In this document: positions 1-64,000 of the stretch, piece by piece
Layout: every line of letters begins with the position of its first letter
How positions within the stretch are numbered: the first letter of the stretch is position 1
IMG/VR virus record: IMGVR_UViG_3300048575_000503
Length of the DNA stretch: 64,000 bases
Source of the DNA: a virus
Direction: 5' to 3' (one strand)
Translations under genes and position numbers: made by a program
The notes under the pieces: generated by a model
Seen by the model: only the letters and a program-made list of their open reading frames with translations
What the model was told of the DNA's origin: nothing
Database searches by the model: none

Positions 1-494
1 ACGATACCGGCGAGCCTTTCCGAGATGTCGGCGAGCATCGGCCCGAGCTTGGTCACGTCGAAGCGACCCGCTGAGCCGACCGACACGCCGAAAGACCGGC
101 CGACCACCTTACCCCCGAAGGCGCAGCGCTGGAGATAGAGGAAGCGCGCCGCGCGCTCGAGGTCGGTGAGAGTTGCCGGGTCGGTTTTCAGGAGCCGGTC
201 GAAGTCTGCCCTCGAGGTGAGCTGAAACCGGAGCATGTCCATGAGAGGCACATAGTGCCGTTGGAGGATCCGGAAGAGGTTGGCAACATCGCCCGACCGG
301 TCGTTGATGACCTCGGCCGGTGGCGCCGCTTCTCGGCGGAAAAAGACACCGCCCATGCCGACGAACGGCTCGGCGTACGTCTGGTGAGGGATGCGGGCGA
401 TGAGCGCCACCAGGCGGGCAGAGAGTTGCTTCTTGCCGCCGATGTACGGTGCAGGGGGCGAGACAGGGCTCACCTCACGATACGCGTTTTCCAT
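1..494 (-). CDS. DNA adenine methyltransferase (Dam/D12 class), 3' end truncated by window edge
   Basis: Absent from ORF track; manual translation MENAYREVSPVSPPAPYIGGKKQL...YAEPFVGMGGVFF...EVIND...NLFRILQ shows the Dam-family PYxGGK, EPFxGxG and IND motifs. Confidence 0.9.
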   Translation of the reverse strand, partial: MENAYREVSPVSPPAPYIGGKKQLSARLVALIARIPHQTYAEPFVGMGGVFFRREAAPPAEVINDRSGDVANLFRILQRHYVPLMDMLRFQLTSRADFDRLLKTDPATLTDLERAARFLYLQRCAFGGKVVGRSFGVSVGSAGRFDVTKLGPMLADISERLAGI

Positions 495-684
495 ATTGTT
501 GATCGTCCCGACATGTGATGACTCGGCGGCGCGTCGCGGCGCACGGTGAGCAGTCTTGTTCGCGGGACTGAGTGGGAAATCTTGCCGGATGCACCCACTG
601 CTGACGGGCCGGCTGGCCCCGATGCCTCACCGGCCGGGCGAGGCGACCGCGCCGGCTGTGCCCGGCGCGGCGGTGCTGTTCTGA

Positions 685-1272
685 TCAGCGCGTGACGTCT
701 GCCATCAGAGCGTCGACAGTCCACCCCAACTTGCGCAAGCTGCCGTCGTTCTCGATGGCATGGTCGGGTTCGCCGAGATCGGCCGTCTCGCTGGCGTGCG
801 CACCCCTCGCGCCGTCGAGGCCGGCGCCCGGTCGCTCGATGCGGACGATGATGCCGCCAAGCGAGCGGATCGCTTCGACCTCGTTCGGAAACCGGACATC
901 GTCGACGACGACGATCAGGTCTTCCTCGTCCGCCGACGTTTCAAGCGCCAGCTTCTCGACGGACCGGCGCCACGCATCGATCCAGAGCGACGGCGACAGC
1001 GTCCGGCCCCACTCGGTGCCGAGCGTCTGCATGGCCTCGCGCGGGCTGCGGCCGCCGAGATACTCGGTCGGAACCTCTTTGAGATCGCCCGAAGTCATGC
1101 GGCAGGCCTCGGCGAGGCCGACGCCTTGGTCCTCGAGGAACCTCCGGAGCATCCGCTTCAGCGAATCGGCGAAAGCGCGGCGCTCGGTGTACCAGTTCTC
1201 CACCATGTGCCCGGCAACGGTCGTCTTCCCCGAGCCGGCGGCGCCGGTCAGGCCAATTACGGTCAGCGTCAT
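685..1272 (-). CDS. Deoxynucleoside monophosphate kinase (T4 gp1-like)
   Basis: P-loop GAAGSGKT, AFADSLK, PREAMQTLGTEWGR, DDVRFPNE, HASE. Confidence 0.9.
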   Translation of the reverse strand: MTLTVIGLTGAAGSGKTTVAGHMVENWYTERRAFADSLKRMLRRFLEDQGVGLAEACRMTSGDLKEVPTEYLGGRSPREAMQTLGTEWGRTLSPSLWIDAWRRSVEKLALETSADEEDLIVVVDDVRFPNEVEAIRSLGGIIVRIERPGAGLDGARGAHASETADLGEPDHAIENDGSLRKLGWTVDALMADVTR

Positions 1273-1276
1273 GGGG

Positions 1277-2578
1277 TTACTCCTGAGGAACGCGCACGGC
1301 CGGCACGCGCCAGCGCGGCCGCAGCTCGCGATCGGGCGCCGGAGAGGCGTAGAGTGCGCCTTCCGACGGCACGCCGACGTTGATCCACCTGGTGGTGGTC
1401 ACGCCGCGGCGGGGATGAATGGTCAGCCAGAGCTGACGGGCTGGTGCCGGCCGGAAGCGGCCATCGCGCGAGTACTCGCTCGGACCGGGGAGCGAGCCGT
1501 TGACGAAGCCCTCCTCAAGCTGCAGGGCGGTGTGAAAGTGGCCCATCAGGATCAGGTCGAGGTGAACGCCGCGGGCCGAGTAGTCGGCGACGATGCGCTT
1601 CATGCCGCGCGCGGCAGTCGCGGCCGGGCCGATGAAGCCCTGTCCGCCGCGGCTACCGATCCGGTCGCCGTGGGTGGCGAGGACGCGCCAGCCGTAGACC
1701 GGGAACAGAGCGTCGACCGACGAGGGGACGTAGAACGACACGTCGCGGCGCGGCCGGATGGCCATCTCGAGGAAATCGCTGACCAGCGTGTCGTAGCTCG
1801 TCTCGGCGCTCTCCTTGCTCTCCGGCTTCAGCGTCGACCGGCCGTGGTTGCCGGCGAGGCTGACGACGTCGATCGGGCATTCAAGGCGCCGGCGGAGCAG
1901 AGCAATGCCTTCGGCGAGGTGGCTGGCGCAGTCCTTGACAGCCGGCAGAGCCTTCGCCTCGTTCGTCTTGGCGAGCTCGGCGTGGATCTCGCCGGAGACG
2001 AGATCGCCGCCGAGGACAAGGATCAGCCGCGCCGGCGGCGGACCGGTCCAGTGCTTGGTGGCGAGATCGGCGACGGTCTGGAAATACCGGCCGATGCGCG
2101 CCCGGGCGATGTCGAGCGAGTAGCTGTTGAGGCCGTCCATCGCCTCGATCGACACGAACTCGCCCCAGTGGAGATCGGACAGGAACAGGACGATCGTCTC
2201 GGCCGAGGGATCGCCGCCGGCCGGCGCCCGGAACGCGACCGGCTCGAGCGGCGCCGAGGTCAGGCCGAAGACGCCGGCTCGGAGATCCTCGGCCGTTCTG
2301 GCGCGATCGAGAAGCGACCGGTTCTCGGCCGAGAGCGCCGCAACGCGTCCGCGAAGTCGGGCGATCTCGACCGGATCGGCCGGGGCTGGCGTCCGAGCCG
2401 TCGCGGGCGCCGGCGAGCCAGCGCTTTCCGACAGCATGGCCTTGCGGATCGCCCAGACGCTGGCCCGGCGACACCCGATCGCCTCGGCGATTGCGCTCGG
2501 CTTGTCCCCGGCAGCGAGGCGCCGCCGGATCTCCGTGCGTTCGTCCTCGGTGAGGTGCTTTCCGACGGGCCGCTTCAT
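1277..2578 (-). CDS. HTH + coiled-coil + calcineurin-like metallophosphoesterase
   Basis: N-terminal HTH (HLTEDERTEI...AIAEAIGCRRASVWAI); metallophosphoesterase motifs SDLH, GGD, GNHG, HGD, GHFH. Confidence 0.85.
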   Translation of the reverse strand: MKRPVGKHLTEDERTEIRRRLAAGDKPSAIAEAIGCRRASVWAIRKAMLSESAGSPAPATARTPAPADPVEIARLRGRVAALSAENRSLLDRARTAEDLRAGVFGLTSAPLEPVAFRAPAGGDPSAETIVLFLSDLHWGEFVSIEAMDGLNSYSLDIARARIGRYFQTVADLATKHWTGPPPARLILVLGGDLVSGEIHAELAKTNEAKALPAVKDCASHLAEGIALLRRRLECPIDVVSLAGNHGRSTLKPESKESAETSYDTLVSDFLEMAIRPRRDVSFYVPSSVDALFPVYGWRVLATHGDRIGSRGGQGFIGPAATAARGMKRIVADYSARGVHLDLILMGHFHTALQLEEGFVNGSLPGPSEYSRDGRFRPAPARQLWLTIHPRRGVTTTRWINVGVPSEGALYASPAPDRELRPRWRVPAVRVPQE

Positions 2579-2958
2579 GCCGACGGCTCCTGGCTCTCGG
2601 CCTTGGCGCGACGCCGGCGGGCGGGCGGCTGCCCGCCGAGGATGACGATCTGCTGTTCGAGGCCGCCGATCTGGCCGACCAGCTGCTCGATCTCGCCGGA
2701 CTGAGCGTCGATCTTCCGGCTCTGCGCCTCGATGAGCAGCCGCATTTCCGCGATCTCATCGCGGAGCGAAGCGGATTCGCTGTCAGCCCGGTCGAGCGCG
2801 GCCGTGTAGTGCTCGACCACCTTGTCGATGGCGCGCGACAGCGTCTCCTGCATGTCCGGGGCTTTCTCCGCCCGCTTGACCAGCCAGGTGCCTAGGGCAC
2901 CTACGACGGCGCCGGCAAACCCGGAGAGAGCCGGCGCGAGGTATGCGAGGTCGATCAT
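2575..2958 (-). CDS. Lysis-cassette membrane protein (one TM + coiled coil; holin/antiholin-like)
   Basis: Start re-assigned to MIDLAYLAPALSGFAGAVVGALG; hydrophobic N-terminus then heptad-rich region; overlaps both neighbours by 4 nt. Confidence 0.6.
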   Translation of the reverse strand: MIDLAYLAPALSGFAGAVVGALGTWLVKRAEKAPDMQETLSRAIDKVVEHYTAALDRADSESASLRDEIAEMRLLIEAQSRKIDAQSGEIEQLVGQIGGLEQQIVILGGQPPARRRRAKAESQEPSA

Positions 2959-3278
2959 CGAGCGTCCTTTCCGGCGAGCCCAGCCCGCACGTCGTCGTAA
3001 AACTTGGAACAGTTGTCGGTTGTGCGGTCCTTGGCGTCCGCGACGATCTCCCAGCGCCTCTGAACCCACCGGGCCTTCTCCCCGATCTTCGGGACGACCC
3101 GGTCCATGTGTTCGCGGCAGCTCGGCGGCCATTCGGCGAGGGTGATGCCGGCGGCGACCCGTCCGGCAACAGCCGCGGCCGCGTCGATCCGAGCCTCGTC
3201 AGTGCTGCGACAGCCAGCGAAGATCGTCGGCAGAAAAAGCGCAGCCGTCAGAGCCATTGTCCGCGGCAATCGCCGCAT
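2955..3278 (-). CDS. o-spanin (Rz1-like lipoprotein)
   Basis: Signal peptide with lipobox IFAG-C; overlaps 3' end of the i-spanin gene. Confidence 0.75.
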   Translation of the reverse strand: MRRLPRTMALTAALFLPTIFAGCRSTDEARIDAAAAVAGRVAAGITLAEWPPSCREHMDRVVPKIGEKARWVQRRWEIVADAKDRTTDNCSKFYDDVRAGLAGKDAR

Positions 3279-3627
3279 CGAGTTTCGCAAGAGCATCGGC
3301 AGTTTCCTTCTTCGCCTCGATGGCGCGCGCGCGGTCGACCTCGGCCGCCGCCTCGGCGACCCGCTTCTGTCGATCGACTTCATTGAGAACAGTGCGGAGA
3401 GCGGTGATTTCCGACCGGGCAACCAGGCCCGCCTTTGCGGTCTCGACCGCGGTCGCAACGCGGCCGTTGATCAGCTGACCGATGAGCGGCAGGCGCAGCC
3501 CTTCGTAGGTGAAAGTCACCATCGCCGCGGCGATGATCGCACCAACAAGAAAGCCGCCGATCGCGAGGATGGCGGCCTTGAGCTTGTCGGAGAGGAGCGA
3601 CCATCCGGTCGCGAGGAGTGCGGTCAT
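3199..3627 (-). CDS. i-spanin (Rz-like)
   Basis: N-terminal TM helix, Ala-rich coiled coil, C-terminal Cys (DGCAFSADDLRW); follows endolysin. Confidence 0.75.
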   Translation of the reverse strand: MTALLATGWSLLSDKLKAAILAIGGFLVGAIIAAAMVTFTYEGLRLPLIGQLINGRVATAVETAKAGLVARSEITALRTVLNEVDRQKRVAEAAAEVDRARAIEAKKETADALAKLDAAIAADNGSDGCAFSADDLRWLSQH

Positions 3628-4139
3628 TTCAGACCCTCGAGGCAGAGTTCCTCCTCGCCCATGCGCGAGGCGTCGCCGTCGGTGCGGCGGTTGGTGAGGC
3701 CGGGAACCGGCTTCAGCACGCCGAAGACCCGTGCTTTGTCGAAGTTCGTCAGGAGGCGGCACGCATCCTCATAGCAGCCAGCGGTGATCGCCCTGGCCGC
3801 TTGCGAACGGATGACGGGCGAGACGCCGACATTGTAGGCCACAGAGATCGCCGAGGCCTGGAGGCTCACCGGAGCGGCATCGAAGCCCCGAATGGAGCGG
3901 CGGAGCGGCTCGTAGTAGTCGGGACCGACGCGCGCCTTGAGCTTGGCGTCGCAGTCCGCCTTGGTGAAGCGCTGGCCGAGGCGGACGCCAACGGTCTCGC
4001 CGTAGCAGACGGTCAGCACGCCGACGATGTCGCGATAGGGCACCGTCGACATGCCTTCCCACGGCGCGATCAGGTAGGTGCTGGCCAGCGCCACGGCCCC
4101 CATGCCGCTCGCCAGCGCGGCTTTCGCCCGCTTACTCAT
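3624..4139 (-). CDS. Endolysin, GH24 lysozyme, probable SAR type
   Basis: E-x8-D-x5-T triad (WEGMSTVPYRDIVGVLT..CYGET), GLTNRR; weakly hydrophobic N-terminal anchor. Confidence 0.92.
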   Translation of the reverse strand: MSKRAKAALASGMGAVALASTYLIAPWEGMSTVPYRDIVGVLTVCYGETVGVRLGQRFTKADCDAKLKARVGPDYYEPLRRSIRGFDAAPVSLQASAISVAYNVGVSPVIRSQAARAITAGCYEDACRLLTNFDKARVFGVLKPVPGLTNRRTDGDASRMGEEELCLEGLK

Positions 4140-4365
4140 CGTGGAATTCCTTCTGCAGGATGACGCGGGCCGGGATGGCCGCGATCATGAGGGCAAGGCC
4201 GACGAGCCGAAGCGCGAGGCTGGCGAGCGGCGAGAGGTAGGTGACCTCGATCGCCCACTGCGCGATCTCGGCGAGGACGAGCACGGCAACGGCCGCGTAG
4301 ACGAGCCGCATCGACCAGGCGCGCCAAAGCACCCGGCGCCATTCGGCGACGAGATTGAAAGACAT
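4132..4365 (-). CDS. Holin
   Basis: 77 aa, two TM segments, W..AWSMRL motif, directly upstream of lysozyme. Confidence 0.75.
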   Translation of the reverse strand: MSFNLVAEWRRVLWRAWSMRLVYAAVAVLVLAEIAQWAIEVTYLSPLASLALRLVGLALMIAAIPARVILQKEFHDE

Positions 4366-4392
4366 GGGTTCTCCTGATGTGCCCTGCCGCCG

Positions 4393-5412
4393 TCAGTCTT
4401 CCGGGGCAGTCTTCGCCGCGCCGATCTTGCCCTCGACGCGGCAGCTGTAGCCGCCCTTGGCAAACCGGTGGCTGACGGTCGAGATGGTGTAGATCCGGCC
4501 ATCGAGCCCCGGGCGGACGCCGTCGAGGCGGAACTTCATCCCGGCCCGGACCGACGTGTCACCGACGAGCCCGAACGACACCTGACTGTCGCCCGCCTTG
4601 AGGCTCGAAGCCTTGGCCGAGGCAGCTTTGTCCGCCTCCTCGAGGCTGCCGAACGGTTCAGCGATGCGGTAGGTACCACTAGCCTCCTTGTCGGCGTCGA
4701 TCTCGACCTCGACCCTCTTGGCCTTGTCGTCATCCTGATAATAGGCGGACACCTTGGCGTAGGATCCGCGAGTGGCGTCCTGAAAACTGAAGCTGTTTCT
4801 GAGGATCATCGTCGGCGTGATGACCAATTCACCGAGCGATTTGCCGCTGACCGTCGTTCCGGCGCCCTTGTCGGCGACGATCAGCTTGCCATCCTTGATC
4901 GAGAAGAGACCGCCGTGGCGGCGGGCGAGGCGCTCGACGAAATGCAGCGGCCCCTCGTTGAGCTGCCCGAGCCAGGGATAGACGAACGCGCCGATGCGGT
5001 CGGAGACCTTCGCCTCGAGCCCCATGTCGCGGGCAACGTCGCCGACGATCTCCTTGACTGACTTCTGGTCCCAGTGGCGTTCCGAGCGGGTCTTCTGCGG
5101 CCCGGACTTGAGGTCGGCTGCCTTGCCGGAGATGGAGAGGCTGTAAGGCAGGCAGGCACCCGAGACGTCATCGATCGTGAAGCGACCGAAGTTCCGGTCG
5201 CTTCCGGGAACGTCGCGATATCCGATGACCGGCACCACCACCGCGCCTTTGCGGGGCAGGGCGAGGAAGGCGGGAGGTCCGTCCAGAAGTTCCGCCCGGA
5301 ACGTGTCGGATTTGGTGCCGTCGGCATCGGTGATCTCGAGCGAGGTGAGGCGCTCGTAGAAAGTCCCGGCGACGGGCTGGCCGTCGACGGTGAGATTGAC
5401 GAACGGGTGCAT
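4393..5412 (-). CDS. P2 gpD-like late control / baseplate hub protein
   Basis: ITDADGTKSD start, QLNEGPLHFVERLARRHG, position after gpX. Confidence 0.88.
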   Translation of the reverse strand: MHPFVNLTVDGQPVAGTFYERLTSLEITDADGTKSDTFRAELLDGPPAFLALPRKGAVVVPVIGYRDVPGSDRNFGRFTIDDVSGACLPYSLSISGKAADLKSGPQKTRSERHWDQKSVKEIVGDVARDMGLEAKVSDRIGAFVYPWLGQLNEGPLHFVERLARRHGGLFSIKDGKLIVADKGAGTTVSGKSLGELVITPTMILRNSFSFQDATRGSYAKVSAYYQDDDKAKRVEVEIDADKEASGTYRIAEPFGSLEEADKAASAKASSLKAGDSQVSFGLVGDTSVRAGMKFRLDGVRPGLDGRIYTISTVSHRFAKGGYSCRVEGKIGAAKTAPED

Positions 5413-5413
5413 G

Positions 5414-5626
5414 TCAGTCCCAGAGGCTGATGGTTTCGGCTGAAGCCGTCGACGTGTCGAGATCCGGCAGGCTGACCGGCGTGGCGAACGGCAACACCGC
5501 GCCGAGGGAGGCGAGGCCGGGGTTTGCGGCGAGCACGCCCTCGACCGCGCCCTTGGTGCTGCCGTAGTGGCGCCAGCAGATGAGATCGAGCGTGTCCCCC
5601 TGCTGCGATTGCACGATCTTGGCCAT
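5414..5626 (-). CDS. P2 gpX-like tail protein (LysM-like)
   Basis: QGDTLDLICWRHYG...VLAANPGL...ISLWD. Confidence 0.92.
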   Translation of the reverse strand: MAKIVQSQQGDTLDLICWRHYGSTKGAVEGVLAANPGLASLGAVLPFATPVSLPDLDTSTASAETISLWD

Positions 5627-5629
5627 TGA

Positions 5630-6076
5630 TTATCCGAAGAGGCTGAGCAGGCTGCCGAGCAGCGTCTGCATGGATGCGCGGCTGGAACCGTAGCGCTTCA
5701 GTGTGATCGAGTAGGCGTTGCGCCGAGGCGTGCCGAACCGATCGATGAAGCTGCGATCCTCGCTGACGCCCTGGATCGTGAAATAGCCGTGGATCTGTCC
5801 GCTGGCGGCCGATCCGGAGACGAACATCAGCTTCTCGCCGGCGAGCGCCGCCGCCGTGAGACCGTTGAGGGAGGCCTGTCCACCGAGTTCGGCCGGGAAC
5901 AGCACGCCCTTGATCGTGACCTCGTCGGATTTCGGGCCGACCCACTGCTGGGCGTCGAACGCCTGCGCCACCTCGATCGACGCCCAGGACGTGTCGATCT
6001 GGCGCTGGAGCCCGTCGAAGCCGAACCCCAGCGCTTCGAAGGCGAAGCCTCCGAGCATCATCACCACCGGTCCCAT
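5630..6076 (-). CDS. P2 gpU-like tail tube initiator
   Basis: MMLGGFAFE...QWVGPKSDEVTIKGVLFP; follows tape measure. Confidence 0.88.
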   Translation of the reverse strand: MGPVVMMLGGFAFEALGFGFDGLQRQIDTSWASIEVAQAFDAQQWVGPKSDEVTIKGVLFPAELGGQASLNGLTAAALAGEKLMFVSGSAASGQIHGYFTIQGVSEDRSFIDRFGTPRRNAYSITLKRYGSSRASMQTLLGSLLSLFG

Positions 6077-6077
6077 G

Positions 6078-8393
6078 TCACACCGTCCCGTCTGCGAATG
6101 CGCCGTCGAGGGCGTCGCGGATACGCGAGCCGAGCTCCTCGGCGACGCTCTTCATCGACCGGCCATCACTCACCATGCCGAGATTGACGGTGATGCCGCC
6201 GACGTGGATGACGCGGCCGCCAGAGCCGCCGCCCGCACGGCGAGCATCGGCATTCGAGGTGATGTAGCCATCAGCCCCGGGCGTAAACAGTTCCCGGCCG
6301 CGTTCGCCCACCTCGTAGATCTTGCCGAACTCGACCGGGCCGCCGCCAGCGCGGGCGCCGGCGATCGGCGGCGAAGGGGCAGGCTCGGGCGTGCCCCCGG
6401 TCAGCCTCGTCCACCAGGCCGGTGGCGACGGCCAGTGGATGAGGCTGCCGATGTCGATGCTGCCGATGGCCTCGAGGATCCGGCCCGGCAGCGACTTGAA
6501 CCAGTCGACGAGCGAGGCGATGCGTTCCTTGACGGAGTTGATCATCCGGTCGGCTACGTCATAGCCGGCCTGCGAAAAGCCCGCTTTCTGTTCATCGGAA
6601 AGCACTTCCCGCGAGAAGAACGAGCCGATCCACGTAACGGCCTGACGGATCTTCTCGCCAGCAACCGAGAACGCTTCGCCCACTGCCGAGACGGCCGTCC
6701 CGATCGGTGCGAACAGTGGCTGCACGAGGTTGAAGGCTGGCGCCAGTTCCTCCCCGATGCGCTTGGCGACGCCCGAGATGACCGACGAAATGCGATCCCA
6801 ATACACCCAGAGCGTCGCACCAGCTGCTGCCACTGCGAGGACCGCCGCGGCGACCCCGGCCCAGACCGGCGCGGTGATCGTGGCAACCGCCGATCCAACG
6901 GCGGTAATGGCGCCGCTCAGGAGAGAGAAGCCGGGCACGGCAAGAGCAATGGCGCGGACGGCGGTGCCGATCCGCATGAGACCGGTGTACTTGGCGCCGC
7001 TCATGCCGGCGAGCGCAGTCTGCAAGCCGATGGCGCTCTGAACTGCCGAGGACACGCCGGAGAAGGCACGCCCGACCGACCGGACAGCAACGGCGGAGCC
7101 TAGCGCTGCCACCTTGAGCGAGGTCAACCCGTAGCCGGCAACGAATGCGGCGAGGCGGAACCCGAGTAGCGCGCCGGTGGCCATAACGAGGCCCTGCGTC
7201 AGCTGAGGGTGCGCCGCCGCGAAGTCCGTCATGGCGCCGACGAACGGGCCGATGGTGTCGAGCGCTCCCGAAAGTGCAGGCAGAAGGGCGTTACCGACGG
7301 TGATCGAGAGGCCGGCCAACTTGTTCTGGAAGAGCTGCAGCTTGTTGGCGAAGGTTGCCGCCCGCGCCTCATACTCCTTGCTGGCGGAGCCCGCGTAGCT
7401 TGTCTCGTCAGCCACCATGCCGAGCGACGACTTGAGAAGATCAAGGTTCGAGATGAGGGGCATCAACGCCCGTGCCTCATCGCCGAAGAGCTGGGAGGCG
7501 ATGGCGGACTGCTGGTACTTCGGCAGCTTGTTGATCGCCTCGAGGACGCGAAGCGTCGTGCCGACGGCGTCCTTCTGCATCGACTTCGACACCTTGACGG
7601 CATCGAGGCCGAGCGCCCGGAAAGCCTTGCGCTGGGCTTTCGTGGCGGAGCCGCCCTTGGTCAGCGCCTTGCCCATGTTCCGGAAGCTGGTCGAAGCGAC
7701 ATCGGCTTCGGCGCCGGCCGAGAGCATGGCCGAACCGAAGGCGGACGTCTGGACGGCGGTGAAGCCGAACATCTTGCCGTCCGAGCCCGCGCGACGGAAG
7801 AATTCGAGGATGTCGGCGGCGCTCGACGCCTGGCTGTTGGAGAGGTAGTTCATGGCGTCGGCGAGCTTGCCGACGTCGGTCACCGAAAGGTTCAGCGCCG
7901 TCATCATCTTGGCGAGGCTGTCGCCGGCGGTCTCGGCGGAGATGTCGAAGGCGACGCCGACCTTGGCCGCAAGCTCGGTGAAGGTGAGCAGATCCTTGTT
8001 GGCGATGCCGGACTGGCCGGCGGCTGCGACGATCTTGGTGAGGGCGTCGGCGGCCATCGGAATGCGCGTCGACATGTCGAGGACGTCGGACTTGAAGCGC
8101 TCGAAGGAGGCAGGCGTCTCGAAGTCAACGACCTTCTTGACGTCGGCCATCGCACTCTCGAAATCCATCGCCGCCTTGACTGGCGCGGCGAGGGCGCGAC
8201 CGACCGCGTAGCCGGCCGCGGCGACGCCAAGGATCGACGAGTGGTAGCCGGCGAGCTTGCTCCTCGAGGCGGCGAGCGAGCTGTCGAGGCTCCGCGATGC
8301 GCCGGCGAGCCCTTTCATGCCGCGGGCAACTGCTGCCGACGGCCCGGAGAACCGGTCCAGCAGGCTGACGACCAGCGTCGATGCGAGCTTCAT
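6078..8393 (-). CDS. Tail tape measure protein (TP901 family)
   Basis: AMDFESAMADVKKV core, Ala/Gly-rich helical repeats, C-terminal GGPV..GKIYEVGERGRELF. Confidence 0.93.
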   Translation of the reverse strand: MKLASTLVVSLLDRFSGPSAAVARGMKGLAGASRSLDSSLAASRSKLAGYHSSILGVAAAGYAVGRALAAPVKAAMDFESAMADVKKVVDFETPASFERFKSDVLDMSTRIPMAADALTKIVAAAGQSGIANKDLLTFTELAAKVGVAFDISAETAGDSLAKMMTALNLSVTDVGKLADAMNYLSNSQASSAADILEFFRRAGSDGKMFGFTAVQTSAFGSAMLSAGAEADVASTSFRNMGKALTKGGSATKAQRKAFRALGLDAVKVSKSMQKDAVGTTLRVLEAINKLPKYQQSAIASQLFGDEARALMPLISNLDLLKSSLGMVADETSYAGSASKEYEARAATFANKLQLFQNKLAGLSITVGNALLPALSGALDTIGPFVGAMTDFAAAHPQLTQGLVMATGALLGFRLAAFVAGYGLTSLKVAALGSAVAVRSVGRAFSGVSSAVQSAIGLQTALAGMSGAKYTGLMRIGTAVRAIALAVPGFSLLSGAITAVGSAVATITAPVWAGVAAAVLAVAAAGATLWVYWDRISSVISGVAKRIGEELAPAFNLVQPLFAPIGTAVSAVGEAFSVAGEKIRQAVTWIGSFFSREVLSDEQKAGFSQAGYDVADRMINSVKERIASLVDWFKSLPGRILEAIGSIDIGSLIHWPSPPAWWTRLTGGTPEPAPSPPIAGARAGGGPVEFGKIYEVGERGRELFTPGADGYITSNADARRAGGGSGGRVIHVGGITVNLGMVSDGRSMKSVAEELGSRIRDALDGAFADGTV

Positions 8394-8534
8394 GATGTGA
8401 CCAGTCCTTTCCGTTTCCGCGCCTTGACGGTTGAGGCGCGGATGCCGTCGTTCAGCGGTCGGTAGTATTTGGGGGAATGACGAGAGTTGACGCGGCAGGT
8501 GTCGTCTGACGATGCGTCGCCAAGTCCTACGGCT

Positions 8535-8696
8535 TCACGCCGTGACCGGGCGGCGCTTCGCCTCGATCAGCCGCAGTGCCGAGTTGAGGTAGCGGGTGGC
8601 CTTGCTGACCGAAAAGCGCTCGACCTCGTTGATCGGGGTCGAGCACTCCGCGGCGATCAGCACGATCTTGTCAGTCCACCCGCTCAGCCGTTTCCC
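8535..8696 (-). CDS. GpE'-like -1 frameshift extension of the tail chaperone
   Basis: Slippery G-GGA-AAC at 8696-8690 just before the gpE stop; -1 frame open to TGA at 8537-8535 (GKRLSGWTDKIVLIAAECSTPINEVERF...). Confidence 0.75.
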   Translation of the reverse strand, partial: GKRLSGWTDKIVLIAAECSTPINEVERFSVSKATRYLNSALRLIEAKRRPVTA

Positions 8697-8959
8697 TCGG
8701 CGCCGTTGACGATCGGCATGATGATCTCGTTGAGGGCGACGAAGTCCACGGGCTTCAGCCGCTTCGCCGTGGCGTAGGTGATGCCGCAGAGCGCGGCGAT
8801 GAGCGCGATCGTCTTGTGCATGCCGCCCTCGACGGCATCGGAAGCGGCGAGGTCGCCGCAGTCCGGATCGTCGTTGAGGGTGAGTTCGGTCAGCATCGCG
8901 CTGTCGTCATCGGGCTTGACCGGGATCGGGCGCTTGAGGGTGTAGGTCTTCGTCGTCAT
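8684..8959 (-). CDS. Tail assembly chaperone (P2 gpE / Mu gp41-like)
   Basis: YTLKRPI...ELTL...IAALCG...RLKPVDF; between tube and tape measure. Confidence 0.85.
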   Translation of the reverse strand: MTTKTYTLKRPIPVKPDDDSAMLTELTLNDDPDCGDLAASDAVEGGMHKTIALIAALCGITYATAKRLKPVDFVALNEIIMPIVNGAEGNG

Positions 8960-8970
8960 GGCAGGTTCCT

Positions 8971-9477
8971 TCAGATGAGCAGGGCGTTGCGGATCGAGGT
9001 CTCCGAGCTGGTCCCGCCGACCAGGACGTCGAAGTCATCGATTTCGAGGATCGGGTTGCCGTCGACCTCGAGCTTGTAGCGATTGACCGAGCAGGTGAGG
9101 TCATTTTCGCTGACCTCGCCGGGCTTCCAGCTGCCCGGATTGGTGGTCTTGAGACGGCCGTAGATGGTCAGGACGGCGCTATGCATCGTGCCGTCCTCGT
9201 CGCCGAGGGCGCCGGTGACCATGAACGGCGTCTCCTTGCCCGGGGCGAGGCCGAACAGCTTGAGGATCTGGGGATCGAACCCCGGCATCTTGAAGCTGAA
9301 CTCGAGCTTCTCGTAGCCGAGAGAAACCTCGCGCGGCTTGACCATGCCGGAGTTACGGATTTCCTCCATTTTCTCGGTCGGAACCGGGATGGTGATGTCG
9401 CCGATCTGGCCGATCTTGGACGTCTTGTCGGCCCAGAGCATGCAGTTGCGGAGGAGAAAGCTGGGAAGGTTGGACAT
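8971..9477 (-). CDS. Major tail tube protein (P2 FII-like)
   Basis: Follows sheath; KMEEIRNSGM...LGYEKLEFSFK, WKPGE..E. Confidence 0.92.
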   Translation of the reverse strand: MSNLPSFLLRNCMLWADKTSKIGQIGDITIPVPTEKMEEIRNSGMVKPREVSLGYEKLEFSFKMPGFDPQILKLFGLAPGKETPFMVTGALGDEDGTMHSAVLTIYGRLKTTNPGSWKPGEVSENDLTCSVNRYKLEVDGNPILEIDDFDVLVGGTSSETSIRNALLI

Positions 9478-9488
9478 GTCGGTCTCCG

Positions 9489-10937
9489 TCAGGCGGCGAG
9501 CGTCAGCGGACCGTTCTCGATCGCGCCGGTGACGCTGTCGAGCAGCAGCGAGTAGTAGAGGATGTTGCGCCGGGTCGTGATCCGGATCTGTTCCATGAGG
9601 CCGACCGGCTCGAACTCGACCTCGAGGAAGATGTTGCCGCCGGCCATCTGCGTCGGCGTGTTCTGCGAGCCGAGCCAGACGCGGCCGCCGAGGATGTCCT
9701 TGTTGAGGGTGAAGTCGCGCATCAGCGCGTTGCCATCCTCGATCATCAGCTTGAGGTTCGCGGCGGTGAACTTCTTGTCGACCCAGCTGAAGTAGATGTC
9801 CTCGAGGCCCTCGTTGACCATGTCGGCCGTGGCACGGACGCTGTCGAAGGCCCAGAGGGCGTTGTCGGTGGCGAGGCGCGAGCCCCAGGTGCGGAAGCCG
9901 CCACGCTCGTTGATCACCGTGGCGACGGAGTTCTCGTTGAGGTAGTTGGCGTCGCCGGGGTAGATGATCGTGCGGGATACCCCGTCGATGGTGCGGATCA
10001 GCTTGTTGGAGACCGCCCCGGAGACGCCCTCGTCGCTGGCGACGACACGCGACCGGATGCCGGCGAACACCGGCGCCATCGCCTTGACGACGGGCACACC
10101 GCCGAGGTTCTTGATGGCCTTCGGATCGATCACCAGAATGCGGCCACCGTTGATCGTGTTGCGGAAGCGCACTGCCTCGGCATTGGTCGTGTTCGGACCG
10201 TGGATGTAGGCGCGCGCCCGGATGACCGGGCAGACGGCGTTGAGCGCCGAGATGAACGGCCCCGCGACATCACCGACGTTGGCGATGGCTTCGGCGCCGC
10301 CGCCGGTGGTGTCGCCAGCCGCCCGCTCGATCGTGATCTTGGGCGCGAGGCCGTAGTCGCTGCCGGCCTTGATGACGGTGATGCTCGCGAGCGCGCCGTT
10401 GTCGAGAATAGCCTCGGCCTCAGCGCCGGTGCCGGCATCACCCTGCGCCGGCGTGATGACGACTTTCGGAACGGCGCTGTAGCGCTCACCGCCCTTGGTG
10501 AGCGAGACGGACACGACCCCGTCGTCGATCCACGTGCCGGTGTCGCCGGCAGTGACGATAACGCGGGGCGCGAGACCGGTCAGCGCCTTGGCCCGCAACG
10601 CGGAATAAATGCCGGTGCGCGAGACCGGGTCGCCGATCAGGTTGGCGATTGTCGCCTCCGGGCTGGCGCCCACGTCGACGCGGTTGACGACGACCGTACC
10701 TCCGCCCTCGCCGAAGTGCGTGGTGAGCGCCTCGAGGAGGTCGCCCGAGGCGCCGAGAGCGGCCGCGCCGGCGAGCGAGGTGACGACGGTGGGCGTGTTG
10801 AGGGGGAACTGCGCGGCGTCCGCGTCCGGCGCGAGGCCGTTATAGAACGTGATGCCCCAGTCGGCGACCCGCTGGAGCACGGCGCTCTCCGAGCTTTCGG
10901 AAAGCGTCACGCCGTGGAAATAGGACTGACCTGCCAT
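9489..10937 (-). CDS. Tail sheath protein (P2 FI-like)
   Basis: YFHGV start, YLNENSVATVINERGGFRTWGSRL, VRATADMV; start re-assigned to MAGQSY. Confidence 0.93.
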   Translation of the reverse strand: MAGQSYFHGVTLSESSESAVLQRVADWGITFYNGLAPDADAAQFPLNTPTVVTSLAGAAALGASGDLLEALTTHFGEGGGTVVVNRVDVGASPEATIANLIGDPVSRTGIYSALRAKALTGLAPRVIVTAGDTGTWIDDGVVSVSLTKGGERYSAVPKVVITPAQGDAGTGAEAEAILDNGALASITVIKAGSDYGLAPKITIERAAGDTTGGGAEAIANVGDVAGPFISALNAVCPVIRARAYIHGPNTTNAEAVRFRNTINGGRILVIDPKAIKNLGGVPVVKAMAPVFAGIRSRVVASDEGVSGAVSNKLIRTIDGVSRTIIYPGDANYLNENSVATVINERGGFRTWGSRLATDNALWAFDSVRATADMVNEGLEDIYFSWVDKKFTAANLKLMIEDGNALMRDFTLNKDILGGRVWLGSQNTPTQMAGGNIFLEVEFEPVGLMEQIRITTRRNILYYSLLLDSVTGAIENGPLTLAA

Positions 10938-10961
10938 GCCATAGTCTCCTGATGGGGCATG

Positions 10962-10986
10962 AAAAAACCCGCCGGGAAGGGCGGGT
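10962..10986 (-). terminator. Rho-independent terminator between fibre and sheath genes
   Basis: Minus strand CCCGCC-loop-GGCGGG followed by TTTTTT. Confidence 0.75.
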
Positions 10987-11042
10987 GGCTTAGGCGGCGG
11001 CGAGAACTGCATCCTTGAGATCGCGCCGGCGAACGGGATGGG

Positions 11043-11447
11043 TCATGCGGTGATGGTCACCGCCGATCGGAACAAGTCGTCAACCTGACTGTCATTCAGG
11101 CCGAGAGTCTGTGTCAGAGCGGCGATCGTGGGAGAGGCACGGCGAAACTCGGTCGCCGTAGCCCAAGCGAGGGCCACAAGGCCGCCGGCAGACTGCGCGG
11201 CCGCTGCCGCCCGGTCGTATAGATCGGCCTGCATGAGCGCCGCTTTGGCCTGATAGGTCGAGACGATGTCTGGCACGGGATCGGGAGCGACGTAGGGAAG
11301 TACCAACACACCGGATGTAGCGAGCCCCGCCCAGTCTTCCGGCGTGTCGATTGCCGAAATGGCGACGGCGCCGGCTTCCATGGTCTGGACGACGGCCGAG
11401 GTATGATCGGCGTTGGCGTAGGTAGCCGCGATGATCGTGTAGGACAT
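11043..11447 (-). CDS. Tail fibre assembly-like protein
   Basis: TGATG overlap with fibre stop; W..ATEFRRASP...LGL...QVDDLF motif. Confidence 0.7.
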   Translation of the reverse strand: MSYTIIAATYANADHTSAVVQTMEAGAVAISAIDTPEDWAGLATSGVLVLPYVAPDPVPDIVSTYQAKAALMQADLYDRAAAAAQSAGGLVALAWATATEFRRASPTIAALTQTLGLNDSQVDDLFRSAVTITA

Positions 11448-13801
11448 CAGGCGACCTCCTCGACGACCAGTGTCGACCGCATGACGCCACCAAAAGTGTT
11501 GGTCACATCGACCGTGTTGATGACGAGACCACTTGCTTGTGCCGGACCGGCACGAACGGAGATCGTCTGCTCGGACGTCGATCCGGGGGAGTACTCGTAT
11601 TCCATCATCAGACAGAAATTTCCTGTTGATACGTTGTATGCGGCAGTTGCATCGACCGCGTTCGTGTCTCCGTTGCAGAATAGCGCTGCGATGCCGCGAC
11701 CCGCTCCCGATACTGCCGCCGAGCACTGGAAGCGTGCGCGCAACTTACTGGTCGACAGTTTCGGCGTGATGGTGACAGAGAGGATCTGCGTCCCCTCAGT
11801 GATCTGGGGGGCAGTGCTGTCCATGGGAATCGCTGCCTTCAGGGACGTTGTCGCCGTGTAGGACGCCGACTTCGACTGAACGAACCCGGACTGGGCAGCG
11901 ATGGCCGCCGCCACGCCCGCAGGATCGGCAACCACGCCGGTCGCGACGCCGGCCCGCATCTGAGCGACGGTCGCGTAGCCAAGACCGAGGCCAGCACGAG
12001 CGGCGGCATCGTCGGCGTCGATCAGGCGGGCAAGGCCGAACGTCGTCGGCGTCTGCCCCCGGAGCAGGTCGGCGTCGAGGCCGCTGCCGTTGCCGTCGAT
12101 GGTCTTGAGCTTGGCGAGGACGTCGGACGCCGTGTAGCTGCCGGCTGAGAGCCGGGCGTCGAGCGCCGCCTGAAGACCCGAAATATCGGCGATCGCATGC
12201 GTGTGGTAAGCTGCGGCGAACGCCGATGCGGCCTGCACGGCGGCGGAGCCAAGGCCGAGATACGACCTGGCCGTCGGCGCGTCGGCCGCGTTGATGAGCC
12301 CGCCGCGCGCCCAGGCGGACGTCGCCGAGATCTCAAGCTTGGTCCCGATCTGGGCCGAGACCGTTGCCGAGAAGTTCGCGTCTCCACCAAGCGCGTCGGA
12401 GAGTTCTTTCAGCGTGTCGAAGGAGCTGCCGACGCCATTGAGCAGCGACGACTTGAGCGAAGCGAGGCCGGCGGCGAGACCGGCCGGCGTCACGGCAAGA
12501 TCAACGGCGAGACCGGCCGTTGCCTCCGTCGGCGTAGCCAGCCGGCTCTTGCCGGCGACGGTCGTTGTGGCCGCCGGGACCAGAGCGCCGATGGCGTCCT
12601 TGACGCGTACAGGCGTCATCGCAGTCGTGTCATCAGCTCCGGCGATCGCCTGCGCCTGGCTCGACTTGGTGACGGTGAAGGCGCGGTCGGCGGAGAGATC
12701 GCCGCCACCCCAGACGAGGCCGCCGCCGGAGAGGGTCACCGTCGAGGCGGCCCGCTGGGCGACCGCCGCCGCACGGGCCGACGCCTCGGCTGCGATCAGG
12801 TCCGCGAGGGTCCGGATTGCGTCCTCGACCATCGCGCCGGCGACGGCCGCCTGCTGTTCGGCCGAGCGGGCGATCTGGTCGCCCCGGTAGTCGCCGGCCC
12901 GGGCGGAGACAGACCCGCTCCGGCCGAAGACCGTGGTCACTTCCGAGCCGACGGGAACGGCATTGACTGTCCAGTCGAGACCGGACCAGGTGCGCCAGAA
13001 CTTGTCGGAGAGGTTGAAGTACTGGTCGCCGATTTCGAGCGGCGCGCCGCCCGGGCGCGTCGCCGGTGCGACAGTCGACGCCGGCAGAACCGCCGCCTCC
13101 CACTGGGCGATGGCGCCGAGGACATCGGACCGCAGCGCCTGCACCTGCGCCTTGGCCGTCTGCACCTGACCGTTGGCCTCGACGGCCTGGTCGGCCTTGG
13201 TGCCGGCGAGATCGGCCGCGCCGGAAGCGAGCAGCGTCAGGCTCTCGGCCTGCGTCTTGTAGCCGAGCGCCGCGGCGGCCGCCCTGGCGGCGCGGTCGGC
13301 ATCCGCCAGCGTATCGGTTGTGTTGCCGACCGAGATGGTCCAGTCGGCGCCGTAACCAGCCCCTTCGATCTGGTCGACGTTGACGACAAGTTCACCGGTC
13401 GCGGCCGAGTAGCTGACGAGCGCGCCGGATAGCGCCAGCGCCGGGTTCCCGGTCGCCATGATGGAGAGGTAAGCCGGCGCGGCGAACCGCAGCCGGTCAG
13501 CCTCGTCGACGACGAAGGTCTTGCCCCCGGTCGTCACCTCGATCTCGCTCGAGGAGTGAGCCCGGAGGAGGGCGCCGAGCTCGGCGATGTCTTCGACCTC
13601 GGCGATCAGGGGCACGAGGATCTCGTCGACGCGGGTCCGGAAGACGGCGCGCCCCTCGTCGATCACTTCGTCGAGCGTTTCCTTCTGGTCCTCGACGGCG
13701 ACGAGACGGGTGTCGACATCCCGGAAACGGCTGTTCAACGTCTCGGGATCGCCGATGTCGTCCAGCCGTTTCAGGCGGTATCTTTCGAAGCGGGATGCCA
13801 T
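11447..13801 (-). CDS. Tail fibre protein
   Basis: Fibre repeats GGGDLSADR, AGKSRLAT, FDTLKELSDALGGDANF, GNGSGLDADLL; beta-rich C-terminal domain. Confidence 0.88.
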   Translation of the reverse strand: MASRFERYRLKRLDDIGDPETLNSRFRDVDTRLVAVEDQKETLDEVIDEGRAVFRTRVDEILVPLIAEVEDIAELGALLRAHSSSEIEVTTGGKTFVVDEADRLRFAAPAYLSIMATGNPALALSGALVSYSAATGELVVNVDQIEGAGYGADWTISVGNTTDTLADADRAARAAAAALGYKTQAESLTLLASGAADLAGTKADQAVEANGQVQTAKAQVQALRSDVLGAIAQWEAAVLPASTVAPATRPGGAPLEIGDQYFNLSDKFWRTWSGLDWTVNAVPVGSEVTTVFGRSGSVSARAGDYRGDQIARSAEQQAAVAGAMVEDAIRTLADLIAAEASARAAAVAQRAASTVTLSGGGLVWGGGDLSADRAFTVTKSSQAQAIAGADDTTAMTPVRVKDAIGALVPAATTTVAGKSRLATPTEATAGLAVDLAVTPAGLAAGLASLKSSLLNGVGSSFDTLKELSDALGGDANFSATVSAQIGTKLEISATSAWARGGLINAADAPTARSYLGLGSAAVQAASAFAAAYHTHAIADISGLQAALDARLSAGSYTASDVLAKLKTIDGNGSGLDADLLRGQTPTTFGLARLIDADDAAARAGLGLGYATVAQMRAGVATGVVADPAGVAAAIAAQSGFVQSKSASYTATTSLKAAIPMDSTAPQITEGTQILSVTITPKLSTSKLRARFQCSAAVSGAGRGIAALFCNGDTNAVDATAAYNVSTGNFCLMMEYEYSPGSTSEQTISVRAGPAQASGLVINTVDVTNTFGGVMRSTLVVEEVA

Positions 13802-13812
13802 ACCCTGTCTCC

Positions 13813-14001
13813 TCAGTCCTCGATGACGACGGTCGCCGACGCGATCTTGTCGGCCGGCAGCGTGGCGAGCAGGTCACCCGAGAGCTGATAGGCATGCATC
13901 GGCCGGAGCTTCATGCCGCCGACGTCGACGACGCCGGCCATCCGGACGTCGTAGCGCTTCTCGGGGTCGTAGTTGGACGGAACGGTGGTGGTCTTGGCCA
14001 T
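13813..14001 (-). CDS. Small tail-region protein
   Basis: 62 aa, fills the operon gap with phage-like codon usage. Confidence 0.65.
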   Translation of the reverse strand: MAKTTTVPSNYDPEKRYDVRMAGVVDVGGMKLRPMHAYQLSGDLLATLPADKIASATVVIED

Positions 14002-14011
14002 CTTGGTCTCC

Positions 14012-16255
14012 TCAGAGTTCGACGTCGGTGCACTCCTCGACGAGGAAGACGTCGAGCGGGGTGGTCGTGGTGCCGTTCGACTGGATCGCGAACGACGTCG
14101 TCGGCGAGGCGAGCGAGAACAGGCTGGTCCGCTCGATGTGACGGTCGCCGAGGTCGACGTCCTCGACGACCGAGGGCATGAAGGTCACACCGGCGATGAC
14201 GAGCTTGCACTGGAAGGTGTGGTGAGCCGGGTTCCAGTTGGCGAGCTTCTGCTTGATGCGGATCGTGCTTGACGGCGCCGGCAGCAGACGCGGCTTGGAG
14301 ATGTGCTTGAAGACGGTTCTCGGCCGGCTGACCTTGACCTGGCTGTCGTTGAGCTTGAGCCCGGCGTGGATGTCGCCGGTGCCCTGGAACACCGCCTGGA
14401 ACGGCAGGAGCGGCGGCAGACCGACCAGAGCATTCTTGGTGACCTCGCTGAGCGGCACCCAGGCGCCGCCGACCTGCACCTGGAACGTCAGGCTGGTCGC
14501 ATCGGGCACGACCATGCCGGCGAGGATGTCGATATCGGTGATGCCGCCGGAAAGGCTGAGCGGCTGGAGGTCGACGGCGATGCGCGCCGCCGAGAACTGC
14601 GCGAACCTGAGGCCGAACATCATGTCGCGGCTGAGGTCGCCGGCGAAGTAGGCACCATCCGTCGAGTAGAAGAAGGTGCCGCCGACGTAGGCGCCAGCGC
14701 CGCTCGCCATGCCGACGTAGTGGTTGCCGTTGGTGGTCAGAACGACCGCATAGCGCTTGCCGGCGCCGAGGAACGTCGGCGTGATCGGCACCGTCGTCCA
14801 GGCCAGCGTGTTGATCGAGAGGTAGGGGATCGTCGTCTGGAAGATGGTGCGGGCAAGGTTGGGCGTGGCGCTGTCGGTCAGCTCGCAGATGGCGAGGTGG
14901 ACGTTGCCGGAGGTCCCGCGCTTGGTGAAGTAGAGGTCGACGGCGGTGAGCCAGCCAGCCTGGGTGTTGAGGAAACTCTGGGCGATCTGGGCGCCGGCGA
15001 TGGTGATCGTCTCGTCGACCATGTCCCAGTAGGTCTCGTCCCAGGTGTCGCTGAAGAACTGGGTGACGCGGATGTACTTGTGATTGACAAGCGCCTTCGC
15101 GAGATCCGCGGCATCGACCACCCAGGTCTCGCCGTTCTTGGTGAACACGCCGGTGGCGGCGTTGTAGGTGCCGGACTTCCACCAGCTCGAATTCGTGCAG
15201 ACGCTCTTGGACTGCCCGTAGCGGATGCGCGACCGCGACATCGACTTCTGGACCATCGTGTGGCTGGTCTGGGAGTACTGGGCGATGGAGGTCTCGCCGG
15301 AGTAGGCGTCGACGATGGTCCGGATGACCGAGCTATAGGCGGGCATCAGGATGCCGCCCGACTGGCTGACCTGACTGTTGATCGGGTTGAAGATCTGGAT
15401 CGCCGCCGAGTTGGCGGCCTCGTCGCTGAACCGGATGCCCTCCTCGACGAGGGCGAGGAACTCGGGATCGGTGGTCGCGCTCTCCGAGGTATCGAGGTAG
15501 CGATCGGCGCCGTAGTCGGCGTAATCGTCGGGGAGGCCGGCCGCGTCCTTGAGCAGGGCGACGTCGGCGGCAATGCGTAACATGGCGCCGATGTCGGTGG
15601 TCGCGCGGACGGCGTTGGCGAGCGAGGCGACATCCGAGCCGATCGTCGAGATCTTCGGCTCTGCGAGCGCCTTCCAGTTCTCGATGGCGCCGATCCGCGT
15701 CGCCAGCGCCCGGAGCGAGGCCAGCGAGCCGGCGGACGACATCGTGATCTCTTCGATACCGGTGGTGCCGAGCGTGATGGAGGCGATCAGCAGGCGCGAG
15801 AGCGGGATGACGGGAAGCTGGGGATCGGCGCTCTCGACGCCCTTGATGAAGGCGATCGAACAGCGGCGGGCGTTCGACATCGTGACGAGGCGCGCCTCGG
15901 CCTCGTGCGTCTCGGTGTTGATCTCGAAGTCGCGATAGGCCGTGTCGGTCTCGCCTTCGGTGCCCCAGGCGACGACGGCGATCTTCACCTTGTTGGCGAC
16001 CGGCTGGTAGTCGGTCAGCGACTGGGTGAGCACGCTCGTCTGCGGGTACATGACGCCGGCGGCGTAGTACATGCCGGCGCCGATCTGCACCTCCCAGGTG
16101 CCCGAGGCGACGACGGCGAGGGCGCTGTAGGCCTGCCCGGACTCGACCGCGTAGCGGACGAGATCGTCGAACGTGCCGCGGACGTTGTTCTGGACCTGCA
16201 TCAGGTCGCCGGCAGGCACCTCCTGATAGTCGCGGATGATGACCTGAGATTCCAT
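14012..16255 (-). CDS. Large baseplate/tail-associated structural protein
   Basis: 747 aa beta-rich ORF between gpI and fibre. Confidence 0.65.
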   Translation of the reverse strand: MESQVIIRDYQEVPAGDLMQVQNNVRGTFDDLVRYAVESGQAYSALAVVASGTWEVQIGAGMYYAAGVMYPQTSVLTQSLTDYQPVANKVKIAVVAWGTEGETDTAYRDFEINTETHEAEARLVTMSNARRCSIAFIKGVESADPQLPVIPLSRLLIASITLGTTGIEEITMSSAGSLASLRALATRIGAIENWKALAEPKISTIGSDVASLANAVRATTDIGAMLRIAADVALLKDAAGLPDDYADYGADRYLDTSESATTDPEFLALVEEGIRFSDEAANSAAIQIFNPINSQVSQSGGILMPAYSSVIRTIVDAYSGETSIAQYSQTSHTMVQKSMSRSRIRYGQSKSVCTNSSWWKSGTYNAATGVFTKNGETWVVDAADLAKALVNHKYIRVTQFFSDTWDETYWDMVDETITIAGAQIAQSFLNTQAGWLTAVDLYFTKRGTSGNVHLAICELTDSATPNLARTIFQTTIPYLSINTLAWTTVPITPTFLGAGKRYAVVLTTNGNHYVGMASGAGAYVGGTFFYSTDGAYFAGDLSRDMMFGLRFAQFSAARIAVDLQPLSLSGGITDIDILAGMVVPDATSLTFQVQVGGAWVPLSEVTKNALVGLPPLLPFQAVFQGTGDIHAGLKLNDSQVKVSRPRTVFKHISKPRLLPAPSSTIRIKQKLANWNPAHHTFQCKLVIAGVTFMPSVVEDVDLGDRHIERTSLFSLASPTTSFAIQSNGTTTTPLDVFLVEECTDVEL

Positions 16256-16277
16256 TTGTTCAGTCCTTTCTAGGCGG

Positions 16278-17051
16278 TCAGGATCGGGTCCACGCGCCGA
16301 GGCGAAGGGTGGTGCCGAGGATCAGGGGTGTGCCCATCGTCAGAGGACGATGGACGTTGGTGTCGACGTAGATCGTGTCGGTGAGGCGCTTGGCGGCGAC
16401 GATCGCGTCGAACGTCGGCTCGATGCGTTCACGAGCCCGGGACGGGATCGCGAAGAAGCCGACGAAGCGCACGCCGGCGTAGATCCCGGTCGGGTTGGTC
16501 TTGCCGGGGATCGAGACCTTGAGCGAGGCGACCTTGGCCGGTCCGCCCATTCGGGTGACCGAGGCGAACGACAGAGACTTGCGCGGTTTCGGAGCGGCGG
16601 AGCCGTCGATGATCCGGATGCACTTGTAGATTTTGGCGGCAGCGCCGGACGGCTGGGCGAATCTCTTGTGCAGGCATGCTCCCGCCCGGAAGCCGTTTTC
16701 CGCGACCGTCCTCGTCGAGATGGTCTCGATCCTGGTGGCCTGAAGGCGTCCGCCCGGATAGACCGGGCTGAGATCGGCGTCCGGCTCGATCGAGATGGCG
16801 TAGATGTGGGCGAGCGCGGTCGACGGCCGCGCGAACGCTCCGACGATGCGGCCGGCAAACAGCCCGCCCTTGCCCGGCATTCTGGTCGAGATGGCCAGCT
16901 TGTCGGTGCCGTTCCAGACGGCGGTACCGAGAGGTGTCTCGACGCCGTCCTTCCGGAGCACGGCGCGCTCGCCGGCCCGGGCCGCCGCGGTCGACGGATA
17001 GGCGAAGCGCCTGGTCAGGAAGCGGGGCGAGGCGCCGCCGGCGACGATCAT
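16278..17051 (-). CDS. Probable C-terminal part of baseplate gpI-like protein (out of frame with its N-terminus)
   Basis: Frame stays open upstream of the Met (LVRIYTQAVRSPARPMIV), overlapping the gpI fragment end. Confidence 0.6.
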   Translation of the reverse strand: MIVAGGASPRFLTRRFAYPSTAAARAGERAVLRKDGVETPLGTAVWNGTDKLAISTRMPGKGGLFAGRIVGAFARPSTALAHIYAISIEPDADLSPVYPGGRLQATRIETISTRTVAENGFRAGACLHKRFAQPSGAAAKIYKCIRIIDGSAAPKPRKSLSFASVTRMGGPAKVASLKVSIPGKTNPTGIYAGVRFVGFFAIPSRARERIEPTFDAIVAAKRLTDTIYVDTNVHRPLTMGTPLILGTTLRLGAWTRS

Positions 17052-17458
17052 CGGCCGCGCCGGCGAGCGGACGGCCTGGGTGTAGATCCGGACCAGGCTC
17101 GATACTCGGAGGGTGGCGTCAGGGCGCCGGCGAAGAAGCGCGAGGGCGGGCGATAGACGTCGACGATCTCGGCACCGCGGTATCCGGCATATTCGCGGAT
17201 CGCGGCGAGGGTGCCCTTGATCCGCTGGACGGGGATTGCCCGCCGGATGACATGGCGCTTCTTCTCGACGTCCCAGGTCTCGTCCCAGACGTCCACCGAG
17301 AGGGCGTTGGCGAGGTGAGCGAGCAGCTCGGGCGGGCAGGTGTCGGGGTTCCAGACGGACCGGATGAGGTCGGCCGGCAGCGGCCGGCGGGCGGCGCTCG
17401 TCAGCGACTGGGCGATCTCGTAGGGCGTGGCGTTGGCCGGCAGTAGGGCGTCAGCCAT
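17048..17458 (-). CDS. P2 gpI-like baseplate protein, N-terminal part (possibly frameshifted)
   Basis: LLPANAT..E, WNPDTCPPELLAHLANALSVDVWD, KGTLAAI; last ~15 residues look out of frame. Confidence 0.8.
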   Translation of the reverse strand: MADALLPANATPYEIAQSLTSAARRPLPADLIRSVWNPDTCPPELLAHLANALSVDVWDETWDVEKKRHVIRRAIPVQRIKGTLAAIREYAGYRGAEIVDVYRPPSRFFAGALTPPSEYRAWSGSTPRPSARRRGR

Positions 17459-18320
17459 TGACCACCTCCGTCGTGACGACGATCGACGTGCAGCGCGGCG
17501 CTTGGTCGCTGGTCACGGTGAGGCCTGCCGTCGGCGTGACCGAGACGCGCCGGACGTTGGCGCCCCAGGCGGCGCCGAGGATCTCGCTGGCGTCGATCGA
17601 GCGGCCGACGCGGTAGCAGTCGGCGGCGAGCGTCTGAAGGGCGGCGCGGGCCGACGCGGCGATCAGCGACGGATCGGGACCGGCCGGCACCACCAGGTGC
17701 GCGGATATCGCGTAGTCGACGATCTCGGCGACACGCACCACGACGACGTCGGTGAGCGGGCGAATCTCGTCGGACTGGAGGCGCATGTTGACCGCCACCC
17801 TGAGGGCGTCGACGGTGGCGGCGGATAGGCCGTCACGGGGCAGGATGACCACCTTGGCGACGCCGACCGACGGGCTGGTCACACCGACGTCGACGATCTC
17901 GGCCGAGACGGAGCGGGCATGGTAGGCGTAGGCGCCGGCCGAGCCGGCCGACGCATAAGCCTCGGGCGCCAGCGCGATCCGGTAGCGATAGGCACTGTCC
18001 TGTTCGCCGGCGAGCCGTTGCACAGCGAACCGAGAGCCGATCACATCGAGGTCGGGACCCTCGGCGTAAGGCAGCATGACCGCCCGGGCCGCCTCGTTGA
18101 TCCGCTGGAGGTCCAGCATCTCGCGGTAGGCGTCGACCTCCTGCAGCATGGTGCCGGGATCGCTTTCGAGCGTTGTAGCGTCGTAGTCTACGCCGGCGGC
18201 GGTCAACCGCTTGGCGAGGTCGGCCACCCGGGCCGCGCGGATCGCCTCGAAGTCGATGGTCTTGATGACGGTCGGCGCCGCGAGGCGCGACAAGTCGATC
18301 GCTGCGGGGACGAAGCGCAT
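17451..18320 (-). CDS. Baseplate J-like protein
   Basis: IDLSRLAAP, LESDP, AEGPDLD, AGSAGAYAYHA, IRPLTD; RBS GAGGA before MRFVP. Confidence 0.92.
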   Translation of the reverse strand: MRFVPAAIDLSRLAAPTVIKTIDFEAIRAARVADLAKRLTAAGVDYDATTLESDPGTMLQEVDAYREMLDLQRINEAARAVMLPYAEGPDLDVIGSRFAVQRLAGEQDSAYRYRIALAPEAYASAGSAGAYAYHARSVSAEIVDVGVTSPSVGVAKVVILPRDGLSAATVDALRVAVNMRLQSDEIRPLTDVVVVRVAEIVDYAISAHLVVPAGPDPSLIAASARAALQTLAADCYRVGRSIDASEILGAAWGANVRRVSVTPTAGLTVTSDQAPRCTSIVVTTEVVNG

Positions 18321-18346
18321 CGGCAGTTCCTCGATGTCGGCGATGG

Positions 18347-18721
18347 TCAGGGGCTGAGCGCCGTCCTGATGCTGGCGTCCTCGACGACCGTGTAGTCGCC
18401 GAGATGGCCGCGTGGGAAATAGAGACCGAAGAGCATGAGGTCGATCTCGCCGGATACTTCGGTTGAGACCACCTTGGCGCCATAGACGCGGAACCTCGGC
18501 TCCCATGTCTCGATCGCTTCCGCAGCAGCTGAGAACATCGAGAGCGCGGTCCTCGGCGTCATCTTTGCGTCGATGAAGTCGAACAGGCGCGACCCGAAGT
18601 CCCGCCTCATGACCCTGGTTCCGAGCGGGGTCGTGAGGATGCGGCGCACCGACTGCTCGACGTGCCCCCAGTCCGTGAGTGTCCGCCCGCCGTCTGCGGA
18701 AAGACCGGTGGAGTCAGTCAT
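18347..18721 (-). CDS. Baseplate wedge gpW/gp25-like protein
   Basis: HVEQSVRRILTTPLGTRVMRRDFGS, WEPR. Confidence 0.93.
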   Translation of the reverse strand: MTDSTGLSADGGRTLTDWGHVEQSVRRILTTPLGTRVMRRDFGSRLFDFIDAKMTPRTALSMFSAAAEAIETWEPRFRVYGAKVVSTEVSGEIDLMLFGLYFPRGHLGDYTVVEDASIRTALSP

Positions 18722-18899
18722 TGCCGGTGGCGGAGTTCGCTTCCGCCAGCCCGGCGGAGATGTCGTCGACCGGCAGGAGCACCCGACCGTAAGGCGGGCT
18801 CAAGTGTTTGGCGTCCTCGGTGTTGATGTCGATCTCGGAGCCGCCGGCGCGCCAGATGCCCGCGATCTCTGCGGAAACTCTCACACGATATCTCGCCAT
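18714..18899 (-). CDS. Small baseplate-region protein
   Basis: MARYRVRV...; 61 aa filling the gap between gpV and gpW. Confidence 0.55.
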   Translation of the reverse strand: MARYRVRVSAEIAGIWRAGGSEIDINTEDAKHLSPPYGRVLLPVDDISAGLAEANSATGND

Positions 18900-18915
18900 G
18901 ACTGGCCTCTTCGTT

Positions 18916-19467
18916 TTACGCGGGCGGACCCGACAGGTCGAACCCTGCCGTGATCTCGGTGTGCTGGTGGGTACTGTCGACCGGATGGCCGTTGTTCGTG
19001 ATGCTGCCGGTGGTTTCGATGTCGCCGACGATCTCCACGTCAGCATCGATCCTGAGCTTCGTCGCGGTGACTGATATGAGGTCGTTGCCGATCATGACGC
19101 GGCTGGACCCCATCGTGATCACCGCCTCCGGCCCGTCGTGCGGACGCGGGTTTGCATCCGAGGGCACCGAGATGTCGATCATCGCGTCAGTCAGGTCGCC
19201 ACTCTCCGACCGGACCACCACCAGCTGGCCGACCGAGGGCGAGATGTGCGTCTTGATCTCGCCGGCAGCCGCTTCGCCCCAAGGGATCCAGCCGGTCTTG
19301 AACGGCTGTCCATCCTTCTCGGCGAGCTGAACGCGGGCGCGGCCGTTCTTGTGGTCGACTTCGGTCACCACGCCTTTGCGGGATCGGTTCCTGTCCCGGC
19401 GTTCGATCTCGGCAACCCGGTAAGCTAGCTCGACGAACTGGGCGACGATGTCGCTCTCGCGGCTCAT
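18916..19467 (-). CDS. Baseplate spike gpV-like protein
   Basis: OB-fold GVVTEVD...TGWIPW...PSVGQLVVV; C-terminal HxH iron-binding motif (HQH). Confidence 0.9.
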   Translation of the reverse strand: MSRESDIVAQFVELAYRVAEIERRDRNRSRKGVVTEVDHKNGRARVQLAEKDGQPFKTGWIPWGEAAAGEIKTHISPSVGQLVVVRSESGDLTDAMIDISVPSDANPRPHDGPEAVITMGSSRVMIGNDLISVTATKLRIDADVEIVGDIETTGSITNNGHPVDSTHQHTEITAGFDLSGPPA

Positions 19468-20186
19468 GATGGCGTCGCTCCGCCGAAGCCAGGAAGCGCA
19501 CCCTCCCGCGGGCTGACGAGCAGCGCCTGGCCTTCGCCGGCGGCCAGAAGTTGGGACCTTTGCACGCTCGACCATTCGTTGGCGATGGCGTCGCAAAGGA
19601 ACAGCGATTTCAAGAGCGGCACCCGGTCGGCGAGTACGGGATCGGCCTCGCAGAGCGACAGAAAGCGCTCCCAAACGCCGGTAGGAGCTTGCCCGAACGC
19701 CGGCTCCGGCAGAGGCGACCCTTCGATGACGATCTGCCGGCCGGCACGTCGAAGCGCACCGGACGTTTCCGCTCCGCGCTCGGATCTCACCGTCGGATTG
19801 TCCCGGATGATGGTGCGGTAAATGCCTGCCCACGGGTCTGTTTCGTCGGCGAGCGCGGCCATGATCTGGCGCTCGATCACGTCGATGGTGAGCTCAACGC
19901 CATGGTCGGTGCCGGCAATCTCCCAGCCTTTGGCTTTGACGCCCGCGAGTTTCGCCGCGACGACGATCTCGATCGTGACGGTCAGGCTGTCCCTAGCCCG
20001 CGTCGGGTCCAGATCCCGGAGGTTCCGACCTTGGGCGTCGGTATAGACGGCTGCAAACGGCGCGGCGTCGTCCTTGAGGAAATCCGCAGGTGGGTTGTGG
20101 CTGTCCTTGATTTCCTCTCCGCAAAGCGTCTTGCCCCTGAGGGCACGCACGACCGCCTGTCGGCAGGCAAACCGAACGAGGCTCAT
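19464..20186 (-). CDS. Tail completion/neck protein (uncharacterised)
   Basis: 240 aa ORF between head-tail joining gene and gpV, 4-nt overlaps. Confidence 0.6.
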   Translation of the reverse strand: MSLVRFACRQAVVRALRGKTLCGEEIKDSHNPPADFLKDDAAPFAAVYTDAQGRNLRDLDPTRARDSLTVTIEIVVAAKLAGVKAKGWEIAGTDHGVELTIDVIERQIMAALADETDPWAGIYRTIIRDNPTVRSERGAETSGALRRAGRQIVIEGSPLPEPAFGQAPTGVWERFLSLCEADPVLADRVPLLKSLFLCDAIANEWSSVQRSQLLAAGEGQALLVSPREGALPGFGGATPS

Positions 20187-20563
20187 AGCTTCACGAGGCT
20201 CCAGACATGGCGGGAGCGTCCCTGCCGGTCGATTTGTTCGATCTCGAAGCGGGCATGGCGGCGTGGCATCTCGACGTGGTCGCCCTCGCGTGCCAAGGAA
20301 GCGGCGGGGAAGGCGACGACGTCGATCTCGACGCTCACGCCGCCGACGGCGACGCGCGTCATCCAGCCCGACTTCCGACCACCGCCGACGCTCTCCGCGC
20401 CGCCGACGATCGAGACGGACTGGACAACGGTATCAAACGGCGCCCGCGCGGGATCTGCGCGCCAGCCGCCCTCGTCATTGATGCCCGGAGAGACCGTGAC
20501 GGTCTCTCCGAAGGTACTTCTGCTGAGGGCGGGCAGTGCAGCCCGCGCGGATGCCAGATCCAT
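20183..20563 (-). CDS. Head-tail joining protein (lambda FII-like)
   Basis: Position after capsid; beta-rich, REGDHVEM..FEI. Confidence 0.65.
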   Translation of the reverse strand: MDLASARAALPALSRSTFGETVTVSPGINDEGGWRADPARAPFDTVVQSVSIVGGAESVGGGRKSGWMTRVAVGGVSVEIDVVAFPAASLAREGDHVEMPRRHARFEIEQIDRQGRSRHVWSLVKL

Positions 20564-20574
20564 CGAATGTGACC

Positions 20575-21597
20575 TCAGGCGGCCTTGAGCTTCATGCGGC
20601 GAAGGGTCGCCGGCTGCGTGCAGAGATGGATCGGGTTGGTCTGGACCTCGAACTTCGCCGACTTGGCGGTCCGGCCCTCGACAGCCTCGCGCATGTACCG
20701 GGGCAGACCGGGCCGGTTGACCGTCTCCCAGTAGTCGGCCGGCGCGAAGCGCGTGATGTAGAGACCGGAGACGCCCTTGAAGGCCACGCGGGCCTCGTCG
20801 TCGGCGATCAGGTTTCCACCGGCGGCGGCACGCGCTTTCGCGCCAGTACGATGCCGCACCCAGGTAATGCCGCCGTAGGAGAACTCGTCGGGAAGCGATC
20901 CACGAAGCTCAACCGCCGCGGCGGTGTTGAGATAGGTCTCGCGGACCTCCTTGTAGTCGACGAGCTGCCGGAAGAACCCGTTGCCGCAGAACGCGACGAC
21001 GCTCTCATAGCTGGGGGCGACGAGGTCATCCTCCATGTCGCAGCGAACGTCGTCGGCGAACTGGCGAACCTTGGTCGACGCCATGGAGAGGTCGAGCTCG
21101 ATCGGGTCGGGAACGGCGAGGCCGAACTCGCCGTAGATGTCGAGGATCGTCGCACCCTTGCCGGAAATGATCTTGCCGGAGATCACGCCCCGCTTCATCC
21201 ACTCGTCGGTGAGGTCGAAGTCGCGGTAATGGCGCCGCATCTTGCTGTCGACGAGATCCTGCAGCTGCATCGCCTCGGTGGTCGAGCCGCTGGCGCGGGC
21301 GTTCTGGACTTCTTCGGCGAACACTTCTTCGTCACGCTGCAGATGCGTGGCGTCGAAGGTGCGCATGCCGCGCTTGTCGTGGTCGATGACTTCGCCGGGG
21401 CCGCCGCGCGGCGTCGGCTCGACCAGCGAAAGCGTCGAGCCTTCGCGCTCGATCTTGATCGAAGTCGTGGTGATGCTGTCTTCCTCGAAGTCCAGCATTG
21501 CACCGATCTGCCCGGGAATGGGCGGCGTCTGGTTGGCGAGAACGGTCAACGAGGTCAGCGTGAATTCGTCCTCGTTGAAGATGGACATATCCGCCAT
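20575..21597 (-). CDS. Major capsid protein (lambda gpE family)
   Basis: IFNEDEFTLTSLT, FAPADYWETVN..GLP, EVQTNPIHLC. Confidence 0.92.
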   Translation of the reverse strand: MADMSIFNEDEFTLTSLTVLANQTPPIPGQIGAMLDFEEDSITTTSIKIEREGSTLSLVEPTPRGGPGEVIDHDKRGMRTFDATHLQRDEEVFAEEVQNARASGSTTEAMQLQDLVDSKMRRHYRDFDLTDEWMKRGVISGKIISGKGATILDIYGEFGLAVPDPIELDLSMASTKVRQFADDVRCDMEDDLVAPSYESVVAFCGNGFFRQLVDYKEVRETYLNTAAAVELRGSLPDEFSYGGITWVRHRTGAKARAAAGGNLIADDEARVAFKGVSGLYITRFAPADYWETVNRPGLPRYMREAVEGRTAKSAKFEVQTNPIHLCTQPATLRRMKLKAA

Positions 21598-21624
21598 GAG
21601 GGAATTCCTTTCGAGTGGGGCAGG

Positions 21625-21999
21625 TCAGCGGCCGATGATGCCGACGTTGGCGAGGGAGGAGAGGACCGCGAGCTTTTCGGCCGCGGTGTCGGTCGCGGCA
21701 TTGAAGGTCAGGCAGACCACCTTGACCTCCGCGTCGCGGGCGATGGCGACACCGGCGACGTCCCGGTCGACCGGAACGTGCACGTTGTAGAGCGAGACGG
21801 CGGACGCGATCTGGCTACCATCGTTGGCGGCGGGATCATGCGGCTTGTACTTGAGGTTCGCCGTCACCTTGCCGAGCACGGCGCCGGTCTTGATGTCTCC
21901 GGAGCCGGCCAGGAAGGTGATGTTGTCGCGCGAGCGCGTACCGTTGGCTTCCGAGATGAGAAACTCACCGGCGCGGCGGCCTTCGAGAACTTCGGGCAT
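21625..21999 (-). CDS. Head decoration protein (gpD family)
   Basis: EFLISEANGTRSRDNIT, GAVLGKVT; just upstream of capsid. Confidence 0.9.
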   Translation of the reverse strand: MPEVLEGRRAGEFLISEANGTRSRDNITFLAGSGDIKTGAVLGKVTANLKYKPHDPAANDGSQIASAVSLYNVHVPVDRDVAGVAIARDAEVKVVCLTFNAATDTAAEKLAVLSSLANVGIIGR

Positions 22000-22016
22000 T
22001 TCCAGTGATCCTCCGT

Positions 22017-23036
22017 TCAGCGGCCGCCCTGGCGGCGCTTGGCATAGATGGCCTTGTGGTCCAGCGCCTGGGGCGTCGGCTTCGCGGCGCCGGGCTGGGC
22101 GAGGTTGGCGAGCGGCTGCTGGCGCTCCTGTTCGTAAGAGTCGGCGCCGCTGGTGGCGTTTTCGGCCTTGGGCGCGGCGGCGAGCATCGCCTTGGCGTCA
22201 TCGGCGGGCAGCTCGGTGCTGAAGGCGATGTGGTTGGCGAGGGCCTCGCGGCCCTTGGCTTCCTCGCAACTGACGATCGCCTGAATGCGCGCCTTGGTCT
22301 CGGACACGATCTTGGTCGCGTCGGCGGAGGCCGGTTCCGCCTTGGTCTTTTCGGTCATGGGGTTCTCCGGGTGATGACCAGTGGTGGCCGAGGCGGATGC
22401 CTGGGCCTTGCTGACGGCCGCTTTGAGCGACCAGCCTCGATCAGCCGCCAGCGCTTTGAGCGCCTGAGGAGCGTGGGCATAGGTGCGATAGTCGAAGGCG
22501 GCGACCGCCGACGACTCGGCGGCGTCCGAACGGGTGGCGAAGCCGCGGCTGACGGCGGCTTCCGCGTCGAGCCAGGTCTCCACCTGCATCGTGGCGCGCG
22601 TCTCCTCGGCGCTCTCGCCCGATCGGTCGGCATAGATGCTCACCATCGAGCCGATGTTCGCCTCGAGCTGGTTGATGACTTTCTTGAAGTCTTCGATGGT
22701 GCCGAAACCGAACGTCGAGGGATCGTGGATCATCAGGAGGGCGCCGGTGCGCATCACGCGCTCGTCGCCCGCCATGACGATGATCGAGGCCGACGAGGCA
22801 GCAACGCCATCGACGACGCACGTCGTCTTGCCCTTGCGCGAGGCGAGGGCGTTGTAGATGGCGACGCCGTCGTCGAGGTAGCCGCCGGGCGAGTTGACCC
22901 GGACGGTAACGTCGGCCTCGCGGCCGAGTTCGGCGAGGCAGTTCAACACTTCTCCCGAGGTAAAGCCGTCGGAGAAAAGGCTATCCCCGACGAACCCGTA
23001 GAGAACGAGTTCGCCGTCAACGATCTGAGCTGGCAT
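22017..23036 (-). CDS. ClpP-type head maturation protease with scaffold tail
   Basis: VRVNSPGG, AASSASII (Ser), LMIHDP (His), ETWLDAEAAV..GFA. Confidence 0.92.
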   Translation of the reverse strand: MPAQIVDGELVLYGFVGDSLFSDGFTSGEVLNCLAELGREADVTVRVNSPGGYLDDGVAIYNALASRKGKTTCVVDGVAASSASIIVMAGDERVMRTGALLMIHDPSTFGFGTIEDFKKVINQLEANIGSMVSIYADRSGESAEETRATMQVETWLDAEAAVSRGFATRSDAAESSAVAAFDYRTYAHAPQALKALAADRGWSLKAAVSKAQASASATTGHHPENPMTEKTKAEPASADATKIVSETKARIQAIVSCEEAKGREALANHIAFSTELPADDAKAMLAAAPKAENATSGADSYEQERQQPLANLAQPGAAKPTPQALDHKAIYAKRRQGGR

Positions 23037-23043
23037 TTTTACC

Positions 23044-23310
23044 TCAGGTAAATCTGATGGAGCTGGCGAAACGCGTTCGCCGGCCGCGCTTGCGTTCGCA
23101 GGCCGCTTTCAGGACCGACAGGTGCGCTTCGAACGCCTCGAGGCTGATGGTCGAGTACTTGACGCTCTCTCGCGTCATCGGCGACTGGATCGTGAGTTCT
23201 TCGACTTCCTGACCGGCCAGCCGCTTGAGGTAGACCCCATAGAGGGCCGCGTAGAGCGCGCAAGGGTCGCCGACGTCGATGTCGGTTCCAGCGATGGCAA
23301 CGGTTGTCAT
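23044..23310 (-). CDS. Head completion protein (lambda gpW-like)
   Basis: 88 aa next to portal, DPC..Y..L motif. Confidence 0.65.
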   Translation of the reverse strand: MTTVAIAGTDIDVGDPCALYAALYGVYLKRLAGQEVEELTIQSPMTRESVKYSTISLEAFEAHLSVLKAACERKRGRRTRFASSIRFT

Positions 23311-24959
23311 GCCGGCCTCTCCGGTTTCTTGGCTTCTGCGGTGGCTGCGGTCGGCGCCTTGGCCTCGCGGTCGTAGGGCGAGCGCATTCCGGCATCGACG
23401 TACCGATTGTGCTCGGCGAGGCGCTCGGCGAAGACCTCGTTCTCGTCGGTGCCATTGTCGGCGCACTCGCGGGCGAGACTGGACGTGCCGTTCAGCAGCC
23501 GCTCAGATGATGCGTTTGCTGCCTTCTGATCGTCGGCCGAGGGCTTGGCCGGACCCTGCCAGGTCGCCCAGCAGATGCGATCCCGGTTCGCCTGGAATGC
23601 CCTCAGTCCGCCCTTCAGTGGAATGCGGCCGGTCGCGATCTCCTCCTCGAGCCAGTGCTCGTAAGGAAGCTGATAATGGGGCGCCGCGATCCGTTCACGC
23701 CGGCGCATCACCACCGGCCAGAGCGACGACGTCTCCATGCGCGTCGATGCGTAGGTGGCGTCCGAGTAGTCGAGGGTATATCCGCCGTAAGTGATGCCGA
23801 TGGCACGGGCCGCGTCACGCGACAGCGCCTTGTGGAAGGGCAGGTAGTCGGCGCCGGGCACACCAGCCGACTTGATCGAGAGCTCTTCTCCGGGCGCGAG
23901 GTGGGACACGGTCGGGTCGCTGGACACCGTGATCTGGCTGTCGGCGGCGCGGTCGAGCTGCGCCGCGAAGTAGGCGGCGAAATCCTCGGCGATGTCGCCG
24001 GCGCTGGCGCCACCGACGTCCTTCATCACCTGCAACGCCTCGAATGCTTCGGCGGAAGGCTGCTTCGAGGTGAGCGTGATGGCCAGTATGGTCTGGAGGA
24101 AGGCCGTCTGTGCGGTCGCGTCGTCGAGGTTCTCGGCCATCAGGTACTTGCGGGTGCCCGGAACCAACGGGGAGAGACCGCGGACATCTTCGGCGTCGGA
24201 GGGATCAAATGCGTGCAGCACCAGCGGGCGACCCATCCCGTCTCGTGCCACGTAGTCGTTCGTCACTTCGATCCCGCTCCGCCTTTCCTTGAAGCGGTAT
24301 CGCTCCGGGCGGCCGTTCTCGTCGTGAAAGACGCCCTGATAGAGGCCGATGACCTCGTTCGTCTCCTGGACGAGGCGGTGCGGCGGCACCATAAGGAGCT
24401 TGTTGCCCGTGGAAATGCCGTAGCGGCTGCGCAGCGACGGACCCATATAGCCCATGATGCCGGTCGATTCGCCGAACGCCAGCCAGTACTTGAGGCCGAC
24501 GTCGGCTTGCTGCGGGATCGTCAGCTTGCCGCGGAAATCGCACTCGGCCGGGCTCCACGCCCACATCTTCCACCGGCGTTTCACCAGCGAGATCCAGTCG
24601 GCGCGTTCCTTGTCGTCGTATCCAAGCCGGGCAAGATCCGGCTGCGGGTTGAGAGTCAGCTCGACGCCGACGGTGTCGGCGAGGATCTGATCTACGGCAC
24701 CCTTGAGGCGACCGGAGTTCTGGATCAGGTCCATCGCCAGCGCGCCGGCGCGCGACCACACCCGACGCACCTCATCGCGATGCTCCCTGATGGACGTCTG
24801 CCGGGCGGCAATGACGCCCGACCGAGTGTCACGGAGATACGCGGTTGGCCGTTGCGAGGTGGCGAGCGGAGCGGAGTTCGGGCGGCTGAACATGGAAGTC
24901 GCCGCGCGAGCGACGGCCCTGAGGCGTCCGGACCATCCTTTCATCTGCGGTTCCGCCAT
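23307..24959 (-). CDS. Portal protein (lambda gpB family)
   Basis: ELTLNPQPD, VRGLSPL, HLAPGEE, DYSDATYASTR, W.GPAKPSAD..K. Confidence 0.93.
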   Translation of the reverse strand: MAEPQMKGWSGRLRAVARAATSMFSRPNSAPLATSQRPTAYLRDTRSGVIAARQTSIREHRDEVRRVWSRAGALAMDLIQNSGRLKGAVDQILADTVGVELTLNPQPDLARLGYDDKERADWISLVKRRWKMWAWSPAECDFRGKLTIPQQADVGLKYWLAFGESTGIMGYMGPSLRSRYGISTGNKLLMVPPHRLVQETNEVIGLYQGVFHDENGRPERYRFKERRSGIEVTNDYVARDGMGRPLVLHAFDPSDAEDVRGLSPLVPGTRKYLMAENLDDATAQTAFLQTILAITLTSKQPSAEAFEALQVMKDVGGASAGDIAEDFAAYFAAQLDRAADSQITVSSDPTVSHLAPGEELSIKSAGVPGADYLPFHKALSRDAARAIGITYGGYTLDYSDATYASTRMETSSLWPVVMRRRERIAAPHYQLPYEHWLEEEIATGRIPLKGGLRAFQANRDRICWATWQGPAKPSADDQKAANASSERLLNGTSSLARECADNGTDENEVFAERLAEHNRYVDAGMRSPYDREAKAPTAATAEAKKPERPA

Positions 24960-26878
24960 CGGTTGACCTTCGCGTTCTGCTGTTTCGCGACCGGCAGAGG
25001 AGCCGGTGTTCTCACTGAAATCGGGTCTTCGAGGTCGAGTTGAGCCTCGGCGGGCGGTGTTTCCCGCTCCGTCTCGAGACGATCCCAGACGGCCTCTGGA
25101 AGACTGCGCACACCCCAGAGGATGGCGGCAGCCTCGGCCTGGTTCATGGTGTCGAGGCATTCATTCCGGATCGTCTTGTCCGGCACCCATTCGAACTTCT
25201 CCGCGCCGGAGCGCGTCTTGACCTTGATGCGTCTCTCAGACGTAAGCTGCCGGAAGTACTCATCTTCCAGACCGGCCGGAAGGTCGATGAACCCTCGTTC
25301 CAGAGGGTCGACCTTGGCGAGGTTGCGGTAGAGCGCCATCTTCAGGACGGAAACGTTCACGTTGTAGAAGCGGCTCGAATATTTGAGCACCTTGCCGGTG
25401 CGCTCGTTCCGTTCCTTCTTCACGCGAGCCGTGAGAGGCGCGACGTCCGTATTGAGACCGCGCACCATGACGACATGGTGCGAAGGGTGCCGGCGCGCCC
25501 AGTCCCAGACGTCTTCGGTCCAGGCGTTGCCGTCGATGGCGAGCTTGTCGACGCCGACCCGGTTGCCGGCGGCGTTGGGCCACGTGTCCTGGAGAAGCGC
25601 GTCGAGGCGCTCCTGACATTCGCGCTCGCTGATGTGACCGGGGATTACCCCGTAGTCGACGACGGCGCGGCGATAGTCACGTCCGAAGGCGACTGCTTGC
25701 CACTCGACGCGGTCCTTCTGACAGTCGACGCCGATGGCTACGACGAGATATCCCGCCGGGATGCGACCTCGCGGCCGCGGCGAAAGCGCCGCCCGATCGC
25801 GAAGACCTTCCCACGGAGGCGCTTCGCCGTTCGTGACGTAGGCTCGGCCGACCGTGTCGTTGAGGAACACCCGTTCGCGCTGCGGATCGCCTTTCGCCGC
25901 GAGCCACTCGCGGGCGATGCGCTCCCAGCTTTGCAGGGTGGAGTACGCCGACCACAGATAGAACGATCGATGATAGCGCTTGGCGGCCGGGTTCCGTGCC
26001 CGCCAGTCGATCTTGTCCACCATGTCCGCTCGGTGGTGCTCTTCGATGACCGAACCGCACTCGATGCAGGTGAAGTGAGCGTCCTCGGTCTTGTCCTCGT
26101 CGAGGCCGGCGAGCATGTTTTCCCACTCGAGGACCTGCATGTGTCCGCAGTGCGGGCAGGGAACGAACGGGTACTCTTGGCTTCCGTCCTCGAAGTTTCG
26201 GGTGATACGGCACCCCGGCATGACCAGTGGTGTCGAGATTTTCAGGATCTTCGCGAACTCTTTGCCGCGCGATCGGCTGTCCGCCTGACTTTCCGGGTCG
26301 CCGGCGCTGTTCATCTCCCACTTCGACAGGTCGTCCTGGACCTGCCGCTTCATGGTCACCTGAGACAGAGACGACGCTGAGTTGGCGCCGCTGATCTGAA
26401 TGGCGCCGCGACCATCACGGCGCTCCTTGTAGAGGACGCTGTCGGCACCATCGCGGTTGGTCAGTGGGAAGGCGGCCTTAAGCGATGGCGTCGTCTTGAG
26501 AAGCGGAACCAGCTTCATGCGGCTCCACTTCTTGGCGTTGTTCTCCGTAGGATGGACGTAGAAGAAGTAGCACGGGTCCATCGCCATGGTCCCGAGCGTG
26601 AAGATGACCGCAATGACCGTTCCGCCGATCTGGGCGCTCTTGGCGAGCGTCACGATGCGGCACGGATCATCCGGAGAGAGTGCCCGTAGGATCTCGTCGA
26701 AGTACCGAAAGGCGCGCCGGTTGTAGGGACCGGGCATGTCGCTTTCGTTGTCCTCGAACCGGATGTTGCCCGCCGCCCACGAGAGATAGTCGACGGCCGG
26801 GGGAGGACGCGTCGCGACGACCATGACCATCAGCCGAAGTCGTTCGGCGTTCGCGGTCTCGACAACAATGTGCTTCAC
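24941..26878 (-). CDS. Terminase large subunit (lambda gpA family)
   Basis: KSAQIGGT, DDLSKW, KISTP, Zn motif PCPHCGH...CIECG, GVDCQ, RNECLD. Confidence 0.95.
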   Translation of the reverse strand: MKHIVVETANAERLRLMVMVVATRPPPAVDYLSWAAGNIRFEDNESDMPGPYNRRAFRYFDEILRALSPDDPCRIVTLAKSAQIGGTVIAVIFTLGTMAMDPCYFFYVHPTENNAKKWSRMKLVPLLKTTPSLKAAFPLTNRDGADSVLYKERRDGRGAIQISGANSASSLSQVTMKRQVQDDLSKWEMNSAGDPESQADSRSRGKEFAKILKISTPLVMPGCRITRNFEDGSQEYPFVPCPHCGHMQVLEWENMLAGLDEDKTEDAHFTCIECGSVIEEHHRADMVDKIDWRARNPAAKRYHRSFYLWSAYSTLQSWERIAREWLAAKGDPQRERVFLNDTVGRAYVTNGEAPPWEGLRDRAALSPRPRGRIPAGYLVVAIGVDCQKDRVEWQAVAFGRDYRRAVVDYGVIPGHISERECQERLDALLQDTWPNAAGNRVGVDKLAIDGNAWTEDVWDWARRHPSHHVVMVRGLNTDVAPLTARVKKERNERTGKVLKYSSRFYNVNVSVLKMALYRNLAKVDPLERGFIDLPAGLEDEYFRQLTSERRIKVKTRSGAEKFEWVPDKTIRNECLDTMNQAEAAAILWGVRSLPEAVWDRLETERETPPAEAQLDLEDPISVRTPAPLPVAKQQNAKVNRWRNRR

Positions 26879-27534
26879 GGCTGATCGTCCTCATCGTCGT
26901 GCGCGGCGACCGGCGTCTCAACGACGTCCGACAGCTCGGCGGCGGCGCTCTCGAATGCTGCCGCGCGCTCTTCCCGGACCTCTCGATGGCGCTGGCGAAG
27001 AAGGTGAACGACGTCTCGCTGAGGGAGCGAGAATCGGGCAGCGACCGCTGTCGCGAATTCGGTGATTTCGCTCTCGAACTCCTGCATCATCGCGACCGCG
27101 ACTTTGGTCATTTCTGCCTGCGCATCGACCGTGGCGATCAGTTCACCTCGCCCCTTCGCGTCCTCGATCGCCGCATTGCGGTTATCGCGGCGCATCTTCA
27201 GGAGCTTCTCGAGCTTCAGCTCCTGATCGATCCCGCGGGGAGGCTCAGCCGCAGCCGGTGCTGGCGCCGAGGGTTCGCCGACGCTGGCGATGGTTTCACT
27301 GGTCCAGGCGGCGCCGGCGTCGATCCGCGTCGAGATGCCGTTGCCGAGACGCTGCGAGACATCGAGCGTTCTCCTGAGGTCAGCCTTCGCAGCCTCGACG
27401 TCGATCTTTGCGCGCTGGCCCTCTCCGACCATCGACGACCGGCTGATCTTGCCTTCCGTGATGTATTGAGAAATTCGACCAGGCGAAACGCCGATGATCT
27501 CGGCAAACCGGCTCTTCGAGACGATCTCAGCCAT
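26875..27534 (-). CDS. Terminase small subunit (Nu1-like)
   Basis: N-terminal wHTH SKSRFAEIIGVSPGRISQY, coiled coil; directly upstream of gpA. Confidence 0.85.
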   Translation of the reverse strand: MAEIVSKSRFAEIIGVSPGRISQYITEGKISRSSMVGEGQRAKIDVEAAKADLRRTLDVSQRLGNGISTRIDAGAAWTSETIASVGEPSAPAPAAAEPPRGIDQELKLEKLLKMRRDNRNAAIEDAKGRGELIATVDAQAEMTKVAVAMMQEFESEITEFATAVAARFSLPQRDVVHLLRQRHREVREERAAAFESAAAELSDVVETPVAAHDDEDDQP

Positions 27535-27540
27535 GCCGGC

Positions 27541-27750
27541 TACCCTTTTATCCTTTACCTCCGGCCACTTTTAGCTTTAGGTCGACCTTTACCTTTAGGC
27601 TTTCACTTTAGGGTCAGACTGCGAAAACCCCGCAGTCGCGCGTGCCCGCAGAGGCTTGGGCAGGGGGTACGGTCCCTATGAAACAGGGTGTTCCACGACG
27701 TTGTGAAACATCGTGTTTCACGGTTCGCGTGGAGCGTGGTGTTTCACGCC
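27541..27750. promoter_or_regulatory. Candidate cos/packaging region of prophage 1
   Basis: Non-coding gap upstream of terS with ~7 CTTTA(G/C)-like repeats, a GC-rich core and TGAAACA/TGTTTCA repeats. Confidence 0.5.
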
Positions 27751-27753
27751 ATC

Positions 27754-28332
27754 TCACCCTCCGAGGAGCTTGACCAGCGCAGCCTCGACCCGCGTCCGCA
27801 GCAACGGACCGGCGATCCGCATGAACTCGCCCGCCGTGGCGCCCGTCGTCATCTCGTGCGGGATGAACACGCCCGAGCGCTGGAACGTGTAGAACTTCGT
27901 GCCCGGCTTGTTCCTGATCATCACGTGCCCGTCGAACTTCAGCACGCCCTTGCGCTTGGGGAAGGCGCCGCCCTTCATGAAGGCGCCCGCATAGAGCGTC
28001 CGTTTGCCGAACGGGTAGGCGACCACGCCTTGCTTGGTTTCGCGCGGCCTCAGGTACTTGAGGCGGATGTTGCCGCCTCGCGTCATGAGTTCGAACGACA
28101 GTTTGCCCGGCCGGGCCGGGTTCGGGTTGCCGACCGCCTTGACGATCGTCTTGCGCGGCAGGCCCGTCTGCCTGATCAGGTTGCGGATGACCGTGGTCTT
28201 GGCCCGGTTGCCGACCTGGTTGACGATGCGCGGCAGCACGTTGGGGAAGCGCTCGTTGAGAACGCGCACCCGGTCGCCGAATACCCTGAGGTTGTCATCT
28301 GCCCACCGGGCGATCAGCGTCGACCCGGCCAC
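27754..28332 (-). CDS. Lambda gpZ-like minor tail protein
   Basis: Basic protein, VNQVGNRAKT..IRQTGL, YAGAF; RBS GGAGG. Confidence 0.6.
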   Translation of the reverse strand: MAGSTLIARWADDNLRVFGDRVRVLNERFPNVLPRIVNQVGNRAKTTVIRNLIRQTGLPRKTIVKAVGNPNPARPGKLSFELMTRGGNIRLKYLRPRETKQGVVAYPFGKRTLYAGAFMKGGAFPKRKGVLKFDGHVMIRNKPGTKFYTFQRSGVFIPHEMTTGATAGEFMRIAGPLLRTRVEAALVKLLGG

Positions 28333-28344
28333 TGCATCCCTCCG

Positions 28345-28380
28345 AAAACAGAAACGCCCCGGCGTTGGCCGAGGCGTTTT
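28345..28380 (-). terminator. Terminator at the head of the late operon
   Basis: Minus strand AACGCCTCGGC-CAAC-GCCGGGGCGTT then TCTGTTTT. Confidence 0.6.
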
Positions 28381-28474
28381 GGATCTGATTTAGCGTCATT
28401 AGGGATAGCACAAGAGGTGGTGCTTCCAAGATATTTATTTAATCCTGTTGTAACAACGACTTGAGTGTCATTTG

Positions 28475-29197
28475 TTACGCGCGCTTTCGCCCCCGCAGCG
28501 GCCGTTTCGTCTTCGCCGGGCTGATTTCTTCGACGACGCAGGGGCGCTTCAAAAGCCATGGCGCCGCCGGCGCTTCCGGGCCGGTCACGTCGAAGTCCGC
28601 GAGCGAACCGGCAAGACGCGCCTGCAAGCGACAGAGCGCCAGCCGCCACGCGAGGTAGACGGCCCGAGCATGCATCACGTCCCGCCGGTCGGCGGCTCCC
28701 GCCGCGCCGCGCGTTGTCGGCCTCCAGTCGGGATGCCACTCTGGGCGACTGCCCGTCCGGCCGTTGAGGACCACCAGCACGGTCGAAGACACGACCTCGA
28801 GCTGCCTCGGCGCCGATGGCGGCGTGCCGCCCGGCTCATAGGCAGGGGCGATCGTGACGCCGTCGCCGTGGCGCGTCAGCACCTCGCCAGCGGCGGCGGC
28901 ACTTTCCGCATCCCAGACGTCGACCTCGTCGCGGGCCTTCCACTCGATGTAGGTGTCGGCGAGCGCCAGAACGGCGTCATGGACGATCGAGGCATCGTCG
29001 GGCAACCGCACGCCGAGAACGTTCGCCGCGATGCCGCTCTTGTCGACGCGCGTCCCCAGCCGAAGGAACTCGCCGATGCCGCCGGAAACCGAGTTGAGCT
29101 GACTGGCGGCGGCGTGCAGGCCGATCTGCCGGTCGACGCACTGGACCCGGTAGGCCCATTCCACAACCTTCTCGACATCAACCGTTTCTTTTGCCAT
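28475..29197 (-). CDS. Uncharacterised protein in late-regulator (Q-like) position
   Basis: 240 aa ORF between replication genes and the AT-rich late promoter gap; function from position only. Confidence 0.5.
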   Translation of the reverse strand: MAKETVDVEKVVEWAYRVQCVDRQIGLHAAASQLNSVSGGIGEFLRLGTRVDKSGIAANVLGVRLPDDASIVHDAVLALADTYIEWKARDEVDVWDAESAAAAGEVLTRHGDGVTIAPAYEPGGTPPSAPRQLEVVSSTVLVVLNGRTGSRPEWHPDWRPTTRGAAGAADRRDVMHARAVYLAWRLALCRLQARLAGSLADFDVTGPEAPAAPWLLKRPCVVEEISPAKTKRPLRGRKRA

Positions 29198-29220
29198 TTC
29201 CGATAAGTCCTTCTCGCCCG

Positions 29221-29540
29221 TTTCAGGGAGGCAGGGAGGCAGCACACTGGCCGCCAACCCGCTGCCTCCCTGGATAACTCATTGATTTATAAAGTCTCAG
29301 GGGGCTGGGGACGCTAGGGAGAGTGTTCGCCGATATCTCTATGCGTTTTATAAGGCATATGTGTAGTTCCACTCATATCGGCCTCTGAAATTCTACACGT
29401 ATAGCCAAAAACCATCCCTACCATCCCTAGACTCCCCTAAACTTTTTAACCCGTTGAAACCTTGTGCATTCCTTCGCTCTTCCTCAGGGAGGCAGAGGCG
29501 CCGGACGGTGTTTGTGCCTCCCTTGCCGCCCTGATCCATC
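29221..29540. promoter_or_regulatory. Candidate replication origin
   Basis: Non-coding, AT-rich core flanked by many AGGGA(G)/(C)TCCCT repeats, downstream of the helicase. Confidence 0.4.
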
Positions 29541-29550
29541 CGAAAGCGAC

Positions 29551-31308
29551 CTAGTAGCCGTCCCCCGACGGGGTGTAGGAGGGGTCGAACTTGAACTCGT
29601 CGAGCACGCGGATGCCGCGATAGATCGACAGGCCGTTGCTCTTCGCCTTCCGGAAGCCGGCGCTCGCCGCCTTTTCGGGCAGCGCCTTGTTGAACGTCGA
29701 GGCCGACGGGCAATAGAAGCCCTGCCGGTCGCAGAACCGCTTGAAGGCGGCGTAGAGTTCGCCCGGCGTCTCGACGTCGCTGTCGTCGCCCGTCACCTTG
29801 CAGGCGCCCTTGACGAAGGCGCCGTAGGGGTCGGACTGCTCGCGGTATTCGTCGGTCGCCGCCCTGACGGGGGCGGGCACCTTGAGCCCGTCCTCGAGGT
29901 AGGAGAGGGCGCCCTGGATCATCCAGTTGAGGATGCCCGCCCGCTCGGCCCAGAGTTTTTCGGGCAGCTGCCGGTCGACCTGGTCTTTCGGGATCTGGAC
30001 CTCGAACGGCACCAACAGCACGCGCCGCCAGATGCCATCGTCGCCGCCGCGAATGTCCGGCCGGTGGTTGCCCGACACGATCAGTTTGAACGTCGGGTAG
30101 ATCTCGATGAACTCCTCGCGCATGCGGCGGATCAGGATCGGCTCGCCCGACGTCAGCGACTTGACCATGCTCTCGCGGAACTTCATTCCGCTCTCCGGCT
30201 CGGACGCCCGGACGATGCGGGCGCCGGGCACGCGGACAAGGTCGGGCGTCGCTTCGGAGCCTTTGCGCCGGTCGTCGCCGGCCAGCGTCTCGAACGGCAC
30301 CGTCGTGGTGTAGTCGCCGAGAATGCGGCAGATGATGTCGACCAGCGTCGATTTGCCGTTGCGCCCCATGCCGTAGAGGAAGGTGAACACCTGTTCGTGC
30401 GTCAGCGCCGTCAGGCAGTAGCCGAGATAGCGCTGCATGAAGGACCGGACGTCGTCGTTCGGCAGCACGGTCTCGGTGAAGGTGACGAAGGTCGGACAAG
30501 TCGCCTCGGGGAGGAAGTCGACCGGCGCCAGCTTCGAGATCATGTCGTTCCGGTCGTGCTCGTCGAACTTCCACGTCCAGACCTTGCCCTCTTTCTTGAA
30601 GAGCCGGATGGTGCCGTTCTGGACGTTGATCGCGTAAGGGTCGCTGTCGAGCACGCTCACCGGCCGGCTGCGATAGCAGCGGGCTTCCTGCAACATGTTG
30701 TCCATCTTGCCCGTCGAGGCGCTCGTCTTGGCATAGCGGGACCGTTTGGATCTGCGGTCATCGACGGCGGCTGCCGCGGCTTCGCCGGCTGTGACGATGG
30801 TGCCCAGCTCGAACAGCTCAGCCTCGTCTTCCATGGTTCGGGCCTTGCCTTTCTTGACGAGCTCGCGCGCCCGAAGCCGGCGTTCGGTCGCCAGAGCTAT
30901 CGCCTCTTCCTCGGCCGGCGTCGGCTCGATCAGCTTGGTCTCATGCCGGATCGCCTCCACCGTCTGGTGCGCCAGCGGCCGAACAGCGCTCTCGAAATAG
31001 TCGAGCAACCAGCGCTTGCCGTCGTGCACCGCCCAGCCGAGCCCCTCGATCGATACGACGCGCTGGCCGTGCCAGATCAGGAAGCGGCGGCCGTTGCCGA
31101 TGTCCGTCTCCGGCTCGGCCGCGCAGATCTTCACCGTGTCCCAGTCGACCTCCGGTTCGCCCAGATCCTCGACGGGAACAGGTAGCCCTGCCTCCTCGGG
31201 TGCCGGAGGGTTCGGCGCGTCGTTGTCGGCGGCGCGCGGCAGCGCGGCCCTGACGGCGTCCTCGATCGTCTGGCTCAGCCGCTCGCGCGGTGCATCATCC
31301 TCGGTCAT
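29551..31308 (-). CDS. P4-family D5-like SF3 helicase
   Basis: D5-N (ETDIGNGRRF, WAVHDGKRW); Walker A GMGRNGKST; ASEPE; SGNHRPDIRGGDDGIWRR. Confidence 0.93.
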   Translation of the reverse strand: MTEDDAPRERLSQTIEDAVRAALPRAADNDAPNPPAPEEAGLPVPVEDLGEPEVDWDTVKICAAEPETDIGNGRRFLIWHGQRVVSIEGLGWAVHDGKRWLLDYFESAVRPLAHQTVEAIRHETKLIEPTPAEEEAIALATERRLRARELVKKGKARTMEDEAELFELGTIVTAGEAAAAAVDDRRSKRSRYAKTSASTGKMDNMLQEARCYRSRPVSVLDSDPYAINVQNGTIRLFKKEGKVWTWKFDEHDRNDMISKLAPVDFLPEATCPTFVTFTETVLPNDDVRSFMQRYLGYCLTALTHEQVFTFLYGMGRNGKSTLVDIICRILGDYTTTVPFETLAGDDRRKGSEATPDLVRVPGARIVRASEPESGMKFRESMVKSLTSGEPILIRRMREEFIEIYPTFKLIVSGNHRPDIRGGDDGIWRRVLLVPFEVQIPKDQVDRQLPEKLWAERAGILNWMIQGALSYLEDGLKVPAPVRAATDEYREQSDPYGAFVKGACKVTGDDSDVETPGELYAAFKRFCDRQGFYCPSASTFNKALPEKAASAGFRKAKSNGLSIYRGIRVLDEFKFDPSYTPSGDGY

Positions 31309-31330
31309 GGCTCAGAAAAACCGATATCCG

Positions 31331-31373
31331 TATATACAAAAAGATTGACAGCCGATCTTTCTGTATATATATT
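31331..31373 (+). promoter_or_regulatory. brnTA promoter with overlapping inverted-repeat operator
   Basis: TTGACA(31345)-17 nt-TATATT(31368); 15-bp IR with one mismatch at 31331-31345 / 31355-31369. Confidence 0.7.
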
Positions 31374-31400
31374 TAAATCATCGAGGACGGGGGAACGGCG

Positions 31401-31667
31401 ATGTTCGAGTGGGACGAAGACAAGCGGCGCGGCAATATCGCCAAGCACAAGGTCGACTTCGCCCGCTTGAACGAGTTCGATTTCGCAACCGCCGTTCTCG
31501 CCGACGATACCCGCGAGGACTATGGTGAGGTTCGCACCAACGCCATCGGCTTCCTCGGCGCCGCGCTCTACCACCTGACCTACACCATGCGCGGCGAGAC
31601 CGTTCGCGTCATCAGCCTGCGCAAGGCCACCCGACAGGAGATGAAGTACTATGTCGACCACATCTGA
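31401..31667 (+). CDS. brnT: BrnT family toxin
   Basis: FEWDEDK...NIAKHKVDF, DYGEVR..AIG, RVISLRKA..E. Confidence 0.92.
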   Translation: MFEWDEDKRRGNIAKHKVDFARLNEFDFATAVLADDTREDYGEVRTNAIGFLGAALYHLTYTMRGETVRVISLRKATRQEMKYYVDHI

Positions 31668-31989
31668 CCGCGAGGAAGCCAAGGCGCGCGCCCTCAAGGC
31701 GCTGGCCGAGATGACCGACGAGGAAGACGCCGCGCTGACGGCGGCGGCCAACGCCGATCCGGATGCGCCGGTGATGGACGATGCGACCGCCGCCCGGCTC
31801 CGGCCGGCGACCGAGGTTGCGCCCGAGCTTGTCCGCCGGCAGCGTGGCCAGCGAGGTCCCGGCCGCAAGCCGGCCAAGGTGCTGGTTCCCCTTCGCCTCG
31901 AGCCCGACGTGGTCGAAGCGTGGCGCAAGACCGGCGCCGGATGGCAGACGCGCATGGGCGAAGCGCTGAAGCGCGTCATCGGGCAGTAG
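31651..31989 (+). CDS. brnA: BrnA family antitoxin
   Basis: RGPGRKPAK...LRLEPDVVEAWRKTGAGWQTRM; overlaps brnT. Confidence 0.92.
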   Translation: MSTTSDREEAKARALKALAEMTDEEDAALTAAANADPDAPVMDDATAARLRPATEVAPELVRRQRGQRGPGRKPAKVLVPLRLEPDVVEAWRKTGAGWQTRMGEALKRVIGQ

Positions 31990-31996
31990 GCGACGG

Positions 31997-33184
31997 TCAT
32001 TGATCGCCCTCCATCAGACGGCCAAGGAAAGCTGCGCGGGCGGAGCCTCGCGCGGCGAGGCGAACGACGAGAGTGCGGATCGCATGCGCTGCTTCCAGCG
32101 GAACAACTCCATTTCCGAGCATGCGAAGGCTATCCACCCTGGAGGCCAGCCCATCAGCCAGGACACAAACTGAGGGTTCAAGGTCCGGCGCTGTTGCAAG
32201 GGCGTCGTGCCAGGCGGCAACGGCTCCTGGGGCGGGAGGGAAAAGCGGCAGGCCTGCCCATCGATCGTCGGTCGCTCCTTGCCCTTCTGCCCGGTATCGC
32301 GGGTGTACTTCCCCGTTGCGACACGAGGCGTCATCCAGCTGGCCGCCATCGCCGGCAATGGCGCTCCGCCGGCCCCGAAGCTCATGTTCGGGCCACCTTT
32401 CTCCCCGTCCGATGCTCGCGGGGTAGACCAGAGGTGCGCCACGAAGTTCGGCAACTGGTCGAGATGCAGCCGCCCCGTCCCGTTCGTCAGGTGTTCTGTC
32501 CCGTTCGCGCCCTTCAGGTCTCTCGCCGCCGGCGATGGCCACATCTTCCCGGCCATCGCAGCGACGGTGTCCTCCAGACGCGAGTTCGAGGGATCCATTC
32601 CACGTCGGGCAGATCCGGGCTTCGCCATGGTTTCCGAAGCCCTCGCCGTCGGCCACGCCGAGAATGAAGACGCGCTCCCGCTCGTGGCTCGCACCAACTT
32701 CCGACGCCGAGAAAAGTCCTCCCTCAACCGCGAAACCCAATCGCTGTAGGTCTCTGCGGACGCGGTCGGCGCCGGCTCGCTTGCCCCTGGCCGAGAGCAT
32801 GCCCGGCACGTTTTCGATGAGGCACCACCACGCGCGCGATTGCACGATGATCCGCCGTGCGGTTGACCAGAGATCGCGGGGGTCATCGGCGCCGCGCCGC
32901 CGGCCGGCCAGACTGTGCGGCTGGCACGGGATGCCGCCAACGACGCCATCCACAAGGCCGCGCCATGCCCGGCCGTCGAAGGTTCTGGCATCGCTCCATA
33001 TAGGTGCCGCATGAATGGCACCTTCCTGCATCGCCGATACCAGTCGCGAAACCGCGAAGGCTTCCCTCTCCACCAGACAGACGCTTCGAGCAGCTGGCAT
33101 CGCCAGGTCCAGTCCGAAGTCGAGCCCGTAGCCTCCGGTGCAGAGGGAGATGATGTTGATGGCAGGCCGGGGATATAGAGCCAT
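31997..33184 (-). CDS. C5 cytosine DNA methyltransferase (motifs I-VIII and X)
   Basis: Motif I LCTGGYG, IV GGIPCQP, VI ENV, VIII HERERVFI, X LRMLGNGVVP. Confidence 0.9.
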   Translation of the reverse strand: MALYPRPAINIISLCTGGYGLDFGLDLAMPAARSVCLVEREAFAVSRLVSAMQEGAIHAAPIWSDARTFDGRAWRGLVDGVVGGIPCQPHSLAGRRRGADDPRDLWSTARRIIVQSRAWWCLIENVPGMLSARGKRAGADRVRRDLQRLGFAVEGGLFSASEVGASHERERVFILGVADGEGFGNHGEARICPTWNGSLELASGGHRRCDGREDVAIAGGERPEGRERDRTPDERDGAAASRPVAELRGAPLVYPASIGRGERWPEHELRGRRSAIAGDGGQLDDASCRNGEVHPRYRAEGQGATDDRWAGLPLFPPAPGAVAAWHDALATAPDLEPSVCVLADGLASRVDSLRMLGNGVVPLEAAHAIRTLVVRLAARGSARAAFLGRLMEGDQ

Positions 33185-33189
33185 GTCAT
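32014..33189 (-). CDS. Alternative-frame ORF within the MTase gene; probable partner subunit carrying motif IX
   Basis: 391 aa open frame, ATG coupled (ATGA) to upstream stop; four W-x-[TS]-[PA] repeats; LNPQFVSWLMGWPPGW. Confidence 0.65.
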   Translation of the reverse strand: MTWLYIPGLPSTSSPSAPEATGSTSDWTWRCQLLEASVWWRGKPSRFRDWYRRCRKVPFMRHLYGAMPEPSTAGHGAALWMASLAASRASRTVWPAGGAAPMTPAISGQPHGGSSCNRARGGASSKTCRACSRPGASEPAPTASAETYSDWVSRLREDFSRRRKLVRATSGSASSFSAWPTARASETMAKPGSARRGMDPSNSRLEDTVAAMAGKMWPSPAARDLKGANGTEHLTNGTGRLHLDQLPNFVAHLWSTPRASDGEKGGPNMSFGAGGAPLPAMAASWMTPRVATGKYTRDTGQKGKERPTIDGQACRFSLPPQEPLPPGTTPLQQRRTLNPQFVSWLMGWPPGWIAFACSEMELFRWKQRMRSALSSFASPREAPPAQLSLAV

Positions 33190-33761
33190 TCGGTCCCCTC
33201 GGTGCTCTTGCCGGCCGGAGGACAGGCGCCGCCGGCCGTGTCCGTCGCGCTCTCCCCGATGCAGCCGGCCCTCATGAAAATGGCGTTGAGGCGGGCGCGG
33301 CTCGGTGCCGAGAGGTAGTAGCCGACGCCATGCTTGTTGATGATCGAGACGCTGTCCTTTCGCGTCGCTGCCCGGATCGCGGTCAGCTGCTTGCGCAGGA
33401 CGCTGTCGGATCCGGTGCTCGTGAAGCGATCGATTGCCTCCTCGGCCGGCAGGAACTCGCGGTCGAGGAGCTCCAAGAGCAGGTCGGCGCGGCGCCCGGC
33501 CAAGTCGTAGCGGGCGAGGAGCACGCTGGCTCGCGTCGGCCGGATGACTTGTTCGGGAGGCGGCGAGGCACCGAACCCCGGGCGATCGTCGAACCGCGTT
33601 CTGAGCCAGTCCGGCGCCGGCGCTTCGGCGATGAAACCGTTCTTCAGCGCATCGTCGACGATCATCTTGAGGCGCCCCCGGTCGAGCCGGAAGGCGCGGG
33701 CGATGCAGCCGAGCGGCACCCCTTCGCCGGCGAGGGCGGTCACGTAAGTCTCGATTTCCAT
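33186..33761 (-). CDS. Winged-helix DNA-binding protein
   Basis: C-terminal OmpR-like wing (VLRKQLTAIR...SIINKHGVGYYL). Confidence 0.7.
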   Translation of the reverse strand: MEIETYVTALAGEGVPLGCIARAFRLDRGRLKMIVDDALKNGFIAEAPAPDWLRTRFDDRPGFGASPPPEQVIRPTRASVLLARYDLAGRRADLLLELLDREFLPAEEAIDRFTSTGSDSVLRKQLTAIRAATRKDSVSIINKHGVGYYLSAPSRARLNAIFMRAGCIGESATDTAGGACPPAGKSTEGTE

Positions 33762-34975
33762 CAGGCAATCTCCCCGGCCGGCGTCTCGGCCCGAAGCATG
33801 TCGTTGAAGTCCATGCCGCGCGGCGCCGGCAGCTGGATCACGCGGCAGCCTTGCGAGACGAAGCTCGCCTCGGCCTGATCGAGCGCCTCGGTGGTGGCGA
33901 CCGGGTCGCTGTCGCCGTCGCCGAGCAGGATCACCTCCTCGATCGGCCGGGGTGCCCGGATATTCCGGAGGTTTCCGAGCGAGATGCCGCACCAGACGGC
34001 GGCGCGATCGAGAAGCGGCGAGCCGGCGAGATGAAGGGCCAGATAGACGCTGAGGCAGGTCTCTATGCCCTCGCCGAGGAACAGGCGGAGGGGCGGGATG
34101 AGATCGCCCGGAAAACTGCTCGGCTTCTCGCCGCGCCAGTCGAGGCCGCGCACAAGGCGGATGGCGCCGCCGTGCGCTTCGCCGAGGACCTTCTTCGTCT
34201 TCAGCGTCTTGCCGGTCTGCGGGTGGACGAGATGCGGCCGGCCCTTGGGGTTGTCCGCCGTGAACGCGCGATCGAACCAGGTGCGGTGGACGCCGATGAG
34301 CCGACCGTCAGCCGCCTGGATGCGGCCGAGCATCGCCGGTCCGTGGTGAATGACGGTTAGCTCGCTCCTGACCTTGCCGCCGCGCTCGACGTCGATCTCC
34401 ACGTAGTAGGGAAGGTCCGAGAGATGGCGGAGGTTCTCAACGGCCGGCGGCAGCGGCCGGATGCTGCGGTGGGCGAGATAATCGGCGATCGGCGAGTTGA
34501 CGAGAGATCCGCCCCGGCCCCAAAGCCGGTCGGCCCGTTCAAGCATATCCTGGCGGTCGGCTTCGATCCGGCGCGCCGCCCGCTCGGCCGCGGCGAGGGC
34601 ATCCGCTTCCTGCCTGCGCCGGCGCGCGAGCCGGGCTTCGCGCTCCTCCGGCGTCTCGTCACGGGTGCGCGAGGGTTTCGGCTCGCCGGTCAGGGCCTCG
34701 CAGGCTTCGACGAAGGAGACGACCTCGCCAACCAGCGCCAGCGAGAGAGCGTCGCGACCTTTCGCGCCGCAATGCCGACAGTTGAACAGACGATCGCGCG
34801 GCCGCACTGCGAAACGGTCGGTGCCGCCGCAAGCCGGGCAGGGTCCGGCCCGGTCCTTCAGCTTCTCCTGCCCCTTCTCCGGCTTGAAGCCGCAGAGCTG
34901 CATGGCAAGCTCGAAGCTTCCTGCACGCGCCCGGCTCACCCAGGCGTCGAACTCCGGATCATCGCCACGCATCAT
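33761..34975 (-). CDS. DNA primase (P4-alpha Zn ribbon + Toprim)
   Basis: GPCPACGGTDRF...CRHCG; LGEGIET; LLGDGD. Confidence 0.9.
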   Translation of the reverse strand: MMRGDDPEFDAWVSRARAGSFELAMQLCGFKPEKGQEKLKDRAGPCPACGGTDRFAVRPRDRLFNCRHCGAKGRDALSLALVGEVVSFVEACEALTGEPKPSRTRDETPEEREARLARRRRQEADALAAAERAARRIEADRQDMLERADRLWGRGGSLVNSPIADYLAHRSIRPLPPAVENLRHLSDLPYYVEIDVERGGKVRSELTVIHHGPAMLGRIQAADGRLIGVHRTWFDRAFTADNPKGRPHLVHPQTGKTLKTKKVLGEAHGGAIRLVRGLDWRGEKPSSFPGDLIPPLRLFLGEGIETCLSVYLALHLAGSPLLDRAAVWCGISLGNLRNIRAPRPIEEVILLGDGDSDPVATTEALDQAEASFVSQGCRVIQLPAPRGMDFNDMLRAETPAGEIA

Positions 34976-35186
34976 CAGATCCTTTCGGGGGAGGGGTTGA
35001 GAGGACGGCCAGCACGTCGGCCGGATGCATCCGGAGCGCGATGGCGATGGAGGAGGGGAGTTGCCGGCGGGCGGCCATGCGCCGGATCAGCCGGGCACGC
35101 CGGCGCTGGATGGTGGCGATCGAGATCACGACCACCTCGAAGCGCTTCGACCCGCGCTTGAAGACCCGCCGCTCGGCCGTGGTCAT
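34959..35186 (-). CDS. Small hypothetical (HTH-like) protein
   Basis: MTTAERRVF...; overlaps both neighbours. Confidence 0.45.
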   Translation of the reverse strand: MTTAERRVFKRGSKRFEVVVISIATIQRRRARLIRRMAARRQLPSSIAIALRMHPADVLAVLSTPPPKGSDDAWR

Positions 35187-35689
35187 GCGTCCTCGCGGCC
35201 GTTGGCGCCCTCGGCGATCTCGGCGAGGCAGCGAAGCATCTGGTTGAGCTGGTCCTGATGGCTGATGCCCGCCTTGATCGCGGCCTTGGCCTCGCCGGGC
35301 GTCATCTCCATGTCCGCGAGCGCATCGGTGAGCGAAGTCAGAAAGCGCGAGTGCGAGCCGGTGAGATCGACGACGCCGGTCATCAGCGTCCGGCCGTCGA
35401 CCGGATCGGCCTTGGCCAGCGGCACCAGCCGGTGACCGGTCAGCGCCGCCAGCACGCCGGCGAAGATCGGCTTCTGCGTCACGAACTCGAGGAGGAACAT
35501 CACCTCCGGCGGCATGATCACCGGGAAGCTGTCGGCCCGCCACTTGGAGATCTGGCCGCGCGAGTAGCCGGTGAGCTGCTCGACGCGATCCGGTCCTGTA
35601 GAACCGGGCGCGGCGGCGGCCGCGACGAGCGCGCGCGTCGCCGTCTTGATCATGGTGAGGAGCCCGTCGGGCAAAGCGGTAGCGTTCAA
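35183..35689 (-). CDS. CII-like phage regulator
   Basis: IKTATRALV...TGYSRGQISKW...LE; downstream of cro. Confidence 0.65.
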   Translation of the reverse strand: MNATALPDGLLTMIKTATRALVAAAAAPGSTGPDRVEQLTGYSRGQISKWRADSFPVIMPPEVMFLLEFVTQKPIFAGVLAALTGHRLVPLAKADPVDGRTLMTGVVDLTGSHSRFLTSLTDALADMEMTPGEAKAAIKAGISHQDQLNQMLRCLAEIAEGANGREDA

Positions 35690-36003
35690 GGAAAATCTCC
35701 TTGTGATTTTTTCCTTGGGAAAACAGCGATCTGGGGGGATGGTCCGATCAGCGGCCCGCTACGGCGGCCCGGTCTTGCGAAGGTTGGAAGCCATGGACGA
35801 CATCGAAGTTCACCGTTCTGTCTGGATGGCCTGCTGGGACCGTCTCCCGCCGGAACACGATCGCCTCGACGACATCCGTGCTGTCGGCGGTCTCGACGGT
35901 GAGCGGAAGATCGATGAGGTGAAGGGCGACATTCTCGCCATCCTTATGGAGCCCGTTACCTCGGCCGTGCTGATCGAGGCCGAATGGCGCATCATCCCGC
36001 GCC

Positions 36004-36597
36004 TCAACGCATGGAGCCTCGGCGAGAGCTCGCCCACTCTTCCTCCGACGGCAGAAGAAGATCCATCTGAAGCCGCTGCATCCATTCTTCGGCTGTGGCT
36101 ACGTACGCCGCTCGGCCCCGTCGCTCGGCGGAATCATCCAAAAATACATGCATCAGGACGTCCACAACGGGTCGACGAATGGCAGAAAGGCGTTCGGCGG
36201 CCGTCCAGGGGGAAACACCGGCCCTGAGCACCATCGCCTCGAACAGCAACTCCCAGAGCACGGGGTCGAGATCGTCCGTACTCGCGAAGATGGCGCGATT
36301 GTGGACATACGTTGCAGGCGGCTCGGAGAGCCACGGCTCGGAGGAAGGCTCGATCAACTCCGGATGCAGGCGCGGCAGAATGTCCCAGGCGACATCCATA
36401 GAGGCCCGAGCGCCGCGCTTGCCGGCCGGGGCCGACAGCAGCTGTTCGCCGATGAGCCGGATCGTCTCGGCCGGCAGATCGTTGACGCGGCGCGCCGTCA
36501 CCCACGGCGGATTGGTGCCGGGGTTGTAAAACTCGATACGGCTGAAGCAATGCATCCAGACGACATAGTCGAAGGTGAGCGGCTCGGCATTGAACAT
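36004..36597 (-). CDS. Hypothetical protein
   Basis: 197 aa, globular composition; family not recognised; a competing plus-strand ORF overlaps it. Confidence 0.45.
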   Translation of the reverse strand: MFNAEPLTFDYVVWMHCFSRIEFYNPGTNPPWVTARRVNDLPAETIRLIGEQLLSAPAGKRGARASMDVAWDILPRLHPELIEPSSEPWLSEPPATYVHNRAIFASTDDLDPVLWELLFEAMVLRAGVSPWTAAERLSAIRRPVVDVLMHVFLDDSAERRGRAAYVATAEEWMQRLQMDLLLPSEEEWASSRRGSMR

Positions 36598-36725
36598 GGT
36601 TCACTCAACTCCATCGACCGGAAAGAAACGGCTGGACACAGACATCGAACGTGAGGGGCGTATTATTCATCGGCCGAGGCCTTCGACGGCGGAAACTTGT
36701 AGTATTTCCAACTGGAGCCATCCCA

Positions 36726-36989
36726 ATGCACCCACAAACGTCCCGGTTCGATGATCCGGTATCCGTCGCCGACGCATTCGCAAATGCGCTCAGACATCTT
36801 GCATACGCCGTCGCCAGCGCAGATCGGCCGATCGCCATAGGGGCACTTGTGGGCACTTATGAATGGCTGGCGGTAAAGATCGGCGAGCGGGACTTTTCCG
36901 CTGACGACCAGGCGAAGGTGCTCGGACTTCTCGGCCAACTGACCGGCGACATCACGCGTGAAGCCGAGCGTGGCATCGGCCATGCGTGA
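36726..36989 (+). CDS. Hypothetical protein
   Basis: RBS GGAG before MHPQTSRF; helical 87 aa, convergent with cro. Confidence 0.45.
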   Translation: MHPQTSRFDDPVSVADAFANALRHLAYAVASADRPIAIGALVGTYEWLAVKIGERDFSADDQAKVLGLLGQLTGDITREAERGIGHA

Positions 36990-37021
36990 CAGCAAGGCAG
37001 CGAAGGTGAGGAGTGTGTTGG

Positions 37022-37249
37022 TCATGCGACGGCTCCGAGGGCTTCGGCGACACATTCAGCATCGGTGGCCCGCATGAACTCCCGGACACGCTGCTCGGTC
37101 TCTGGCCAGCAACGACCGCCTCTCCGGAGGCGGTTGATGAAGTCACCATTCCGCGCCGCCTCTTTTGCGACACGTGAAAGGCTCACACCGGTTCTTAGCG
37201 AGAACGCCTCGATTTCGTGGAGAAGGGGGTTGGGAGCTTCGTTCATCAT
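37022..37249 (-). CDS. Cro-like regulator
   Basis: LLHEIEAF..RTGVS.SRVAKEA..NGDFINRLRRGGR; divergent from cI. Confidence 0.8.
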   Translation of the reverse strand: MMNEAPNPLLHEIEAFSLRTGVSLSRVAKEAARNGDFINRLRRGGRCWPETEQRVREFMRATDAECVAEALGAVA

Positions 37250-37260
37250 GGGGATGAGTA

Positions 37261-37279
37261 TGAACTCAAAAGAGTGTAA
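37261..37279. promoter_or_regulatory. Candidate repressor operator in cro/cI gap
   Basis: TGAACTC-AAAA-GAGTGTAA, quasi-palindromic, repeated at 38294. Confidence 0.55.
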
Positions 37280-37336
37280 GTCAATGCCCTCGATATCGGT
37301 TGTGCATTCGTACTCGCTAGAGGGTATAATTTGGCT

Positions 37337-37654
37337 ATGAGCGAAGGGACTTGGCGGGATCGCCTACTGCGCACGATCGAGAAAAAAGGCATGTCTTTGC
37401 GGGAGGTGTCACTCTCCGCAAAGCTGGGGCCGAACTATGTGCAGAGCATCCTAACCGGCGGGAAGGATCCGTCGATCTCGCGTTTCATCAAGGTCTGCGA
37501 CGTCCTGAGCGTCAGCCTTCCAGAGATCCTGTACGGCGTCGACGTGACGGCTGAGCAGATGGAGTTTCTCCGGTTGCTCCATGCTGCCCCTGAGGACATG
37601 CGGGATATCGCGCTACAGCTGCTTCGGCGAAAAGCCGACGAAACGCAGAGTTGA
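37337..37654 (+). CDS. CI-like repressor (XRE HTH, no S24 peptidase domain)
   Basis: MSLREVSLSAKLGPNYVQSILTGGKDPSISRFIKVCDVL; TATAAT just upstream. Confidence 0.85.
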   Translation: MSEGTWRDRLLRTIEKKGMSLREVSLSAKLGPNYVQSILTGGKDPSISRFIKVCDVLSVSLPEILYGVDVTAEQMEFLRLLHAAPEDMRDIALQLLRRKADETQS

Positions 37655-38293
37655 CCGATGAAAGGTCATCGGCGCTGATGCGATCCAGACAATCCATGAG
37701 CTGCGAAAGCGCCATTCGATCCTCCCCCCATCCCCGTCTTTAATCGCATAGATTAGCGAAAAACGGCGCTTTGGAAATGGATTCCGGGCGTTGTGCAATT
37801 GTGGCTATTGCGAGGCTTCCGGCGCTACGCAACGTCACTTGCATGAGTCAACCTTTTAACCAGTTGTTAATCACAGCTATTTCGAATCGATCCGCCTATC
37901 GGTAATAGGGTACCGTAACAACTATTGGTTTATTCGCTATTGGGTATTAATGGCAGGAGCGCCAGGCCGCGATAATATCGTTTTAGCTGGCAAACTTCGT
38001 CCAATATTTGGTCGGCTCAGAAAAGCGGCATCCTTGACATTGTTCAAGGTGCCGTAGCCGGACCGAGCTGCGGGCCTCTTCTGTCAGGTTGTTGGCAAAC
38101 CGTCACGCGAGGGTGTTGGGTGCCGCGATAGGGTCTTTTTGGTGGCGCCTGACACCTTGGGTCCTAGGTGTCCATATGTTCCTGGAAACGGTGCAATTGC
38201 GTCATTTTTGGCCCTCACGAGAGTCGATTTTCAACCTCTATAGGGTGAGGCCTGGATCCTAAATCAAACGCAATCGAGTTTATTCTATTGGCG

Positions 38294-38312
38294 TGAACTC
38301 GATTGAGTGTAA
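38294..38312. promoter_or_regulatory. Second candidate repressor operator (early operon)
   Basis: TGAACTC-GATT-GAGTGTAA. Confidence 0.55.
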
Positions 38313-38379
38313 TCCTCTCTCTCGTCAGCCGCCAATCTGCCGCCTGCCGGCACGAAGAGGCGGACGATGGAGATCTCTC

Positions 38380-38553
38380 ATGTGCGCAGCGACATCGTCG
38401 CTTCTTCAGCCGATAGCGGTCATGGCGAGCCTGCTCAGCCTTCTGATCATGGGCTTGTCGGCCGAGTATGTCCGAAGAACGCGGAAATGCATCGAGCTGA
38501 TCGAGGCGAACAGAAGGCTCAGCGCCGAAGCCACCGGTTCGGAGGACGAGTGA
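38380..38553 (+). CDS. Small membrane protein
   Basis: RBS GGAGA, one TM segment. Confidence 0.35.
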   Translation: MCAATSSLLQPIAVMASLLSLLIMGLSAEYVRRTRKCIELIEANRRLSAEATGSEDE

Positions 38554-39199
38554 CCATGACTTCGTGGACGGATTTCGGCTGCACAACCTTGCTGGCGGTC
38601 GGCGGCGTGATGGCGATCTGGATGGTGGTTACGACCATCGCCTCCATCGTCGACGTTGTCTCGATCTCGAGGCGGACTGCCGAGCTGCGGTGTGAGAAAG
38701 CATATATCCGCGCTCTGATCCGCGAAAGAACATCGACCGGTTCGGAGACGAGCAAATGAGCGCGCCCCATCGCAAATGGGCTATCTTTGGCGGCCCGCAC
38801 CTCGCCATCGTATTGAAGGACCCGGACACCGCCTGTCGGGATGGGCTGTTGGGCGGCTCCTGCTCCGTCATCAACCACGGTCGTTCGGTAGTTGAGCAGG
38901 CGATACCCCGGCGTCTTGCATCTTATCCGGGGAACCTGAAGTCGGACGATTCTCTGGTTCTTGACAATGAACTCAAGGTGAAACCACCCGGCCCACTGGG
39001 AGGGCGCGGTTTCGATGAGGTCGATGGCCGGCTGGCTCGCCAGTTCCGCAATTTGCCGCGTCCGTTCAGCGCTCTTTGCCTGAGAGCGGGAGTACACGAC
39101 GGCGATAGCCGAGACCGCAAGTGCGGCAAGCGAGAAAGCGTTCCCCGGCAAGGTCGCCCATGCCGCGGCTTCTGTCACCCAATTGATCGCCATGTCCAT
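38519..39199 (-). CDS. Single-TM accessory (moron-like) protein
   Basis: N-terminal TM (AFSLAALAVSAIAVVY), coiled segment, beta-rich domain; opposite to operon direction. Confidence 0.55.
   Translation of the reverse strand: MDMAINWVTEAAAWATLPGNAFSLAALAVSAIAVVYSRSQAKSAERTRQIAELASQPAIDLIETAPSQWAGWFHLEFIVKNQRIVRLQVPRIRCKTPGYRLLNYRTTVVDDGAGAAQQPIPTGGVRVLQYDGEVRAAKDSPFAMGRAHLLVSEPVDVLSRIRARIYAFSHRSSAVRLEIETTSTMEAMVVTTIQIAITPPTASKVVQPKSVHEVMVTRPPNRWLRR
38556..38759 (+). CDS. Small membrane protein
   Basis: RBS GGAGG, one TM segment; overlaps a minus-strand ORF. Confidence 0.3.
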   Translation: MTSWTDFGCTTLLAVGGVMAIWMVVTTIASIVDVVSISRRTAELRCEKAYIRALIRERTSTGSETSK

Positions 39200-39490
39200 G
39201 GTGGAGTCTCTGCCCAGTCTCTCAATAGGGTACCACCGGTAATAGACGCCGTGAATGCCGCAAGTGCCGCCGCAATCAGGCGAAGACAGCGTCTTTTGCC
39301 CAGAGAACCCGCGCTGATTGAGCGCTGACAGTTTGGCTGGCGCGACAGCCAGAGGCTAACGGGTGAGCACCCCAGGTGCTCACCACTCAAAGCGATAGCA
39401 TCGCGCATCATTTGCCCTGACGGGCGTTTCACGTCGCAGAGCCGACCCGGGCCGGATCCATTTCCGACGATGGCGGAGCTTTGCCAGATC

Positions 39491-39967
39491 ATGGAGAAGA
39501 CCTTGGCTTTTCTGCCTGCCATAACCGGTTGGGCGCGGACGCCGCCCGGACCGCGCGCCACTCTCCACACATCAGTCACCGGTCGCGATGGCGATCGCCG
39601 CCGCCTCTCTTTTTCGCTCAGCCGAGAACTCGTCGATGCCGCTGGTTGGCAAGGCGGCGAGCGCTTCGTCGTCTCGATCGGCGTCGGCCCCGATCTCGGC
39701 GCCTTCCAGATCTCGCGGTGCGATCGGCCGCGCGCCGGGGTCAAGCTGATCGCCCATTCGAGGGCTCTGGGTTTCCGGCTTCATCTCAATCTGCCGCCGA
39801 TCGTTCACGGCGTCGACGTACCCGAACTTGTCGACAGCCTGCCGCGGCCGTGTCCCTTCGCCTTCACGATCGCCGACGGTGCGCTGGTGCTGGTCGCAGA
39901 TGTGCGGCGCGACCTCGCCGTCAACGGCACCGTCGTTTCCTTCGATGCGGCGAGGGCGACGTCATGA
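39491..39967 (+). CDS. Hypothetical early protein
   Basis: Coupled (ATGA) to the HD gene; beta-rich. Confidence 0.55.
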   Translation: MEKTLAFLPAITGWARTPPGPRATLHTSVTGRDGDRRRLSFSLSRELVDAAGWQGGERFVVSIGVGPDLGAFQISRCDRPRAGVKLIAHSRALGFRLHLNLPPIVHGVDVPELVDSLPRPCPFAFTIADGALVLVADVRRDLAVNGTVVSFDAARATS

Positions 39968-40701
39968 ACCACCAGCCGGAACAGGGCCGGGCGGCGTTGC
40001 CCTGGAAACAGACGGCCAGCCACAAGGCATTCAGCCTCATCGATCCCCGGTTCGATGACGTCGACTTCGATGTCGACATCGCCGGGCCGCTCAGCCGGCT
40101 CGCCCGGTTCACCGGCGACATTCGCGCCGGCGCCTACTCGGTAGCCCAGCACTGCGTCATCGGGGCGGATCTCCTCGCCCGCGAGTTTCCCGGCCCGCCG
40201 GGCCGGGAGCGCGCCGCCGCCTTTCTTCTCCACGACGCGCACGAAGCCTACATCGGCGACATCGCGACGCCGGCGCAGGAGGCGATCAACTGGCACCTCC
40301 AGACGATCCTCGACGACTTCGGTCTCGCCGAGGCGATCAACCGGAACGTCCGCGAGATCGCTGGACCGCGGCTTTTCAAGAAGGCGCTGTTGCGCCTGAA
40401 GTTCGATCTCGACGAGACGATCTACGGCGCGGCCGGCGTCATGTGGCCGCTCCCGTCCGACACGATTGCCATCATCCGCCGGATGGACCTCGTCATGCTC
40501 GCGGCCGAGGTCGACGCCTTCATGGGCGGCGAGGCCGCGCCCTGGGGATCGACCAGCGGCGTCCGCGCCGGCTTTCCAATTCCCGACCTCTCCGCCGAGG
40601 GCATCTGGTCGGCCGACGAGGCCGAGGAACGCTACCAGCAAGCGCTCCGCCGCTACTTGCCGGCGCGCTTTCCCCATCCCGCATTCTCGATCGAGGGCTG
40701 A
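39964..40701 (+). CDS. HD-domain phosphohydrolase (YfbR-like 5'-deoxynucleotidase family)
   Basis: RFTG...YSVAQH...LLHDAHEAYIGDIATP. Confidence 0.88.
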   Translation: MNHQPEQGRAALPWKQTASHKAFSLIDPRFDDVDFDVDIAGPLSRLARFTGDIRAGAYSVAQHCVIGADLLAREFPGPPGRERAAAFLLHDAHEAYIGDIATPAQEAINWHLQTILDDFGLAEAINRNVREIAGPRLFKKALLRLKFDLDETIYGAAGVMWPLPSDTIAIIRRMDLVMLAAEVDAFMGGEAAPWGSTSGVRAGFPIPDLSAEGIWSADEAEERYQQALRRYLPARFPHPAFSIEG

Positions 40702-40704
40702 TCC

Positions 40705-40953
40705 ATGGAAGACCAGAACACCGGCGTTGCCGCCGAGGAGCTCAAGCAGTTTGTCGAGCGCATCGAACGCCTCGAGGAGGAGAAGAAGTCCATCGCCGAC
40801 GACGTGCGCGACGTCTACGCCGAGGCCAAGGGGCGCGGCTTCGATGCCGGCGCCATCCGGACGATCGTCCGCCTCCGCGCCAAGGAACCGGCGGAGCGCG
40901 AGGAAGAGGAGGCGATCCTCGAACTCTACAAGTCAGCCCTCGGCATGGTCTGA
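40705..40953 (+). CDS. gapR: GapR / DUF2312 nucleoid-associated protein homologue
   Basis: [36 protein letters not shown]...ELYKSALGM. Confidence 0.93.
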
Positions 40954-40980
40954 GATCCACCGACACCAGAGGAGAGCCCG

Positions 40981-41298
40981 ATGGCCTGGGAGAAGGTGAA
41001 GACGACACTGAAGATCTGCCGGGAAGTCGACGTCGAGTTGGACCTCTCGGAGATCGAGAACGAGACGCTGCTCCAGTTGCTGATCGAAGCCGAAGTGCTC
41101 AGCGAGAAGGAAGCCGAGCAGCTCCTCCGCCGCGCCGATGACATCGTCTTCGGTTGCGGTTTCGGCCTCGACGAGATCGACGCCGACGAGGTCGAGGCCG
41201 CCCGGGCCGAGCTGATGGCCGGACGGCGCGGCGAGGCCCTCATCCATCTCGAACGGGCGCTGGGAGGCGATTTCACCGGTCGCCTCGCCGTCGCCTGA
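40981..41298 (+). CDS. Hypothetical protein
   Basis: RBS GGAG, acidic 105 aa, in operon. Confidence 0.6.
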   Translation: MAWEKVKTTLKICREVDVELDLSEIENETLLQLLIEAEVLSEKEAEQLLRRADDIVFGCGFGLDEIDADEVEAARAELMAGRRGEALIHLERALGGDFTGRLAVA

Positions 41299-41308
41299 GG
41301 ACGCCACA

Positions 41309-42445
41309 ATGAACGCATCCACCACCACTCGCATCTCCATCGGCGTCGACGCGCTCGTCAGCGCCCTTGGTGCCCTCTCTCGCGCCATCGAGCGGCGCCA
41401 GACGATCGCTGTCCTCTCCAACGTTCTGATCGAAGTCGACAGCGGTCTCTGCCGCCTCACCGCCAGCGATCTCGACATGTGGGTGACGACCACGGTTCCC
41501 TTGCCCGATGCGCTCTCGCCAAAAGCGGCGATCACCATGCCGGCGCAGCTCCTCCAGGACATCGCCCGCAAGCTCCCGAAAGGGGCGGAGGCCGATCTCA
41601 CCTGGGGCGGCCCGGATGCGACGCTTTCATGCGGCCGCGCCCGGTACCGCATCAACACGCTGCCGGCGAGCGACTATCCCTCGCTCACCGAGCCGGACTG
41701 GCCGGTCACGGTCGCGCTTCCCGCCAAGAGCTTCCGCCGGGCCTTCGACAAGACGGCCTTCGCCATCTCGAACGAGGAGATTCGCTACTACCTCAACGGC
41801 ACCTTCATCCACGCCATCGAGGAGGACGGCGAGGTCAAGCTCGTCGCCGTCGCCACCGACGGCCATCGCCTCTCCAAGCTGGTCATCCCGGCGCCGGTGG
41901 AGGCGCGCGGCTTGTCGCCTTCGATCGTGCCGCGCAAGGCCGTCGGCGAGATCATCCGCATGCTTGATGGCCGCGACGATGATGTCGAGGTCTCGGTGTC
42001 CGACGCCAAGCTCTCGCTGACCGCCGGATCGACCCGACTGGTCACCAAGCTGATCGATGGCACCTTCCCCGATTATGAGCGCGTCATCCCCAGAGAGGGC
42101 TCCCGGCTCGCCGTGATCGACGTCGGCGCTCTCGCCGGCGCGGCCGCCCGCGTCTCCACCGTCTCCGGCGAGCGCGGCAAAGCCGTCAAGCTGAGCTTCG
42201 GAGGACAGACGCTCACCCTCGAGGTGAAGAACCCCGACGCCGGCGATGCCTTCGAAGAGATCACCGCCGAATACGAGGGCGACCCGCTCGAGATCGGCTT
42301 CAACGCGCGCTACCTCGCCGAGGCCTTGCAGTCGGTCGACGCCGACACCATCCGCATGCAGCTCGGCGACCCCGGCGCACCCGCCGTCGTGACGTCCGTC
42401 GCGGCAAGCGACCACCTCGTCGTCATCATGCCGATGCGCGTCTGA
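41309..42445 (+). CDS. dnaN: DNA polymerase III beta clamp homologue
   Basis: VLSNVLIE, LTASDLD, RYYLNG, VATDGHRL, SIVPRK, KLIDGTFPDYERVIP, IGFNARYL, IMPMRV. Confidence 0.95.
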   Translation: MNASTTTRISIGVDALVSALGALSRAIERRQTIAVLSNVLIEVDSGLCRLTASDLDMWVTTTVPLPDALSPKAAITMPAQLLQDIARKLPKGAEADLTWGGPDATLSCGRARYRINTLPASDYPSLTEPDWPVTVALPAKSFRRAFDKTAFAISNEEIRYYLNGTFIHAIEEDGEVKLVAVATDGHRLSKLVIPAPVEARGLSPSIVPRKAVGEIIRMLDGRDDDVEVSVSDAKLSLTAGSTRLVTKLIDGTFPDYERVIPREGSRLAVIDVGALAGAAARVSTVSGERGKAVKLSFGGQTLTLEVKNPDAGDAFEEITAEYEGDPLEIGFNARYLAEALQSVDADTIRMQLGDPGAPAVVTSVAASDHLVVIMPMRV

Positions 42446-42458
42446 AGGAGAGCAAGCG

Positions 42459-42869
42459 ATGTCCATCAACCGCGTAACCCTGCTCGGCAACGTCGGCCAC
42501 GCCCCCGATATCCGCGCCATTCCCGGCAGCGAGGACCGCGTTGCCAGCTTCTCGCTGGCGACCACCGATCACTGGCGCGACCGCACTACCGGCGAAATGC
42601 GCAAGGCGACCGAGTGGCACAGCGTCGTTTGCCACAACCAGCACCTCGTCAACCTGATCGCGTCGCATGTCGCGGCCGGCAGCAAGGTCGCCGTCGAGGG
42701 CAAGCTCAAGACCCGCAGGTGGGTCAAGGACGGCGTCGAGCGCCGCACGACCGAGATCGTCATAGGCCGCTTCGACGGCACCCTGACGATCGAGGGCGAC
42801 CCCAAGGTCCGCGAGGCCACCGGCGCGGCCGGTGAGGGCGCCGAGATCGACGACAGCATCCCCTACTGA
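42459..42869 (+). CDS. ssb: Single-stranded DNA-binding protein
   Basis: INRVTLLGNVG..P, TEWHSVV, VEGKLKTR, C-terminal DDSIPY. Confidence 0.95.
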   Translation: MSINRVTLLGNVGHAPDIRAIPGSEDRVASFSLATTDHWRDRTTGEMRKATEWHSVVCHNQHLVNLIASHVAAGSKVAVEGKLKTRRWVKDGVERRTTEIVIGRFDGTLTIEGDPKVREATGAAGEGAEIDDSIPY

Positions 42870-42895
42870 TTCTCTGAGCTGAAGGCGAAGCATCC

Positions 42896-43333
42896 ATGCT
42901 GAGGCGCTTCTTCATCCTTGCGGCGCTCATCGCCGCCCCCGCCGCCGCCGGCATCATGACTCCCGAGCCGGTGTCCGGCCCCGTGCGCGTCATCGATGGC
43001 GACACCGTTCGCCTCCAGTCCGGCGAGACCGTCCGGATCTACAACATCGACGCCCCGGAAACCCATCAGCCGCGCTGTCCGGCGGAAGCGAAAGCCGGAG
43101 CGGCTGCAACCGTGGCGCTCTCGGCGACGATCGAACGCGGCGGCGTCATGGTCTCCCGCTGCGAGCCCGCGACCGGCCGCTGCCAGGATCGCTATCACCG
43201 CACGCTCGCCAGCCTGTCGAACAAGCTGGATGGCGATCTCGGCGAACGCTTGGTGGCCGTCGGGCTCGCCTTGCCCTGGCAGTCCGGCTCGACGGCGCAC
43301 GAAGCGCGCCGTCGCCACTGGTGCGGCCGCTGA
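42896..43333 (+). CDS. Thermonuclease (SNase-like) with signal peptide
   Basis: RVIDGDTV, RIYNIDAPE, DRYHRTLA. Confidence 0.88.
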   Translation: MLRRFFILAALIAAPAAAGIMTPEPVSGPVRVIDGDTVRLQSGETVRIYNIDAPETHQPRCPAEAKAGAAATVALSATIERGGVMVSRCEPATGRCQDRYHRTLASLSNKLDGDLGERLVAVGLALPWQSGSTAHEARRRHWCGR

Positions 43334-43346
43334 TCGGGGCAGGGCT

Positions 43347-43580
43347 ATGGCAACTCTGGCCGAACTCATCGAAGCCCGCGACGGGCTCGCCGTCATCATG
43401 TCCTACTGCGACGATGACGAGGCGATCCTATACGTGCCGATCTTCGAGCGCCTCGAGCGGGAAGTCGCGGCGGCGGAGGCTCAGCAAGATGCGCTCTCGA
43501 GGGCAAGAAGGTTGGCGGAGAAGAGAAAGGCAGGGTGGGTGGAGGTGGACAGTCGCCGCAGTCAGAATGCGCCGGGATAG
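43347..43580 (+). CDS. Small conserved phage protein, last gene of early operon
   Basis: YVPIFERLEREVAAAEAQQDALSRARRL. Confidence 0.6.
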   Translation: MATLAELIEARDGLAVIMSYCDDDEAILYVPIFERLEREVAAAEAQQDALSRARRLAEKRKAGWVEVDSRRSQNAPG

Positions 43581-44489
43581 CTAGAAAAACTCCTGCGCGG
43601 CATGGGACTCATCTGCTGTGTACGGCGATACTCTGAAAACTATGTAGTTGTATTCGATCGGAGTTCCTTTGATTCTATCCACAACCTGCGCCGAATCAGT
43701 GTTCCAAACCATAGAGTTCCAGTCCCACTGTGATGAATCTCCCTGCGCAACAATGAAGGATCCGCAACGCAGGGGAACGGAGGTCTGACTCGAGGCAAAA
43801 TCGAGACCAAGTTTGAAGTGAAAAACTTGTTTATTTTTGTGCCGACTGAGAATGGACTGAACAACACTGGCTGTCAGCCCGACAAACGGCTTGAGCGCAG
43901 GTTGAGCTTTTGTCAAAAGCCCCAGTCCCTCTTTGAATGGACCACTCCCAATCGCGCTGAGAATGCTCTCGTCGTCCTTACTGCTAACGTTGATGGTCTT
44001 TCCTTCGAAGGCGATGCCATTTTCGCCGACCGAAACTCCGAGGAAAATTGGAGAGCCGGCTATAGCTGCACTTGCCCGATCATTAGCGTTGGTAGTCAAA
44101 ACGAACCGTAATTCCTCCGGTTCGTGCTGCAATTGATTTTTCCCTGTGAATTCACAAAGTATTTCGTGACAGCCATTACCTGGGTATTTGTGAACCCAGA
44201 ACTTTTCGAGTGTGATCTTGACCCTGGAATTTCGTAGAGCGTCGTCGGGGTGAAGCCTGAAAGCACTTTGAATTTCTGCTTGAGTGCCATGTGACTCAGG
44301 AGACAGAAAGCCGCACAGCATTCCCGTGTGTCCCCAGACCTGGCTTCCCCAAGAGATGCCCAGACCACCCTGACCAACTCCACCACTGGGAAACAGCTCC
44401 TCGACAGCTTCATCATCCCCAATTTCGCGAAGATATTTCTGGATCACATCGCGACTTTTGTCGCCGATACACTGGCTAATTGAAGGCAT
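43581..44489 (-). CDS. Uncharacterised 302-aa protein, third gene of the ATPase-protease operon
   Basis: ATG one base after the protease stop; same AT-richer composition. Confidence 0.8.
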   Translation of the reverse strand: MPSISQCIGDKSRDVIQKYLREIGDDEAVEELFPSGGVGQGGLGISWGSQVWGHTGMLCGFLSPESHGTQAEIQSAFRLHPDDALRNSRVKITLEKFWVHKYPGNGCHEILCEFTGKNQLQHEPEELRFVLTTNANDRASAAIAGSPIFLGVSVGENGIAFEGKTINVSSKDDESILSAIGSGPFKEGLGLLTKAQPALKPFVGLTASVVQSILSRHKNKQVFHFKLGLDFASSQTSVPLRCGSFIVAQGDSSQWDWNSMVWNTDSAQVVDRIKGTPIEYNYIVFRVSPYTADESHAAQEFF

Positions 44490-44490
44490 C

Positions 44491-47100
44491 TCAGGTCCTA
44501 ACTCGGGTTGGTACCCGCTGAGTTACGTCGACACGCTTGGCTCTCACGCGGGCTTCGACGTCAGTGAACAGGTCCGGCCTGACGGGTTGCGCAATTTCAA
44601 GAGTGACCGCAAGACCATATGGTACCTCTGCTCCTGCAAACGAAGTCATCTCTGCCATCGCTTGGACGCCTAGGAAAATGTCACTTGAACCGCCCTGCCG
44701 GATTAGGTTTGTTCCCTCAAACACAAGATGTTGAAGCGTACCGCGGCGGGCCGCCCGACCGTCAGGAGATCGCACTCGCCTAATGCCGTTCCAGAAATCT
44801 CGCCTGCCATCACGATCGACGACCTCGAGACGAACCCCTCGATATCGGTTAGTAATCGGGTCGATTGGACTACACCAAGCAAGCGTGACCACGACGCGAC
44901 GAAGCTCGCGGCTATTTACCATGGCGCGTGGTATAGGGAGCCTGTACTCGTGAAGCGCGTCAGGGGTTATCATATCGTCGGCGAGCAACGTAATGCGACT
45001 CCCGCTTGCTGTGAAAACCCTTAAATGATCTGGGTGGCCATACCCAAGTACACGGCTGATGGCTTCTTTCTTCCGCAATGCCCCGCCGGAGTACAATTCG
45101 TATAAGATGTCGCCTGCATCGCCCCAGGCACAGCCGTGGGCGAGTAGAGCCTTCAAAACTACTGCGCGAGTCTGGGCCTCCTGCCAGCGCTGGCCATCCT
45201 CATCAAATAGGTGTTCTAGAACGTCCACCAATCGGGCGGCTGTTCTTGTTGTGAGAGCCGCAGCGTTGCTTGTCCCGGTACAACGCCTGACGAGGTCTTG
45301 AGCTAAACTAGTACCGGTTGCAGCGACCAGTTGTCCGACGTCTGGATGATCCACTGCCCAAGCTGTTACCAATCCTGTGTCGTCTTCTGAACGGACCAAC
45401 TGCCGACCACCCAACTCGATGATGTCGGGTTTGATCGCTCTATTGAGTCCAAGCCCAATGCTTGATGCGAGGTTCGTTACGCCCGAGAGGGAGTTGAAGG
45501 GGTCCAAAAGACCCGCTGGCGTTCCTGTCGAACTGTCGCCGTGTACTGCGCCGACAGTAAGTCCGTTCAATGTTTCCGCCGGACTTAGCATCAACCGCCA
45601 CACTTTGCTCCGATCGAGTGCTTCCAGAATTATGATCTGTCGCTCCACCGGATCGGCTGCCTCGAATTCGGCACAGGTTGTGTAAGTGCCGAGAGAGAAC
45701 GGGGCTACGTTGTTTCCAGAACTAACGATGAAAAGTAGTCGGAACCGATAGCTAAGGTAATCGAGCAACTTCGCCCAGTAACTAGCACGTTGATTGAATG
45801 GAGATTCGCAGTCACAGATCGAATGGTTGATAATAACGACGCTTTCAGCCGCTGGAGCGTTGCCCTCAAGCCCCTCGATCAACGACTTCACCGCACGGTA
45901 TATGAGACCAAGCGGAAGTTTATCCTGTGGAGTACATTCTTCCGCAAGGTTCTGTGGTGCACCCAGTATCGGTACTACTTGGAGAGTTCGGTCGATCGGC
46001 CTTTGGTCGTCACCCAAATCGCCATGGATGATGAGTGATGCCATAGCTGTGCCATGTCTGCGCCGAGTTACAGGCACGTCCACCGCACGTACATCCACCT
46101 CGGTGACCCGAATTCTATTCCTCAGCAGAACATGATTCTCGACAGGGTAGCCGTCGAGGAGTGCCACCACGGGGGGTCTCGTGTCCAACGTCAGGGGAGG
46201 ACCAGTTTCGTCGGAGATAGAAGACGCATTATCGCCAACTACGCTGCTAAAGAGCGATTGTGGTCGGACGCGCATCACGCGGTCCGCAGTCGACAGGGGA
46301 CCTTGTAATGAACCGAGGCGGATAGCCTGCGCACCGGGCAGTTCGACCAGAGCGGCTTGGTATTGGATTTCTGGGATCGTCACGAAGTCGAGTAGGGTCC
46401 CAGCGACGAGCGTCATAAGCTCCACAACGTAGTCGCGTGCCGCTAACCGCAGACCAACATCGCCCCTGAACCAAAGATCAAGTTCCAATCGGACCGGGCG
46501 GTTGGGGTATTTATCCATCATGCGGTCGACGTAGCCGGACACAGCGTGATCAACGCGGTCTTTCGCCGACCAAGTCCTAATATCACTCAGGTAACCGAAG
46601 AGAGGCCACCATTCTGCATCGCTAGTTACCGGCTTCGGTTGATTAGCCGAATATTGTTTCCAGAGGGCAAGAACCTTTTGTAACCCGCTGATGGTCGGCA
46701 TAGTGATATAGAGCATGCTCTGTCCGCTGGCCGTGGCGGAAATTTTATCTTCCTCACTATCCTCATCTTCGTCCGAGTCATCTTCATCGTCTTCGAAGTC
46801 TTCGCCGAGCCACTCGAATCCAGCGGCGCGTGCCGCCGCAACGAATTTCGCCACGTTAGAAAGAGGGCCAATTACTTCGAAAACGAGCGCACGGTCAGGG
46901 GCTACTTCATAGGGAGAGGTAGATAGGTCGGAGCCGTTCAATATTTGCCCGACGCTACTCTCGATTTCTTCAAATCTAGCATTATGGCGTTCAGTCTGTT
47001 TTTCCCAAGAGATCGCCTTCGGGAATCTCGCCCGCTGTCCCTTTATTCGCGACAGCCTTGCGGGCTCTCGATTTATTCTTACGATCGGCCCCTGTGCCAT
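44491..47100 (-). CDS. S8 subtilisin-like serine protease (IetS-like)
   Basis: Asp LLDGYP, His RHGTAMASL, oxyanion Asn SSGN, Ser TGTSNAAA; start re-assigned to MAQGPIV. Confidence 0.92.
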   Translation of the reverse strand: MAQGPIVRINREPARLSRIKGQRARFPKAISWEKQTERHNARFEEIESSVGQILNGSDLSTSPYEVAPDRALVFEVIGPLSNVAKFVAAARAAGFEWLGEDFEDDEDDSDEDEDSEEDKISATASGQSMLYITMPTISGLQKVLALWKQYSANQPKPVTSDAEWWPLFGYLSDIRTWSAKDRVDHAVSGYVDRMMDKYPNRPVRLELDLWFRGDVGLRLAARDYVVELMTLVAGTLLDFVTIPEIQYQAALVELPGAQAIRLGSLQGPLSTADRVMRVRPQSLFSSVVGDNASSISDETGPPLTLDTRPPVVALLDGYPVENHVLLRNRIRVTEVDVRAVDVPVTRRRHGTAMASLIIHGDLGDDQRPIDRTLQVVPILGAPQNLAEECTPQDKLPLGLIYRAVKSLIEGLEGNAPAAESVVIINHSICDCESPFNQRASYWAKLLDYLSYRFRLLFIVSSGNNVAPFSLGTYTTCAEFEAADPVERQIIILEALDRSKVWRLMLSPAETLNGLTVGAVHGDSSTGTPAGLLDPFNSLSGVTNLASSIGLGLNRAIKPDIIELGGRQLVRSEDDTGLVTAWAVDHPDVGQLVAATGTSLAQDLVRRCTGTSNAAALTTRTAARLVDVLEHLFDEDGQRWQEAQTRAVVLKALLAHGCAWGDAGDILYELYSGGALRKKEAISRVLGYGHPDHLRVFTASGSRITLLADDMITPDALHEYRLPIPRAMVNSRELRRVVVTLAWCSPIDPITNRYRGVRLEVVDRDGRRDFWNGIRRVRSPDGRAARRGTLQHLVFEGTNLIRQGGSSDIFLGVQAMAEMTSFAGAEVPYGLAVTLEIAQPVRPDLFTDVEARVRAKRVDVTQRVPTRVRT

Positions 47101-48070
47101 CTGTTTGAGCCCCCCGCACGTCTCGACGTTTGCTCCATCGGTCGAGTGCTTGGGCGAATGCATCGCTAGGCCTCAACCCACCATGCGATAGCACAACCTT
47201 TCTGCGAGCGTCGAGCGTGACAGCTTCAATTTCCGAGAATGTTTCTCCCTGAAACATCCTAACGAAGCTGTCAGAGGTTACGCCTAGCTGCCCAAGAGTT
47301 GTCTCCGTCCTGAGAAACCATTCTCGTAGTTCGGCTACTCCCGGCTTGGGAAGCTCGACCCGTATCTCGAACCTGCGCCAGACTGCCCGGTCAAGGAGTT
47401 CGGGATGGTTGGTTGCGCAAACAACAACACAACTGCTAGGGAGGGCATCCATGTTCAACAGTAAGGAACTGACGACCCGTTTGATCTCTCCGGTCTCGTG
47501 AGCATCCGCCCGCTCTTTGGCGACGCTATCGAATTCGTCGAAGAAGAGAACGCAAGGTGTCCGCGACACGTAATCGACGACAGACTGGAGTCTAGAAGCG
47601 GTCTCTCCCAGGTAGCTTCCAACCAAACCATCATAGCGGACTGTGAAAAACGGTAGAGCAAGTTCGGTGGCGATGGTCTCGGCAAGACTGGTTTTCCCAG
47701 TGCCGGGCGGGCCAACTAATAAAGCCGTGTGACGTGGCTCAAGCGAATGGGAACGCAACAGAGCGGTTTGCCGGACTTCGTCTATCAGTTCATGTATCTC
47801 GCGCAGGATCTCCTTCCCTAGAACAAGCTGCGACAGTCGCCGCGTTGGCGCTATCTCTCGAAGTAGCGGCTGGAGGCTTTCCGGCAGCATGTTCGGACCT
47901 CCACCGTAGAATCGCTTTGGCGACTGCTCACGATCCTGGGGTCGGGCTATAGCGCTCTCTAGCTTGTTCCGGCGATGGGCCTCTTCGATCAAAGATGTCA
48001 GGACATCACGGGTCGAATCGCCATTCCCATTGTCCGGTCCTGGCTTGTGAACCGTCGTTTGTTTGGCCAT
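46991..48070 (-). CDS. AAA+ ATPase (IetA-like)
   Basis: Walker A GPPGTGKT, Walker B LFFDEFD, ATN sensor, RAVWRRF; overlaps protease start. Confidence 0.93.
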   Translation of the reverse strand: MAKQTTVHKPGPDNGNGDSTRDVLTSLIEEAHRRNKLESAIARPQDREQSPKRFYGGGPNMLPESLQPLLREIAPTRRLSQLVLGKEILREIHELIDEVRQTALLRSHSLEPRHTALLVGPPGTGKTSLAETIATELALPFFTVRYDGLVGSYLGETASRLQSVVDYVSRTPCVLFFDEFDSVAKERADAHETGEIKRVVSSLLLNMDALPSSCVVVCATNHPELLDRAVWRRFEIRVELPKPGVAELREWFLRTETTLGQLGVTSDSFVRMFQGETFSEIEAVTLDARRKVVLSHGGLRPSDAFAQALDRWSKRRDVRGAQTDGTGADRKNKSRARKAVANKGTAGEIPEGDLLGKTD

Positions 48071-48400
48071 TGAACCTTCCCTTGCCGCTGACAGGTATAC
48101 AGCTTCCGACTACTGTGACCCATCGACCCTAACATAATTAACGATTGCTGGGCGGCACGCAAGTTGATCGGAACGGGACAAATAGCCTGTACACCGCCAT
48201 CCTACCGTTGGTTTCGGTATGTTGCAAACTGCCCAAAAGCGTGTGTGGAAGGTGTGATTTCTCCGCTATTGATGCCATTATGCCCGCTTTGTATGCGTGG
48301 TTTCGGAGTTCGGGAATCTCTCCGAAAAAAGGGCAGCCACCTTACGGGTTTGTTCGATGCCGTCAGTTTGCTATGTGCTCGGAGCTGTCTGCAGTTCCTC

Positions 48401-49714
48401 TCAGATTCCCACTCTATCGAACCGGTAGACCGCCCCTTCCAGCACCATTCTAGCTGCCTCCAGCGTATGTCCCCTCCCGTACTTCTCTCGGTCGAACCTA
48501 TGTCCCATCAGGTCCGCCTGCATGCGCTCCGGGGCGCCGACGTCGTTGAGCCGGTCCTGGAAGCTGTGACGTAGCGAGTAGAGGCTGTGGCGCGGGCTGG
48601 GCAGGAGGTCGTTCGCTCTCAGGAACTTGTTGACCGCCGTCGACAGCGACGCGTTGCGGCCGAAGTAGCGCTCGACGCCGTTAGGTGCCTCTTGCGCCGC
48701 CAGAAGCGACACGCCGACGAGGGGGATGACGCGGTCGCGAAAGGCCGTCTTCTGCTCGGCGCCCATGCGGCTTGCCACGTGGACGTAGGGCACTTCGTCG
48801 AAGGCGTGGATGTCTTCCGGCCGCAGAGAGCAGATCTCCTCGGCGCCCATGCCGGTCTCGACCGCCAGATAGAACGCGATGCGCGCATCGCGGTTGAGCC
48901 CCTTGAGGGCGTCGGGCGCCAGGAGCTTGGTCTCCACCCACTCGCGCGTGAAGCTCTCGCGCCGGGCCTTCATCTCGCGGATGGTCAGGCCGGCGAACGG
49001 CGCCCCGACGTCGATGCGGAGTTCGTCGGCGATGCGGGAAAGCATGGCCGCCACCTGTCCGATCTGCTTGTTGGCCTGGTTGGCGCCGGCGCCGTCGGCC
49101 GCCTTGACTTTGTCGGCCCACCATCCTTGGAACAGGCGCGCGTCCTCGCGGGTTATCTCGCCGATCGGCTTGTCGCCGACCACGGCGACGAAGTTGGCGA
49201 CGGCGAGCCGGCGGGCGTTGGTCCAGCGGCGGATTTGTTCCGGCCGCTTGCCGATGTGCTCGGCCGCCATGAGCCGGGCGTACTCATCGACCATCTCGGA
49301 GGCCATGACGCGCGGTTGCGTCGCGCCGCCGAGCAGGGCCTTGCGCGCCGATCGATCGCCGGGGCGATCCATAAGCGACCGCACGCGCCGGACGATCTCG
49401 TCTTCCGGCCCGGCCGCCAGGACGTCGGCCGGCCGATAGGCGAAGCCTTCCAGCCGGGCGCGCTCGACGGCCGCGTTGTACCGTCCCCATGCGCTGTCGC
49501 CTTCACCGGCGAGCAGGGCGGCCCATAGCTGTTCGAGCTTCTCCTCGAACTCGGCCGCCTTGCGGGCGGCGTCCGCCCGGTCGGCGGTGCCGAGCGACAC
49601 CCTGACGATCTTGCGCGGATCGAGGTGGGCGATGGCTTTTGGAGGCCGTCGGCGATAGAAAAATATTCCGCCTCTTAGCCAAATCCGTTCGAAAGGGGCT
49701 TTGCCGATTGTCAT
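48401..49714 (-). CDS. Tyrosine integrase of prophage 1 (first catalytic Arg reads Gly)
   Basis: FYRRRPP arm domain; TGMGAEEI; KT; YSLRH; LMGH; KYG. Confidence 0.9.
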   Translation of the reverse strand: MTIGKAPFERIWLRGGIFFYRRRPPKAIAHLDPRKIVRVSLGTADRADAARKAAEFEEKLEQLWAALLAGEGDSAWGRYNAAVERARLEGFAYRPADVLAAGPEDEIVRRVRSLMDRPGDRSARKALLGGATQPRVMASEMVDEYARLMAAEHIGKRPEQIRRWTNARRLAVANFVAVVGDKPIGEITREDARLFQGWWADKVKAADGAGANQANKQIGQVAAMLSRIADELRIDVGAPFAGLTIREMKARRESFTREWVETKLLAPDALKGLNRDARIAFYLAVETGMGAEEICSLRPEDIHAFDEVPYVHVASRMGAEQKTAFRDRVIPLVGVSLLAAQEAPNGVERYFGRNASLSTAVNKFLRANDLLPSPRHSLYSLRHSFQDRLNDVGAPERMQADLMGHRFDREKYGRGHTLEAARMVLEGAVYRFDRVGI

Positions 49715-49724
49715 GGCGGGGACC

Positions 49725-49758
49725 GTGTATCCCAGTTTGTGTCCCGCTTTGTATCCCA
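49725..49758 (+). repeat. Three 12-bp-period direct repeats (integrase arm-type sites)
   Basis: TGTATCCCA / TGTGTCCCG / TGTATCCCA between integrase 1 and att core. Confidence 0.65.
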
Positions 49759-49849
49759 CTTTCGAGGGGGATTGCCAAGAACGAATGTCGGAACTTGCGC
49801 TAATATATTGTTTTTATTGACGAATTAGCGGCAAAAGAGCGTTGATTTT

Positions 49850-49866
49850 TGGCTGGGGTGGCAGGA
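49850..49866 (-). other. att core: duplicated 3' end of tRNA-Gln
   Basis: Minus strand TCCTGCCACCCCAGCCA fits tRNA positions 60-76 with C71, A72, G73 and CCA; match stops in the T-loop. Confidence 0.75.
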
Positions 49867-49938
49867 CTTTAATCCAAGGCGATAGTTTGACCATAAATTT
49901 CAATAACATACTGATTGTATTTGCCTTTTAGGCGCCGG

Positions 49939-49963
49939 ACTGCTACACATAACTGCTACACAT
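49939..49963 (+). repeat. Direct repeat ACTGCTACACAT x2 (arm-type sites of integrase 2)
   Basis: Identical 12-mers at 49939 and 49952. Confidence 0.6.
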
Positions 49964-49986
49964 TGCATGAACAAATGGTGCACAAG

Positions 49987-51747
49987 ATGGCGCTGGCGAC
50001 GAATATCATAAGGCGATCTGGATCGGCTCAATACTACCTTAGGGTGCGTGTTCCGACCGATGTTCAAGAGGCTGTCGGCCGCCGCGAAATCTGGAAATCA
50101 CTCGGCACGACAGACCCCACGGAAGCCAAGCGCCGCTCACGTGCCGAGCTGGACGTGCTGGACCGTGAATGGCAGGACATCCGAGCAAGCGCCAAGATCG
50201 AGCCTGCCGTTGTCGAGCAAGCCATCTGGAACCGCTACATTGAGCTGATCGAAGCCGATGAACGCTTTCGGCTCGAAACGCCGACCGAAGACGAGTTGGA
50301 TGATATCTGGCGCCTGCTGGTTAAGGAATTCGGCGATCACGACATGGAGGCGTACGGTATTTTACAGACGATCCGACAACGCGCCGACGACGATCGCAAG
50401 GCAAGGGCGGCTCGCCTCGCGACCGTCAAGGCAGCGATCGTGCGTAACAACCCGGCGCCAGTCGCCGAGGTTGCGGCCTCCGTTCTGCCGGCGCAGGGGA
50501 AGTACGTCGACAAGGCGTCGACCGATTACAAGCGTTTGGCAACCGGCCTGATGCGCGCCGAGGTCGAAGCCATTACGCGCACCGCTGAACGCGACCAAGG
50601 CAATTATTCCGGCGCGCCGCGTGACCCCCTTGTGAGACCGCCCAAGCTAGCGCCAGTCGCCGCGCCGGGCGAAACGCTGCTAGAGCTGTTTGAACGCTAC
50701 GCCGAGGAAAATGTGGCAGCGATCAAGCCCGACACTCTGCACCAAGCGCGCCAGTCCGTTGAGCTGTTTGTAGACTTCGTTGGGCGGAAGTTCCCCGTGA
50801 GTTCGCTTGATCGAAAGGTAGCGGCGAAGTGGCGTTCGCAACTTTTGCGGTATCCGGTCAAGGCAACGGAAACGAAGGCGTTCGCGGGAATGAACATGGT
50901 TCAGACCATCGAAACGAACGAGAAGGTCGGTAAGCCGGCGATCACAAAGCGCACAGTGAATCGCTACCTGTCCGGCCTTGGCGCCTTCTGCAAATGGCTG
51001 GTTTCTAGCGGCTATATCGCCGCATCGCCTTTGACCGACATGCACCTAGAGGTCAGCAAGAAATCGCGAAAGCGCCCCTTCACCGTCCCGGAAATGAACC
51101 GCCTGTTCGGCGAAGCACCCTTGTTCACGGGGTGCGCCACGTCAGACCGGATCGGTGATCCGGGCGAGTTCTGTGTCTCGGACCATCGATATTGGTTGCC
51201 GCTGGTGATGGCGTTCTCAGGCTGTCGACCTGCCGAGATCGCACAGCTTACGGTCGGCGACGTTCGGCAAGAGCATGATGTTTGGATCATGCATGTGACC
51301 GACGCCGACGATGAGCAGTCAGTGAAAACGCCGGGTTCGAAGCGCATCGTTCCGGTTCATTCTGAACTGATCCGGCTCGGCTTCATAGCCTTTTGCCAGC
51401 GACAGGCCGAACGCGGTTTGGCACGCATCTTCCCGGAAGCCGAACGCAACTCGCGTGGGCAGCTAGCGGCGACGTTCAGCCGCGACTTCACGCGAACGGT
51501 TCTCAAAGGCATCGGGTTAGACAAAGCGGGCGAACTGAGTCTCTACAGCTTCCGGCATGGCTTCGTCGATGCGCTCCGGCGTGCCGGCTACCTCGACGAA
51601 CAATTTGGTTTTCTTGTCGGGCATGCGAAGGCAAGCACAACAGGTTTATATGGCGTGATTCCGCAGGGAATGTTGCAGCAACGCGTTGAAATGATTGAGA
51701 AGGTAGCTTATCCCGGCCTCGATATTTCGCATTTATATCGCTCATAA
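49987..51747 (+). CDS. Tyrosine integrase of element 2
   Basis: YYLRVRVP arm domain; GCRPAEI (R), VKT (K), YSFRH (R), LVGH, GLYG (Y); start could be 49975. Confidence 0.92.
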   Translation: MALATNIIRRSGSAQYYLRVRVPTDVQEAVGRREIWKSLGTTDPTEAKRRSRAELDVLDREWQDIRASAKIEPAVVEQAIWNRYIELIEADERFRLETPTEDELDDIWRLLVKEFGDHDMEAYGILQTIRQRADDDRKARAARLATVKAAIVRNNPAPVAEVAASVLPAQGKYVDKASTDYKRLATGLMRAEVEAITRTAERDQGNYSGAPRDPLVRPPKLAPVAAPGETLLELFERYAEENVAAIKPDTLHQARQSVELFVDFVGRKFPVSSLDRKVAAKWRSQLLRYPVKATETKAFAGMNMVQTIETNEKVGKPAITKRTVNRYLSGLGAFCKWLVSSGYIAASPLTDMHLEVSKKSRKRPFTVPEMNRLFGEAPLFTGCATSDRIGDPGEFCVSDHRYWLPLVMAFSGCRPAEIAQLTVGDVRQEHDVWIMHVTDADDEQSVKTPGSKRIVPVHSELIRLGFIAFCQRQAERGLARIFPEAERNSRGQLAATFSRDFTRTVLKGIGLDKAGELSLYSFRHGFVDALRRAGYLDEQFGFLVGHAKASTTGLYGVIPQGMLQQRVEMIEKVAYPGLDISHLYRS

Positions 51748-51815
51748 ACACCCTAAAAACGCACGAAAACGCCCCTAAAACACGCAAAAACGCGTCAAAA
51801 AGCACATAAAACGCA
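51746..51815. repeat. Phased A-tract array (AAAA-CGC/CAC)
   Basis: A-tracts start at 51746, 51755, 51766, 51777, 51786, 51797, 51808. Confidence 0.75.
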
Positions 51816-51892
51816 CATTAGTTATTGCGTATATTAGAATAAAAGAGCTATCCTATTATCGATTTAAGTGATCAATAATAGGTAATTCATTC

Positions 51893-53137
51893 GTGTCGTA
51901 TATTTCTAAAATCAGGGATTGGCTAAGCGGACCGACTGAAACCAAGTCGTTCACAACGACAAGCGGCTGGACTGACTTGCTCGCCTACGCTCCGACAATC
52001 AGCGGCGCCAACGTCTCGCCCGAAACAGCGATGCGCGTTCCGGCGGTCAAGGCCGCCGTCGAGCTGATCGCAACGACCGTTGGAACCCTGCCGGTCAAGG
52101 TTTATCGTCGTCGAGATGGCGGCAAAGAGGTTGCCAGCGATCACGTCGCCTATCGTCTCGCCCATGACGACGGGAACGCTTGGACCTCGGCGACGGCGTT
52201 CCGCGCTGCCCTGACGACTGACGCTTTGCTTCACGGTAACGGCTACGCTGCTGTGACTCGCGCGTTTGACGGTCGCCCGCTCGAACTGATCCGCCTCGCG
52301 CCTCGCGCCGTATCGATCGAAACCGATAGTCTCACCGGCGAACCTCAGTATCGCGTTACGCTGGCGTCAGGCGGACAGCGCGTCTATCCGCACACCGAGA
52401 TTATTCACATCGCGGCGCCTTGTCCGCCAGATGGCATCACCGGCGTTGCCCCGATCACTCTTTGCCGCGAAGCCATCGGCCTCGCTTCGATCCTCGAACA
52501 GCACGCGGCGCAGCTTTTCGCCCGTGGCGCTCGTCCGTCTGGTGCTCTTCGCATGCCGGGCATTCTGACTCCGGAGGCAATGGAGCGCCTTAATTCTAGC
52601 TGGAGCGGTGCGCATTCCGGGAACAAATCTGGCGGGACTGCCATCCTTGAAAGCGGTACTGAGTGGCAGCCGATCACCTTCAACAGCGTCGACGCACAGT
52701 TCGCCGAGATGCGCGCGTTCCAGCTTGGCGAGATCGCCCGCGCTTTCCGCGTGCCGCCCGCCTTCTTGATGGACTACAGCCGCGCCACTTGGTCGAACTC
52801 CGAACAGATGGCCCGGCAGCTTATCGACTTCACCCTGAAGCCATGGCTCGACGCTTGGGAGTCAGCCTATCGCCGCGTCCTGCTGGCCGACGACGAACGC
52901 GCCGACTACAGCATTGAATTCGTTCTCGATGAACTGCTGAAGGGCGACACCGCCGCGCGTGCTGCCGCATATGCGCAGTTCCGTAGTGCTGGCGTCTACA
53001 CCGCCAACGAAATTCGCGCCCTCGAAAACCTGCCCTCGCGCCCTGACGGCGACGAACTCGGCAACCCCTACACATCCGCCACCACCGGGCCGACTTCAAA
53101 TTCGCCCGCGCCAACAACGGATAGCGGCAATGCTTGA
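51893..53137 (+). CDS. Portal protein (HK97 family)
   Basis: AMRVPAVKAAVELIA.TVG.LP, LLHGNGYA, FARGARPSG, IARAFRVPP, YTANEIRALENLP. Confidence 0.95.
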   Translation: MSYISKIRDWLSGPTETKSFTTTSGWTDLLAYAPTISGANVSPETAMRVPAVKAAVELIATTVGTLPVKVYRRRDGGKEVASDHVAYRLAHDDGNAWTSATAFRAALTTDALLHGNGYAAVTRAFDGRPLELIRLAPRAVSIETDSLTGEPQYRVTLASGGQRVYPHTEIIHIAAPCPPDGITGVAPITLCREAIGLASILEQHAAQLFARGARPSGALRMPGILTPEAMERLNSSWSGAHSGNKSGGTAILESGTEWQPITFNSVDAQFAEMRAFQLGEIARAFRVPPAFLMDYSRATWSNSEQMARQLIDFTLKPWLDAWESAYRRVLLADDERADYSIEFVLDELLKGDTAARAAAYAQFRSAGVYTANEIRALENLPSRPDGDELGNPYTSATTGPTSNSPAPTTDSGNA

Positions 53138-53462
53138 TACCTCAATCACGCGCTTTTTTGGCGATGCGAACTATTCGTTCAGGCTCACAGCGCCGATGAT
53201 CACCGAGCTTGAGCGCCTGACCAGTCGCGGCATTGGCGCCGTTTATCGCCGCATGCTCGGTCTTGAATGCAGCCATCAGGAAATTGTCGAAGTTGTTCGG
53301 CTTGGCCTGATCGGTGGCGGACTCGACCCCGAACGCGCCGCCGCTCTTTGCGCTGCTTATGCGGCACCGGCGCCGATCGCCCGCACTTACCAGCTTGCCG
53401 TTGACGTGCTCGACGCCGCTTGGAACGGCACCGCGAAGGATTCCACCGATGAACAGAATTGA
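53130..53462 (+). CDS. GTA gp10-like tail assembly chaperone
   Basis: FFGDANYSFRLT...ELE...IVEVVRLGLIGGG. Confidence 0.75.
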   Translation: MLDTSITRFFGDANYSFRLTAPMITELERLTSRGIGAVYRRMLGLECSHQEIVEVVRLGLIGGGLDPERAAALCAAYAAPAPIARTYQLAVDVLDAAWNGTAKDSTDEQN

Positions 53463-53949
53463 GTTCAAGTCCGCATTTTCTGTCGATGAAACCGGCGTCA
53501 TTGCCGGCACCGCTTGGCCGTTCGGCACGCCTGATCGCGTTGGCGATCTGATCACCAAGGGCGCCTTCGGGCAGATCGCCGCGCCGCTTCCAATGCTGTT
53601 CGGACACAATCCGGACGACGTTGTAGGCGTTTGGGAGTCTGTCGCCGAAGATGATGTTGGCCTTCAGGTTAAAGGTCGGCTTCTGGTCGATGATATCCCA
53701 CGTGCTGCCCAAGTTCGCGCCATGGTGACGAAGGGTGCAATTAGCGGCCTTTCGATTGGCTTCCAGATCAAGAGCGCCAAGCCGCGCACTGGTGGCCGGA
53801 CCATTACCGGCCTTGACCTCTTTGAAATTTCCCTTGTGAGCATTCCCGCTCACCCCGGCGCCCGCATCACGGTCGCCAAAGACGCCTCGGAAGCGATCGC
53901 AATTGCCGAGGCAATTAACCGGGCTGCGGCCCATTTCCGGAAAAACTGA
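53449..53949 (+). CDS. HK97-family prohead protease
   Basis: DRVGDLITKGAF, MLFGHN, GLSIGF, LFEISLVSIPA. Confidence 0.93.
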   Translation: MNRIEFKSAFSVDETGVIAGTAWPFGTPDRVGDLITKGAFGQIAAPLPMLFGHNPDDVVGVWESVAEDDVGLQVKGRLLVDDIPRAAQVRAMVTKGAISGLSIGFQIKSAKPRTGGRTITGLDLFEISLVSIPAHPGARITVAKDASEAIAIAEAINRAAAHFRKN

Positions 53950-53958
53950 GTAATTCTA

Positions 53959-55125
53959 ATGTCTTATTATTTTGACCCGAATGAATTTGTTCTGAAGTCC
54001 GCCGAAGGCGAGACCGAGGAAAACATCGTCACGAAGGCGCTTGCCGACCTTCAGAAGAGCGTCGATGACCGCCTGAAGGCTGTCGAGACCAAGGCCGCTG
54101 ACATTGACGCTGGCAAGCTCACGGCTCGCCTCGACAAGCTCGAAACGAAACTTGCTCGTCCTGCTGTCATCACCGGCAATTCCGCCGGCAACGTCGAGCG
54201 CAAGGCGTTTGACACAATGCTTCGGCGCGGCGAACTGCGGATGAGCGCCGATGAAGTGAAGACATTGACCGTCGCCAGCGACGCTGCCGGCGGCTACCTT
54301 GCGCCTGACGAGATCGGTTCGGAGCTGATCAAGCTTCTTCGCGTATTCTCTCCTATTCGGCAGTACGCCCGCGTCGTGTCGATCGGTGGCGATGTGATCA
54401 AATATCCGCGCCGCGCGTCAAGCACGTCGGCCACATGGGTTAGCGAGATCGCTGCCCGTACCTCGTCGGAAATGTCGTTCGAACAGGTGGCGATCACCCC
54501 GTTTGAACTCGCCACCTACACCGACCTCTCAAATCAGCTGCTGGAAGATAACGCCTATAATCTCGAAGGCGAGCTTCTTGCGGATTTTGCCGAGAGCTTC
54601 GGCAAGGCTGAGGGCGCGGCGTTTGTCGGCGGCACCGGCACCGGCCAGCCGAAGGGGCTTCTTAGCGCGTCCGGCATCACCGAAGTTAAAACCGGTGTTG
54701 CTGCGGCGTTCCCGACCACCAACCCGGCTGATGTTCTCATCGGTATGTTTCACAAGCTGCCGGGCGTGCATGCTCAGAATGCCGTCTGGATGATGAATCG
54801 TACCACGCTCGGCGCACTGCGCACATGGAAGGACGGTCAGGGTCGTTACCTTGTGATCGATCCGATTGCCGATGGCGCCGCGACCACGCTTCTTGGTCGG
54901 CCGATCGTTGAAGTCGTTGATATGCCGGATATCGCGGCGAACGCCTATCCGATCGTTTTTGGCGACCTTCAGGGCTACCGGATCGTTGATCGCGTCGGCT
55001 TCACCACACTTCGCGATCCCTACACCCTCGCGAACGTCGGGCAGACTCGCTTCCATGCTCGCAAACGTGTCGGTGCCGACATCACGCACCCAGACCGTTT
55101 TGTGAAGCTGAAGGTTTCAGCCTGA
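53959..55125 (+). CDS. Major capsid protein (HK97 fold)
   Basis: Coiled delta domain; DAAGGYLAP; SNQLLED; AFVGGTGTGQPKG; LLGRPI; FGDL. Confidence 0.95.
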   Translation: MSYYFDPNEFVLKSAEGETEENIVTKALADLQKSVDDRLKAVETKAADIDAGKLTARLDKLETKLARPAVITGNSAGNVERKAFDTMLRRGELRMSADEVKTLTVASDAAGGYLAPDEIGSELIKLLRVFSPIRQYARVVSIGGDVIKYPRRASSTSATWVSEIAARTSSEMSFEQVAITPFELATYTDLSNQLLEDNAYNLEGELLADFAESFGKAEGAAFVGGTGTGQPKGLLSASGITEVKTGVAAAFPTTNPADVLIGMFHKLPGVHAQNAVWMMNRTTLGALRTWKDGQGRYLVIDPIADGAATTLLGRPIVEVVDMPDIAANAYPIVFGDLQGYRIVDRVGFTTLRDPYTLANVGQTRFHARKRVGADITHPDRFVKLKVSA

Positions 55126-55132
55126 TCCTAAC

Positions 55133-55170
55133 AGCGCCCCGGCATAATCCGGGGCGCTATCTTCCTTTTT
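55133..55170 (+). terminator. Terminator after capsid gene
   Basis: AGCGCCCCGG-CATAAT-CCGGGGCGCT then T-rich tail. Confidence 0.7.
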
Positions 55171-55191
55171 GTTCTCAGGATTTTTGTAAAA

Positions 55192-55632
55192 ATGTCAGAT
55201 GTTTCTACTGCTGCTAATACTAAGGTCTATGTCGGTGGCGTGACCACGACGGTTACCAGTGCCGCCCTTATTGCCGATACATACGTTGAAATCGTTCAGG
55301 TTTCGGGCGTTGATCGCATCGGCGAGAACGTCGAAACGGTCAAGTACCGCACGCTGTCTGCTGCCCGTGAAAAGATTCTCCCCGGCATCCTCGCTGCCAG
55401 CGAAATCAAGCTGACCGTCAATCGGGATTCGACCGACGCCGGCCAGACTGCCCTCAAGGCGGCTTTCAACGCCAAGGCAAACCACAACTTTAAGGTCACA
55501 TATCCATCGGGCCTCGACTATTACTTTAGCGGCCTTGTGACCTCATGGGAAGACGCTCCGGGTGATGGCTCGAAGGTGGTCGAGACAACCTACACGATTG
55601 CCCAGAACTCAGACCTGTTCGAGGTGGCGTGA
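55192..55632 (+). CDS. Non-contractile tail tube protein
   Basis: YVEIVQV..V..IGE...G...DAGQTALKAA...NFKVTYP...YFSGLV pattern. Confidence 0.8.
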   Translation: MSDVSTAANTKVYVGGVTTTVTSAALIADTYVEIVQVSGVDRIGENVETVKYRTLSAAREKILPGILAASEIKLTVNRDSTDAGQTALKAAFNAKANHNFKVTYPSGLDYYFSGLVTSWEDAPGDGSKVVETTYTIAQNSDLFEVA

Positions 55633-56207
55633 TCATGTTGGGCGACGAGATAACCATCACCTATGATGACATGACCGTTCTTTGTCGCCCAACCCTCCGG
55701 GCGGCAATGAGCTTGAACCACCAGTACGGCCTTGCCGCCCTGATGAATGACGTACTCATGGGCAGTCTCACGGCTATCCGCCGCGTCATCGCAGCGACAG
55801 CCGACAGCCTCGACGTTCTCGGCTACCTCGACGCGCCAATTCCGGTGTCGCGGATTCTGGCAAGGATGCAGCCAGCCGTTTACCGGCTTCTGTTGGCAAT
55901 GACTGGCGCCGATGAGAAGCCGGGCGACGAAGACAGCGAAGGCGAGCCAATGTCATTTGCTGACTTTCTTGAGCAGCTTTTTAGCATTGGCACCGGCTGG
56001 CTTGGCTGGACGCCAGAGACGACGTGGGAAGCCACTCCGGCCGAAATCCTTGCCGCCTATCGTGGCCTGATCGCCAAGCTTGAAGCCATTCACGGCGTGC
56101 CGGACGACAAGCCAAAAAAGAAGCGCGACAGCCGCCCGCTGGACCGACAGTTTGAGGACGTGTTTGCCGGCTGCAAGGTTGTCCATATTGACAAGAAGGC
56201 AGTCTAA
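55629..56207 (+). CDS. Tail assembly chaperone with in-frame C-terminal extension domain
   Basis: LCRPTLRAAMSL N-domain; LFSIGTGWLGWTPETTWEATPAEI C-domain. Confidence 0.7.
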   Translation: MIMLGDEITITYDDMTVLCRPTLRAAMSLNHQYGLAALMNDVLMGSLTAIRRVIAATADSLDVLGYLDAPIPVSRILARMQPAVYRLLLAMTGADEKPGDEDSEGEPMSFADFLEQLFSIGTGWLGWTPETTWEATPAEILAAYRGLIAKLEAIHGVPDDKPKKKRDSRPLDRQFEDVFAGCKVVHIDKKAV

Positions 56208-56210
56208 GCA

Positions 56211-56534
56211 ATGGCTTACAGTAGCATACAGTCGGAATTCAGCCTCGCGCCAGAAGCGCCAATTCGTCGGCTTGTTCCGATCACGCCTAACGACAATGCC
56301 GACCTTCCAGAAGGTCCGGCGCGCCTGTTGGTCATTTCCGGCGGCGGTCGCATCGCCGTTGTTCCCATGAAGAACGCGAATGACGAGCCGGTTTACCTCA
56401 ACGCCTTTCCTAGTGAAAACCCGTACATCGTCCCTGTAGTTGTTCGCCGCGTTTTAGAGACAGGCACAGCCACGCCGACATCCGACCTCATCACCGCGAA
56501 TGGTGGGGCTTGGATTTTTGCTTGCTACGAGTGA
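56211..56534 (+). CDS. Head-spike base protein-like (RcGTA Rcc01079 type)
   Basis: ITPNDNADL...ARLL.I.GGG...PV.VRRVL.TGT, recalled similarity. Confidence 0.6.
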   Translation: MAYSSIQSEFSLAPEAPIRRLVPITPNDNADLPEGPARLLVISGGGRIAVVPMKNANDEPVYLNAFPSENPYIVPVVVRRVLETGTATPTSDLITANGGAWIFACYE

Positions 56535-56539
56535 CCGCC

Positions 56540-56884
56540 ATGCCAGTTCGCCCGCCTCGTCTCTGTTCTCTCTGCGGCAAGATTCATTTGTCTTACGAAC
56601 GCTGCCCCGCTGCGATCGAACGTGATCGCCAGCGTAAGGCCGCGTTTGACCAGCAGCGCCTTTCAGCCCGCCAGCGCGGTTATTCCTCCAAGTGGGAACA
56701 GGCGCGCGAAGGCTATCTGAAGTCACATCCCGTCTGTGCCATCTGCGGAAAGCCTGCGACCGTCGTCGACCACATCAAGCCACACAAGGGCGACAAGGCG
56801 CTGTTCTGGGACCGAAGCAACTGGCAACCCCTTTGTTCCCATTGCCATAATTCATTCAAGCAGTCACAGGAGCGCCGGTCATGA
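56540..56884 (+). CDS. HNH endonuclease (packaging cofactor)
   Basis: RGYSSKW, CAICG, VVDHIKPH, NWQPLCSHCH. Confidence 0.93.
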   Translation: MPVRPPRLCSLCGKIHLSYERCPAAIERDRQRKAAFDQQRLSARQRGYSSKWEQAREGYLKSHPVCAICGKPATVVDHIKPHKGDKALFWDRSNWQPLCSHCHNSFKQSQERRS

Positions 56885-57234
56885 GCCTTGACACGTTCAC
56901 CCCGCCACGCATCCCCGATGCACCGATGGCAGAAACCAACAAGGTGTCACTCTCTGAAGCGGAGTTCGGCGACGGATACACGCAGGCAACCCCAAACGGC
57001 TTGAACCACATCCGGCGTAGCTATCAGGCGAAGTGGAGTGCCCTCACTGACGACGAAGCACAGACGATCGTCGCATTCATGGTCGCGCACAAAGGTAGTG
57101 AGCCATTTTGGTACACGGTGCCGCGCATCGGAAAGCTGAAGGTCTCATGCAAGAATTGGTCACGCACCCTCAACGAGCTTGGATCGGTCGATGTGACCGC
57201 TGAGCTAGTGGAGAGCTTCAGCACTGAGGCTTGA
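56881..57234 (+). CDS. Distal tail protein (lambda gpM-like)
   Basis: AEFGDGYTQATPNGLN, AHKGSEPFWYT. Confidence 0.88.
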   Translation: MSLDTFTPPRIPDAPMAETNKVSLSEAEFGDGYTQATPNGLNHIRRSYQAKWSALTDDEAQTIVAFMVAHKGSEPFWYTVPRIGKLKVSCKNWSRTLNELGSVDVTAELVESFSTEA

Positions 57235-57298
57235 GGCGCCGAACCCAAGGCATACTATATCTAGTAGTAGTTAAAAATACGTATGGTGGTAGTGCTTA

Positions 57299-57385
57299 AG
57301 GGGTAGGGGGGGGGATTAGTTAATCTTTTCAATAGGTTGGGGGACCGGCGTGGGGTGCTTCGCGCAAGAGATTCCCGAAATAGAA
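57299..57385. promoter_or_regulatory. Candidate cos site of element 2
   Basis: G-run GGGGTAGGGGGGGG, then GGGGACCGGCGTGGGG...CGCGCAAGAGATTCCC in the only sizeable gap after the HNH/Dit genes. Confidence 0.5.
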
Positions 57386-57433
57386 ATTTCAACTACTACA
57401 TATTGTATATAAAATTCGATTGGACACTATATC

Positions 57434-57724
57434 ATGACGACTATCCCACTTGCCGACCTGAAGACATTTCTGAACGTTGAAGGTGCTGCCGACGATGAGG
57501 TGCTTTCGCAGATTCTCGCCGGCTCCGAAGCGTTCACAAACCGATTCCTGTCGACGCCGATTGCCGACATGGATCCGCTTCCGGCTGATCTGAAGATGGC
57601 CGTGCTGTTGCTCGCCGGTCACTTCTACAACAATCGCGAGGCGACGACGGCCGATTTCAGCGTCTATGCGCTGCCGCTTGGCTTCTCCGACCTGATCCAA
57701 GCGCATCGCGGGTGGAGCTTTTAA
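57434..57724 (+). CDS. Head-tail connector (HK97 gp6-like)
   Basis: LADLKTFL.V..DD...LKMAVLLLAGHFYNNRE. Confidence 0.92.
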   Translation: MTTIPLADLKTFLNVEGAADDEVLSQILAGSEAFTNRFLSTPIADMDPLPADLKMAVLLLAGHFYNNREATTADFSVYALPLGFSDLIQAHRGWSF

Positions 57725-57725
57725 G

Positions 57726-58136
57726 ATGGCTTCGCAGTCCGACCGCCTTCGCCGCCGACTTCAGGCGATCCCCGCTGCCGTTCGCACAGCCGTTCAGCCG
57801 ACGATTGTCGCTGCTGGAAATGACCTTGCGGGCGATATGCGTCGGCTTGCGCCAGAAGATACCGGCGCGCTGAAGGCGTCAATCCACGTCACGCCACCGG
57901 GTGGCACGACGCCGCCGTACAGTCAGCCGGGCGGTTCGCGTGTTGCCGGTGAGCTTGAGGCGCTGGTGACAGCCGGCGATAGCGAGGTTCGATATGCGCA
58001 CCTTGTCGAGTTCGGCACCACCGAGGCGGCAGCGCAGCCGTTCTTTTGGGTGGCGGTTCGCCTTGATCGCAAGCGCCTTACCAGCCGCATCAAGCGCGCC
58101 ATATCCAAAGCCGTTCGGAAGGAATGGGCGCGATGA
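57726..58136 (+). CDS. HK97 gp10-like tail component
   Basis: APEDTGALKASI, YAHLVEFGT, AQPFF. Confidence 0.9.
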   Translation: MASQSDRLRRRLQAIPAAVRTAVQPTIVAAGNDLAGDMRRLAPEDTGALKASIHVTPPGGTTPPYSQPGGSRVAGELEALVTAGDSEVRYAHLVEFGTTEAAAQPFFWVAVRLDRKRLTSRIKRAISKAVRKEWAR

Positions 58137-58546
58137 CCGAAGCGAGCCTTGCCGTACAGATCGCCATCCGTCGCCGGCTTCTGACCTCTGCCGATTTGCT
58201 CGCCATTGTGCCGGCAAACCGTATCAAAGAAGGTCCGGCGCGACCGGAACAGTTCCCTACGATCATTATCGGCGACGGGCAGATATCTGCCGAACCGATC
58301 ACATTCAGCCGGCGCGAGATCACCGTTTATTCCGACTTGCACATTTGGGCGACCGAGACCGGCCTTGCCGGTGGCAAAGCGATCGCCGGCCTAGTGCAAG
58401 CGGCGCTTCGTGCGCGCCTTGATTCTATTGAGGAATATCATGTTTTTGATAGCCAGGTTTCATCCATTCGTTTTCTTCGTGACCCGGACGGCCAGCATTC
58501 TCATGCCGTTGTGAGCGTGGTTGTGAAATTGCAGGAGACTCTGTAA
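58133..58546 (+). CDS. Tail terminator (DUF3168)
   Basis: ASLAVQIAIRRRL, FPTIIIGD, LHIWA, RDPDGQHSHAVV. Confidence 0.88.
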   Translation: MTEASLAVQIAIRRRLLTSADLLAIVPANRIKEGPARPEQFPTIIIGDGQISAEPITFSRREITVYSDLHIWATETGLAGGKAIAGLVQAALRARLDSIEEYHVFDSQVSSIRFLRDPDGQHSHAVVSVVVKLQETL

Positions 58547-58878
58547 TGCGTGCAGGAAATTTGAAGCACACCGCGCACATTCGCCGCTATGGCGAGCCGG
58601 TGATTGATGAGGCGGGACGAGAGGTTCCGTCTGGCGTGACAGTTACGTTACGACGCGCCGAGCTTGTGTCACGGGAGATTACGGAAGCCCAGACCGAGCC
58701 GGGCGCACGTGCCACTGAGAAGCTGGTGCTTCGCATCAGGAACGACCTCGACGAAGCCGTGTTGACATCGGACGTGATCGCCCTCGACGACATCGGACGC
58801 GAGTTCGACATCACGTCATTGGCGACACTGGAGAACGGCCGCGTGCTCGAAATCCATTGCGAGGGGGCGGCATCATGA
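58546..58878 (+). CDS. Head closure / head-tail adaptor
   Basis: MRAGNLKH start, ...LEIHCE end. Confidence 0.8.
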   Translation: MRAGNLKHTAHIRRYGEPVIDEAGREVPSGVTVTLRRAELVSREITEAQTEPGARATEKLVLRIRNDLDEAVLTSDVIALDDIGREFDITSLATLENGRVLEIHCEGAAS

Positions 58879-59264
58879 CACGCGGATTGAAGCCATCGGG
58901 CATCGTCACCGCTAGTCGGACCGTTGCCACCGTGCCTAAGCCACCGGCTTGGTTGAGCCGGTTCGCGAAGGACGAATGGCGTCGCGTGGCGCCGATCCTT
59001 GTCGAACGCGCCGTGCTGACCGAAGCGGACCTTGGCACGCTTGAATCATTCTGTGTTTCGAGCGGCATCGTTCGACAGGCGCAGATCGAAATTAGCCGAG
59101 ACGGCCTTGTTATCGCCGGCAAGCGCCACGCTGCCTTTGGCGTCCTGAACGCTGCCCAGACCACGGCGCGCCTTTGCGCGGCAGAGCTTGGCTTAACGCC
59201 GGTTAGCCGCAGCCGGCCAGCTATCCGAGACGACGAAGATGCTGATTCCCTCTTGGATATCTGA
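58875..59264 (+). CDS. Terminase small subunit (P27 family)
   Basis: PKPPAWLS..AKDEWRRV, ELGLTPVSRSR. Confidence 0.92.
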   Translation: MTRGLKPSGIVTASRTVATVPKPPAWLSRFAKDEWRRVAPILVERAVLTEADLGTLESFCVSSGIVRQAQIEISRDGLVIAGKRHAAFGVLNAAQTTARLCAAELGLTPVSRSRPAIRDDEDADSLLDI

Positions 59265-60855
59265 CGGCAGCGAAATCCCCGATCCGTTCGGCCATGGCGA
59301 GCGCGCCGTGCAGTGGTTGCGGCGCCTGAAGCACCCTAAGAGCAAGGCGGCAGGGCGCGCTTTCCAGTTGGACCCATGGCAAGAGCGCGTCATCCGCAAG
59401 CTATATGGTCCTCGGAAACCGGATGGATCGCGCATCGTTCGGCGCTTGGTTTTGCTGCTGCCGCGTGGCAACCGCAAGACCAGCCTATGCGCAGCTATCA
59501 CGCTGCTTCACCTTATCGGCCCAGAGCGTCAGCCGGGCAATCTCATCGTGTCCGCCGCGTCGGCACGTGAGCAGGCGCGCGAGTTGTTCAACGAAGCGGC
59601 GCTTATCGTCACCGGTGATAAGCGGCTTAGTTCGCATCTCCGCATCAAGGACTATCAGTCCGAGATCGGCTTTCCCAAGGATCGCAGCCGCTATGTGGCC
59701 GTCGCTTCTGACGGCAAGGTGCAGCATGGTAAGACGCCGAACGTCGTCATTGCCGACGAGCTGCACGCGTGGGAAGGCGCCGCTGGTCGAAAGCAGTGGG
59801 AAGCGTTGGACTCGGCGCTGGTCAAGGTGCCGGATACGCTCTTGATTGTCGCGACCACGTCGGGACGCGGGCAGGAAAATCTTGCTTGGACGACGGTCGA
59901 GTACGCCATGAAGGTTCAGCGTGGCGAGATCGACGACCCGGCGACCCTGCCGGTTCTCTTTATGGCTGAAGAAGGAGATGACTGGCGGGACGAAGCGGTT
60001 TGGCACGCCATCAATCCCGGCATGGAACACGGCTATCCCGATTTGTCCGCCTTCCGCGATAAGGCGCATAAGGCAATCCTGTCGCCACCAGATCGTGACG
60101 GCTTTATGCAATATAACCTCAACCGGTGGCTGGACTATTCGGCAGCGCCGTTCGTCGAGATGAGCGCTTATGACCAGCCGGGGAACGCAGCGCCGATCGA
60201 TCTGGATGCGCTCGCAGGCAAGCCGTGCTGGCTTGGCGTCGACCTTTCGAGCAACGGCGACCTAACAGCGATCGTCGCCGCGTGGCGAGACGGCAGCGGC
60301 GGCTACATCGTCCAGCCTTGGTTTTTCTGCCCGGCGGACAATTTGCAGCGCAAGGCGGACAAGGACGGCGCGCCCTATCCGCTATGGGCAGACCAAGGGT
60401 TCATCAACCCGACGCCGGGCAATGTCGTCGACTACCGCGCGATTGCCGACACAATCCGGGAGCTGGCGAGCCGCTATGACGTGAAAGAGATCGCATACGA
60501 TCCGTACGGCTCGGCACAGATCATGGTCGAACTCGCCGAGGAAGGCTTGCCATGCGTGGCATTCCGGCAGGGCATGCTGTCCATGGCACCAGCGACGAAA
60601 GAGCTAGAACGCGCCATCCTCGCCGGGCAGCTTCGCCATGGGGCGCATCCGGTGTTGCGGTGGAATTTTGACAACATCGCTGTCGAGAAGGACGCGGCCG
60701 GGAACGTCAAGTTCAGCAAGGCGAAGTCGCGTGACAAGATCGACGGCGCCGTTGCCGCCGCGATGGCTGTTGCCCGTGCAGCCGCTGGCGAAGAAACATC
60801 GATTATTTACAATAACTTATCGGCTAGGCCGCAAGGCATTATTTGGTTGGATTGA
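59239..60855 (+). CDS. Terminase large subunit (HK97-like)
   Basis: LDPWQ, PRGNRKT, IADELH, LGVDLS, KIDGAVA. Confidence 0.95.
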   Translation: MLIPSWISDGSEIPDPFGHGERAVQWLRRLKHPKSKAAGRAFQLDPWQERVIRKLYGPRKPDGSRIVRRLVLLLPRGNRKTSLCAAITLLHLIGPERQPGNLIVSAASAREQARELFNEAALIVTGDKRLSSHLRIKDYQSEIGFPKDRSRYVAVASDGKVQHGKTPNVVIADELHAWEGAAGRKQWEALDSALVKVPDTLLIVATTSGRGQENLAWTTVEYAMKVQRGEIDDPATLPVLFMAEEGDDWRDEAVWHAINPGMEHGYPDLSAFRDKAHKAILSPPDRDGFMQYNLNRWLDYSAAPFVEMSAYDQPGNAAPIDLDALAGKPCWLGVDLSSNGDLTAIVAAWRDGSGGYIVQPWFFCPADNLQRKADKDGAPYPLWADQGFINPTPGNVVDYRAIADTIRELASRYDVKEIAYDPYGSAQIMVELAEEGLPCVAFRQGMLSMAPATKELERAILAGQLRHGAHPVLRWNFDNIAVEKDAAGNVKFSKAKSRDKIDGAVAAAMAVARAAAGEETSIIYNNLSARPQGIIWLD

Positions 60856-60859
60856 GAAA

Positions 60860-63568
60860 ATGGCAACAGATGAGGAGCGGCTTGTCGTCTCGCTTGAGGC
60901 GCGCATCCGTGATTTTGAAAAGCAGATGGACCGCGCCGCGAAGGCGGGTAGCAAGAGCTTCGACTCGATTGAGAAGCGCGCCAAGGTATCGGCCGCGACG
61001 TTAGAGAAGTCGCTTTCTGGCGCTGCCGCCGGTATCGGCAAGGGCCTGAACGCGGCGCTGTCGGCATTCGGTGGCGGCTTTGCCGGCGCTTTGATCGGTG
61101 GCGGTTTGAGCGGGGTTATTGCCAACCTCGGCGAAATCAGCCGGGGCATTGCCGAAGTTGGCGACAAGGCCAAAATGACCGGCTTGTCGAACAAGGCGTT
61201 TCAGGAACTCGCCTTCGTCGCCTCGCAAAACCGGATCGAGGTCGACGCGCTGGCGGACGGCATGAAGGAACTTCAGCTTCGCGGCGATGAGTGGATCAAG
61301 ACCGGTTCCGGTGGTGGTGCCGAGAGTTTCCAGCGCCTTGGCTTCAGTGCGACCGAGCTTGCGAGCCGGCTGAAAGACCCAAGCGCCTTGCTGGTCGAAA
61401 TCATCCGACGCGTTCAGACGCTCGACAAGGCCGCGCAAATCCGCATTTTTGATGAGTTGTTCGGCGGTCAGGGCGGCGAGAAGTTCGTGCAGCTTATCGC
61501 CCAAGGAGCGGATGGCGTTCAGGCGACGATCGATCGGGCGAACGAACTCGGCGCCGTCATGTCGGATGAGGTGATAGCCAAAGCCGCTGAGATCGACCGG
61601 GAATTTAATGCCATTTCGGCGACGGTTGCCACTGGCCTCAAGTCTGAAATCATTGAAGTTGTTAGGTATTTTGGCGAACTGCTGGACAAGCTCAACCAGT
61701 TGGACCAGCAGAGCAACGCCAACATCCAGCGCCGGCTGGTGCAGGTCTACGCTGGCCGCGAGAAGCTGAAAGAGCGCATTGCGGCCGATGAGGCGAAGTC
61801 GGCGGCGAACCCCGACAACGTGGTGTTGCTCGACCAGCTTGAAGGCGAAAAAGCCAAACTGGAAGAGCTGACCGACGAGGCGATGAAGCTTCGTGACATC
61901 CTCGACGAACGCGCCGGCTGGAAATCTGGCGAGAACGTCGTGGACGAAGCAACGGCTGCCAAAGATAGAGTCGACCGGCTCGGAACCGCGCTTGGCGGCA
62001 CTGTGAACGGCGCAACGGCTGGCTCGACAGCTATGCGGACTTTTGCCGACGCCATCAGGGCCTTGAAGGACGAAATCCCTGATTTAGCAAAGGAATTGGC
62101 AAACCTCGACGCCAAGGCGAAAATCGAGAGCGTCTACGCGTCGGCGCTTCGCATGGCCTCGACGCCGGCAGAACTGCTTGCAGCGTCAAACCTGCACGAC
62201 ACGGCACTTGCGGCGCTTGCCGGCAAGGACACGAAGGCTGCGGCTTCGAAAGGCATGCTCGACTTGATCGGCCTCACAGAAGGCACTGATCGAGGGCGTG
62301 GCTACAACGAGGTTTTGGGCTACGGTGCTTTCACCGGCGGACCGGTCAACCTTACAACCATGACCCTCGACGACGTGATGGCGCTTCAAGGCCGCATGCT
62401 CGCGGACCCCGCGAACAGCTTCCATAGCTCGGCTGTTGGCCGCTACCAGATCACCAAAACGACGCTTGCCGACCTGATGGGGCGGCTTGGCTTGAAGGGC
62501 GACGAGCTTTACGACCCCGCGATGCAGGACCGACTTGCCGAGGAACTTTTGCGGCAGTCAGGCGGCGATCCGGCAAAGCTACGCGGACGTTGGACCAGCC
62601 TGAAGGGTGTCGACGATGCGACTATCAGTCAGGCGTACGGACAGAGCAGCCTTAGCCTCGGCAACATGGACCCCGGCTTGAAGCAGCAAGCGACAGCCTA
62701 TGCTGAACTTGTGGCGAACGCGAAGCAGTATGTTGCAGTGCAGCAACAGGAACAGCAGGCGGTCGGACAGACCAAGGTGCAGGCGGCGACCCTTCGCTAT
62801 GAACAATCGATGCTCGCCGAGGCACAGCGCGCCGGCATCCAGTTGGCGCCGGAACAGCGAAACCAGCTTCATGAACTCGCGGCGGCGATGGCCGAAGCCG
62901 AGCAGGCGACCGAGCGCACGGCTAAAGCGCAAGAGGGTCTGAATCAGGCAAAGCAGTTTTTTGGCTCGACGATCGCCAACGCCTTCACTGGCCTGATCAC
63001 CGGCGCACAATCGTTTGATCAGGTTTTACAACAGGTTATCAATAGCCTCATTCAGGCAGCGATCCAAGGCGCTTTGCTCGGCGAGGGACCGCTTGGAAGC
63101 CTGTTCGGTGGCGGCGGCGGTATTCTCGGCGCGATTTTCGGCTTTGCGCGTGGTGGCGTTGTGCAGGCCGCGACTGGCGGACACATCGTCGGACCCGGCA
63201 CAGGCACATCCGATAGCATTCCGGCGCTGCTGAGCAACGGCGAATTCGTCATCAACTCTGCCGCTACGAGAAAACACCGCGCCCTGCTTGAGGCGATCAA
63301 CTCAGGAACGATTCTCGGATTTGCCGATGGTGGCGCCGTCTCGCCGGCCGCTCCAAGTCTGCCACGTGCTAAGGTTGTATCCGGCGATGGGGCGACGGGC
63401 AACCTCACGGTTCAGAACAACATCACGGTCAACGGCAGTGCCGGCACGCCGGAACAGAACGCGGACCTTGCCCAGAAGACGGCGAAAGCGGCAGAACAGA
63501 GCGTCCGCAAGATCGTTGTCGAAGAGATGTACAAGCAGCGCCGGCAGGGCGGCATTCTGTCCCGGTGA
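60860..63568 (+). CDS. Tape measure protein with internal lysozyme domain
   Basis: LVVSLEARI start; EGT...SSAVGRYQI muramidase; GPGTGTSDSIPALLSNGEFV. Confidence 0.9.
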   Translation: MATDEERLVVSLEARIRDFEKQMDRAAKAGSKSFDSIEKRAKVSAATLEKSLSGAAAGIGKGLNAALSAFGGGFAGALIGGGLSGVIANLGEISRGIAEVGDKAKMTGLSNKAFQELAFVASQNRIEVDALADGMKELQLRGDEWIKTGSGGGAESFQRLGFSATELASRLKDPSALLVEIIRRVQTLDKAAQIRIFDELFGGQGGEKFVQLIAQGADGVQATIDRANELGAVMSDEVIAKAAEIDREFNAISATVATGLKSEIIEVVRYFGELLDKLNQLDQQSNANIQRRLVQVYAGREKLKERIAADEAKSAANPDNVVLLDQLEGEKAKLEELTDEAMKLRDILDERAGWKSGENVVDEATAAKDRVDRLGTALGGTVNGATAGSTAMRTFADAIRALKDEIPDLAKELANLDAKAKIESVYASALRMASTPAELLAASNLHDTALAALAGKDTKAAASKGMLDLIGLTEGTDRGRGYNEVLGYGAFTGGPVNLTTMTLDDVMALQGRMLADPANSFHSSAVGRYQITKTTLADLMGRLGLKGDELYDPAMQDRLAEELLRQSGGDPAKLRGRWTSLKGVDDATISQAYGQSSLSLGNMDPGLKQQATAYAELVANAKQYVAVQQQEQQAVGQTKVQAATLRYEQSMLAEAQRAGIQLAPEQRNQLHELAAAMAEAEQATERTAKAQEGLNQAKQFFGSTIANAFTGLITGAQSFDQVLQQVINSLIQAAIQGALLGEGPLGSLFGGGGGILGAIFGFARGGVVQAATGGHIVGPGTGTSDSIPALLSNGEFVINSAATRKHRALLEAINSGTILGFADGGAVSPAAPSLPRAKVVSGDGATGNLTVQNNITVNGSAGTPEQNADLAQKTAKAAEQSVRKIVVEEMYKQRRQGGILSR

Positions 63569-63585
63569 GCTTCACGAAACTGTCT

Positions 63586-63682
63586 GCTAACTTCACACGG
63601 AAATCCGAAAGTGACAACTTGAAGGTCGGTGTGAAGTTAGCGCGAGCTGGTCGTAAATTTTTACAAAATTTATGCGACCAGC
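63586..63682. repeat. Two adjacent inverted repeats downstream of the tape measure gene
   Basis: GCTAACTTCACAC (63586-63598) / GTGTGAAGTTAGC (63629-63641); GCTGGTCG-TAAATTT...AAATTTA-TG-CGACCAGC (63646-63682). Confidence 0.7.
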
Positions 63683-64000
63683 GCATGCCCGGCTGAATGG
63701 CTCAAAAAAAAGTTCGCCGCAGGTGTGAATCTCATGCGGCTCGACACTATAAGCCATACAGGACACACGACGGCTGAAAAGCCGCGTCTAAATTTGGCTT
63801 TCGAAATAAACGCTCACTGGCTGGCTCCGCTGTCGGGGTACACGCACGTAGCTGACACATCTAGAAACCCAGCCCTGGACGAACCTGATCGATTTTAGAG
63901 CATGCTGAAACGAGAAGCATCGACGAGCAGTGAGAGCGAGACACGAAAGCGTCGACCCGATGACGTATACTAGAAAGATTCTAAACTAGGAAGCTTTAGA

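Follow-up and report, generated by a model that had tools for sequence, protein, structure and literature searches.

M.EcoHK31I and M.AquI are the described C5 DNA methyltransferases closest to the system considered here. M.EcoHK31I, from E. coli HK31, has the specificity YGGCCR (Lee, Kam & Shaw 1995); according to the accounts available, it requires a beta chain with motif IX, whose coding sequence lies in a different frame of the gene for alpha (PMC2836561, PMC3404938). M.AquI (CYCGRG) is a two-subunit enzyme split in the variable region (PMC3404938). Fragments of monomeric C5 methyltransferases can complement each other (PMC3404938), and enzymes of this class that are split in nature offer a basis from which tools for targeted methylation can be developed (PMC2836561). 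Dual coding on a comparable scale has been described in P. aeruginosa, where two antisense overlapping gene pairs extend over 957 and 1536 nt (PMC8850804). Beyond M.EcoHK31I and M.AquI, no prior description of a total-overlap layout for two such chains was found in the open-access literature. The locus analysed here, which is prophage-borne, is probably an orphan C5 DNA methyltransferase. The reading that we favour, with a probability of about 0.7, is that two co-extensive polypeptides form one enzyme, resembling M.EcoHK31I but with total overlap of the two frames and with the recognition region on the second chain.

Two open frames in one stretch of DNA

The locus lies on the minus strand of the window, which is the whole stretch of 64,000 nucleotides that was analysed. 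Frame A (31997..33184) encodes a protein of 395 aa plus stop, alpha, which is of the type annotated as DNA cytosine methyltransferase. Frame B (32014..33189), which is +1 relative to frame A, would encode a protein of 391 aa plus stop, beta. Beta starts 5 nt upstream of the alpha start and stops 17 nt earlier. Its ATG (33189..33187) shares bases with the TGA of the upstream ORF in the arrangement ATGA. A Shine–Dalgarno-like GAGGGG (33195..33200), read directly from the sequence, is common to both start codons, at a spacing of 5 nt to the frame-B ATG and 10 nt to the frame-A ATG. The window has a GC content of 66%, and frame B is also open for 193 codons further upstream of its ATG. A preliminary description, which named no strand, had claimed a dual-coded locus with a second frame that starts 5 nt earlier behind the same GAGGGG, is coupled to the upstream stop and stays open for 391 aa; every element that it listed is present, all on the minus strand.

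Databases contain 1008 called full-length homologues of frame A and 772 of frame B, most of the latter at 99% coverage. Rhizobium, Agrobacterium, Mesorhizobium and Rhodobacter have copies, and some members of the family are short, at about 300 codons. Existing annotation keeps only one of the two proteins, and two phage records label the same locus differently, one as 'cytosine-specific DNA methyltransferase' and the other as 'hypothetical protein'. A tblastn search of phage records with beta 175–391 gave matches only in two Synechococcus phage records.

Alpha resembles a canonical single-chain C5 enzyme in having a domain with motifs I, IV, VI and VIII and, on the same chain, motif X. The catalytic domain (aa 1–184; 32633..33184) contains motif I LCTGGYGLDFG (aa 14–24; 33113–33145), motif IV GGIPCQPHS (aa 83–91; 32912–32938), motif VI ENVPGM (aa 124–129; 32798–32815) and motif VIII HERERVFILG (aa 167–176; 32657–32686). 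Pfam DNA_methylase (PF00145) matches aa 10–180 only (E 4e-23), profile searches of the PDB return M.HaeIII and M.HhaI for this domain (E 3e-24), and Foldseek matches it to M.HaeIII (1DCT, E 1e-12), with M.AquIA also among the alpha fold matches. The AlphaFold model is confident for aa 1–184 (pLDDT >90) and for 310–395. Between them, aa 185–305 (32270..32632) form a linker that is overprinted by the beta repeat region, predicted to be disordered (pLDDT <50), neutral in its evolution and not alignable among homologues. The C-terminal module (aa 306–395; 32000..32269), delimited by alignments, pLDDT of 75–98 and dN/dS, runs from LFPPAPG...W...AP to motif X and its helices. Motif X itself, LGNGVVP (aa 356–362; 32099..32119), has G357, N358, G359 and V360 each at least 90% conserved over 103 sequences, and PHROG methyltransferase profiles match alpha 343–379. 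All five motifs claimed for this frame were located in it. A conserved variable region and a motif IX were sought between motifs VIII and X of the alpha chain, and both are absent by alignment, dN/dS (1.15) and pLDDT. Alpha alone would therefore be an incomplete enzyme.

The sequence resembling motif IX lies in frame B. Beta begins with MTWLYIP (33169..33189), a motif that across the family reads M(x)W[LI]Y[ILV]P; W3 and P7 are invariant, and variation falls on frame-B third positions. The weakly constrained aa 1–185 are encoded by the same DNA as the alpha catalytic domain. The repeat region (aa 176–331; 32197..32664) holds four WxTP-type repeats, WPTA (W179), WPSP (W217), WSTP (W254) and WMTP (W285), in agreement with the W-x-[TS]-[PA] repeats claimed for the second frame; among homologues their number ranges from 0 to 6. 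This region is the presumed target-recognition part, a label drawn from its position, its conservation and the interface predicted for it, since beta has no family and no solved or Swiss-Prot relative. The WxTP repeats may plausibly act as modular units of recognition. The motif-IX-like LNPQFVSWLMGWPPGW (aa 337–352; 32134..32181), which had been placed at about 32134–32182, is overlapped on the DNA by alpha LEPSVCVLADGLASRV, in a stretch where constraint acts on both frames. It is conserved across 103 sequences and matches PHROG profiles named DNA methyltransferase: phrog_1008 at E 1.6e-21, and phrog_10223 at profile positions 38–59, directly before the motif X positions. The phrog_1008 profile spans both frame-B and frame-A content, and some relatives may therefore be differently arranged. 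Beta ends in a helix (aa 357–379; 32053..32121) that uses the same bases as alpha motif X and is predicted to pack on the alpha motif I/X region.

Family and fold searches with beta returned noise. Pfam and NCBIfam gave no match at a meaningful E-value, the best hit of a profile search of the PDB was the MS2 coat protein at E ~0.1, and Foldseek with the beta model found nothing in the PDB and only meaningless rows among Swiss-Prot models. Neither M.EcoHK31I beta nor M.AquI beta surfaced in these searches. Modelled alone, beta folds poorly (mean pLDDT 62).

Open frames and selection across homologues

About 88 homologous loci, of 46–73% GC and from several phyla, were fetched with the frame-A N-terminus only and without reference to frame B, and expected stop counts were obtained from codon shuffles. 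Over the catalytic region, frame B has 0 stops in 86 loci, against 182 expected. Over the repeat region, scored with extents set by frame B, frame A has 10 stops in 88 loci against 211 expected, all 10 of them in a single indel-shifted copy (L011). The third frame contains 5–29 stops per gene. Loci at 46–53% GC are as free of stops as the rest, and ordinary C5 methyltransferases at 55–61% GC carry 9–15 stops in their +1 frame. For the gene in the window taken alone, the shuffles predict 3.8 stops in frame B over the catalytic region and 2.5 in frame A over the repeats; none is observed. Conservation of both frames in homologues had been proposed as a check, and the two are open from end to end in nearly all of these loci. 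A sequencing or assembly frameshift was considered as the source of the layout and rejected: the layout recurs in about 88 independent assemblies, and every indel between the window and homologue L001 is a multiple of 3.

The starts are paired as well. All 79 loci with a recognizable frame-B N-terminal motif have the frame-A start at +2, -4, +5 or -7 nt relative to that of frame B, for which ATG is used in 60 loci, GTG in 11 and TTG in 8. In 68 of the 79, no more than 25 nt separate the two stops.

Selection on each frame was estimated with an OLGenie-type dN/dS, the main set being 17 Rhodobacterales copies. The result is a mosaic. Frame A is held in the catalytic part (0.17, against 0.63 for frame B) and around motif X (0.06); frame B is held in the repeats (0.11, its most constrained part, against 1.15 for frame A); and both are held where motif IX and the pre-X segment overlap (~0.25 in each), and no change in this set alters the amino acid in the two frames at once. 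For control frame C the values are 1.50 and 1.04, the former where frame B gives 0.63. The window's own clade behaves alike in the catalytic region (frame A 0.27, frame B 0.70). In the first codons, variation leaves the frame-B residues unchanged but alters those of frame A.

These results bear on how much of beta would be made. As for M.EcoHK31I, a nested product might suffice: translation from an internal start, at roughly aa 60–190 onward, would yield just the 3' portion of frame B, which would work with alpha, and the openness of the 5' part would have another cause. The weak constraint on beta aa 1–175 (dN/dS 0.63–0.70) suits this view, some database entries begin internally (P0129, for example, at the equivalent of M61), and the first 42 residues of M.EcoHK31I beta are dispensable in vitro (PMC2836561). 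A nested product has no need, however, of a frame B without stops over the catalytic region (0 against 182), or of a frame-B start beside the frame-A start in 79 of 79 motif-bearing loci with W3 and P7 invariant. Against it, too, are the variation in the early codons and the control frame C value of 1.50 where frame B gives 0.63. We regard a nested beta as unlikely.

Recoding is a still less probable alternative. Here ribosomal frameshifting would yield a single chain, passing from A to B after motif VIII and perhaps back to A before motif X. The constrained segments, joined in order (I–VIII, repeats, IX, X), would spell out a canonical C5 methyltransferase, and phrog_1008 and phrog_10223 each hold a frame-B-like motif IX and a frame-A-like motif X in one profile. 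Programmed frameshifting would leave a conserved slippery site and a second frame open only downstream of it, but a slippery heptamer or homopolymer was found at the junction in just 1 of 70 loci, and in essentially all loci the open stretch of frame B already begins at the 5' end. A fusion would need neither an open frame B upstream of the junction, nor its start codon or N-terminal motif, nor an open frame A through the repeats. Motif IX and the pre-X segment cannot share one chain, because they overlap by ~11 codons and both are constrained. The preliminary description had left the choice between a heterodimer and a frameshift-assembled enzyme; the heterodimer is favoured, given the frame-B start and the lack of a junction slippery site, and frameshift assembly is not. 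The analogy to M.EcoHK31I drawn there, with motif IX supplied from another frame, fits the frame-B motif.

A predicted complex and a proposed mechanism

Prediction of a complex between alpha and beta 170–391 gave a score of 0.90, against 0.01 for the best of 3 controls, although this pass may partly mirror likeness to monomers, as structures of monomeric C5 methyltransferases have been solved. In calibration, 58 of 80 solved complexes attained this mark, as did 2 of 110 mismatched pairs. The runs had at least 72% of contacts in common, with a partner pLDDT of at least 53. Complex structure prediction was among the checks proposed beforehand, and the pair passed it with controls. The predicted interface involves residues 18–28, 46–56, 161–168, 305–320 and 334–375 of alpha and 212–225, 249–254 and 333–379 of beta. 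It sets beta motif IX against alpha motif X, with IX at the core.

A beta that is translated and has nothing to do with methylation, for example a regulator or counter-defence protein overprinted on the gene, is very improbable when set against this model. Overprinted phage genes are often unrelated in function, and beta belongs to no recognised family. Such a role would leave alpha without a conserved variable region and motif IX, and would not account for a beta motif that matches profiles named DNA methyltransferase or for a predicted interface that pairs beta IX with alpha X. Least credible of all is a frame B that is never translated and is open by chance, base composition or a constraint on DNA or RNA: long alternative ORFs are common at the 66% GC of the window, where 193 more codons are open upstream of the ATG, but the comparative sequence data speak strongly against it, in that the pattern persists at 46–53% GC, the third frame and the +1 frames of canonical methyltransferases are full of stops, and the repeats show purifying selection at the amino acid level (0.11) while frame A is neutral.

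For the favoured two-chain enzyme, we infer that both frames are translated, that the chains associate, that both are needed and that the repeats recognize DNA. The proposed steps are as follows. (i) Ribosomes at the single GAGGGG would initiate at 33189, the frame-B ATG, or else 5 nt further downstream at 33184, the frame-A ATG. (ii) Alpha would provide the AdoMet-binding and catalytic domain (I–VIII), a disordered linker of ~120 aa, whose sequence would be free and whose reading frame must stay open, and a C-terminal module with motif X. (iii) Beta would consist of the MxWLYxP N-terminal peptide, a weakly constrained overprinted stretch, the WxTP repeats, the IX-like LNPxFVEWLMGWPxGW and the C-terminal helix. 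(iv) Beta motif IX and the tail would dock on the alpha pre-X/X helices and the motif I region, and a complete C5 methyltransferase would be rebuilt.

A bolder version can be put forward tentatively, at somewhat under even odds. The whole 1.2 kb would be translated in both frames in every family member across several phyla; the two chains would be obligate partners, meeting at surfaces (beta IX and tail; alpha pre-X and X) that the same nucleotides encode; the beta segment lying over the catalytic domain, with its invariant N-terminal WLYxP, would serve a separate function; and the 0–6 WxTP modules would form an expandable array that sets specificity or multispecificity. If every member is dual-translated, the family would be among the longest conserved same-strand dual-coding units known.

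Translation of both frames would have several consequences. A very large family would be mis-annotated, and since pipelines retain one frame and discard the other, a probable DNA-reading chain would be missing from most proteomes and from predictions of phage and prophage methyltransferase specificity. The locus would be unusual in nature in that two same-strand frames overlap completely over more than 1 kb and have been long maintained in evolution, and the combination of one ribosome-binding site with two adjacent starts suggests a simple route to subunit co-expression. Segments under selection in A, in B or in both can be clearly told apart from one another and from those whose only requirement is to stay open, which would make the system tractable for the study of two proteins sharing one sequence.

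Relation to known systems

Compared by description, M.EcoHK31I is, like the enzyme proposed here, a C5 methyltransferase of two polypeptides; the alpha chain here too carries motifs I–VIII together with X and lacks IX, and motif IX falls in a second ORF that reads this DNA in a different frame, here at beta aa 337–352. Two differences emerge from the accounts available. M.EcoHK31I beta is described in them as lying wholly inside the alpha gene, whereas beta here is co-extensive with alpha (391 versus 395 aa). Its alpha is said there to hold the target-recognition domain, whereas here the sole conserved sequence between VIII and IX is on beta. M.AquI shares the split in the variable region, with motifs I–VIII on the first chain; its second chain has both IX and X, whereas motif X here remains on alpha. 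The monomers M.HaeIII (1DCT) and M.HhaI belong to the same sequence family and fold as the alpha N-domain, but each keeps all ten motifs together with the target-recognition domain in a single frame, and stops are numerous in their +1 frames.

The P. aeruginosa pairs offer a parallel in that they too are dual-coding at the kilobase scale, their second frame being under purifying selection. Those overlaps are antisense and evolutionarily young, and the function of the second product is unrelated to that of the host gene. The overlap described here, in contrast, is total and on the same strand, is conserved across phyla, and joins two products that appear to be partners.

Reading frames and gene context

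The dual-frame locus of the preliminary description, two proteins of about 390 residues from one stretch of DNA, is present with its listed elements on the minus strand, and both frames are open in nearly all of about 88 homologous loci. Read from the sequence, frame A (33184..31997, minus strand) encodes a 395-aa product, alpha, and frame B (33189..32014, minus strand), in the +1 frame, a predicted 391-aa product, beta. Frame A carries C5-methyltransferase motifs I (LCTGGYGLDFG), IV (GGIPCQPHS), VI (ENVPGM), VIII (HERERVFILG) and X (LGNGVVP); the Pfam DNA_methylase match is confined to its residues 10–180 (E 4e-23). Frame B carries the repeats WPTA (W179), WPSP (W217), WSTP (W254) and WMTP (W285), followed by a motif-IX-like segment at aa 337–352 (LNPQFVSWLMGWPPGW), and Pfam and NCBIfam searches with it returned no family at a meaningful E-value. 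The frame-B ATG shares bases with the upstream ORF's stop codon, TGA (as ATGA), and precedes the frame-A ATG by 5 nt; GAGGGG stands 5 nt before the frame-B start and 10 nt before the frame-A start. Third-position GC is of frame-A type in codons 1–190 and, starting at about codon 200, of frame-B type for the rest of the gene. Upstream of its ATG, frame B is open in the window for 193 further codons through the upstream gene (33190–33768, minus strand; ORF 32014..33768). In most homologues a frame-B stop closely precedes the start, so the extra open stretch is apparently an accident of high GC content.

Positions 42–282 of the phrog_1008 profile ('DNA methyltransferase') match frame B 84–356, and positions 288–324 match the frame-A C-terminus, with frame-A motif X at about 277–324 on DNA overlapping the frame-B match. 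Some phrog_1008 members may combine motifs IX and X within a single frame. A second locus, G005:C2:74205-74344, was noted alongside the window for this dual-frame match.

The surrounding genes form a prophage replication module that includes a Toprim primase and a D5_N primase-helicase. The methyltransferase is immediately preceded by a 268-aa ORF without a Pfam family (33186–33992, minus strand). As listed, this ORF shares about 230 nt with the 3' end of the ORF for the Toprim/DUF7146 primase (33761–34975, minus strand), so that a start at a more downstream position is probable. Directly downstream, on the opposite strand, a BrnT toxin/BrnA antitoxin pair (31401–31989, plus strand; Pfam E 8e-22 and 3e-17) is convergent with the methyltransferase gene, with 7 nt between its end and the frame-A stop; inside the module it is flanked by the methyltransferase and the D5-type primase-helicase.

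Conservation of both frames

Full-length database homologues number 1008 for frame A, named 'DNA cytosine methyltransferase' in rhizobia, and 772 for frame B, mostly 'hypothetical'. As full-length hits are selected by frame, loci for the openness test were fetched with only the N-terminal 182–185 residues of frame A. About 88 were usable (46–73% GC), from Alpha-, Delta- and Gammaproteobacteria, Dehalococcoidia, Planctomycetota, CPR bacteria and Bacteroidota. Frame B is open along all of frame A in nearly all of them; the third frame has 5–29 stops, and canonical C5 methyltransferases in the same scan (55–61% GC) have 9–15 in the +1 frame. Expected stops were taken from codon-order shuffles of each locus itself. 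The catalytic region (32633..33184, minus strand; alpha aa 1–184) has no frame-B stop in 86 loci against 182 expected. The repeat region (32197..32664, minus strand; beta aa 176–331), with extents set by frame B, has 10 frame-A stops against 211 expected in 88 loci, all 10 of them in L011, which has an indel in mid-gene. L011, L014, L007 (the same locus as L084) and L115 are the exceptions. Each has a single indel or nonsense codon, 3' of which both frame contents shift together; they appear to be copies in decay or products of (long-read) assembly errors. Every indel that separates the window from its closest relative is a multiple of three.

The family includes short members of about 300 codons, which raise the possibility that M.EcoHK31I itself belongs to it. 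One Dehalococcoidia MAG chromosome (OZ252238.1) holds two dual-coded copies of 376 codons each. Nostoc loci (L023–L046) are short relatives of 257–261 codons, at about 50% GC and without visible motif X, with 3–4 stops in the +1 frame where the +2 frame has about 15; they may be dual-coded in part, or split in another way. Two near-identical Synechococcus phage records are annotated in different frames over the same stretch (PP438429.1 53290–53745; OM868082.1 6395–6850): one as 'hypothetical protein' (frame B), the other as 'cytosine-specific DNA methyltransferase' (frame A).

The frame-B N-terminal motif was located in 79 loci. Start codons there are ATG (60), GTG (11) and TTG (8); the frame-A start lies at +2, -4, +5 or -7 nt relative to that of frame B, and the two stops are at most 25 nt apart in 68. 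Every beta begins M(x)W[LI]Y[ILV]P, and no substitution of W3 or P7 occurs in a 103-sequence alignment. Nucleotide changes in these codons alter frame-A residues and leave those of frame B unchanged, which points to frame B as the selected frame at the extreme 5' end.

OLGenie-type dN/dS was estimated from 17 Rhodobacterales copies of identical length and 85–94% nucleotide identity, and indicates a mosaic of selection along the gene. In the catalytic region, values are 0.17 for frame A, 0.63 (0.37–0.95) for frame B and 1.50 for control frame C; the window's own rhizobial-type clade gives 0.27 and 0.70 for frames A and B. The repeats give 1.15, 0.11 and 1.04, respectively. Both frames stand at about 0.25 in the motif IX/ADG overlap, where no change is non-synonymous in both, and motif X gives 0.06 for frame A and 0.37 (wide interval) for frame B. 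Protein alignments give the same picture: alpha is unalignable from motif VIII to the LFPPGP...W segment, where beta is conserved.

Predicted structures and expression

The alpha model comprises a confident catalytic domain (aa 1–184, pLDDT above 90), which matches M.HaeIII and M.HhaI by both sequence profile and fold, a disordered stretch (aa 185–305) and a confident helical C-terminal module (aa 310–395). Beta modelled alone folds weakly (mean pLDDT 62), and profile and fold searches found no relative among solved structures or Swiss-Prot models. Its overprinted N-terminal half has predicted helices at aa 26–88 (fair confidence) and 148–169 (pLDDT 93), near which the rate of frame-A-synonymous, frame-B-non-synonymous changes dips; this half may be more than a mere spacer. 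Full-length alpha with beta 170–391 scored 0.90 in complex prediction, against 0.01 for the best of three controls, a score that expresses model confidence only and may be raised by likeness to solved monomeric C5 methyltransferases. When the method was calibrated, 58 of 80 solved complexes and 2 of 110 mismatched pairs attained this mark. Contacts agree by at least 72% among the three runs, with partner pLDDT of at least 53. The model places beta motif IX and tail (aa 333–379) on alpha aa 305–320, 334–375 and the motif I region, and beta aa 212–225 and 249–254 near alpha motif VIII.

The simplest account of all these features, with a probability of roughly 0.7, is that two full-length proteins are made from adjacent starts and together constitute one methyltransferase. 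One ribosome-binding site would serve initiation at two adjacent codons, and in each protein the functional segments would be linked through stretches whose sole requirement is to stay open. Production of a nested beta from internal starts is unlikely, as it would leave unexplained the absence of stops from the 5' half as well as the conserved start and N-terminal motif. A single chain fused by frameshifting is more doubtful still: a slippery site occurs in only 1 of 70 loci, and the constrained IX and pre-X segments overlap and cannot both be in one chain. A beta function unrelated to the methyltransferase is conceivable at long odds. Stop avoidance, mosaic selection and the predicted complex favour the earlier interpretation as a two-frame methyltransferase, and an untranslated frame B is the least likely reading of all.

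Comparison with known systems

The open-access literature yielded no description of a family-wide two-frame layout. M.EcoHK31I, compared by description only, is a functional precedent for the two-chain reading; unlike in that system, the frames here overlap totally, the two starts are adjacent and beta carries a conserved recognition-type region.

Follow-up and report, generated by a model that had tools for sequence, protein, structure and literature searches.

The window analyzed here is a 64,000-nucleotide stretch of viral DNA (IMG/VR record IMGVR_UViG_3300048575_000503) that carries three adjacent genes on the minus strand: ietA (46991..48070), encoding an AAA+ ATPase of 359 residues; ietS (44491..47100), encoding a cytoplasmic S8 subtilase; and a third gene (43581..44489), encoding a protein of 302 residues. 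All three open reading frames had been picked out by an earlier, sequence-only reading, and all are present. The GC content is 0.50 to 0.58 over positions 43500 through 48500, against 0.65 to 0.69 over 39500 through 43500 and 0.68 to 0.71 over 48500 through 49500; the island is indeed AT-richer than the prophage, the flanks lying at ∼0.68. Its proposed placement between early genes and an integrase also holds, as one flank encodes a phage-type sliding clamp, SSB, and a dNMP phosphatase and the other a tyrosine integrase (48401..49759, minus strand; DUF6538 and Phage_integrase in Pfam; PHROG 1 integrase, 6.7e-24). The integrase bounds the cassette and marks the end of the prophage that houses the cargo; no integrases resembling it were found in the flanks of related loci.

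IetA matches Pfam AAA (4.1e-33) and the PADLOC IetA profile PDLC04232 (2.5e-114). It has a Walker A motif, GPPGTGKT, at residues 120 through 127 (nucleotides 47690-47713) and a Walker B motif at residues 176 through 181, with its DE at 179 and 180. IetS matches the PADLOC IetS profile PDLC04233 (2.5e-243) and Pfam Peptidase_S8 (7.9e-13), and its catalytic residues D337, H370, N484, and S632 (minus-strand codons 46153-46155, 46054-46056, 45712-45714, and 45268-45270) are invariant across 19 homolog sequences. The ATPase and the protease with an intact D/H/N/S set are thus both as first described, and the two proteins match the PADLOC IetA and IetS profiles best, in support of an IetAS-type ATPase/subtilase module. 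IetAS is known as ietA-ietS of Agrobacterium pTiC58 and, from the work of Gao et al. in 2020, reportedly acts as an anti-phage system; it is catalogued for plasmid stability as well as for phage defense.

The longest open reading frame for IetS spans 47163-44491 and 890 residues. Because the PADLOC profile match begins at residue 22 and residues 1 through 24 are disordered in the AF2 model (pLDDT 80.9, pTM 0.85), the true start is probably M22 at 47100, which gives a protein of ∼869 residues; ietA and ietS overlap by ∼110 nucleotides. The model comprises an N-terminal α/β domain (∼25 through 300), the S8 domain (∼330 through 715), and a C-terminal β-domain (∼720 through 860), and no solved structure related to IetS by sequence was found. 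The junction with the third gene reads AGGA-CC-TGA-G-ATG on the minus strand. Here the AGGA ribosome-binding site (44496..44499) lies inside the 3′ end of ietS, 6 nucleotides upstream of the third-gene ATG, which itself stands one base past the ietS stop codon (TGA, 44491-44493), as had been noticed at the outset.

Conservation of the three-gene unit

An IetA-IetS pair lies directly upstream of a relative of the third gene, on the same strand and in the same order, at 36 of 42 genome loci; the six exceptions comprise truncated copies, remnants, and contig ends. Where related loci have an unambiguous start call, the distance from the IetS stop to the third-gene start ranges from −4 to +24 nucleotides. 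The trio loci span Alpha- and Betaproteobacteria, and the DNA flanking them varies from locus to locus, close relatives excepted. Copies of the trio are likewise present on two IMG/VR viral contigs and a Rhizobium leguminosarum plasmid; the search of the plasmid collection returned two records only, and tblastn of the phage collection gave no match. Two decayed loci (L010 and L034) keep the third gene without an intact protease. At six IetAS pairs in which IetS is 30 to 35% identical, no third-gene relative was found within 1.5 kb downstream.

That the three genes form one conserved, translationally coupled unit is close to certain, and the suggestion of a three-component variant is upheld in that the third gene is a conserved component of one IetAS subclade, judged by its co-occurrence at these 36 loci. 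The locus has an IetA-type ATPase with both Walker motifs and an adjacent same-strand IetS with a full catalytic set. Canonical IetAS consists of two genes with no further conserved component, whereas the subclade described here adds a coupled third gene that is outside the PADLOC model. The locus is a three-gene subtype of IetAS, which is both a toxin-antitoxin and an anti-phage module, and is carried as prophage cargo at the integrase end. Current annotation tools would report an ordinary two-gene IetAS here and overlook the third gene; no three-gene IetAS of this type was found in the literature searched, the coverage of which was incomplete.

Fold and relatives of the third protein

The third protein has no match in Pfam (E up to 0.1), PADLOC, NCBIfam, or PHROG; its family comprises 124 close homologs and 383 cluster representatives at 50% identity. 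The AF2 model (pLDDT 79.6, pTM 0.80) is organized as N-terminal helices (residues 10 through 32), a flexible linker (33 through 55), and a C2-like β-sandwich (57 through 290) into which a helical hairpin is inserted (171 through 215; 43845..43979, minus strand). The top 50 VIA structural matches are all C2 domains; the best has a Z of 7.2 (rmsd 2.9 over 106 residues), which lies under the tool's caution line of Z 8, below which similarity may reflect a common arrangement only. The modeled topology bears a modest resemblance to the eight-stranded β-sandwich of eukaryotic C2 domains (cPLA2, PLC, synaptotagmin, perforin), and some members of the family are likewise fused to lipases or phospholipases; the third protein differs from these domains in the limited structural score, in having no sequence similarity to them, and in its 45-residue hairpin insert. 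With Foldseek, no PDB structure matched at E ≤ 0.001; a profile run against PDB sequences turned up nothing beyond a chance match (E 0.22), and the clusters recovered from the Atlas were all unnamed ones from the protein's own family. None of the structural searches revealed similarity to an enzyme fold.

The hairpin carries the best-conserved motif of the protein, the family signature G-L-x-L-L-x-x-A-Q-P-A-L-K-P-F. Each of 117 close homologs has G188, L189, L191, Q196, P197, and P201, and two of these residues, G188 and P197, do not vary in the wider family either, enzyme fusions included; the pLDDT of the AF2 model is below 50 at residues 184 through 201. Because the motif is kept across the whole family, including fusions and members that are not linked to S8 proteases, the helical pair is, on this pattern of conservation, an intrinsic feature of the domain rather than an S8-specific one. 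Also invariant across the whole family are H108, D173, N219, Q249, and N281. The protein had been described as β-rich with an amphipathic helical pair: the β-rich character and the pair itself are borne out by the model, while the pair is mildly hydrophobic and its amphipathicity is weak (muH 0.34). A classical transmembrane segment was sought and rejected, as the Kyte-Doolittle mean stays at or below 1.22 in every 19-residue window. The lack of any transmembrane-grade stretch, along with the weakly amphipathic hairpin, is a counterpoint to be kept beside any membrane role for this protein.

Co-occurrence of homologs with proteases had been set beforehand as a test, and S8, CHAT, and trypsin neighbors were all found. 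Contexts were looked up for 12 distant relatives; a protease lies within ∼6 kb in 8, and in the other 4 there is none beside the relative. The neighbors include an AAA+S8 pair, CHAT-NB-ARC-TPR, CHAT-TPR, EAD1-trypsin, and CHAT-NACHT, and one relative lies near both S8 and C14 peptidases. The module is also found fused to an LCAT-type lipase, a phospholipase-C-type phosphoesterase, neutral ceramidases, and a VgrG3-type C-terminal domain. The third protein defines an unannotated family that recurs beside S8, CHAT, and trypsin proteases and in fusions with lipid hydrolases, and the CHAT-TPR gene pairs missed by PADLOC become candidate defense systems.

Modeled docking of the linker at the IetS active site

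A complex of IetS residues 290 through 890 with the third protein was modeled and scored 0.65, against 0.00 for the best of three controls; in calibration, the mark was reached by 58 of 80 solved complexes and by 2 of 110 mismatched pairs. At least 65% of contacts are shared between runs, and the partner pLDDT is no lower than 73. Contacts from the third protein are made almost entirely by residues 10 through 15 and 30 through 50, and linker residues 34 through 50 (44340..44390, minus strand), the predicted site of IetS docking and cleavage, line the IetS cleft. In the model, G39 contacts D337, H370, and S632, and residues 40 through 43 contact N484. The G39-Q40 codons (nucleotides 44370-44375, minus strand) fall inside a conserved linker motif, G-G-x-G-Q-[GSA]-[LFM]; G39 is found in 113 of 117 close homologs and Q40 in 111 of 117, within a surrounding linker that is variable and modeled at low confidence. 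A Gln-centered motif marks 17 of the 18 S8-linked clade representatives versus 6 of 121 others, a pattern defined post hoc and on related sequences.

As judged from this model, the third protein probably engages the IetS active site. Many subtilisin-inhibitor complexes have already been solved, and the loop-in-cleft placement could owe something to what the predictor learned from them, despite the three controls at 0.00. The idea that the third protein is the substrate of the protease gains from the prediction, which puts the conserved linker in the cleft as a substrate would be. The helical pair is not the predicted cleavage site; that site is the N-terminal Gly-Gln linker (residues ∼36 through 43). 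The hairpin segment Q-P-A-L-K-P-F was also considered as the IetS cut site, and was dropped because it is conserved without an S8 link, equally so in CHAT-linked relatives and enzyme fusions, and is not at the protease in the modeled complex.

Proposed mechanism and comparison with known systems

We propose that the third protein would be a dedicated IetS substrate, its flexible linker lying in the catalytic cleft; in that linker, a Gly-Gln pair that hardly varies precedes one small residue and then one hydrophobic residue. A cut in this linker would split the protein into a 4-kDa N-terminal helical peptide and the 28-kDa C2-like β-sandwich; once free, the sandwich, which keeps the conserved hydrophobic hairpin, may then attack the cell membrane and kill or arrest the infected cell. 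IetA would restrain IetS until infection, as in two-gene IetAS. We infer the substrate role from modeling and comparative genomics. That the third protein is cleaved and thereby activated as an effector is argued by analogy and has, in our view, an even chance of being correct. The membrane-attack step draws on the analogy with gasdermin, Pepco, and EACC1 and on the family's fusions to lipases, phospholipase C, and ceramidases; on these grounds the membrane is a tentative choice of target that could well be wrong, and insertion of the helical pair into it is a guess.

The docking geometry suits an inhibitor as well as a substrate, and the third protein might instead be a pseudo-substrate regulator (a second antitoxin, decoy, or sensor), the Gly-Gln linker of which blocks the cleft until a phage trigger binds or displaces the β-sandwich and frees IetS for cellular targets. 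Gly-rich P-side residues make poor substrates for typical subtilisins, and the loop could be cleaved poorly. The third gene outlasts an intact protease at L010 and L034, as antitoxins often do, although a latent effector would be expected to persist in the same way. In two-gene IetAS the toxin is IetS on its own, according to work cited in PMC13069673; the antitoxin role is, however, already filled by IetA. We consider a regulator of this kind unlikely, and the links to both serine (S8, trypsin) and cysteine (CHAT, C14) proteases, with the lipid-hydrolase fusions, fit a portable effector or cleavable module better.

The five invariant polar residues (H108, D173, N219, Q249, and N281) would suit an active or binding site, which raises the prospect that the third protein is the zymogen of an unrecognized enzyme, or a ligand-binding module, activated by IetS and directed at a target other than the membrane. 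All top structural matches are non-catalytic C2 domains, with no enzyme fold among them, and the fusion partners are themselves the enzymes, which suggests that the module serves in targeting or gating rather than catalysis; we regard such a function as improbable. In lipid-acting enzymes, a C2 or PLAT-type domain usually serves targeting. The C2-like fold, the fusions to lipid-acting enzymes, and the predicted binding to IetS would all be compatible with an uncleaved adaptor whose sandwich brings IetS (and IetA) to a membrane or target. In the predicted complex, however, IetS is bound at its catalytic cleft by the conserved linker rather than at a surface away from the active site, and an adaptor has no need for a cleft-filling motif that varies with protease class, which leaves this role slightly less probable again. 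That the third gene is an unrelated neighbor that happens to follow IetAS is scarcely credible, given that order and spacing are kept at 36 of 42 loci with differing flanks in two bacterial classes, that the trio recurs on viral contigs and a plasmid, and that the complex model passed its controls.

The locus resembles IetAS (Gao_Iet or IteAS) in its gene order, an AAA+ ATPase and then a cytoplasmic S8 subtilase, and in its location on a mobile element. The two proteins score far below the NCBIfam equivalog cut-offs for IteA and IteS, the tested anti-phage proteins (232 against a cut-off of 510 for NF042959; 52.7 against 900 for NF042956). The mechanism of IetAS is still described as unknown (PMC13069673). 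Toxicity in the two-gene system needs only the protease, according to work cited in PMC13069673, and an additional effector is thus not a strict necessity. A three-component variant is known in ietHAS (Liu-DS4), which includes an SNF2 helicase and in which the extra gene is needed for function (PMC13069673). There the additional component is an upstream, antitoxin-like helicase; here it is a downstream, non-enzymatic β-sandwich predicted to lie in the protease cleft.

The preferred reading, a substrate that IetS would cut and so activate, follows the established logic of protease-licensed death effectors (PMC12642450; 10.1101/2021.06.07.447441). In bacterial gasdermin systems, a latent protein of ∼250 to 300 residues is encoded beside proteases (CHAT, C14, subtilase) that are often fused to TPR or NACHT sensors (10.1101/2021.06.07.447441). 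The third protein is likewise encoded next to a protease, S8 here and CHAT or trypsin beside distant relatives, and its activation is expected to need one site-specific cut; the predicted cut would free an N-terminal rather than a C-terminal peptide. No gasdermin match to the third protein appeared in Pfam or PADLOC (E up to 0.1) or among the Foldseek and VIA matches listed, absence from which does not amount to exclusion.

Pepco and EACC1, which form pores once activated by a protease, are also non-enzymatic, linked to serine or cysteine proteases in STAND-type defense, and licensed by one cleavage (PMC12642450), and we propose the same logic here; for EACC1 an N-terminal autoinhibitory piece has been proposed (PMC12642450). 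Pepco has 117 residues, EACC1 is cut into fragments of 5.7 and 7.1 kDa, and both have other folds (PMC12642450), whereas the present family is C2-like and ∼290 residues long. The third protein has no Pfam match to Pepco (Trypco1/2) or EACC1 at E up to 0.1, and at 302 residues it exceeds their ∼110 to 120. The family is absent from the ten protease-associated families listed in PMC12642450, and a C2-like protease-associated effector was not found in the literature searched, the coverage of which was incomplete.

With some reservation, and at less than even confidence, we suggest that the 290-residue module may represent a new, widespread C2-like class of protease-licensed death effector, freed by a linker cut, seen also in fusions with lipid hydrolases, and interchangeable among the IetAS (AAA+/S8), CHAT-STAND, and EAD-trypsin immune systems. 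Proteolysis-gated effector logic (gasdermin, Pepco, EACC1, MBL) would then extend to a C2-like fold. The subclade offers IetAS a testable output, in which a candidate substrate is defined, a cleavage motif is predicted, and one fragment is a candidate effector; if the proposal is correct, an IetAS system would for the first time have a mechanistic output, and the known protease-effector modules would gain an eleventh family.

Organization and conservation of the IetA-IetS-third gene operon

The minus strand of window positions 43581-48070 carries three ORFs, which a sequence-only reading had taken for an IetAS-like ATPase/protease defence island with a coupled third gene; all three were confirmed. 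The first, ietA (48070-46991), encodes a 359-aa AAA+ ATPase (Pfam AAA, 4.1e-33; PADLOC IetA PDLC04232, 2.5e-114) with Walker A GPPGTGKT at residues 120 through 127 and Walker B at residues 176 through 181. The longest ORF for ietS (47163-44491) encodes an 890-aa S8 subtilase (PADLOC IetS PDLC04233, 2.5e-243; Pfam Peptidase_S8, 7.9e-13). Since the PADLOC profile match begins at IetS residue 22 and residues 1 through 24 are disordered in the AF2 model, the true start is probably M22 at 47100, which gives an overlap of ∼110 nt with ietA. In this overlap the 3' end of ietA (46991-47100) encodes, in the other frame, a lysine/arginine-rich tail; a similar overlap is common to the nearest relatives (loci L001-L005) and absent in more distant loci. 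The catalytic D/H/N/S set (D337, H370, N484, and S632) is intact, as first read, and invariant in an alignment of 19 homologues. The third gene (44489-43581; 302 aa) does start one base past the ietS stop, with AGGA 6 nt upstream of its ATG. A convergent 194-aa ORF on the plus strand (42996-43580) ends exactly at the third-gene end and has no match in Pfam or PHROG.

The cassette is also AT-richer than its surroundings (GC 0.50-0.58 vs. 0.65-0.71 on both flanks) and lies, as proposed, between phage genes and an integrase: a phage-type sliding clamp, SSB, and dNMP phosphatase form one flank and a tyrosine integrase the other. Two divergent DUF6538-type tyrosine integrases stand back to back at 48401-51747, followed by a portal gene (51893-53137).

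Close homologues of the third protein number 124; all are unnamed, they span 290-320 aa, and most come from Alpha- and Betaproteobacteria. Scanning one genome per species yielded 42 loci encoding a relative; in 36 of these, tblastn with the window IetA and IetS places both genes directly upstream at the same spacing and on the same strand. The remaining six are contig ends, remnants, or truncated copies, two of them (L010 and L034) with an intact third gene behind a decayed (truncated or residual) protease gene. Where the start call is unambiguous, the distance from IetS stop to third-gene start is −4 to +24 nt. Apart from close relatives, the loci share no related flanking DNA; the trio therefore moves as a unit, with the third gene a genuine part of the operon. 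The trio also occurs on two IMG/VR viral contigs and on a Rhizobium leguminosarum plasmid whose annotation calls the three products ATP-binding protein, S8 family peptidase, and hypothetical protein. On the Mesorhizobium sp. L-8-3 chromosome (L021:5427-7974) a probable frameshift near residue 555 divides IetS between two frames, and the downstream third gene is intact. A metagenomic trio (L043:9061-12328) adjoins a CBASS-like pair (Cap15-type effector and CD-NTase) and a Schlafen/AlbA_2 gene, a typical defence-island setting.

The IetAS system known so far consists of two genes; an ietHAS variant that carries a helicase has also been described (PMC13069673). A reverse search of 401 genomes, from the class of a related genome, found seven with an IetS-like gene, which in six is 30-35% identical to the window IetS. 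IetA lies upstream in five of the six, the sixth being cut at a contig end; within 1.5 kb downstream, none has a third-gene relative or any other coupled gene. Because two-gene forms outscore three-gene forms on the PADLOC IetS model (962-974 vs. 808-831 bits) and gene 3 is not covered by any PADLOC model, the three-gene form stands as a separate subclade, which present tools would label simply as IetAS.

Fold and wider family of the third protein

The AF2 model of the third protein (22 sequences; pLDDT 79.6, pTM 0.80) bears out its predicted β-rich character: two N-terminal helices (residues 10 through 32) and a low-confidence linker (∼33-55) precede a β-sandwich (57-290) into which a helical hairpin (171-215) is inserted. 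No PDB entry matched at E 0.001 or better in Foldseek, and searches of AlphaFold DB and Atlas returned unnamed relatives only. The best 50 rows of an exhaustive VIA search are all C2 domains, the top ones (5dfz_A, rmsd 2.9 over 106 residues; cPLA2, rmsd 3.4 over 118) at Z 7.2, under the Z 8 line below which, by the tool's own warning, a match may reflect a common arrangement only. The amphipathic helical pair of the sequence-only reading is recovered in the model as the hairpin; its amphipathicity is weak (muH 0.34), and no 19-residue window of the protein attains the hydrophobicity expected of a transmembrane helix. The family's strongest motif, G-L-x-L-L-x-x-A-Q-P-A-L-K-P-F, sits in this hairpin, with six positions identical in 117/117 close homologues.

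An exhaustive profile-free search extends the family to 383 cluster representatives, 142 at E 1e-30 or better. The hairpin motif is invariant across a diverse sample, as are H108, D173, N219, Q249, W257, and N281; the hairpin is thus intrinsic to the domain rather than an IetS-specific site. In several members the complete module is fused to the C terminus of an enzyme. Fusion partners comprise an LCAT-type α/β hydrolase, a phospholipase-C-type phosphoesterase (222 bits), neutral ceramidases, a VgrG3-type C-terminal domain with LysM, LRRs, and, by a weak match that falls slightly short of the Pfam cut-off, a C25 peptidase.

Among twelve distant members whose neighbourhoods were inspected, eight have a protease nearby: AAA+S8 directly upstream, where a CBASS system belongs to the same island; CHAT-NB-ARC-TPR; CHAT-TPR in three, one also with trypsin; S8 and C14 peptidases; EAD1-trypsin immediately following the phospholipase fusion; and CHAT-NACHT 1.7 kb from the lipase fusion. 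No protease was seen in the other four, two of which are on cut or short contigs. Co-occurrence with proteases, which the first reading had named as a check, holds in the IetAS loci and in these eight neighbourhoods of distant members. The CHAT-TPR partners at L045:7001-11604, L057:1895-6425, and L058:1784-7969 are 1200-1665 aa long; those of L045 and L057, the two scanned, have no PADLOC match at E 1e-5 or better, and the pairs look like uncatalogued two-gene protease-effector defence candidates.

Predicted linker docking and a proposed mechanism

Complex prediction for IetS residues 290 through 890 and the third protein, with alignments for both chains, gave a median score of 0.65 over three runs vs. 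0.00 in all three controls; the calibration mark for this score is reached by 58/80 solved complexes and 2/110 mismatched pairs. The runs have at least 65% of their contacts in common, with partner pLDDT of at least 73, and confident third-protein contacts fall at residues 10-15, 30-32, 34-50, and 253. In the model the linker threads the catalytic cleft, with G39 contacting D337, H370, and S632 and residues 40 through 43 contacting the oxyanion Asn484, an arrangement toward which solved subtilisin-inhibitor complexes could bias the prediction. The model supports binding of the linker in the IetS cleft. G39 is kept in 113/117 close homologues and Q40 in 111/117, followed by a small residue and then Leu/Phe/Met. 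The Gln-centred motif is found in 17/18 representatives of the clade with S8-linked members vs. 6/121 elsewhere in the family, a contrast that is indicative only, since the pattern was defined post hoc and the sequences are related. Linkers differ in CHAT-linked relatives.

The operon, its motifs, and its co-occurrence are established, and binding in the cleft is modelled. We propose that IetS is held back by IetA, as in two-gene IetAS (PMC13069673), and that upon infection it would cut the third protein at the Gly-Gln linker. Cleavage would remove the N-terminal helices and release the C2-like sandwich, conserved hairpin included, to act as the death effector, with the membrane as its likeliest target. 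The main rival, a pseudo-substrate inhibitor or sensor, accounts for the cleft docking as well as a substrate does but is harder to reconcile with the module's enzyme fusions and its links to four protease classes. Less weight goes to two further rivals of the cleaved-effector proposal, an enzyme zymogen and an uncleaved membrane adaptor, and a chance neighbour of IetAS is excluded.

Comparison with known systems

The protease neighbourhoods of distant members match those described around bacterial gasdermins (10.1101/2021.06.07.447441) and around Pepco, EACC1, MBL, and α/β-hydrolase effectors (PMC12642450). The latter survey covers ten protease-associated effector families (MBL, α/β hydrolase, Pepco, EACC1, PCaspase, bGSDM, CATASP, MPE, CalpT, and Csx30); IetAS is absent from it, and a C2-like protein of 290 aa has no counterpart among the ten. 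A 2020 survey of conflict systems (PMC7159879) leaves C2 domains, lipases, and ceramidases unmentioned in such a context. Measured against two-gene IetAS, ietHAS, and these effector surveys, the ATPase-protease pair and the logic of proteolytic licensing, here a proposal, are therefore known, and what is new is the previously undescribed partner family.

Follow-up and report, generated by a model that had tools for sequence, protein, structure and literature searches.

Known phage satellites take whole virions (P4, SaPIs and PICIs) or whole tails (cf-PICIs). The cf-PICIs rely on a helper phage, which also induces them. RcGTA lacks both an integrase and att sites, its genes are in the canonical order, and its tip proteins (Dit, hub, peptidase and megatron) are its own. 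The agents that resemble RcGTA are fixed, vertically inherited chromosomal clusters and package random fragments of host DNA of about 4 kb. In the tails for which assembly is known, it begins with the tip, and we know of no experimental precedent for a chimeric tail that combines a foreign tip with an element's own tape measure and tube. In the proteobacterial cf-PICIs, the prototype of which is EcCIEDL933, the morphogenesis genes come first and are followed by hnh-terS-terL (bioRxiv 10.1101/2022.09.08.507074). Putative satellites from E. coli carry capsid, tape measure and baseplate component genes and have three related coliphages (Inny, Muut and Mt1B1_P17) as putative helpers (Barth, Dunham and Seed 2023; PMC10448857).

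The locus described here lies in a stretch of 64,000 nucleotides (IMG/VR virus record IMGVR_UViG_3300048575_000503), referred to below as the window, which was extended by 3.4 kb with a JGI metagenome contig (L081) that is 100% identical to it over 4,874 bases. The last 17 bases of a tRNA-Gln recur at positions 49850–49866, which defines a tRNA-Gln-integrated element of 16.9 kb from att repeat to att repeat. The repeat is the only perfect 17-mer common to both flanks, and the GC content rises stepwise at attR. The tRNA-Gln was located by ARAGORN and Rfam on the minus strand of the contig (L081 7600–7674), and the two tRNAs are the only Rfam matches in the 3.4-kb extension. A 246-aa open reading frame at the end of the contig is an artefact that overlies tRNA-Gln and tRNA-Pro. 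As expected of a chromosomal island, the element has an integrase at its left end and att repeats at both ends. An earlier note on this DNA had described an integrase that runs straight into 17 co-oriented genes; the Pfam and PHROG searches found all of the listed genes in that place and order, on the plus strand between positions 49915 and 63568. The R/K/R-H/H/Y positions of the integrase are kept in a full-length alignment with four homologs. The features of the element, in window coordinates unless stated otherwise, are the following:

49850–49866, no strand: attL, a 17-bp copy TGGCTGGGGTGGCAGGA of the tRNA-Gln(UUG) 3' end
49915–51747, plus strand: tyrosine integrase, 610 aa (N-terminal DUF6538 and Phage_integrase in Pfam; PHROG_1, E 5e-32)
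51893–53137, plus strand: portal protein, HK97 type (PF04860, E 3e-101; PDB portals 9lbn and 8cez)
53130–53462, plus strand: small chaperone-like protein, about 110 aa, Phage_TAC_11-like (PHROG_8985, E 6e-23; start chosen)
53449–53949, plus strand: prohead serine protease S78 (PF04586, E 2.5e-24; start likely)
53959–55125, plus strand: major capsid protein, HK97 fold (PF05065, E 4e-79; PDB 6tb9 Rcc01687, E 4e-45)
55133–55158, plus strand: strong GC hairpin (10 pairs, 9 of them GC) followed by a T-run, directly 3' of the capsid gene
55192–55632, plus strand: tail tube protein (PF08813, E 2e-11)
55629–56207, plus strand: tail assembly chaperone (PF09550; PHROG_7493, E 1e-21)
56211–56534, plus strand: head spike base, a capsid vertex decoration like RcGTA Rcc01079 (profile, AF2, Foldseek)
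56510–56884, plus strand: HNH endonuclease, packaging accessory of HK97-type cos systems (PF01844; PHROG_2323, E 4e-28)
56881–57234, plus strand: distal tail (tail tip M) protein of the lambda gpM type (PF05939, E 2e-20; PDB 8iyk_M, E 1.5e-9)
57235–57433, no strand: non-coding gap of 199 bp that contains a G-run and an AT-rich stretch, candidate for a cos site or an internal promoter
57434–57724, plus strand: head-tail connector, gp6-like adaptor (PF05135, E 6e-14)
57726–58136, plus strand: HK97 gp10-like neck protein (PF04883)
58124–58546, plus strand: tail completion or tail-to-head joining protein, SPP1 gp17-like (PF11367, E 4e-19; PDB 5a20 and 2lfp)
58546–58878, plus strand: head completion (closure) protein (PF05521)
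58857–59264, plus strand: small terminase, Terminase_4 (PF05119, E 2e-21)
59239–60855, plus strand: large terminase (PF03354 and PF20441; PDB 6z6d, E 2e-63)
60860–63568, plus strand: tape measure protein (TMP), 902 aa from the ATG at 60860 (PHROG_10574, E 1e-137)
63589 to extended coordinate 64900, no strand: AT-rich (43–50% GC) non-coding block of 1.3 kb
Extended coordinates 66726–66800: intact tRNA-Gln and attR, 2.7 kb beyond the window end

The element encodes a complete small-head module, composed of portal, protease, RcGTA-like capsid protein and spike base, an HNH-TerS-TerL packaging set of the HK97 type, and a complete neck formed of the adaptor, the gp10-like protein, and the head and tail completion proteins. 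The nearest solved structure to the capsid protein is the RcGTA capsid. The 107-aa spike base protein belongs to the head and not to the tail. A profile built from 42 sequences matches RcGTA Rcc01079 in the PDB with an E-value of 2.6e-19, and the AF2 model (pLDDT 84) has the Rcc01079 chain 6tb9_A1 as its top Foldseek match, with a TM-score of 0.79; the name that the earlier note gave to this protein is therefore correct. The homolog of the portal-adjacent chaperone-like protein in a relative (L082) matches Phage_TAC_11 (PF11836), and the same relative has a 175-aa gene in the place of the 199-bp gap. The promoter and terminator scan in which the hairpin behind the capsid gene was identified was, as a whole, not above chance.

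The element also encodes a tail shaft, consisting of the tube, the chaperones, the 902-aa tape measure protein and a distal ring of the gpM type, together with an assembly protein of the gpI type. The gene of the latter is separated from that of gpM by 8 kb and lies in the 3.4-kb extension, which holds only an AT-rich stretch, a small HTH protein, the lambda gpI-type protein and an 82-aa open reading frame ahead of the att site and tRNA-Gln. A word-pattern search returned no relatives of gpI, which were found by a wider protein search. The AT-rich block is flanked by 40-nt inverted repeats and contains a tandem repeat of 15/22 nt in about eight overlapping copies. It is a candidate origin, regulatory region or MITE-like insert. 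One 79-aa open reading frame on its minus strand and others of 54 and 55 aa overlap the inverted or tandem repeats and were rejected as spurious, since the repeat periods of 15 and 22 nt break the reading frame.

No hub, fibre, lysis or replicase genes were detected in the window by Pfam and PHROG searches, as the earlier note had claimed for a stretch of about 14 kb. That note had extended its claim to control genes and had allowed that further genes might follow, and DNA-binding HTH and gpI proteins are indeed encoded just past base 64000. However, the 3.4 kb past the window contain no gpL, gpK or gpJ hub or fibre gene, no lysis gene and no replicase, and the element ends 2.7 kb on, at attR and the tRNA-Gln. 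No open reading frame of the element was assigned a hub or central-fibre domain by Pfam or PHROG, and no hub-sized protein of the element is left without assignment, the several unassigned open reading frames being small. Neither a side fibre nor a holin is encoded in the 16.9 kb; gpI is the only open reading frame with a strong hydrophobic segment, and none is holin-like. Pfam identified no endolysin domain outside the tape measure protein. AlpA, primase and replicase domains are absent from all open reading frames of the element, the integrase of which runs straight into the portal gene.

Two complete lambda-like prophages with an M-L-K-I-J tip, from Phyllobacterium myrsinacearum (L164) and from a Hyphomicrobiales record (JGI 3300048850; L165), were used as references. 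Their gpM and gpI proteins are 33–44% and 41–45% identical to those of the element, respectively, and the C-termini of the tape measure proteins are 44–53% identical, with the best value, 53%, covering the last 47 aa. The genes of the prophages are ordered TMP-M-L-K-I-J-...-CHAP, and their gpL, gpK (JAB/NlpC), gpJ (1,500–2,100 aa) and CHAP endolysin have no counterparts in the element. When the gpL, gpK, gpJ and CHAP endolysin sequences of the two prophages were used as tblastn queries, they matched neither the element nor any of about 165 related loci, whereas gpM from the same set matched 11 of the loci and gpI four. Among five genomes with relatives that bear gpM or gpI, none contains a Phage_tail_L gene and one contains a Phage-tail_3 gene, which belongs to the domain family that gpJ of the complete prophages matches. 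These five genomes thus usually lack a resident helper of the lambda type, and any helper would need to enter from outside by infection. Members of the gpM/gpI type and M-L-K-I-J phages occur together in the JGI samples 3300048574, 3300048575, 3300048578 and 3300048850.

The earlier note had called the gene order scrambled. The order is not private to this locus but conserved, with over 100 loci from Hyphomicrobiales, Rhodobacterales and Sphingomonadales sharing it, and the recurrence of the architecture in these alphaproteobacterial loci, where tRNA att repeats enclose about 17 kb, speaks against a one-off decayed remnant. The 32 relatives that are bounded by tRNA-derived repeats span 14.4–19.0 kb, and the median span is 17.4 kb when this element and an 18-kb contig assembled as a circle (L135) are included. 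The insertion sites of the relatives comprise 12 kinds of tRNA; three integrase types are used across the family, and relatives with the same integrase type as the element have tRNA-end repeats of 17–23 bp. Some genomes harbour two copies. Cultured carriers include Propylenella binzhouense L72, Roseovarius sp. 217, Cereibacter azotoformans KA25, Methylocapsa aurea KYG and Pararhodobacter aggregans D1-19. A strict word search gave 175 hits in genomes and 285 in IMG/VR, with the family common in Rhodobacterales and Hyphomicrobiales. Independent gene calls of the Propylenella and Roseovarius members include no hub, fibre or lysis genes. The TerL proteins of the family form a clade far from two phage outgroups, and none of 50,697 phage records contains a TerL match of at least 60% identity, the top-ranked ones being about 35% identical. 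Interspersed within the TerL clade are capsid-only relatives that have exactly the layout of cf-PICIs plus cargo genes. Cluster c24, which follows the tape measure gene in some relatives, was considered as a hub and rejected, as it is HNH-like or of no known type. No description of this family of alphaproteobacterial head-plus-shaft elements of about 17 kb was found in the literature searched, and the family is apparently previously undescribed.

Like the element, cf-PICIs are integrase-borne islands of about 14–17 kb that encode their own HK97-type portal, protease, capsid protein and connectors, have no holin or lysis genes, and have TerL and capsid proteins far from those of known phages. 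The likeness is one of layout, as described for cf-PICIs. The HNH-TerS-TerL genes of the element follow the morphogenesis genes, as in cf-PICIs, but neck and tail genes are intercalated. Whereas cf-PICIs have no tail genes, the element encodes a tail tube, two chaperones, a tape measure, a tail completion protein, gpM and gpI. It also differs from them in having no alpA and pri-rep genes, which adjoin the integrase gene in cf-PICIs, an alphaproteobacterial host and an RcGTA-like capsid. The putative E. coli satellites, which were predicted from sequence, resemble the element in gene content as described: they are integrated in tRNA genes, about 13 kb long, and combine a few tail genes with capsid genes (PMC10448857). 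Unlike the element, they are reported to have no terminase, protease or head-tail adaptor, and they carry a RepA_N protein (PMC10448857).

The combined evidence indicates that the element is probably an intact, integrase-mobilised phage satellite that would borrow its tip and lysis functions, and a member of an alphaproteobacterial family whose layout relates it to cf-PICIs. We infer its dependence on a helper from its gene content. The proposal of the earlier note, an intermediate satellite with its own head and tail shaft and with tip and lysis functions supplied by a helper, is supported by the absence of gpL, gpK, gpJ and CHAP, by the cf-PICI-like relatives in the TerL clade, and by the findings beyond the window and among the relatives. 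The contractile-tailed prophage that this note considered adjacent is about 14 kb away, with host genes and an IetAS defence island in between, and no link to the element was found; a search to the left of the neighbouring island revealed no further copy of the att core beyond the two known ones. In the proposed mechanism, the element would excise by means of its own integrase, and its unit-length DNA of about 17 kb would be packaged in its own small capsids. Its tube would polymerise around its own tape measure on a tip initiator from a co-infecting lambda-like siphophage of the M-L-K-I-J type, and the completed tail would be capped and joined to the element's own heads. Particles would leave the cell through the lysis genes of the helper, and the stolen tip would set their host range. 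More tentatively, we propose that the elements of about 17 kb may be "tail-tip thieves" that build the particle from head and neck through tube and tape measure down to the distal ring and depend on helpers solely for lysis and for the tip or receptor-binding complex, and that their lineages may have switched repeatedly between capsid-only and capsid-plus-shaft forms.

It is unlikely that this copy is a defective member of a functional family, which has lost replication and tip genes, gained a MITE-like insert and is no longer capable of transfer. The closest complete relative with the same integrase-first layout (L034/L082) encodes a 507-aa protein behind the tape measure, listed as "replication protein" in UniRef and with a weak Atlas lead to REP_ORF2-G2P, in the place where the element has the AT-rich block. 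A sister element at the same tRNA-Gln (L168) has gpL beside gpI, and the element does not. Nevertheless, another relative (L031) also contains an AT-rich non-coding block of 1.3 kb at this position, and the block may be functional. Furthermore, none of the 18 recognisable genes is truncated or disrupted, the two att repeats match perfectly, purifying selection acts on gpI (dN/dS of about 0.14 in comparison with the sister element), and the size of 16.9 kb is in the middle of the family range.

It is quite improbable that the element is an autonomous, extremely small temperate siphophage that obtains tip, lysis and replication functions from small proteins, lytic domains of the tape measure protein and host replication. 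It has a complete set of genes for head, neck, tube, tape measure and distal ring, residues 527–975 of the tape measure protein match PHROGs of the lysozyme or endolysin type, AAA_25 or DnaD-like/HTH_36 proteins carried by some relatives could act in replication, and most host genomes tested have no obvious resident helper tip module. However, of the five tip genes present in complete prophages the element has only M and I, and gpL, gpK and gpJ occur in none of the approximately 165 loci; to our knowledge, no siphophage tail has yet been described that lacks a hub or Tal protein. Neither a lysis cassette nor a replication module was found in the 16.9 kb, and the lack of an unassigned protein of hub size, of a holin-like open reading frame and of an endolysin domain outside the tape measure also argues against autonomy.

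Among solved structures, those of RcGTA (PDB 6tb9, 6te8 and related entries) are the nearest to the element in both the capsid protein (E 4e-45) and the head spike base (profile, E 2.6e-19). The gene clusters are similar in size, the host class is similar, and the host orders overlap those with RcGTA-like clusters. It is nevertheless very improbable that the element is a domesticated GTA-like cluster, or that it is a satellite of an RcGTA-type agent and not of phages. Its integrase and perfect att repeats, together with the many tRNA sites and three recombinase types of the family and the several copies in some genomes, show that it is mobile and not fixed, its gene order differs, it has no hub and only a gpM of the lambda type in place of the g12-g13-g14-g15 tip, and four of the five host genomes have no Phage-tail_3 gene and thus no gpJ-like tip.

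If the satellite interpretation is correct, the element would represent a new degree of partial autonomy, in which everything up to the distal tail ring is built and the tip and lysis alone are missing, and "tail-tip thieves" would be the link that has been missing between cf-PICIs and complete phages. A foreign tip could then nucleate a chimeric tail, and tail shafts and tips would be exchangeable between genetic entities. Such elements would provide a natural system for studying how a tape measure and tube recognise a foreign tip, and would uncouple host range, set by the tip, from the cargo in the head. The relatives carry defence-like and toxin cargo, and the family may therefore be an unnoticed route of gene flow among marine and soil alphaproteobacteria. 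Because tail profiles are forbidden in the cfPICI model of SatelliteFinder (PMC10085698), that model excludes such elements by design, and current satellite finders miss the family for the same reason. Provirus predictors call these elements small proviruses of 15–20 kb.

The element that begins at 49850 is most likely a helper-dependent satellite. Its gene content, boundaries, and family conservation support the earlier proposal of a satellite that builds a head and tail shaft and borrows tip and lysis functions. Eighteen genes in one orientation (plus strand) are arranged nearly without gaps between window positions 49915 and 63568, and assignments from Pfam and PHROG confirm the integrase and 17 co-oriented head, neck, packaging, and tail genes recognized previously. 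The sequence past the window end is provided by L081, a JGI metagenome contig that encodes an identical TerL, has 100% identity to window positions 59127-64000, and extends 3.4 kb beyond.

Features of the element in order
Plus strand, first gene: tyrosine integrase, 610 aa, with N-terminal DUF6538 (integration)
Plus strand: portal, ~110-aa Phage_TAC_11-like protein, S78 prohead protease, HK97-fold capsid protein (head)
Plus strand: tail tube, tail assembly chaperone, 107-aa protein (tail and head decoration)
Plus strand: HNH endonuclease, lambda gpM-type minor tail protein (packaging accessory and distal tail)
Non-coding: 199-bp gap between the gpM-type gene and the neck genes
Plus strand: gp6-like connector, HK97 gp10-like protein, SPP1 gp17-like tail completion protein, head completion protein (neck)
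Plus strand: small terminase, then large terminase (packaging)
Plus strand, start 60860: tape measure, 902 aa (tail), last gene in the window
Window 63589-64000 to L081 4463-5774: AT-rich non-coding block, 1.3 kb, 43-50% GC
Next: HTH protein, 132 aa
Next: 201-aa protein with an end-to-end match to the lambda gpI family (PF06805; PHROG_32, E 1e-33)
Next: ORF, 82 aa
Minus strand: tRNA-Gln(UUG)

The integrase is full length, and the conserved catalytic positions are present in an alignment with four homologs. Among solved structures, the capsid protein is closest to that of RcGTA, the gene transfer agent from Rhodobacter capsulatus (E 4e-45), and TerL is nearest to chain 6z6d. The nearest matches of the gpM and tail completion proteins are lambda tail tip protein M and SPP1 gp17, respectively. 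The 107-aa protein belongs to the head: a profile built from 42 relatives matches the RcGTA head spike base Rcc01079 (E 2.6e-19), and the Rcc01079 chain is the best structural match of its AF2 model (pLDDT 84), in agreement with the earlier label of spike base.

The last 17 bases of the tRNA-Gln have one exact copy in the window, at 49850-49866, immediately 5' of the integrase, and the GC content rises stepwise at the tRNA-Gln. Therefore, the element is 16.9 kb long, from attL at 49850 to attR at 66742 in numbering continued past the window. A tRNA-Pro(CGG) is located ~340 bp past the tRNA-Gln (L081 8012-8088); tRNA-Pro is the integration site in several satellite relatives. The AT-rich block is flanked by 40-nt inverted repeats that are 88% complementary. 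Inside it, a 15/22-nt tandem repeat with the unit AAGCACCAAAGCCTC is present in about eight copies that overlap. A similar AT-rich non-coding block occupies the same position in the relative L031. The block may be an iteron-type origin, served in trans, or a MITE-like insertion.

No hub, central fibre, side fibre, holin-like ORF, endolysin, or replicase was found in the 16.9-kb element. Relatives of its gpI with 40-45% identity reside in complete prophages whose genes follow the canonical order TMP-gpM-gpL-gpK-gpI-gpJ, with a CHAP endolysin after them. In tblastn searches, gpL, gpK, gpJ, and CHAP of these prophages have no match in the extended element or in ~165 family loci, whereas gpM is present in 11 of the loci and gpI in four. 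The absence of tip, fibre, lysis, and replicase genes noticed earlier extends to the part of the element beyond base 64000, where only the AT-rich block, HTH protein, gpI, 82-aa ORF, and tRNA-Gln are located. The element keeps gpM, gpI, and the TMP C-terminus, which are the parts contacting the tip in lambda; their identities to the complete-prophage counterparts are 44%, 45%, and 53% (last 47 TMP residues), respectively. In Rhodobacterales-type members, the TMP gene is followed instead by genes for a PHROG_1302 distal tail protein and a Phage_TAC_18 chaperone, with nothing resembling a hub.

As a satellite, the element would be excised by its own integrase and would make small heads filled with its own DNA by HNH-TerS-TerL. 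Its tube, chaperones, tape measure, and gpM, with gpI, may form a tail shaft on the tip complex of a lambda-like siphophage, and its neck proteins would join this tail to its heads. Exit from the cell would depend on lysis by the helper. Counting against this reading, none of five genomes carrying gpM- or gpI-bearing relatives contains a Phage_tail_L gene and only one contains a Phage-tail_3 gene; any helper would need to arrive as an incoming phage.

With TerL as the query of a strict word search, 175 relatives were identified among contigs representing one genome per species, and 285 in IMG/VR; the named hosts are Alphaproteobacteria throughout. The gene order called scrambled in the earlier note is as listed there, but is not private to this element: more than 100 loci keep portal-protease-capsid ... 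HNH ... connector-gp10-tail completion-head completion-terS-terL-(TMP), and a one-off decayed remnant is not borne out. Thirty-two relatives have a tRNA (Gln, Glu, Arg, Thr, Pro, Lys, Cys, Met, Leu, Gly, and others) at one end and, at the other, a repeat of 15 to more than 45 bases from the 3' part of that tRNA; these limits enclose 14.4-19.0 kb. Members with DUF6538-type integrases, including the window element, have short repeats of 17-23 bp; the two other recombinase types in the family are tyrosine recombinases of ~370 aa and large serine recombinases. The median size, including the window element and the circular L135, is 17.4 kb, and the narrow range fits putative unit-length packaging in a small capsid. 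Some genomes contain two family copies. Independent gene calls and Pfam show the same content in Propylenella and Roseovarius members, with host genes directly past the att site. L135, an IMG/VR family member of 18,154 bp, has a 127-bp terminal repeat and therefore assembles as a circle. It has no visible integrase but encodes a MazF-like toxin together with HTH_17, HTH_36, and weak DnaD-like proteins, and may represent an episome or a form excised only recently.

In proteobacterial capsid-forming PICIs (cf-PICIs), morphogenesis genes come first and hnh-terS-terL after (bioRxiv 10.1101/2022.09.08.507074). The family shares this order, but has neck and tail genes inserted. Capsid-only relatives in Xanthobacteraceae genomes (L036, L039, L044) have a cf-PICI-like layout of portal-protease-capsid-adaptor-HNH-terS-terL, then cargo and integrase. 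The cargo, which looks defence-like, comprises a Ser/Thr kinase, helicase-like and AAA ATPases, and large proteins, at the position of the tape measure in tail-bearing members. In the TerL tree, the family is a single clade distant from two phage outgroups. Capsid-only members, defined approximately as those without homologs of the window's tail genes, are intermixed with shaft-bearing ones, and strongly supported branches require at least eight state changes. TerL has no match of 60% identity or more among 50,697 phage records, the top-ranked being about 35% identical. Overall, the element reads as a cf-PICI-like satellite that encodes its own tail shaft. The SatelliteFinder cfPICI model forbids tail and holin profiles, and such elements are therefore excluded by design (PMC10085698). 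Satellites with a few tail genes predicted in E. coli have, by their authors' account, no terminase, protease, or head-tail adaptor genes (PMC10448857); they are probably a different family. No description of this family was found in the literature searched.

A sister element in the same tRNA-Gln (L168, Logan contig, SRR31722575) has 76.6% nucleotide identity over 1.2 kb and a 77% identical gpI; comparison of the two elements shows purifying selection on gpI (dN/dS about 0.14). Upstream of gpI, the sister encodes Phage_tail_L (gpL) and a 294-aa HTH-like protein, whereas the window element has only the 132-aa HTH protein; the sister has no space for gpJ. In L034, the closest complete relative sharing the integrase-first layout, the tape measure is followed by the gene of a 507-aa protein (14866-16389). 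It has no Pfam or PHROG match; its UniRef name, replication protein, and a weak ESM Atlas lead to REP_ORF2-G2P suggest that it may be the replication initiator of the family. The window copy has neither this putative replication protein nor the sister's gpL, and therefore may be a weakened family member.

To the left, attL adjoins a low-GC3 island on the minus strand (43581-49759). Besides a 302-aa protein, it encodes IetAS, an anti-phage system (IetS subtilase, E 2.5e-243; IetA AAA ATPase, E 2.5e-114). The island's own integrase, the second of the DUF6538 type, points away from that of the satellite, and the alignment shows it to be without the first catalytic Arg. An att repeat marking the left end of the island was sought but not found. 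A myovirus-like prophage occupies the minus strand at ~685-35000. It has genes for a major head protein, portal, TerL, tail sheath, tape measure, and tail fibre, and also encodes two primases (D5_N/DUF5906 at 29551-31308) and BrnT/BrnA, a toxin-antitoxin pair. Between the prophage and the satellite are host genes, including a dnaN-like gene (41309-42445).
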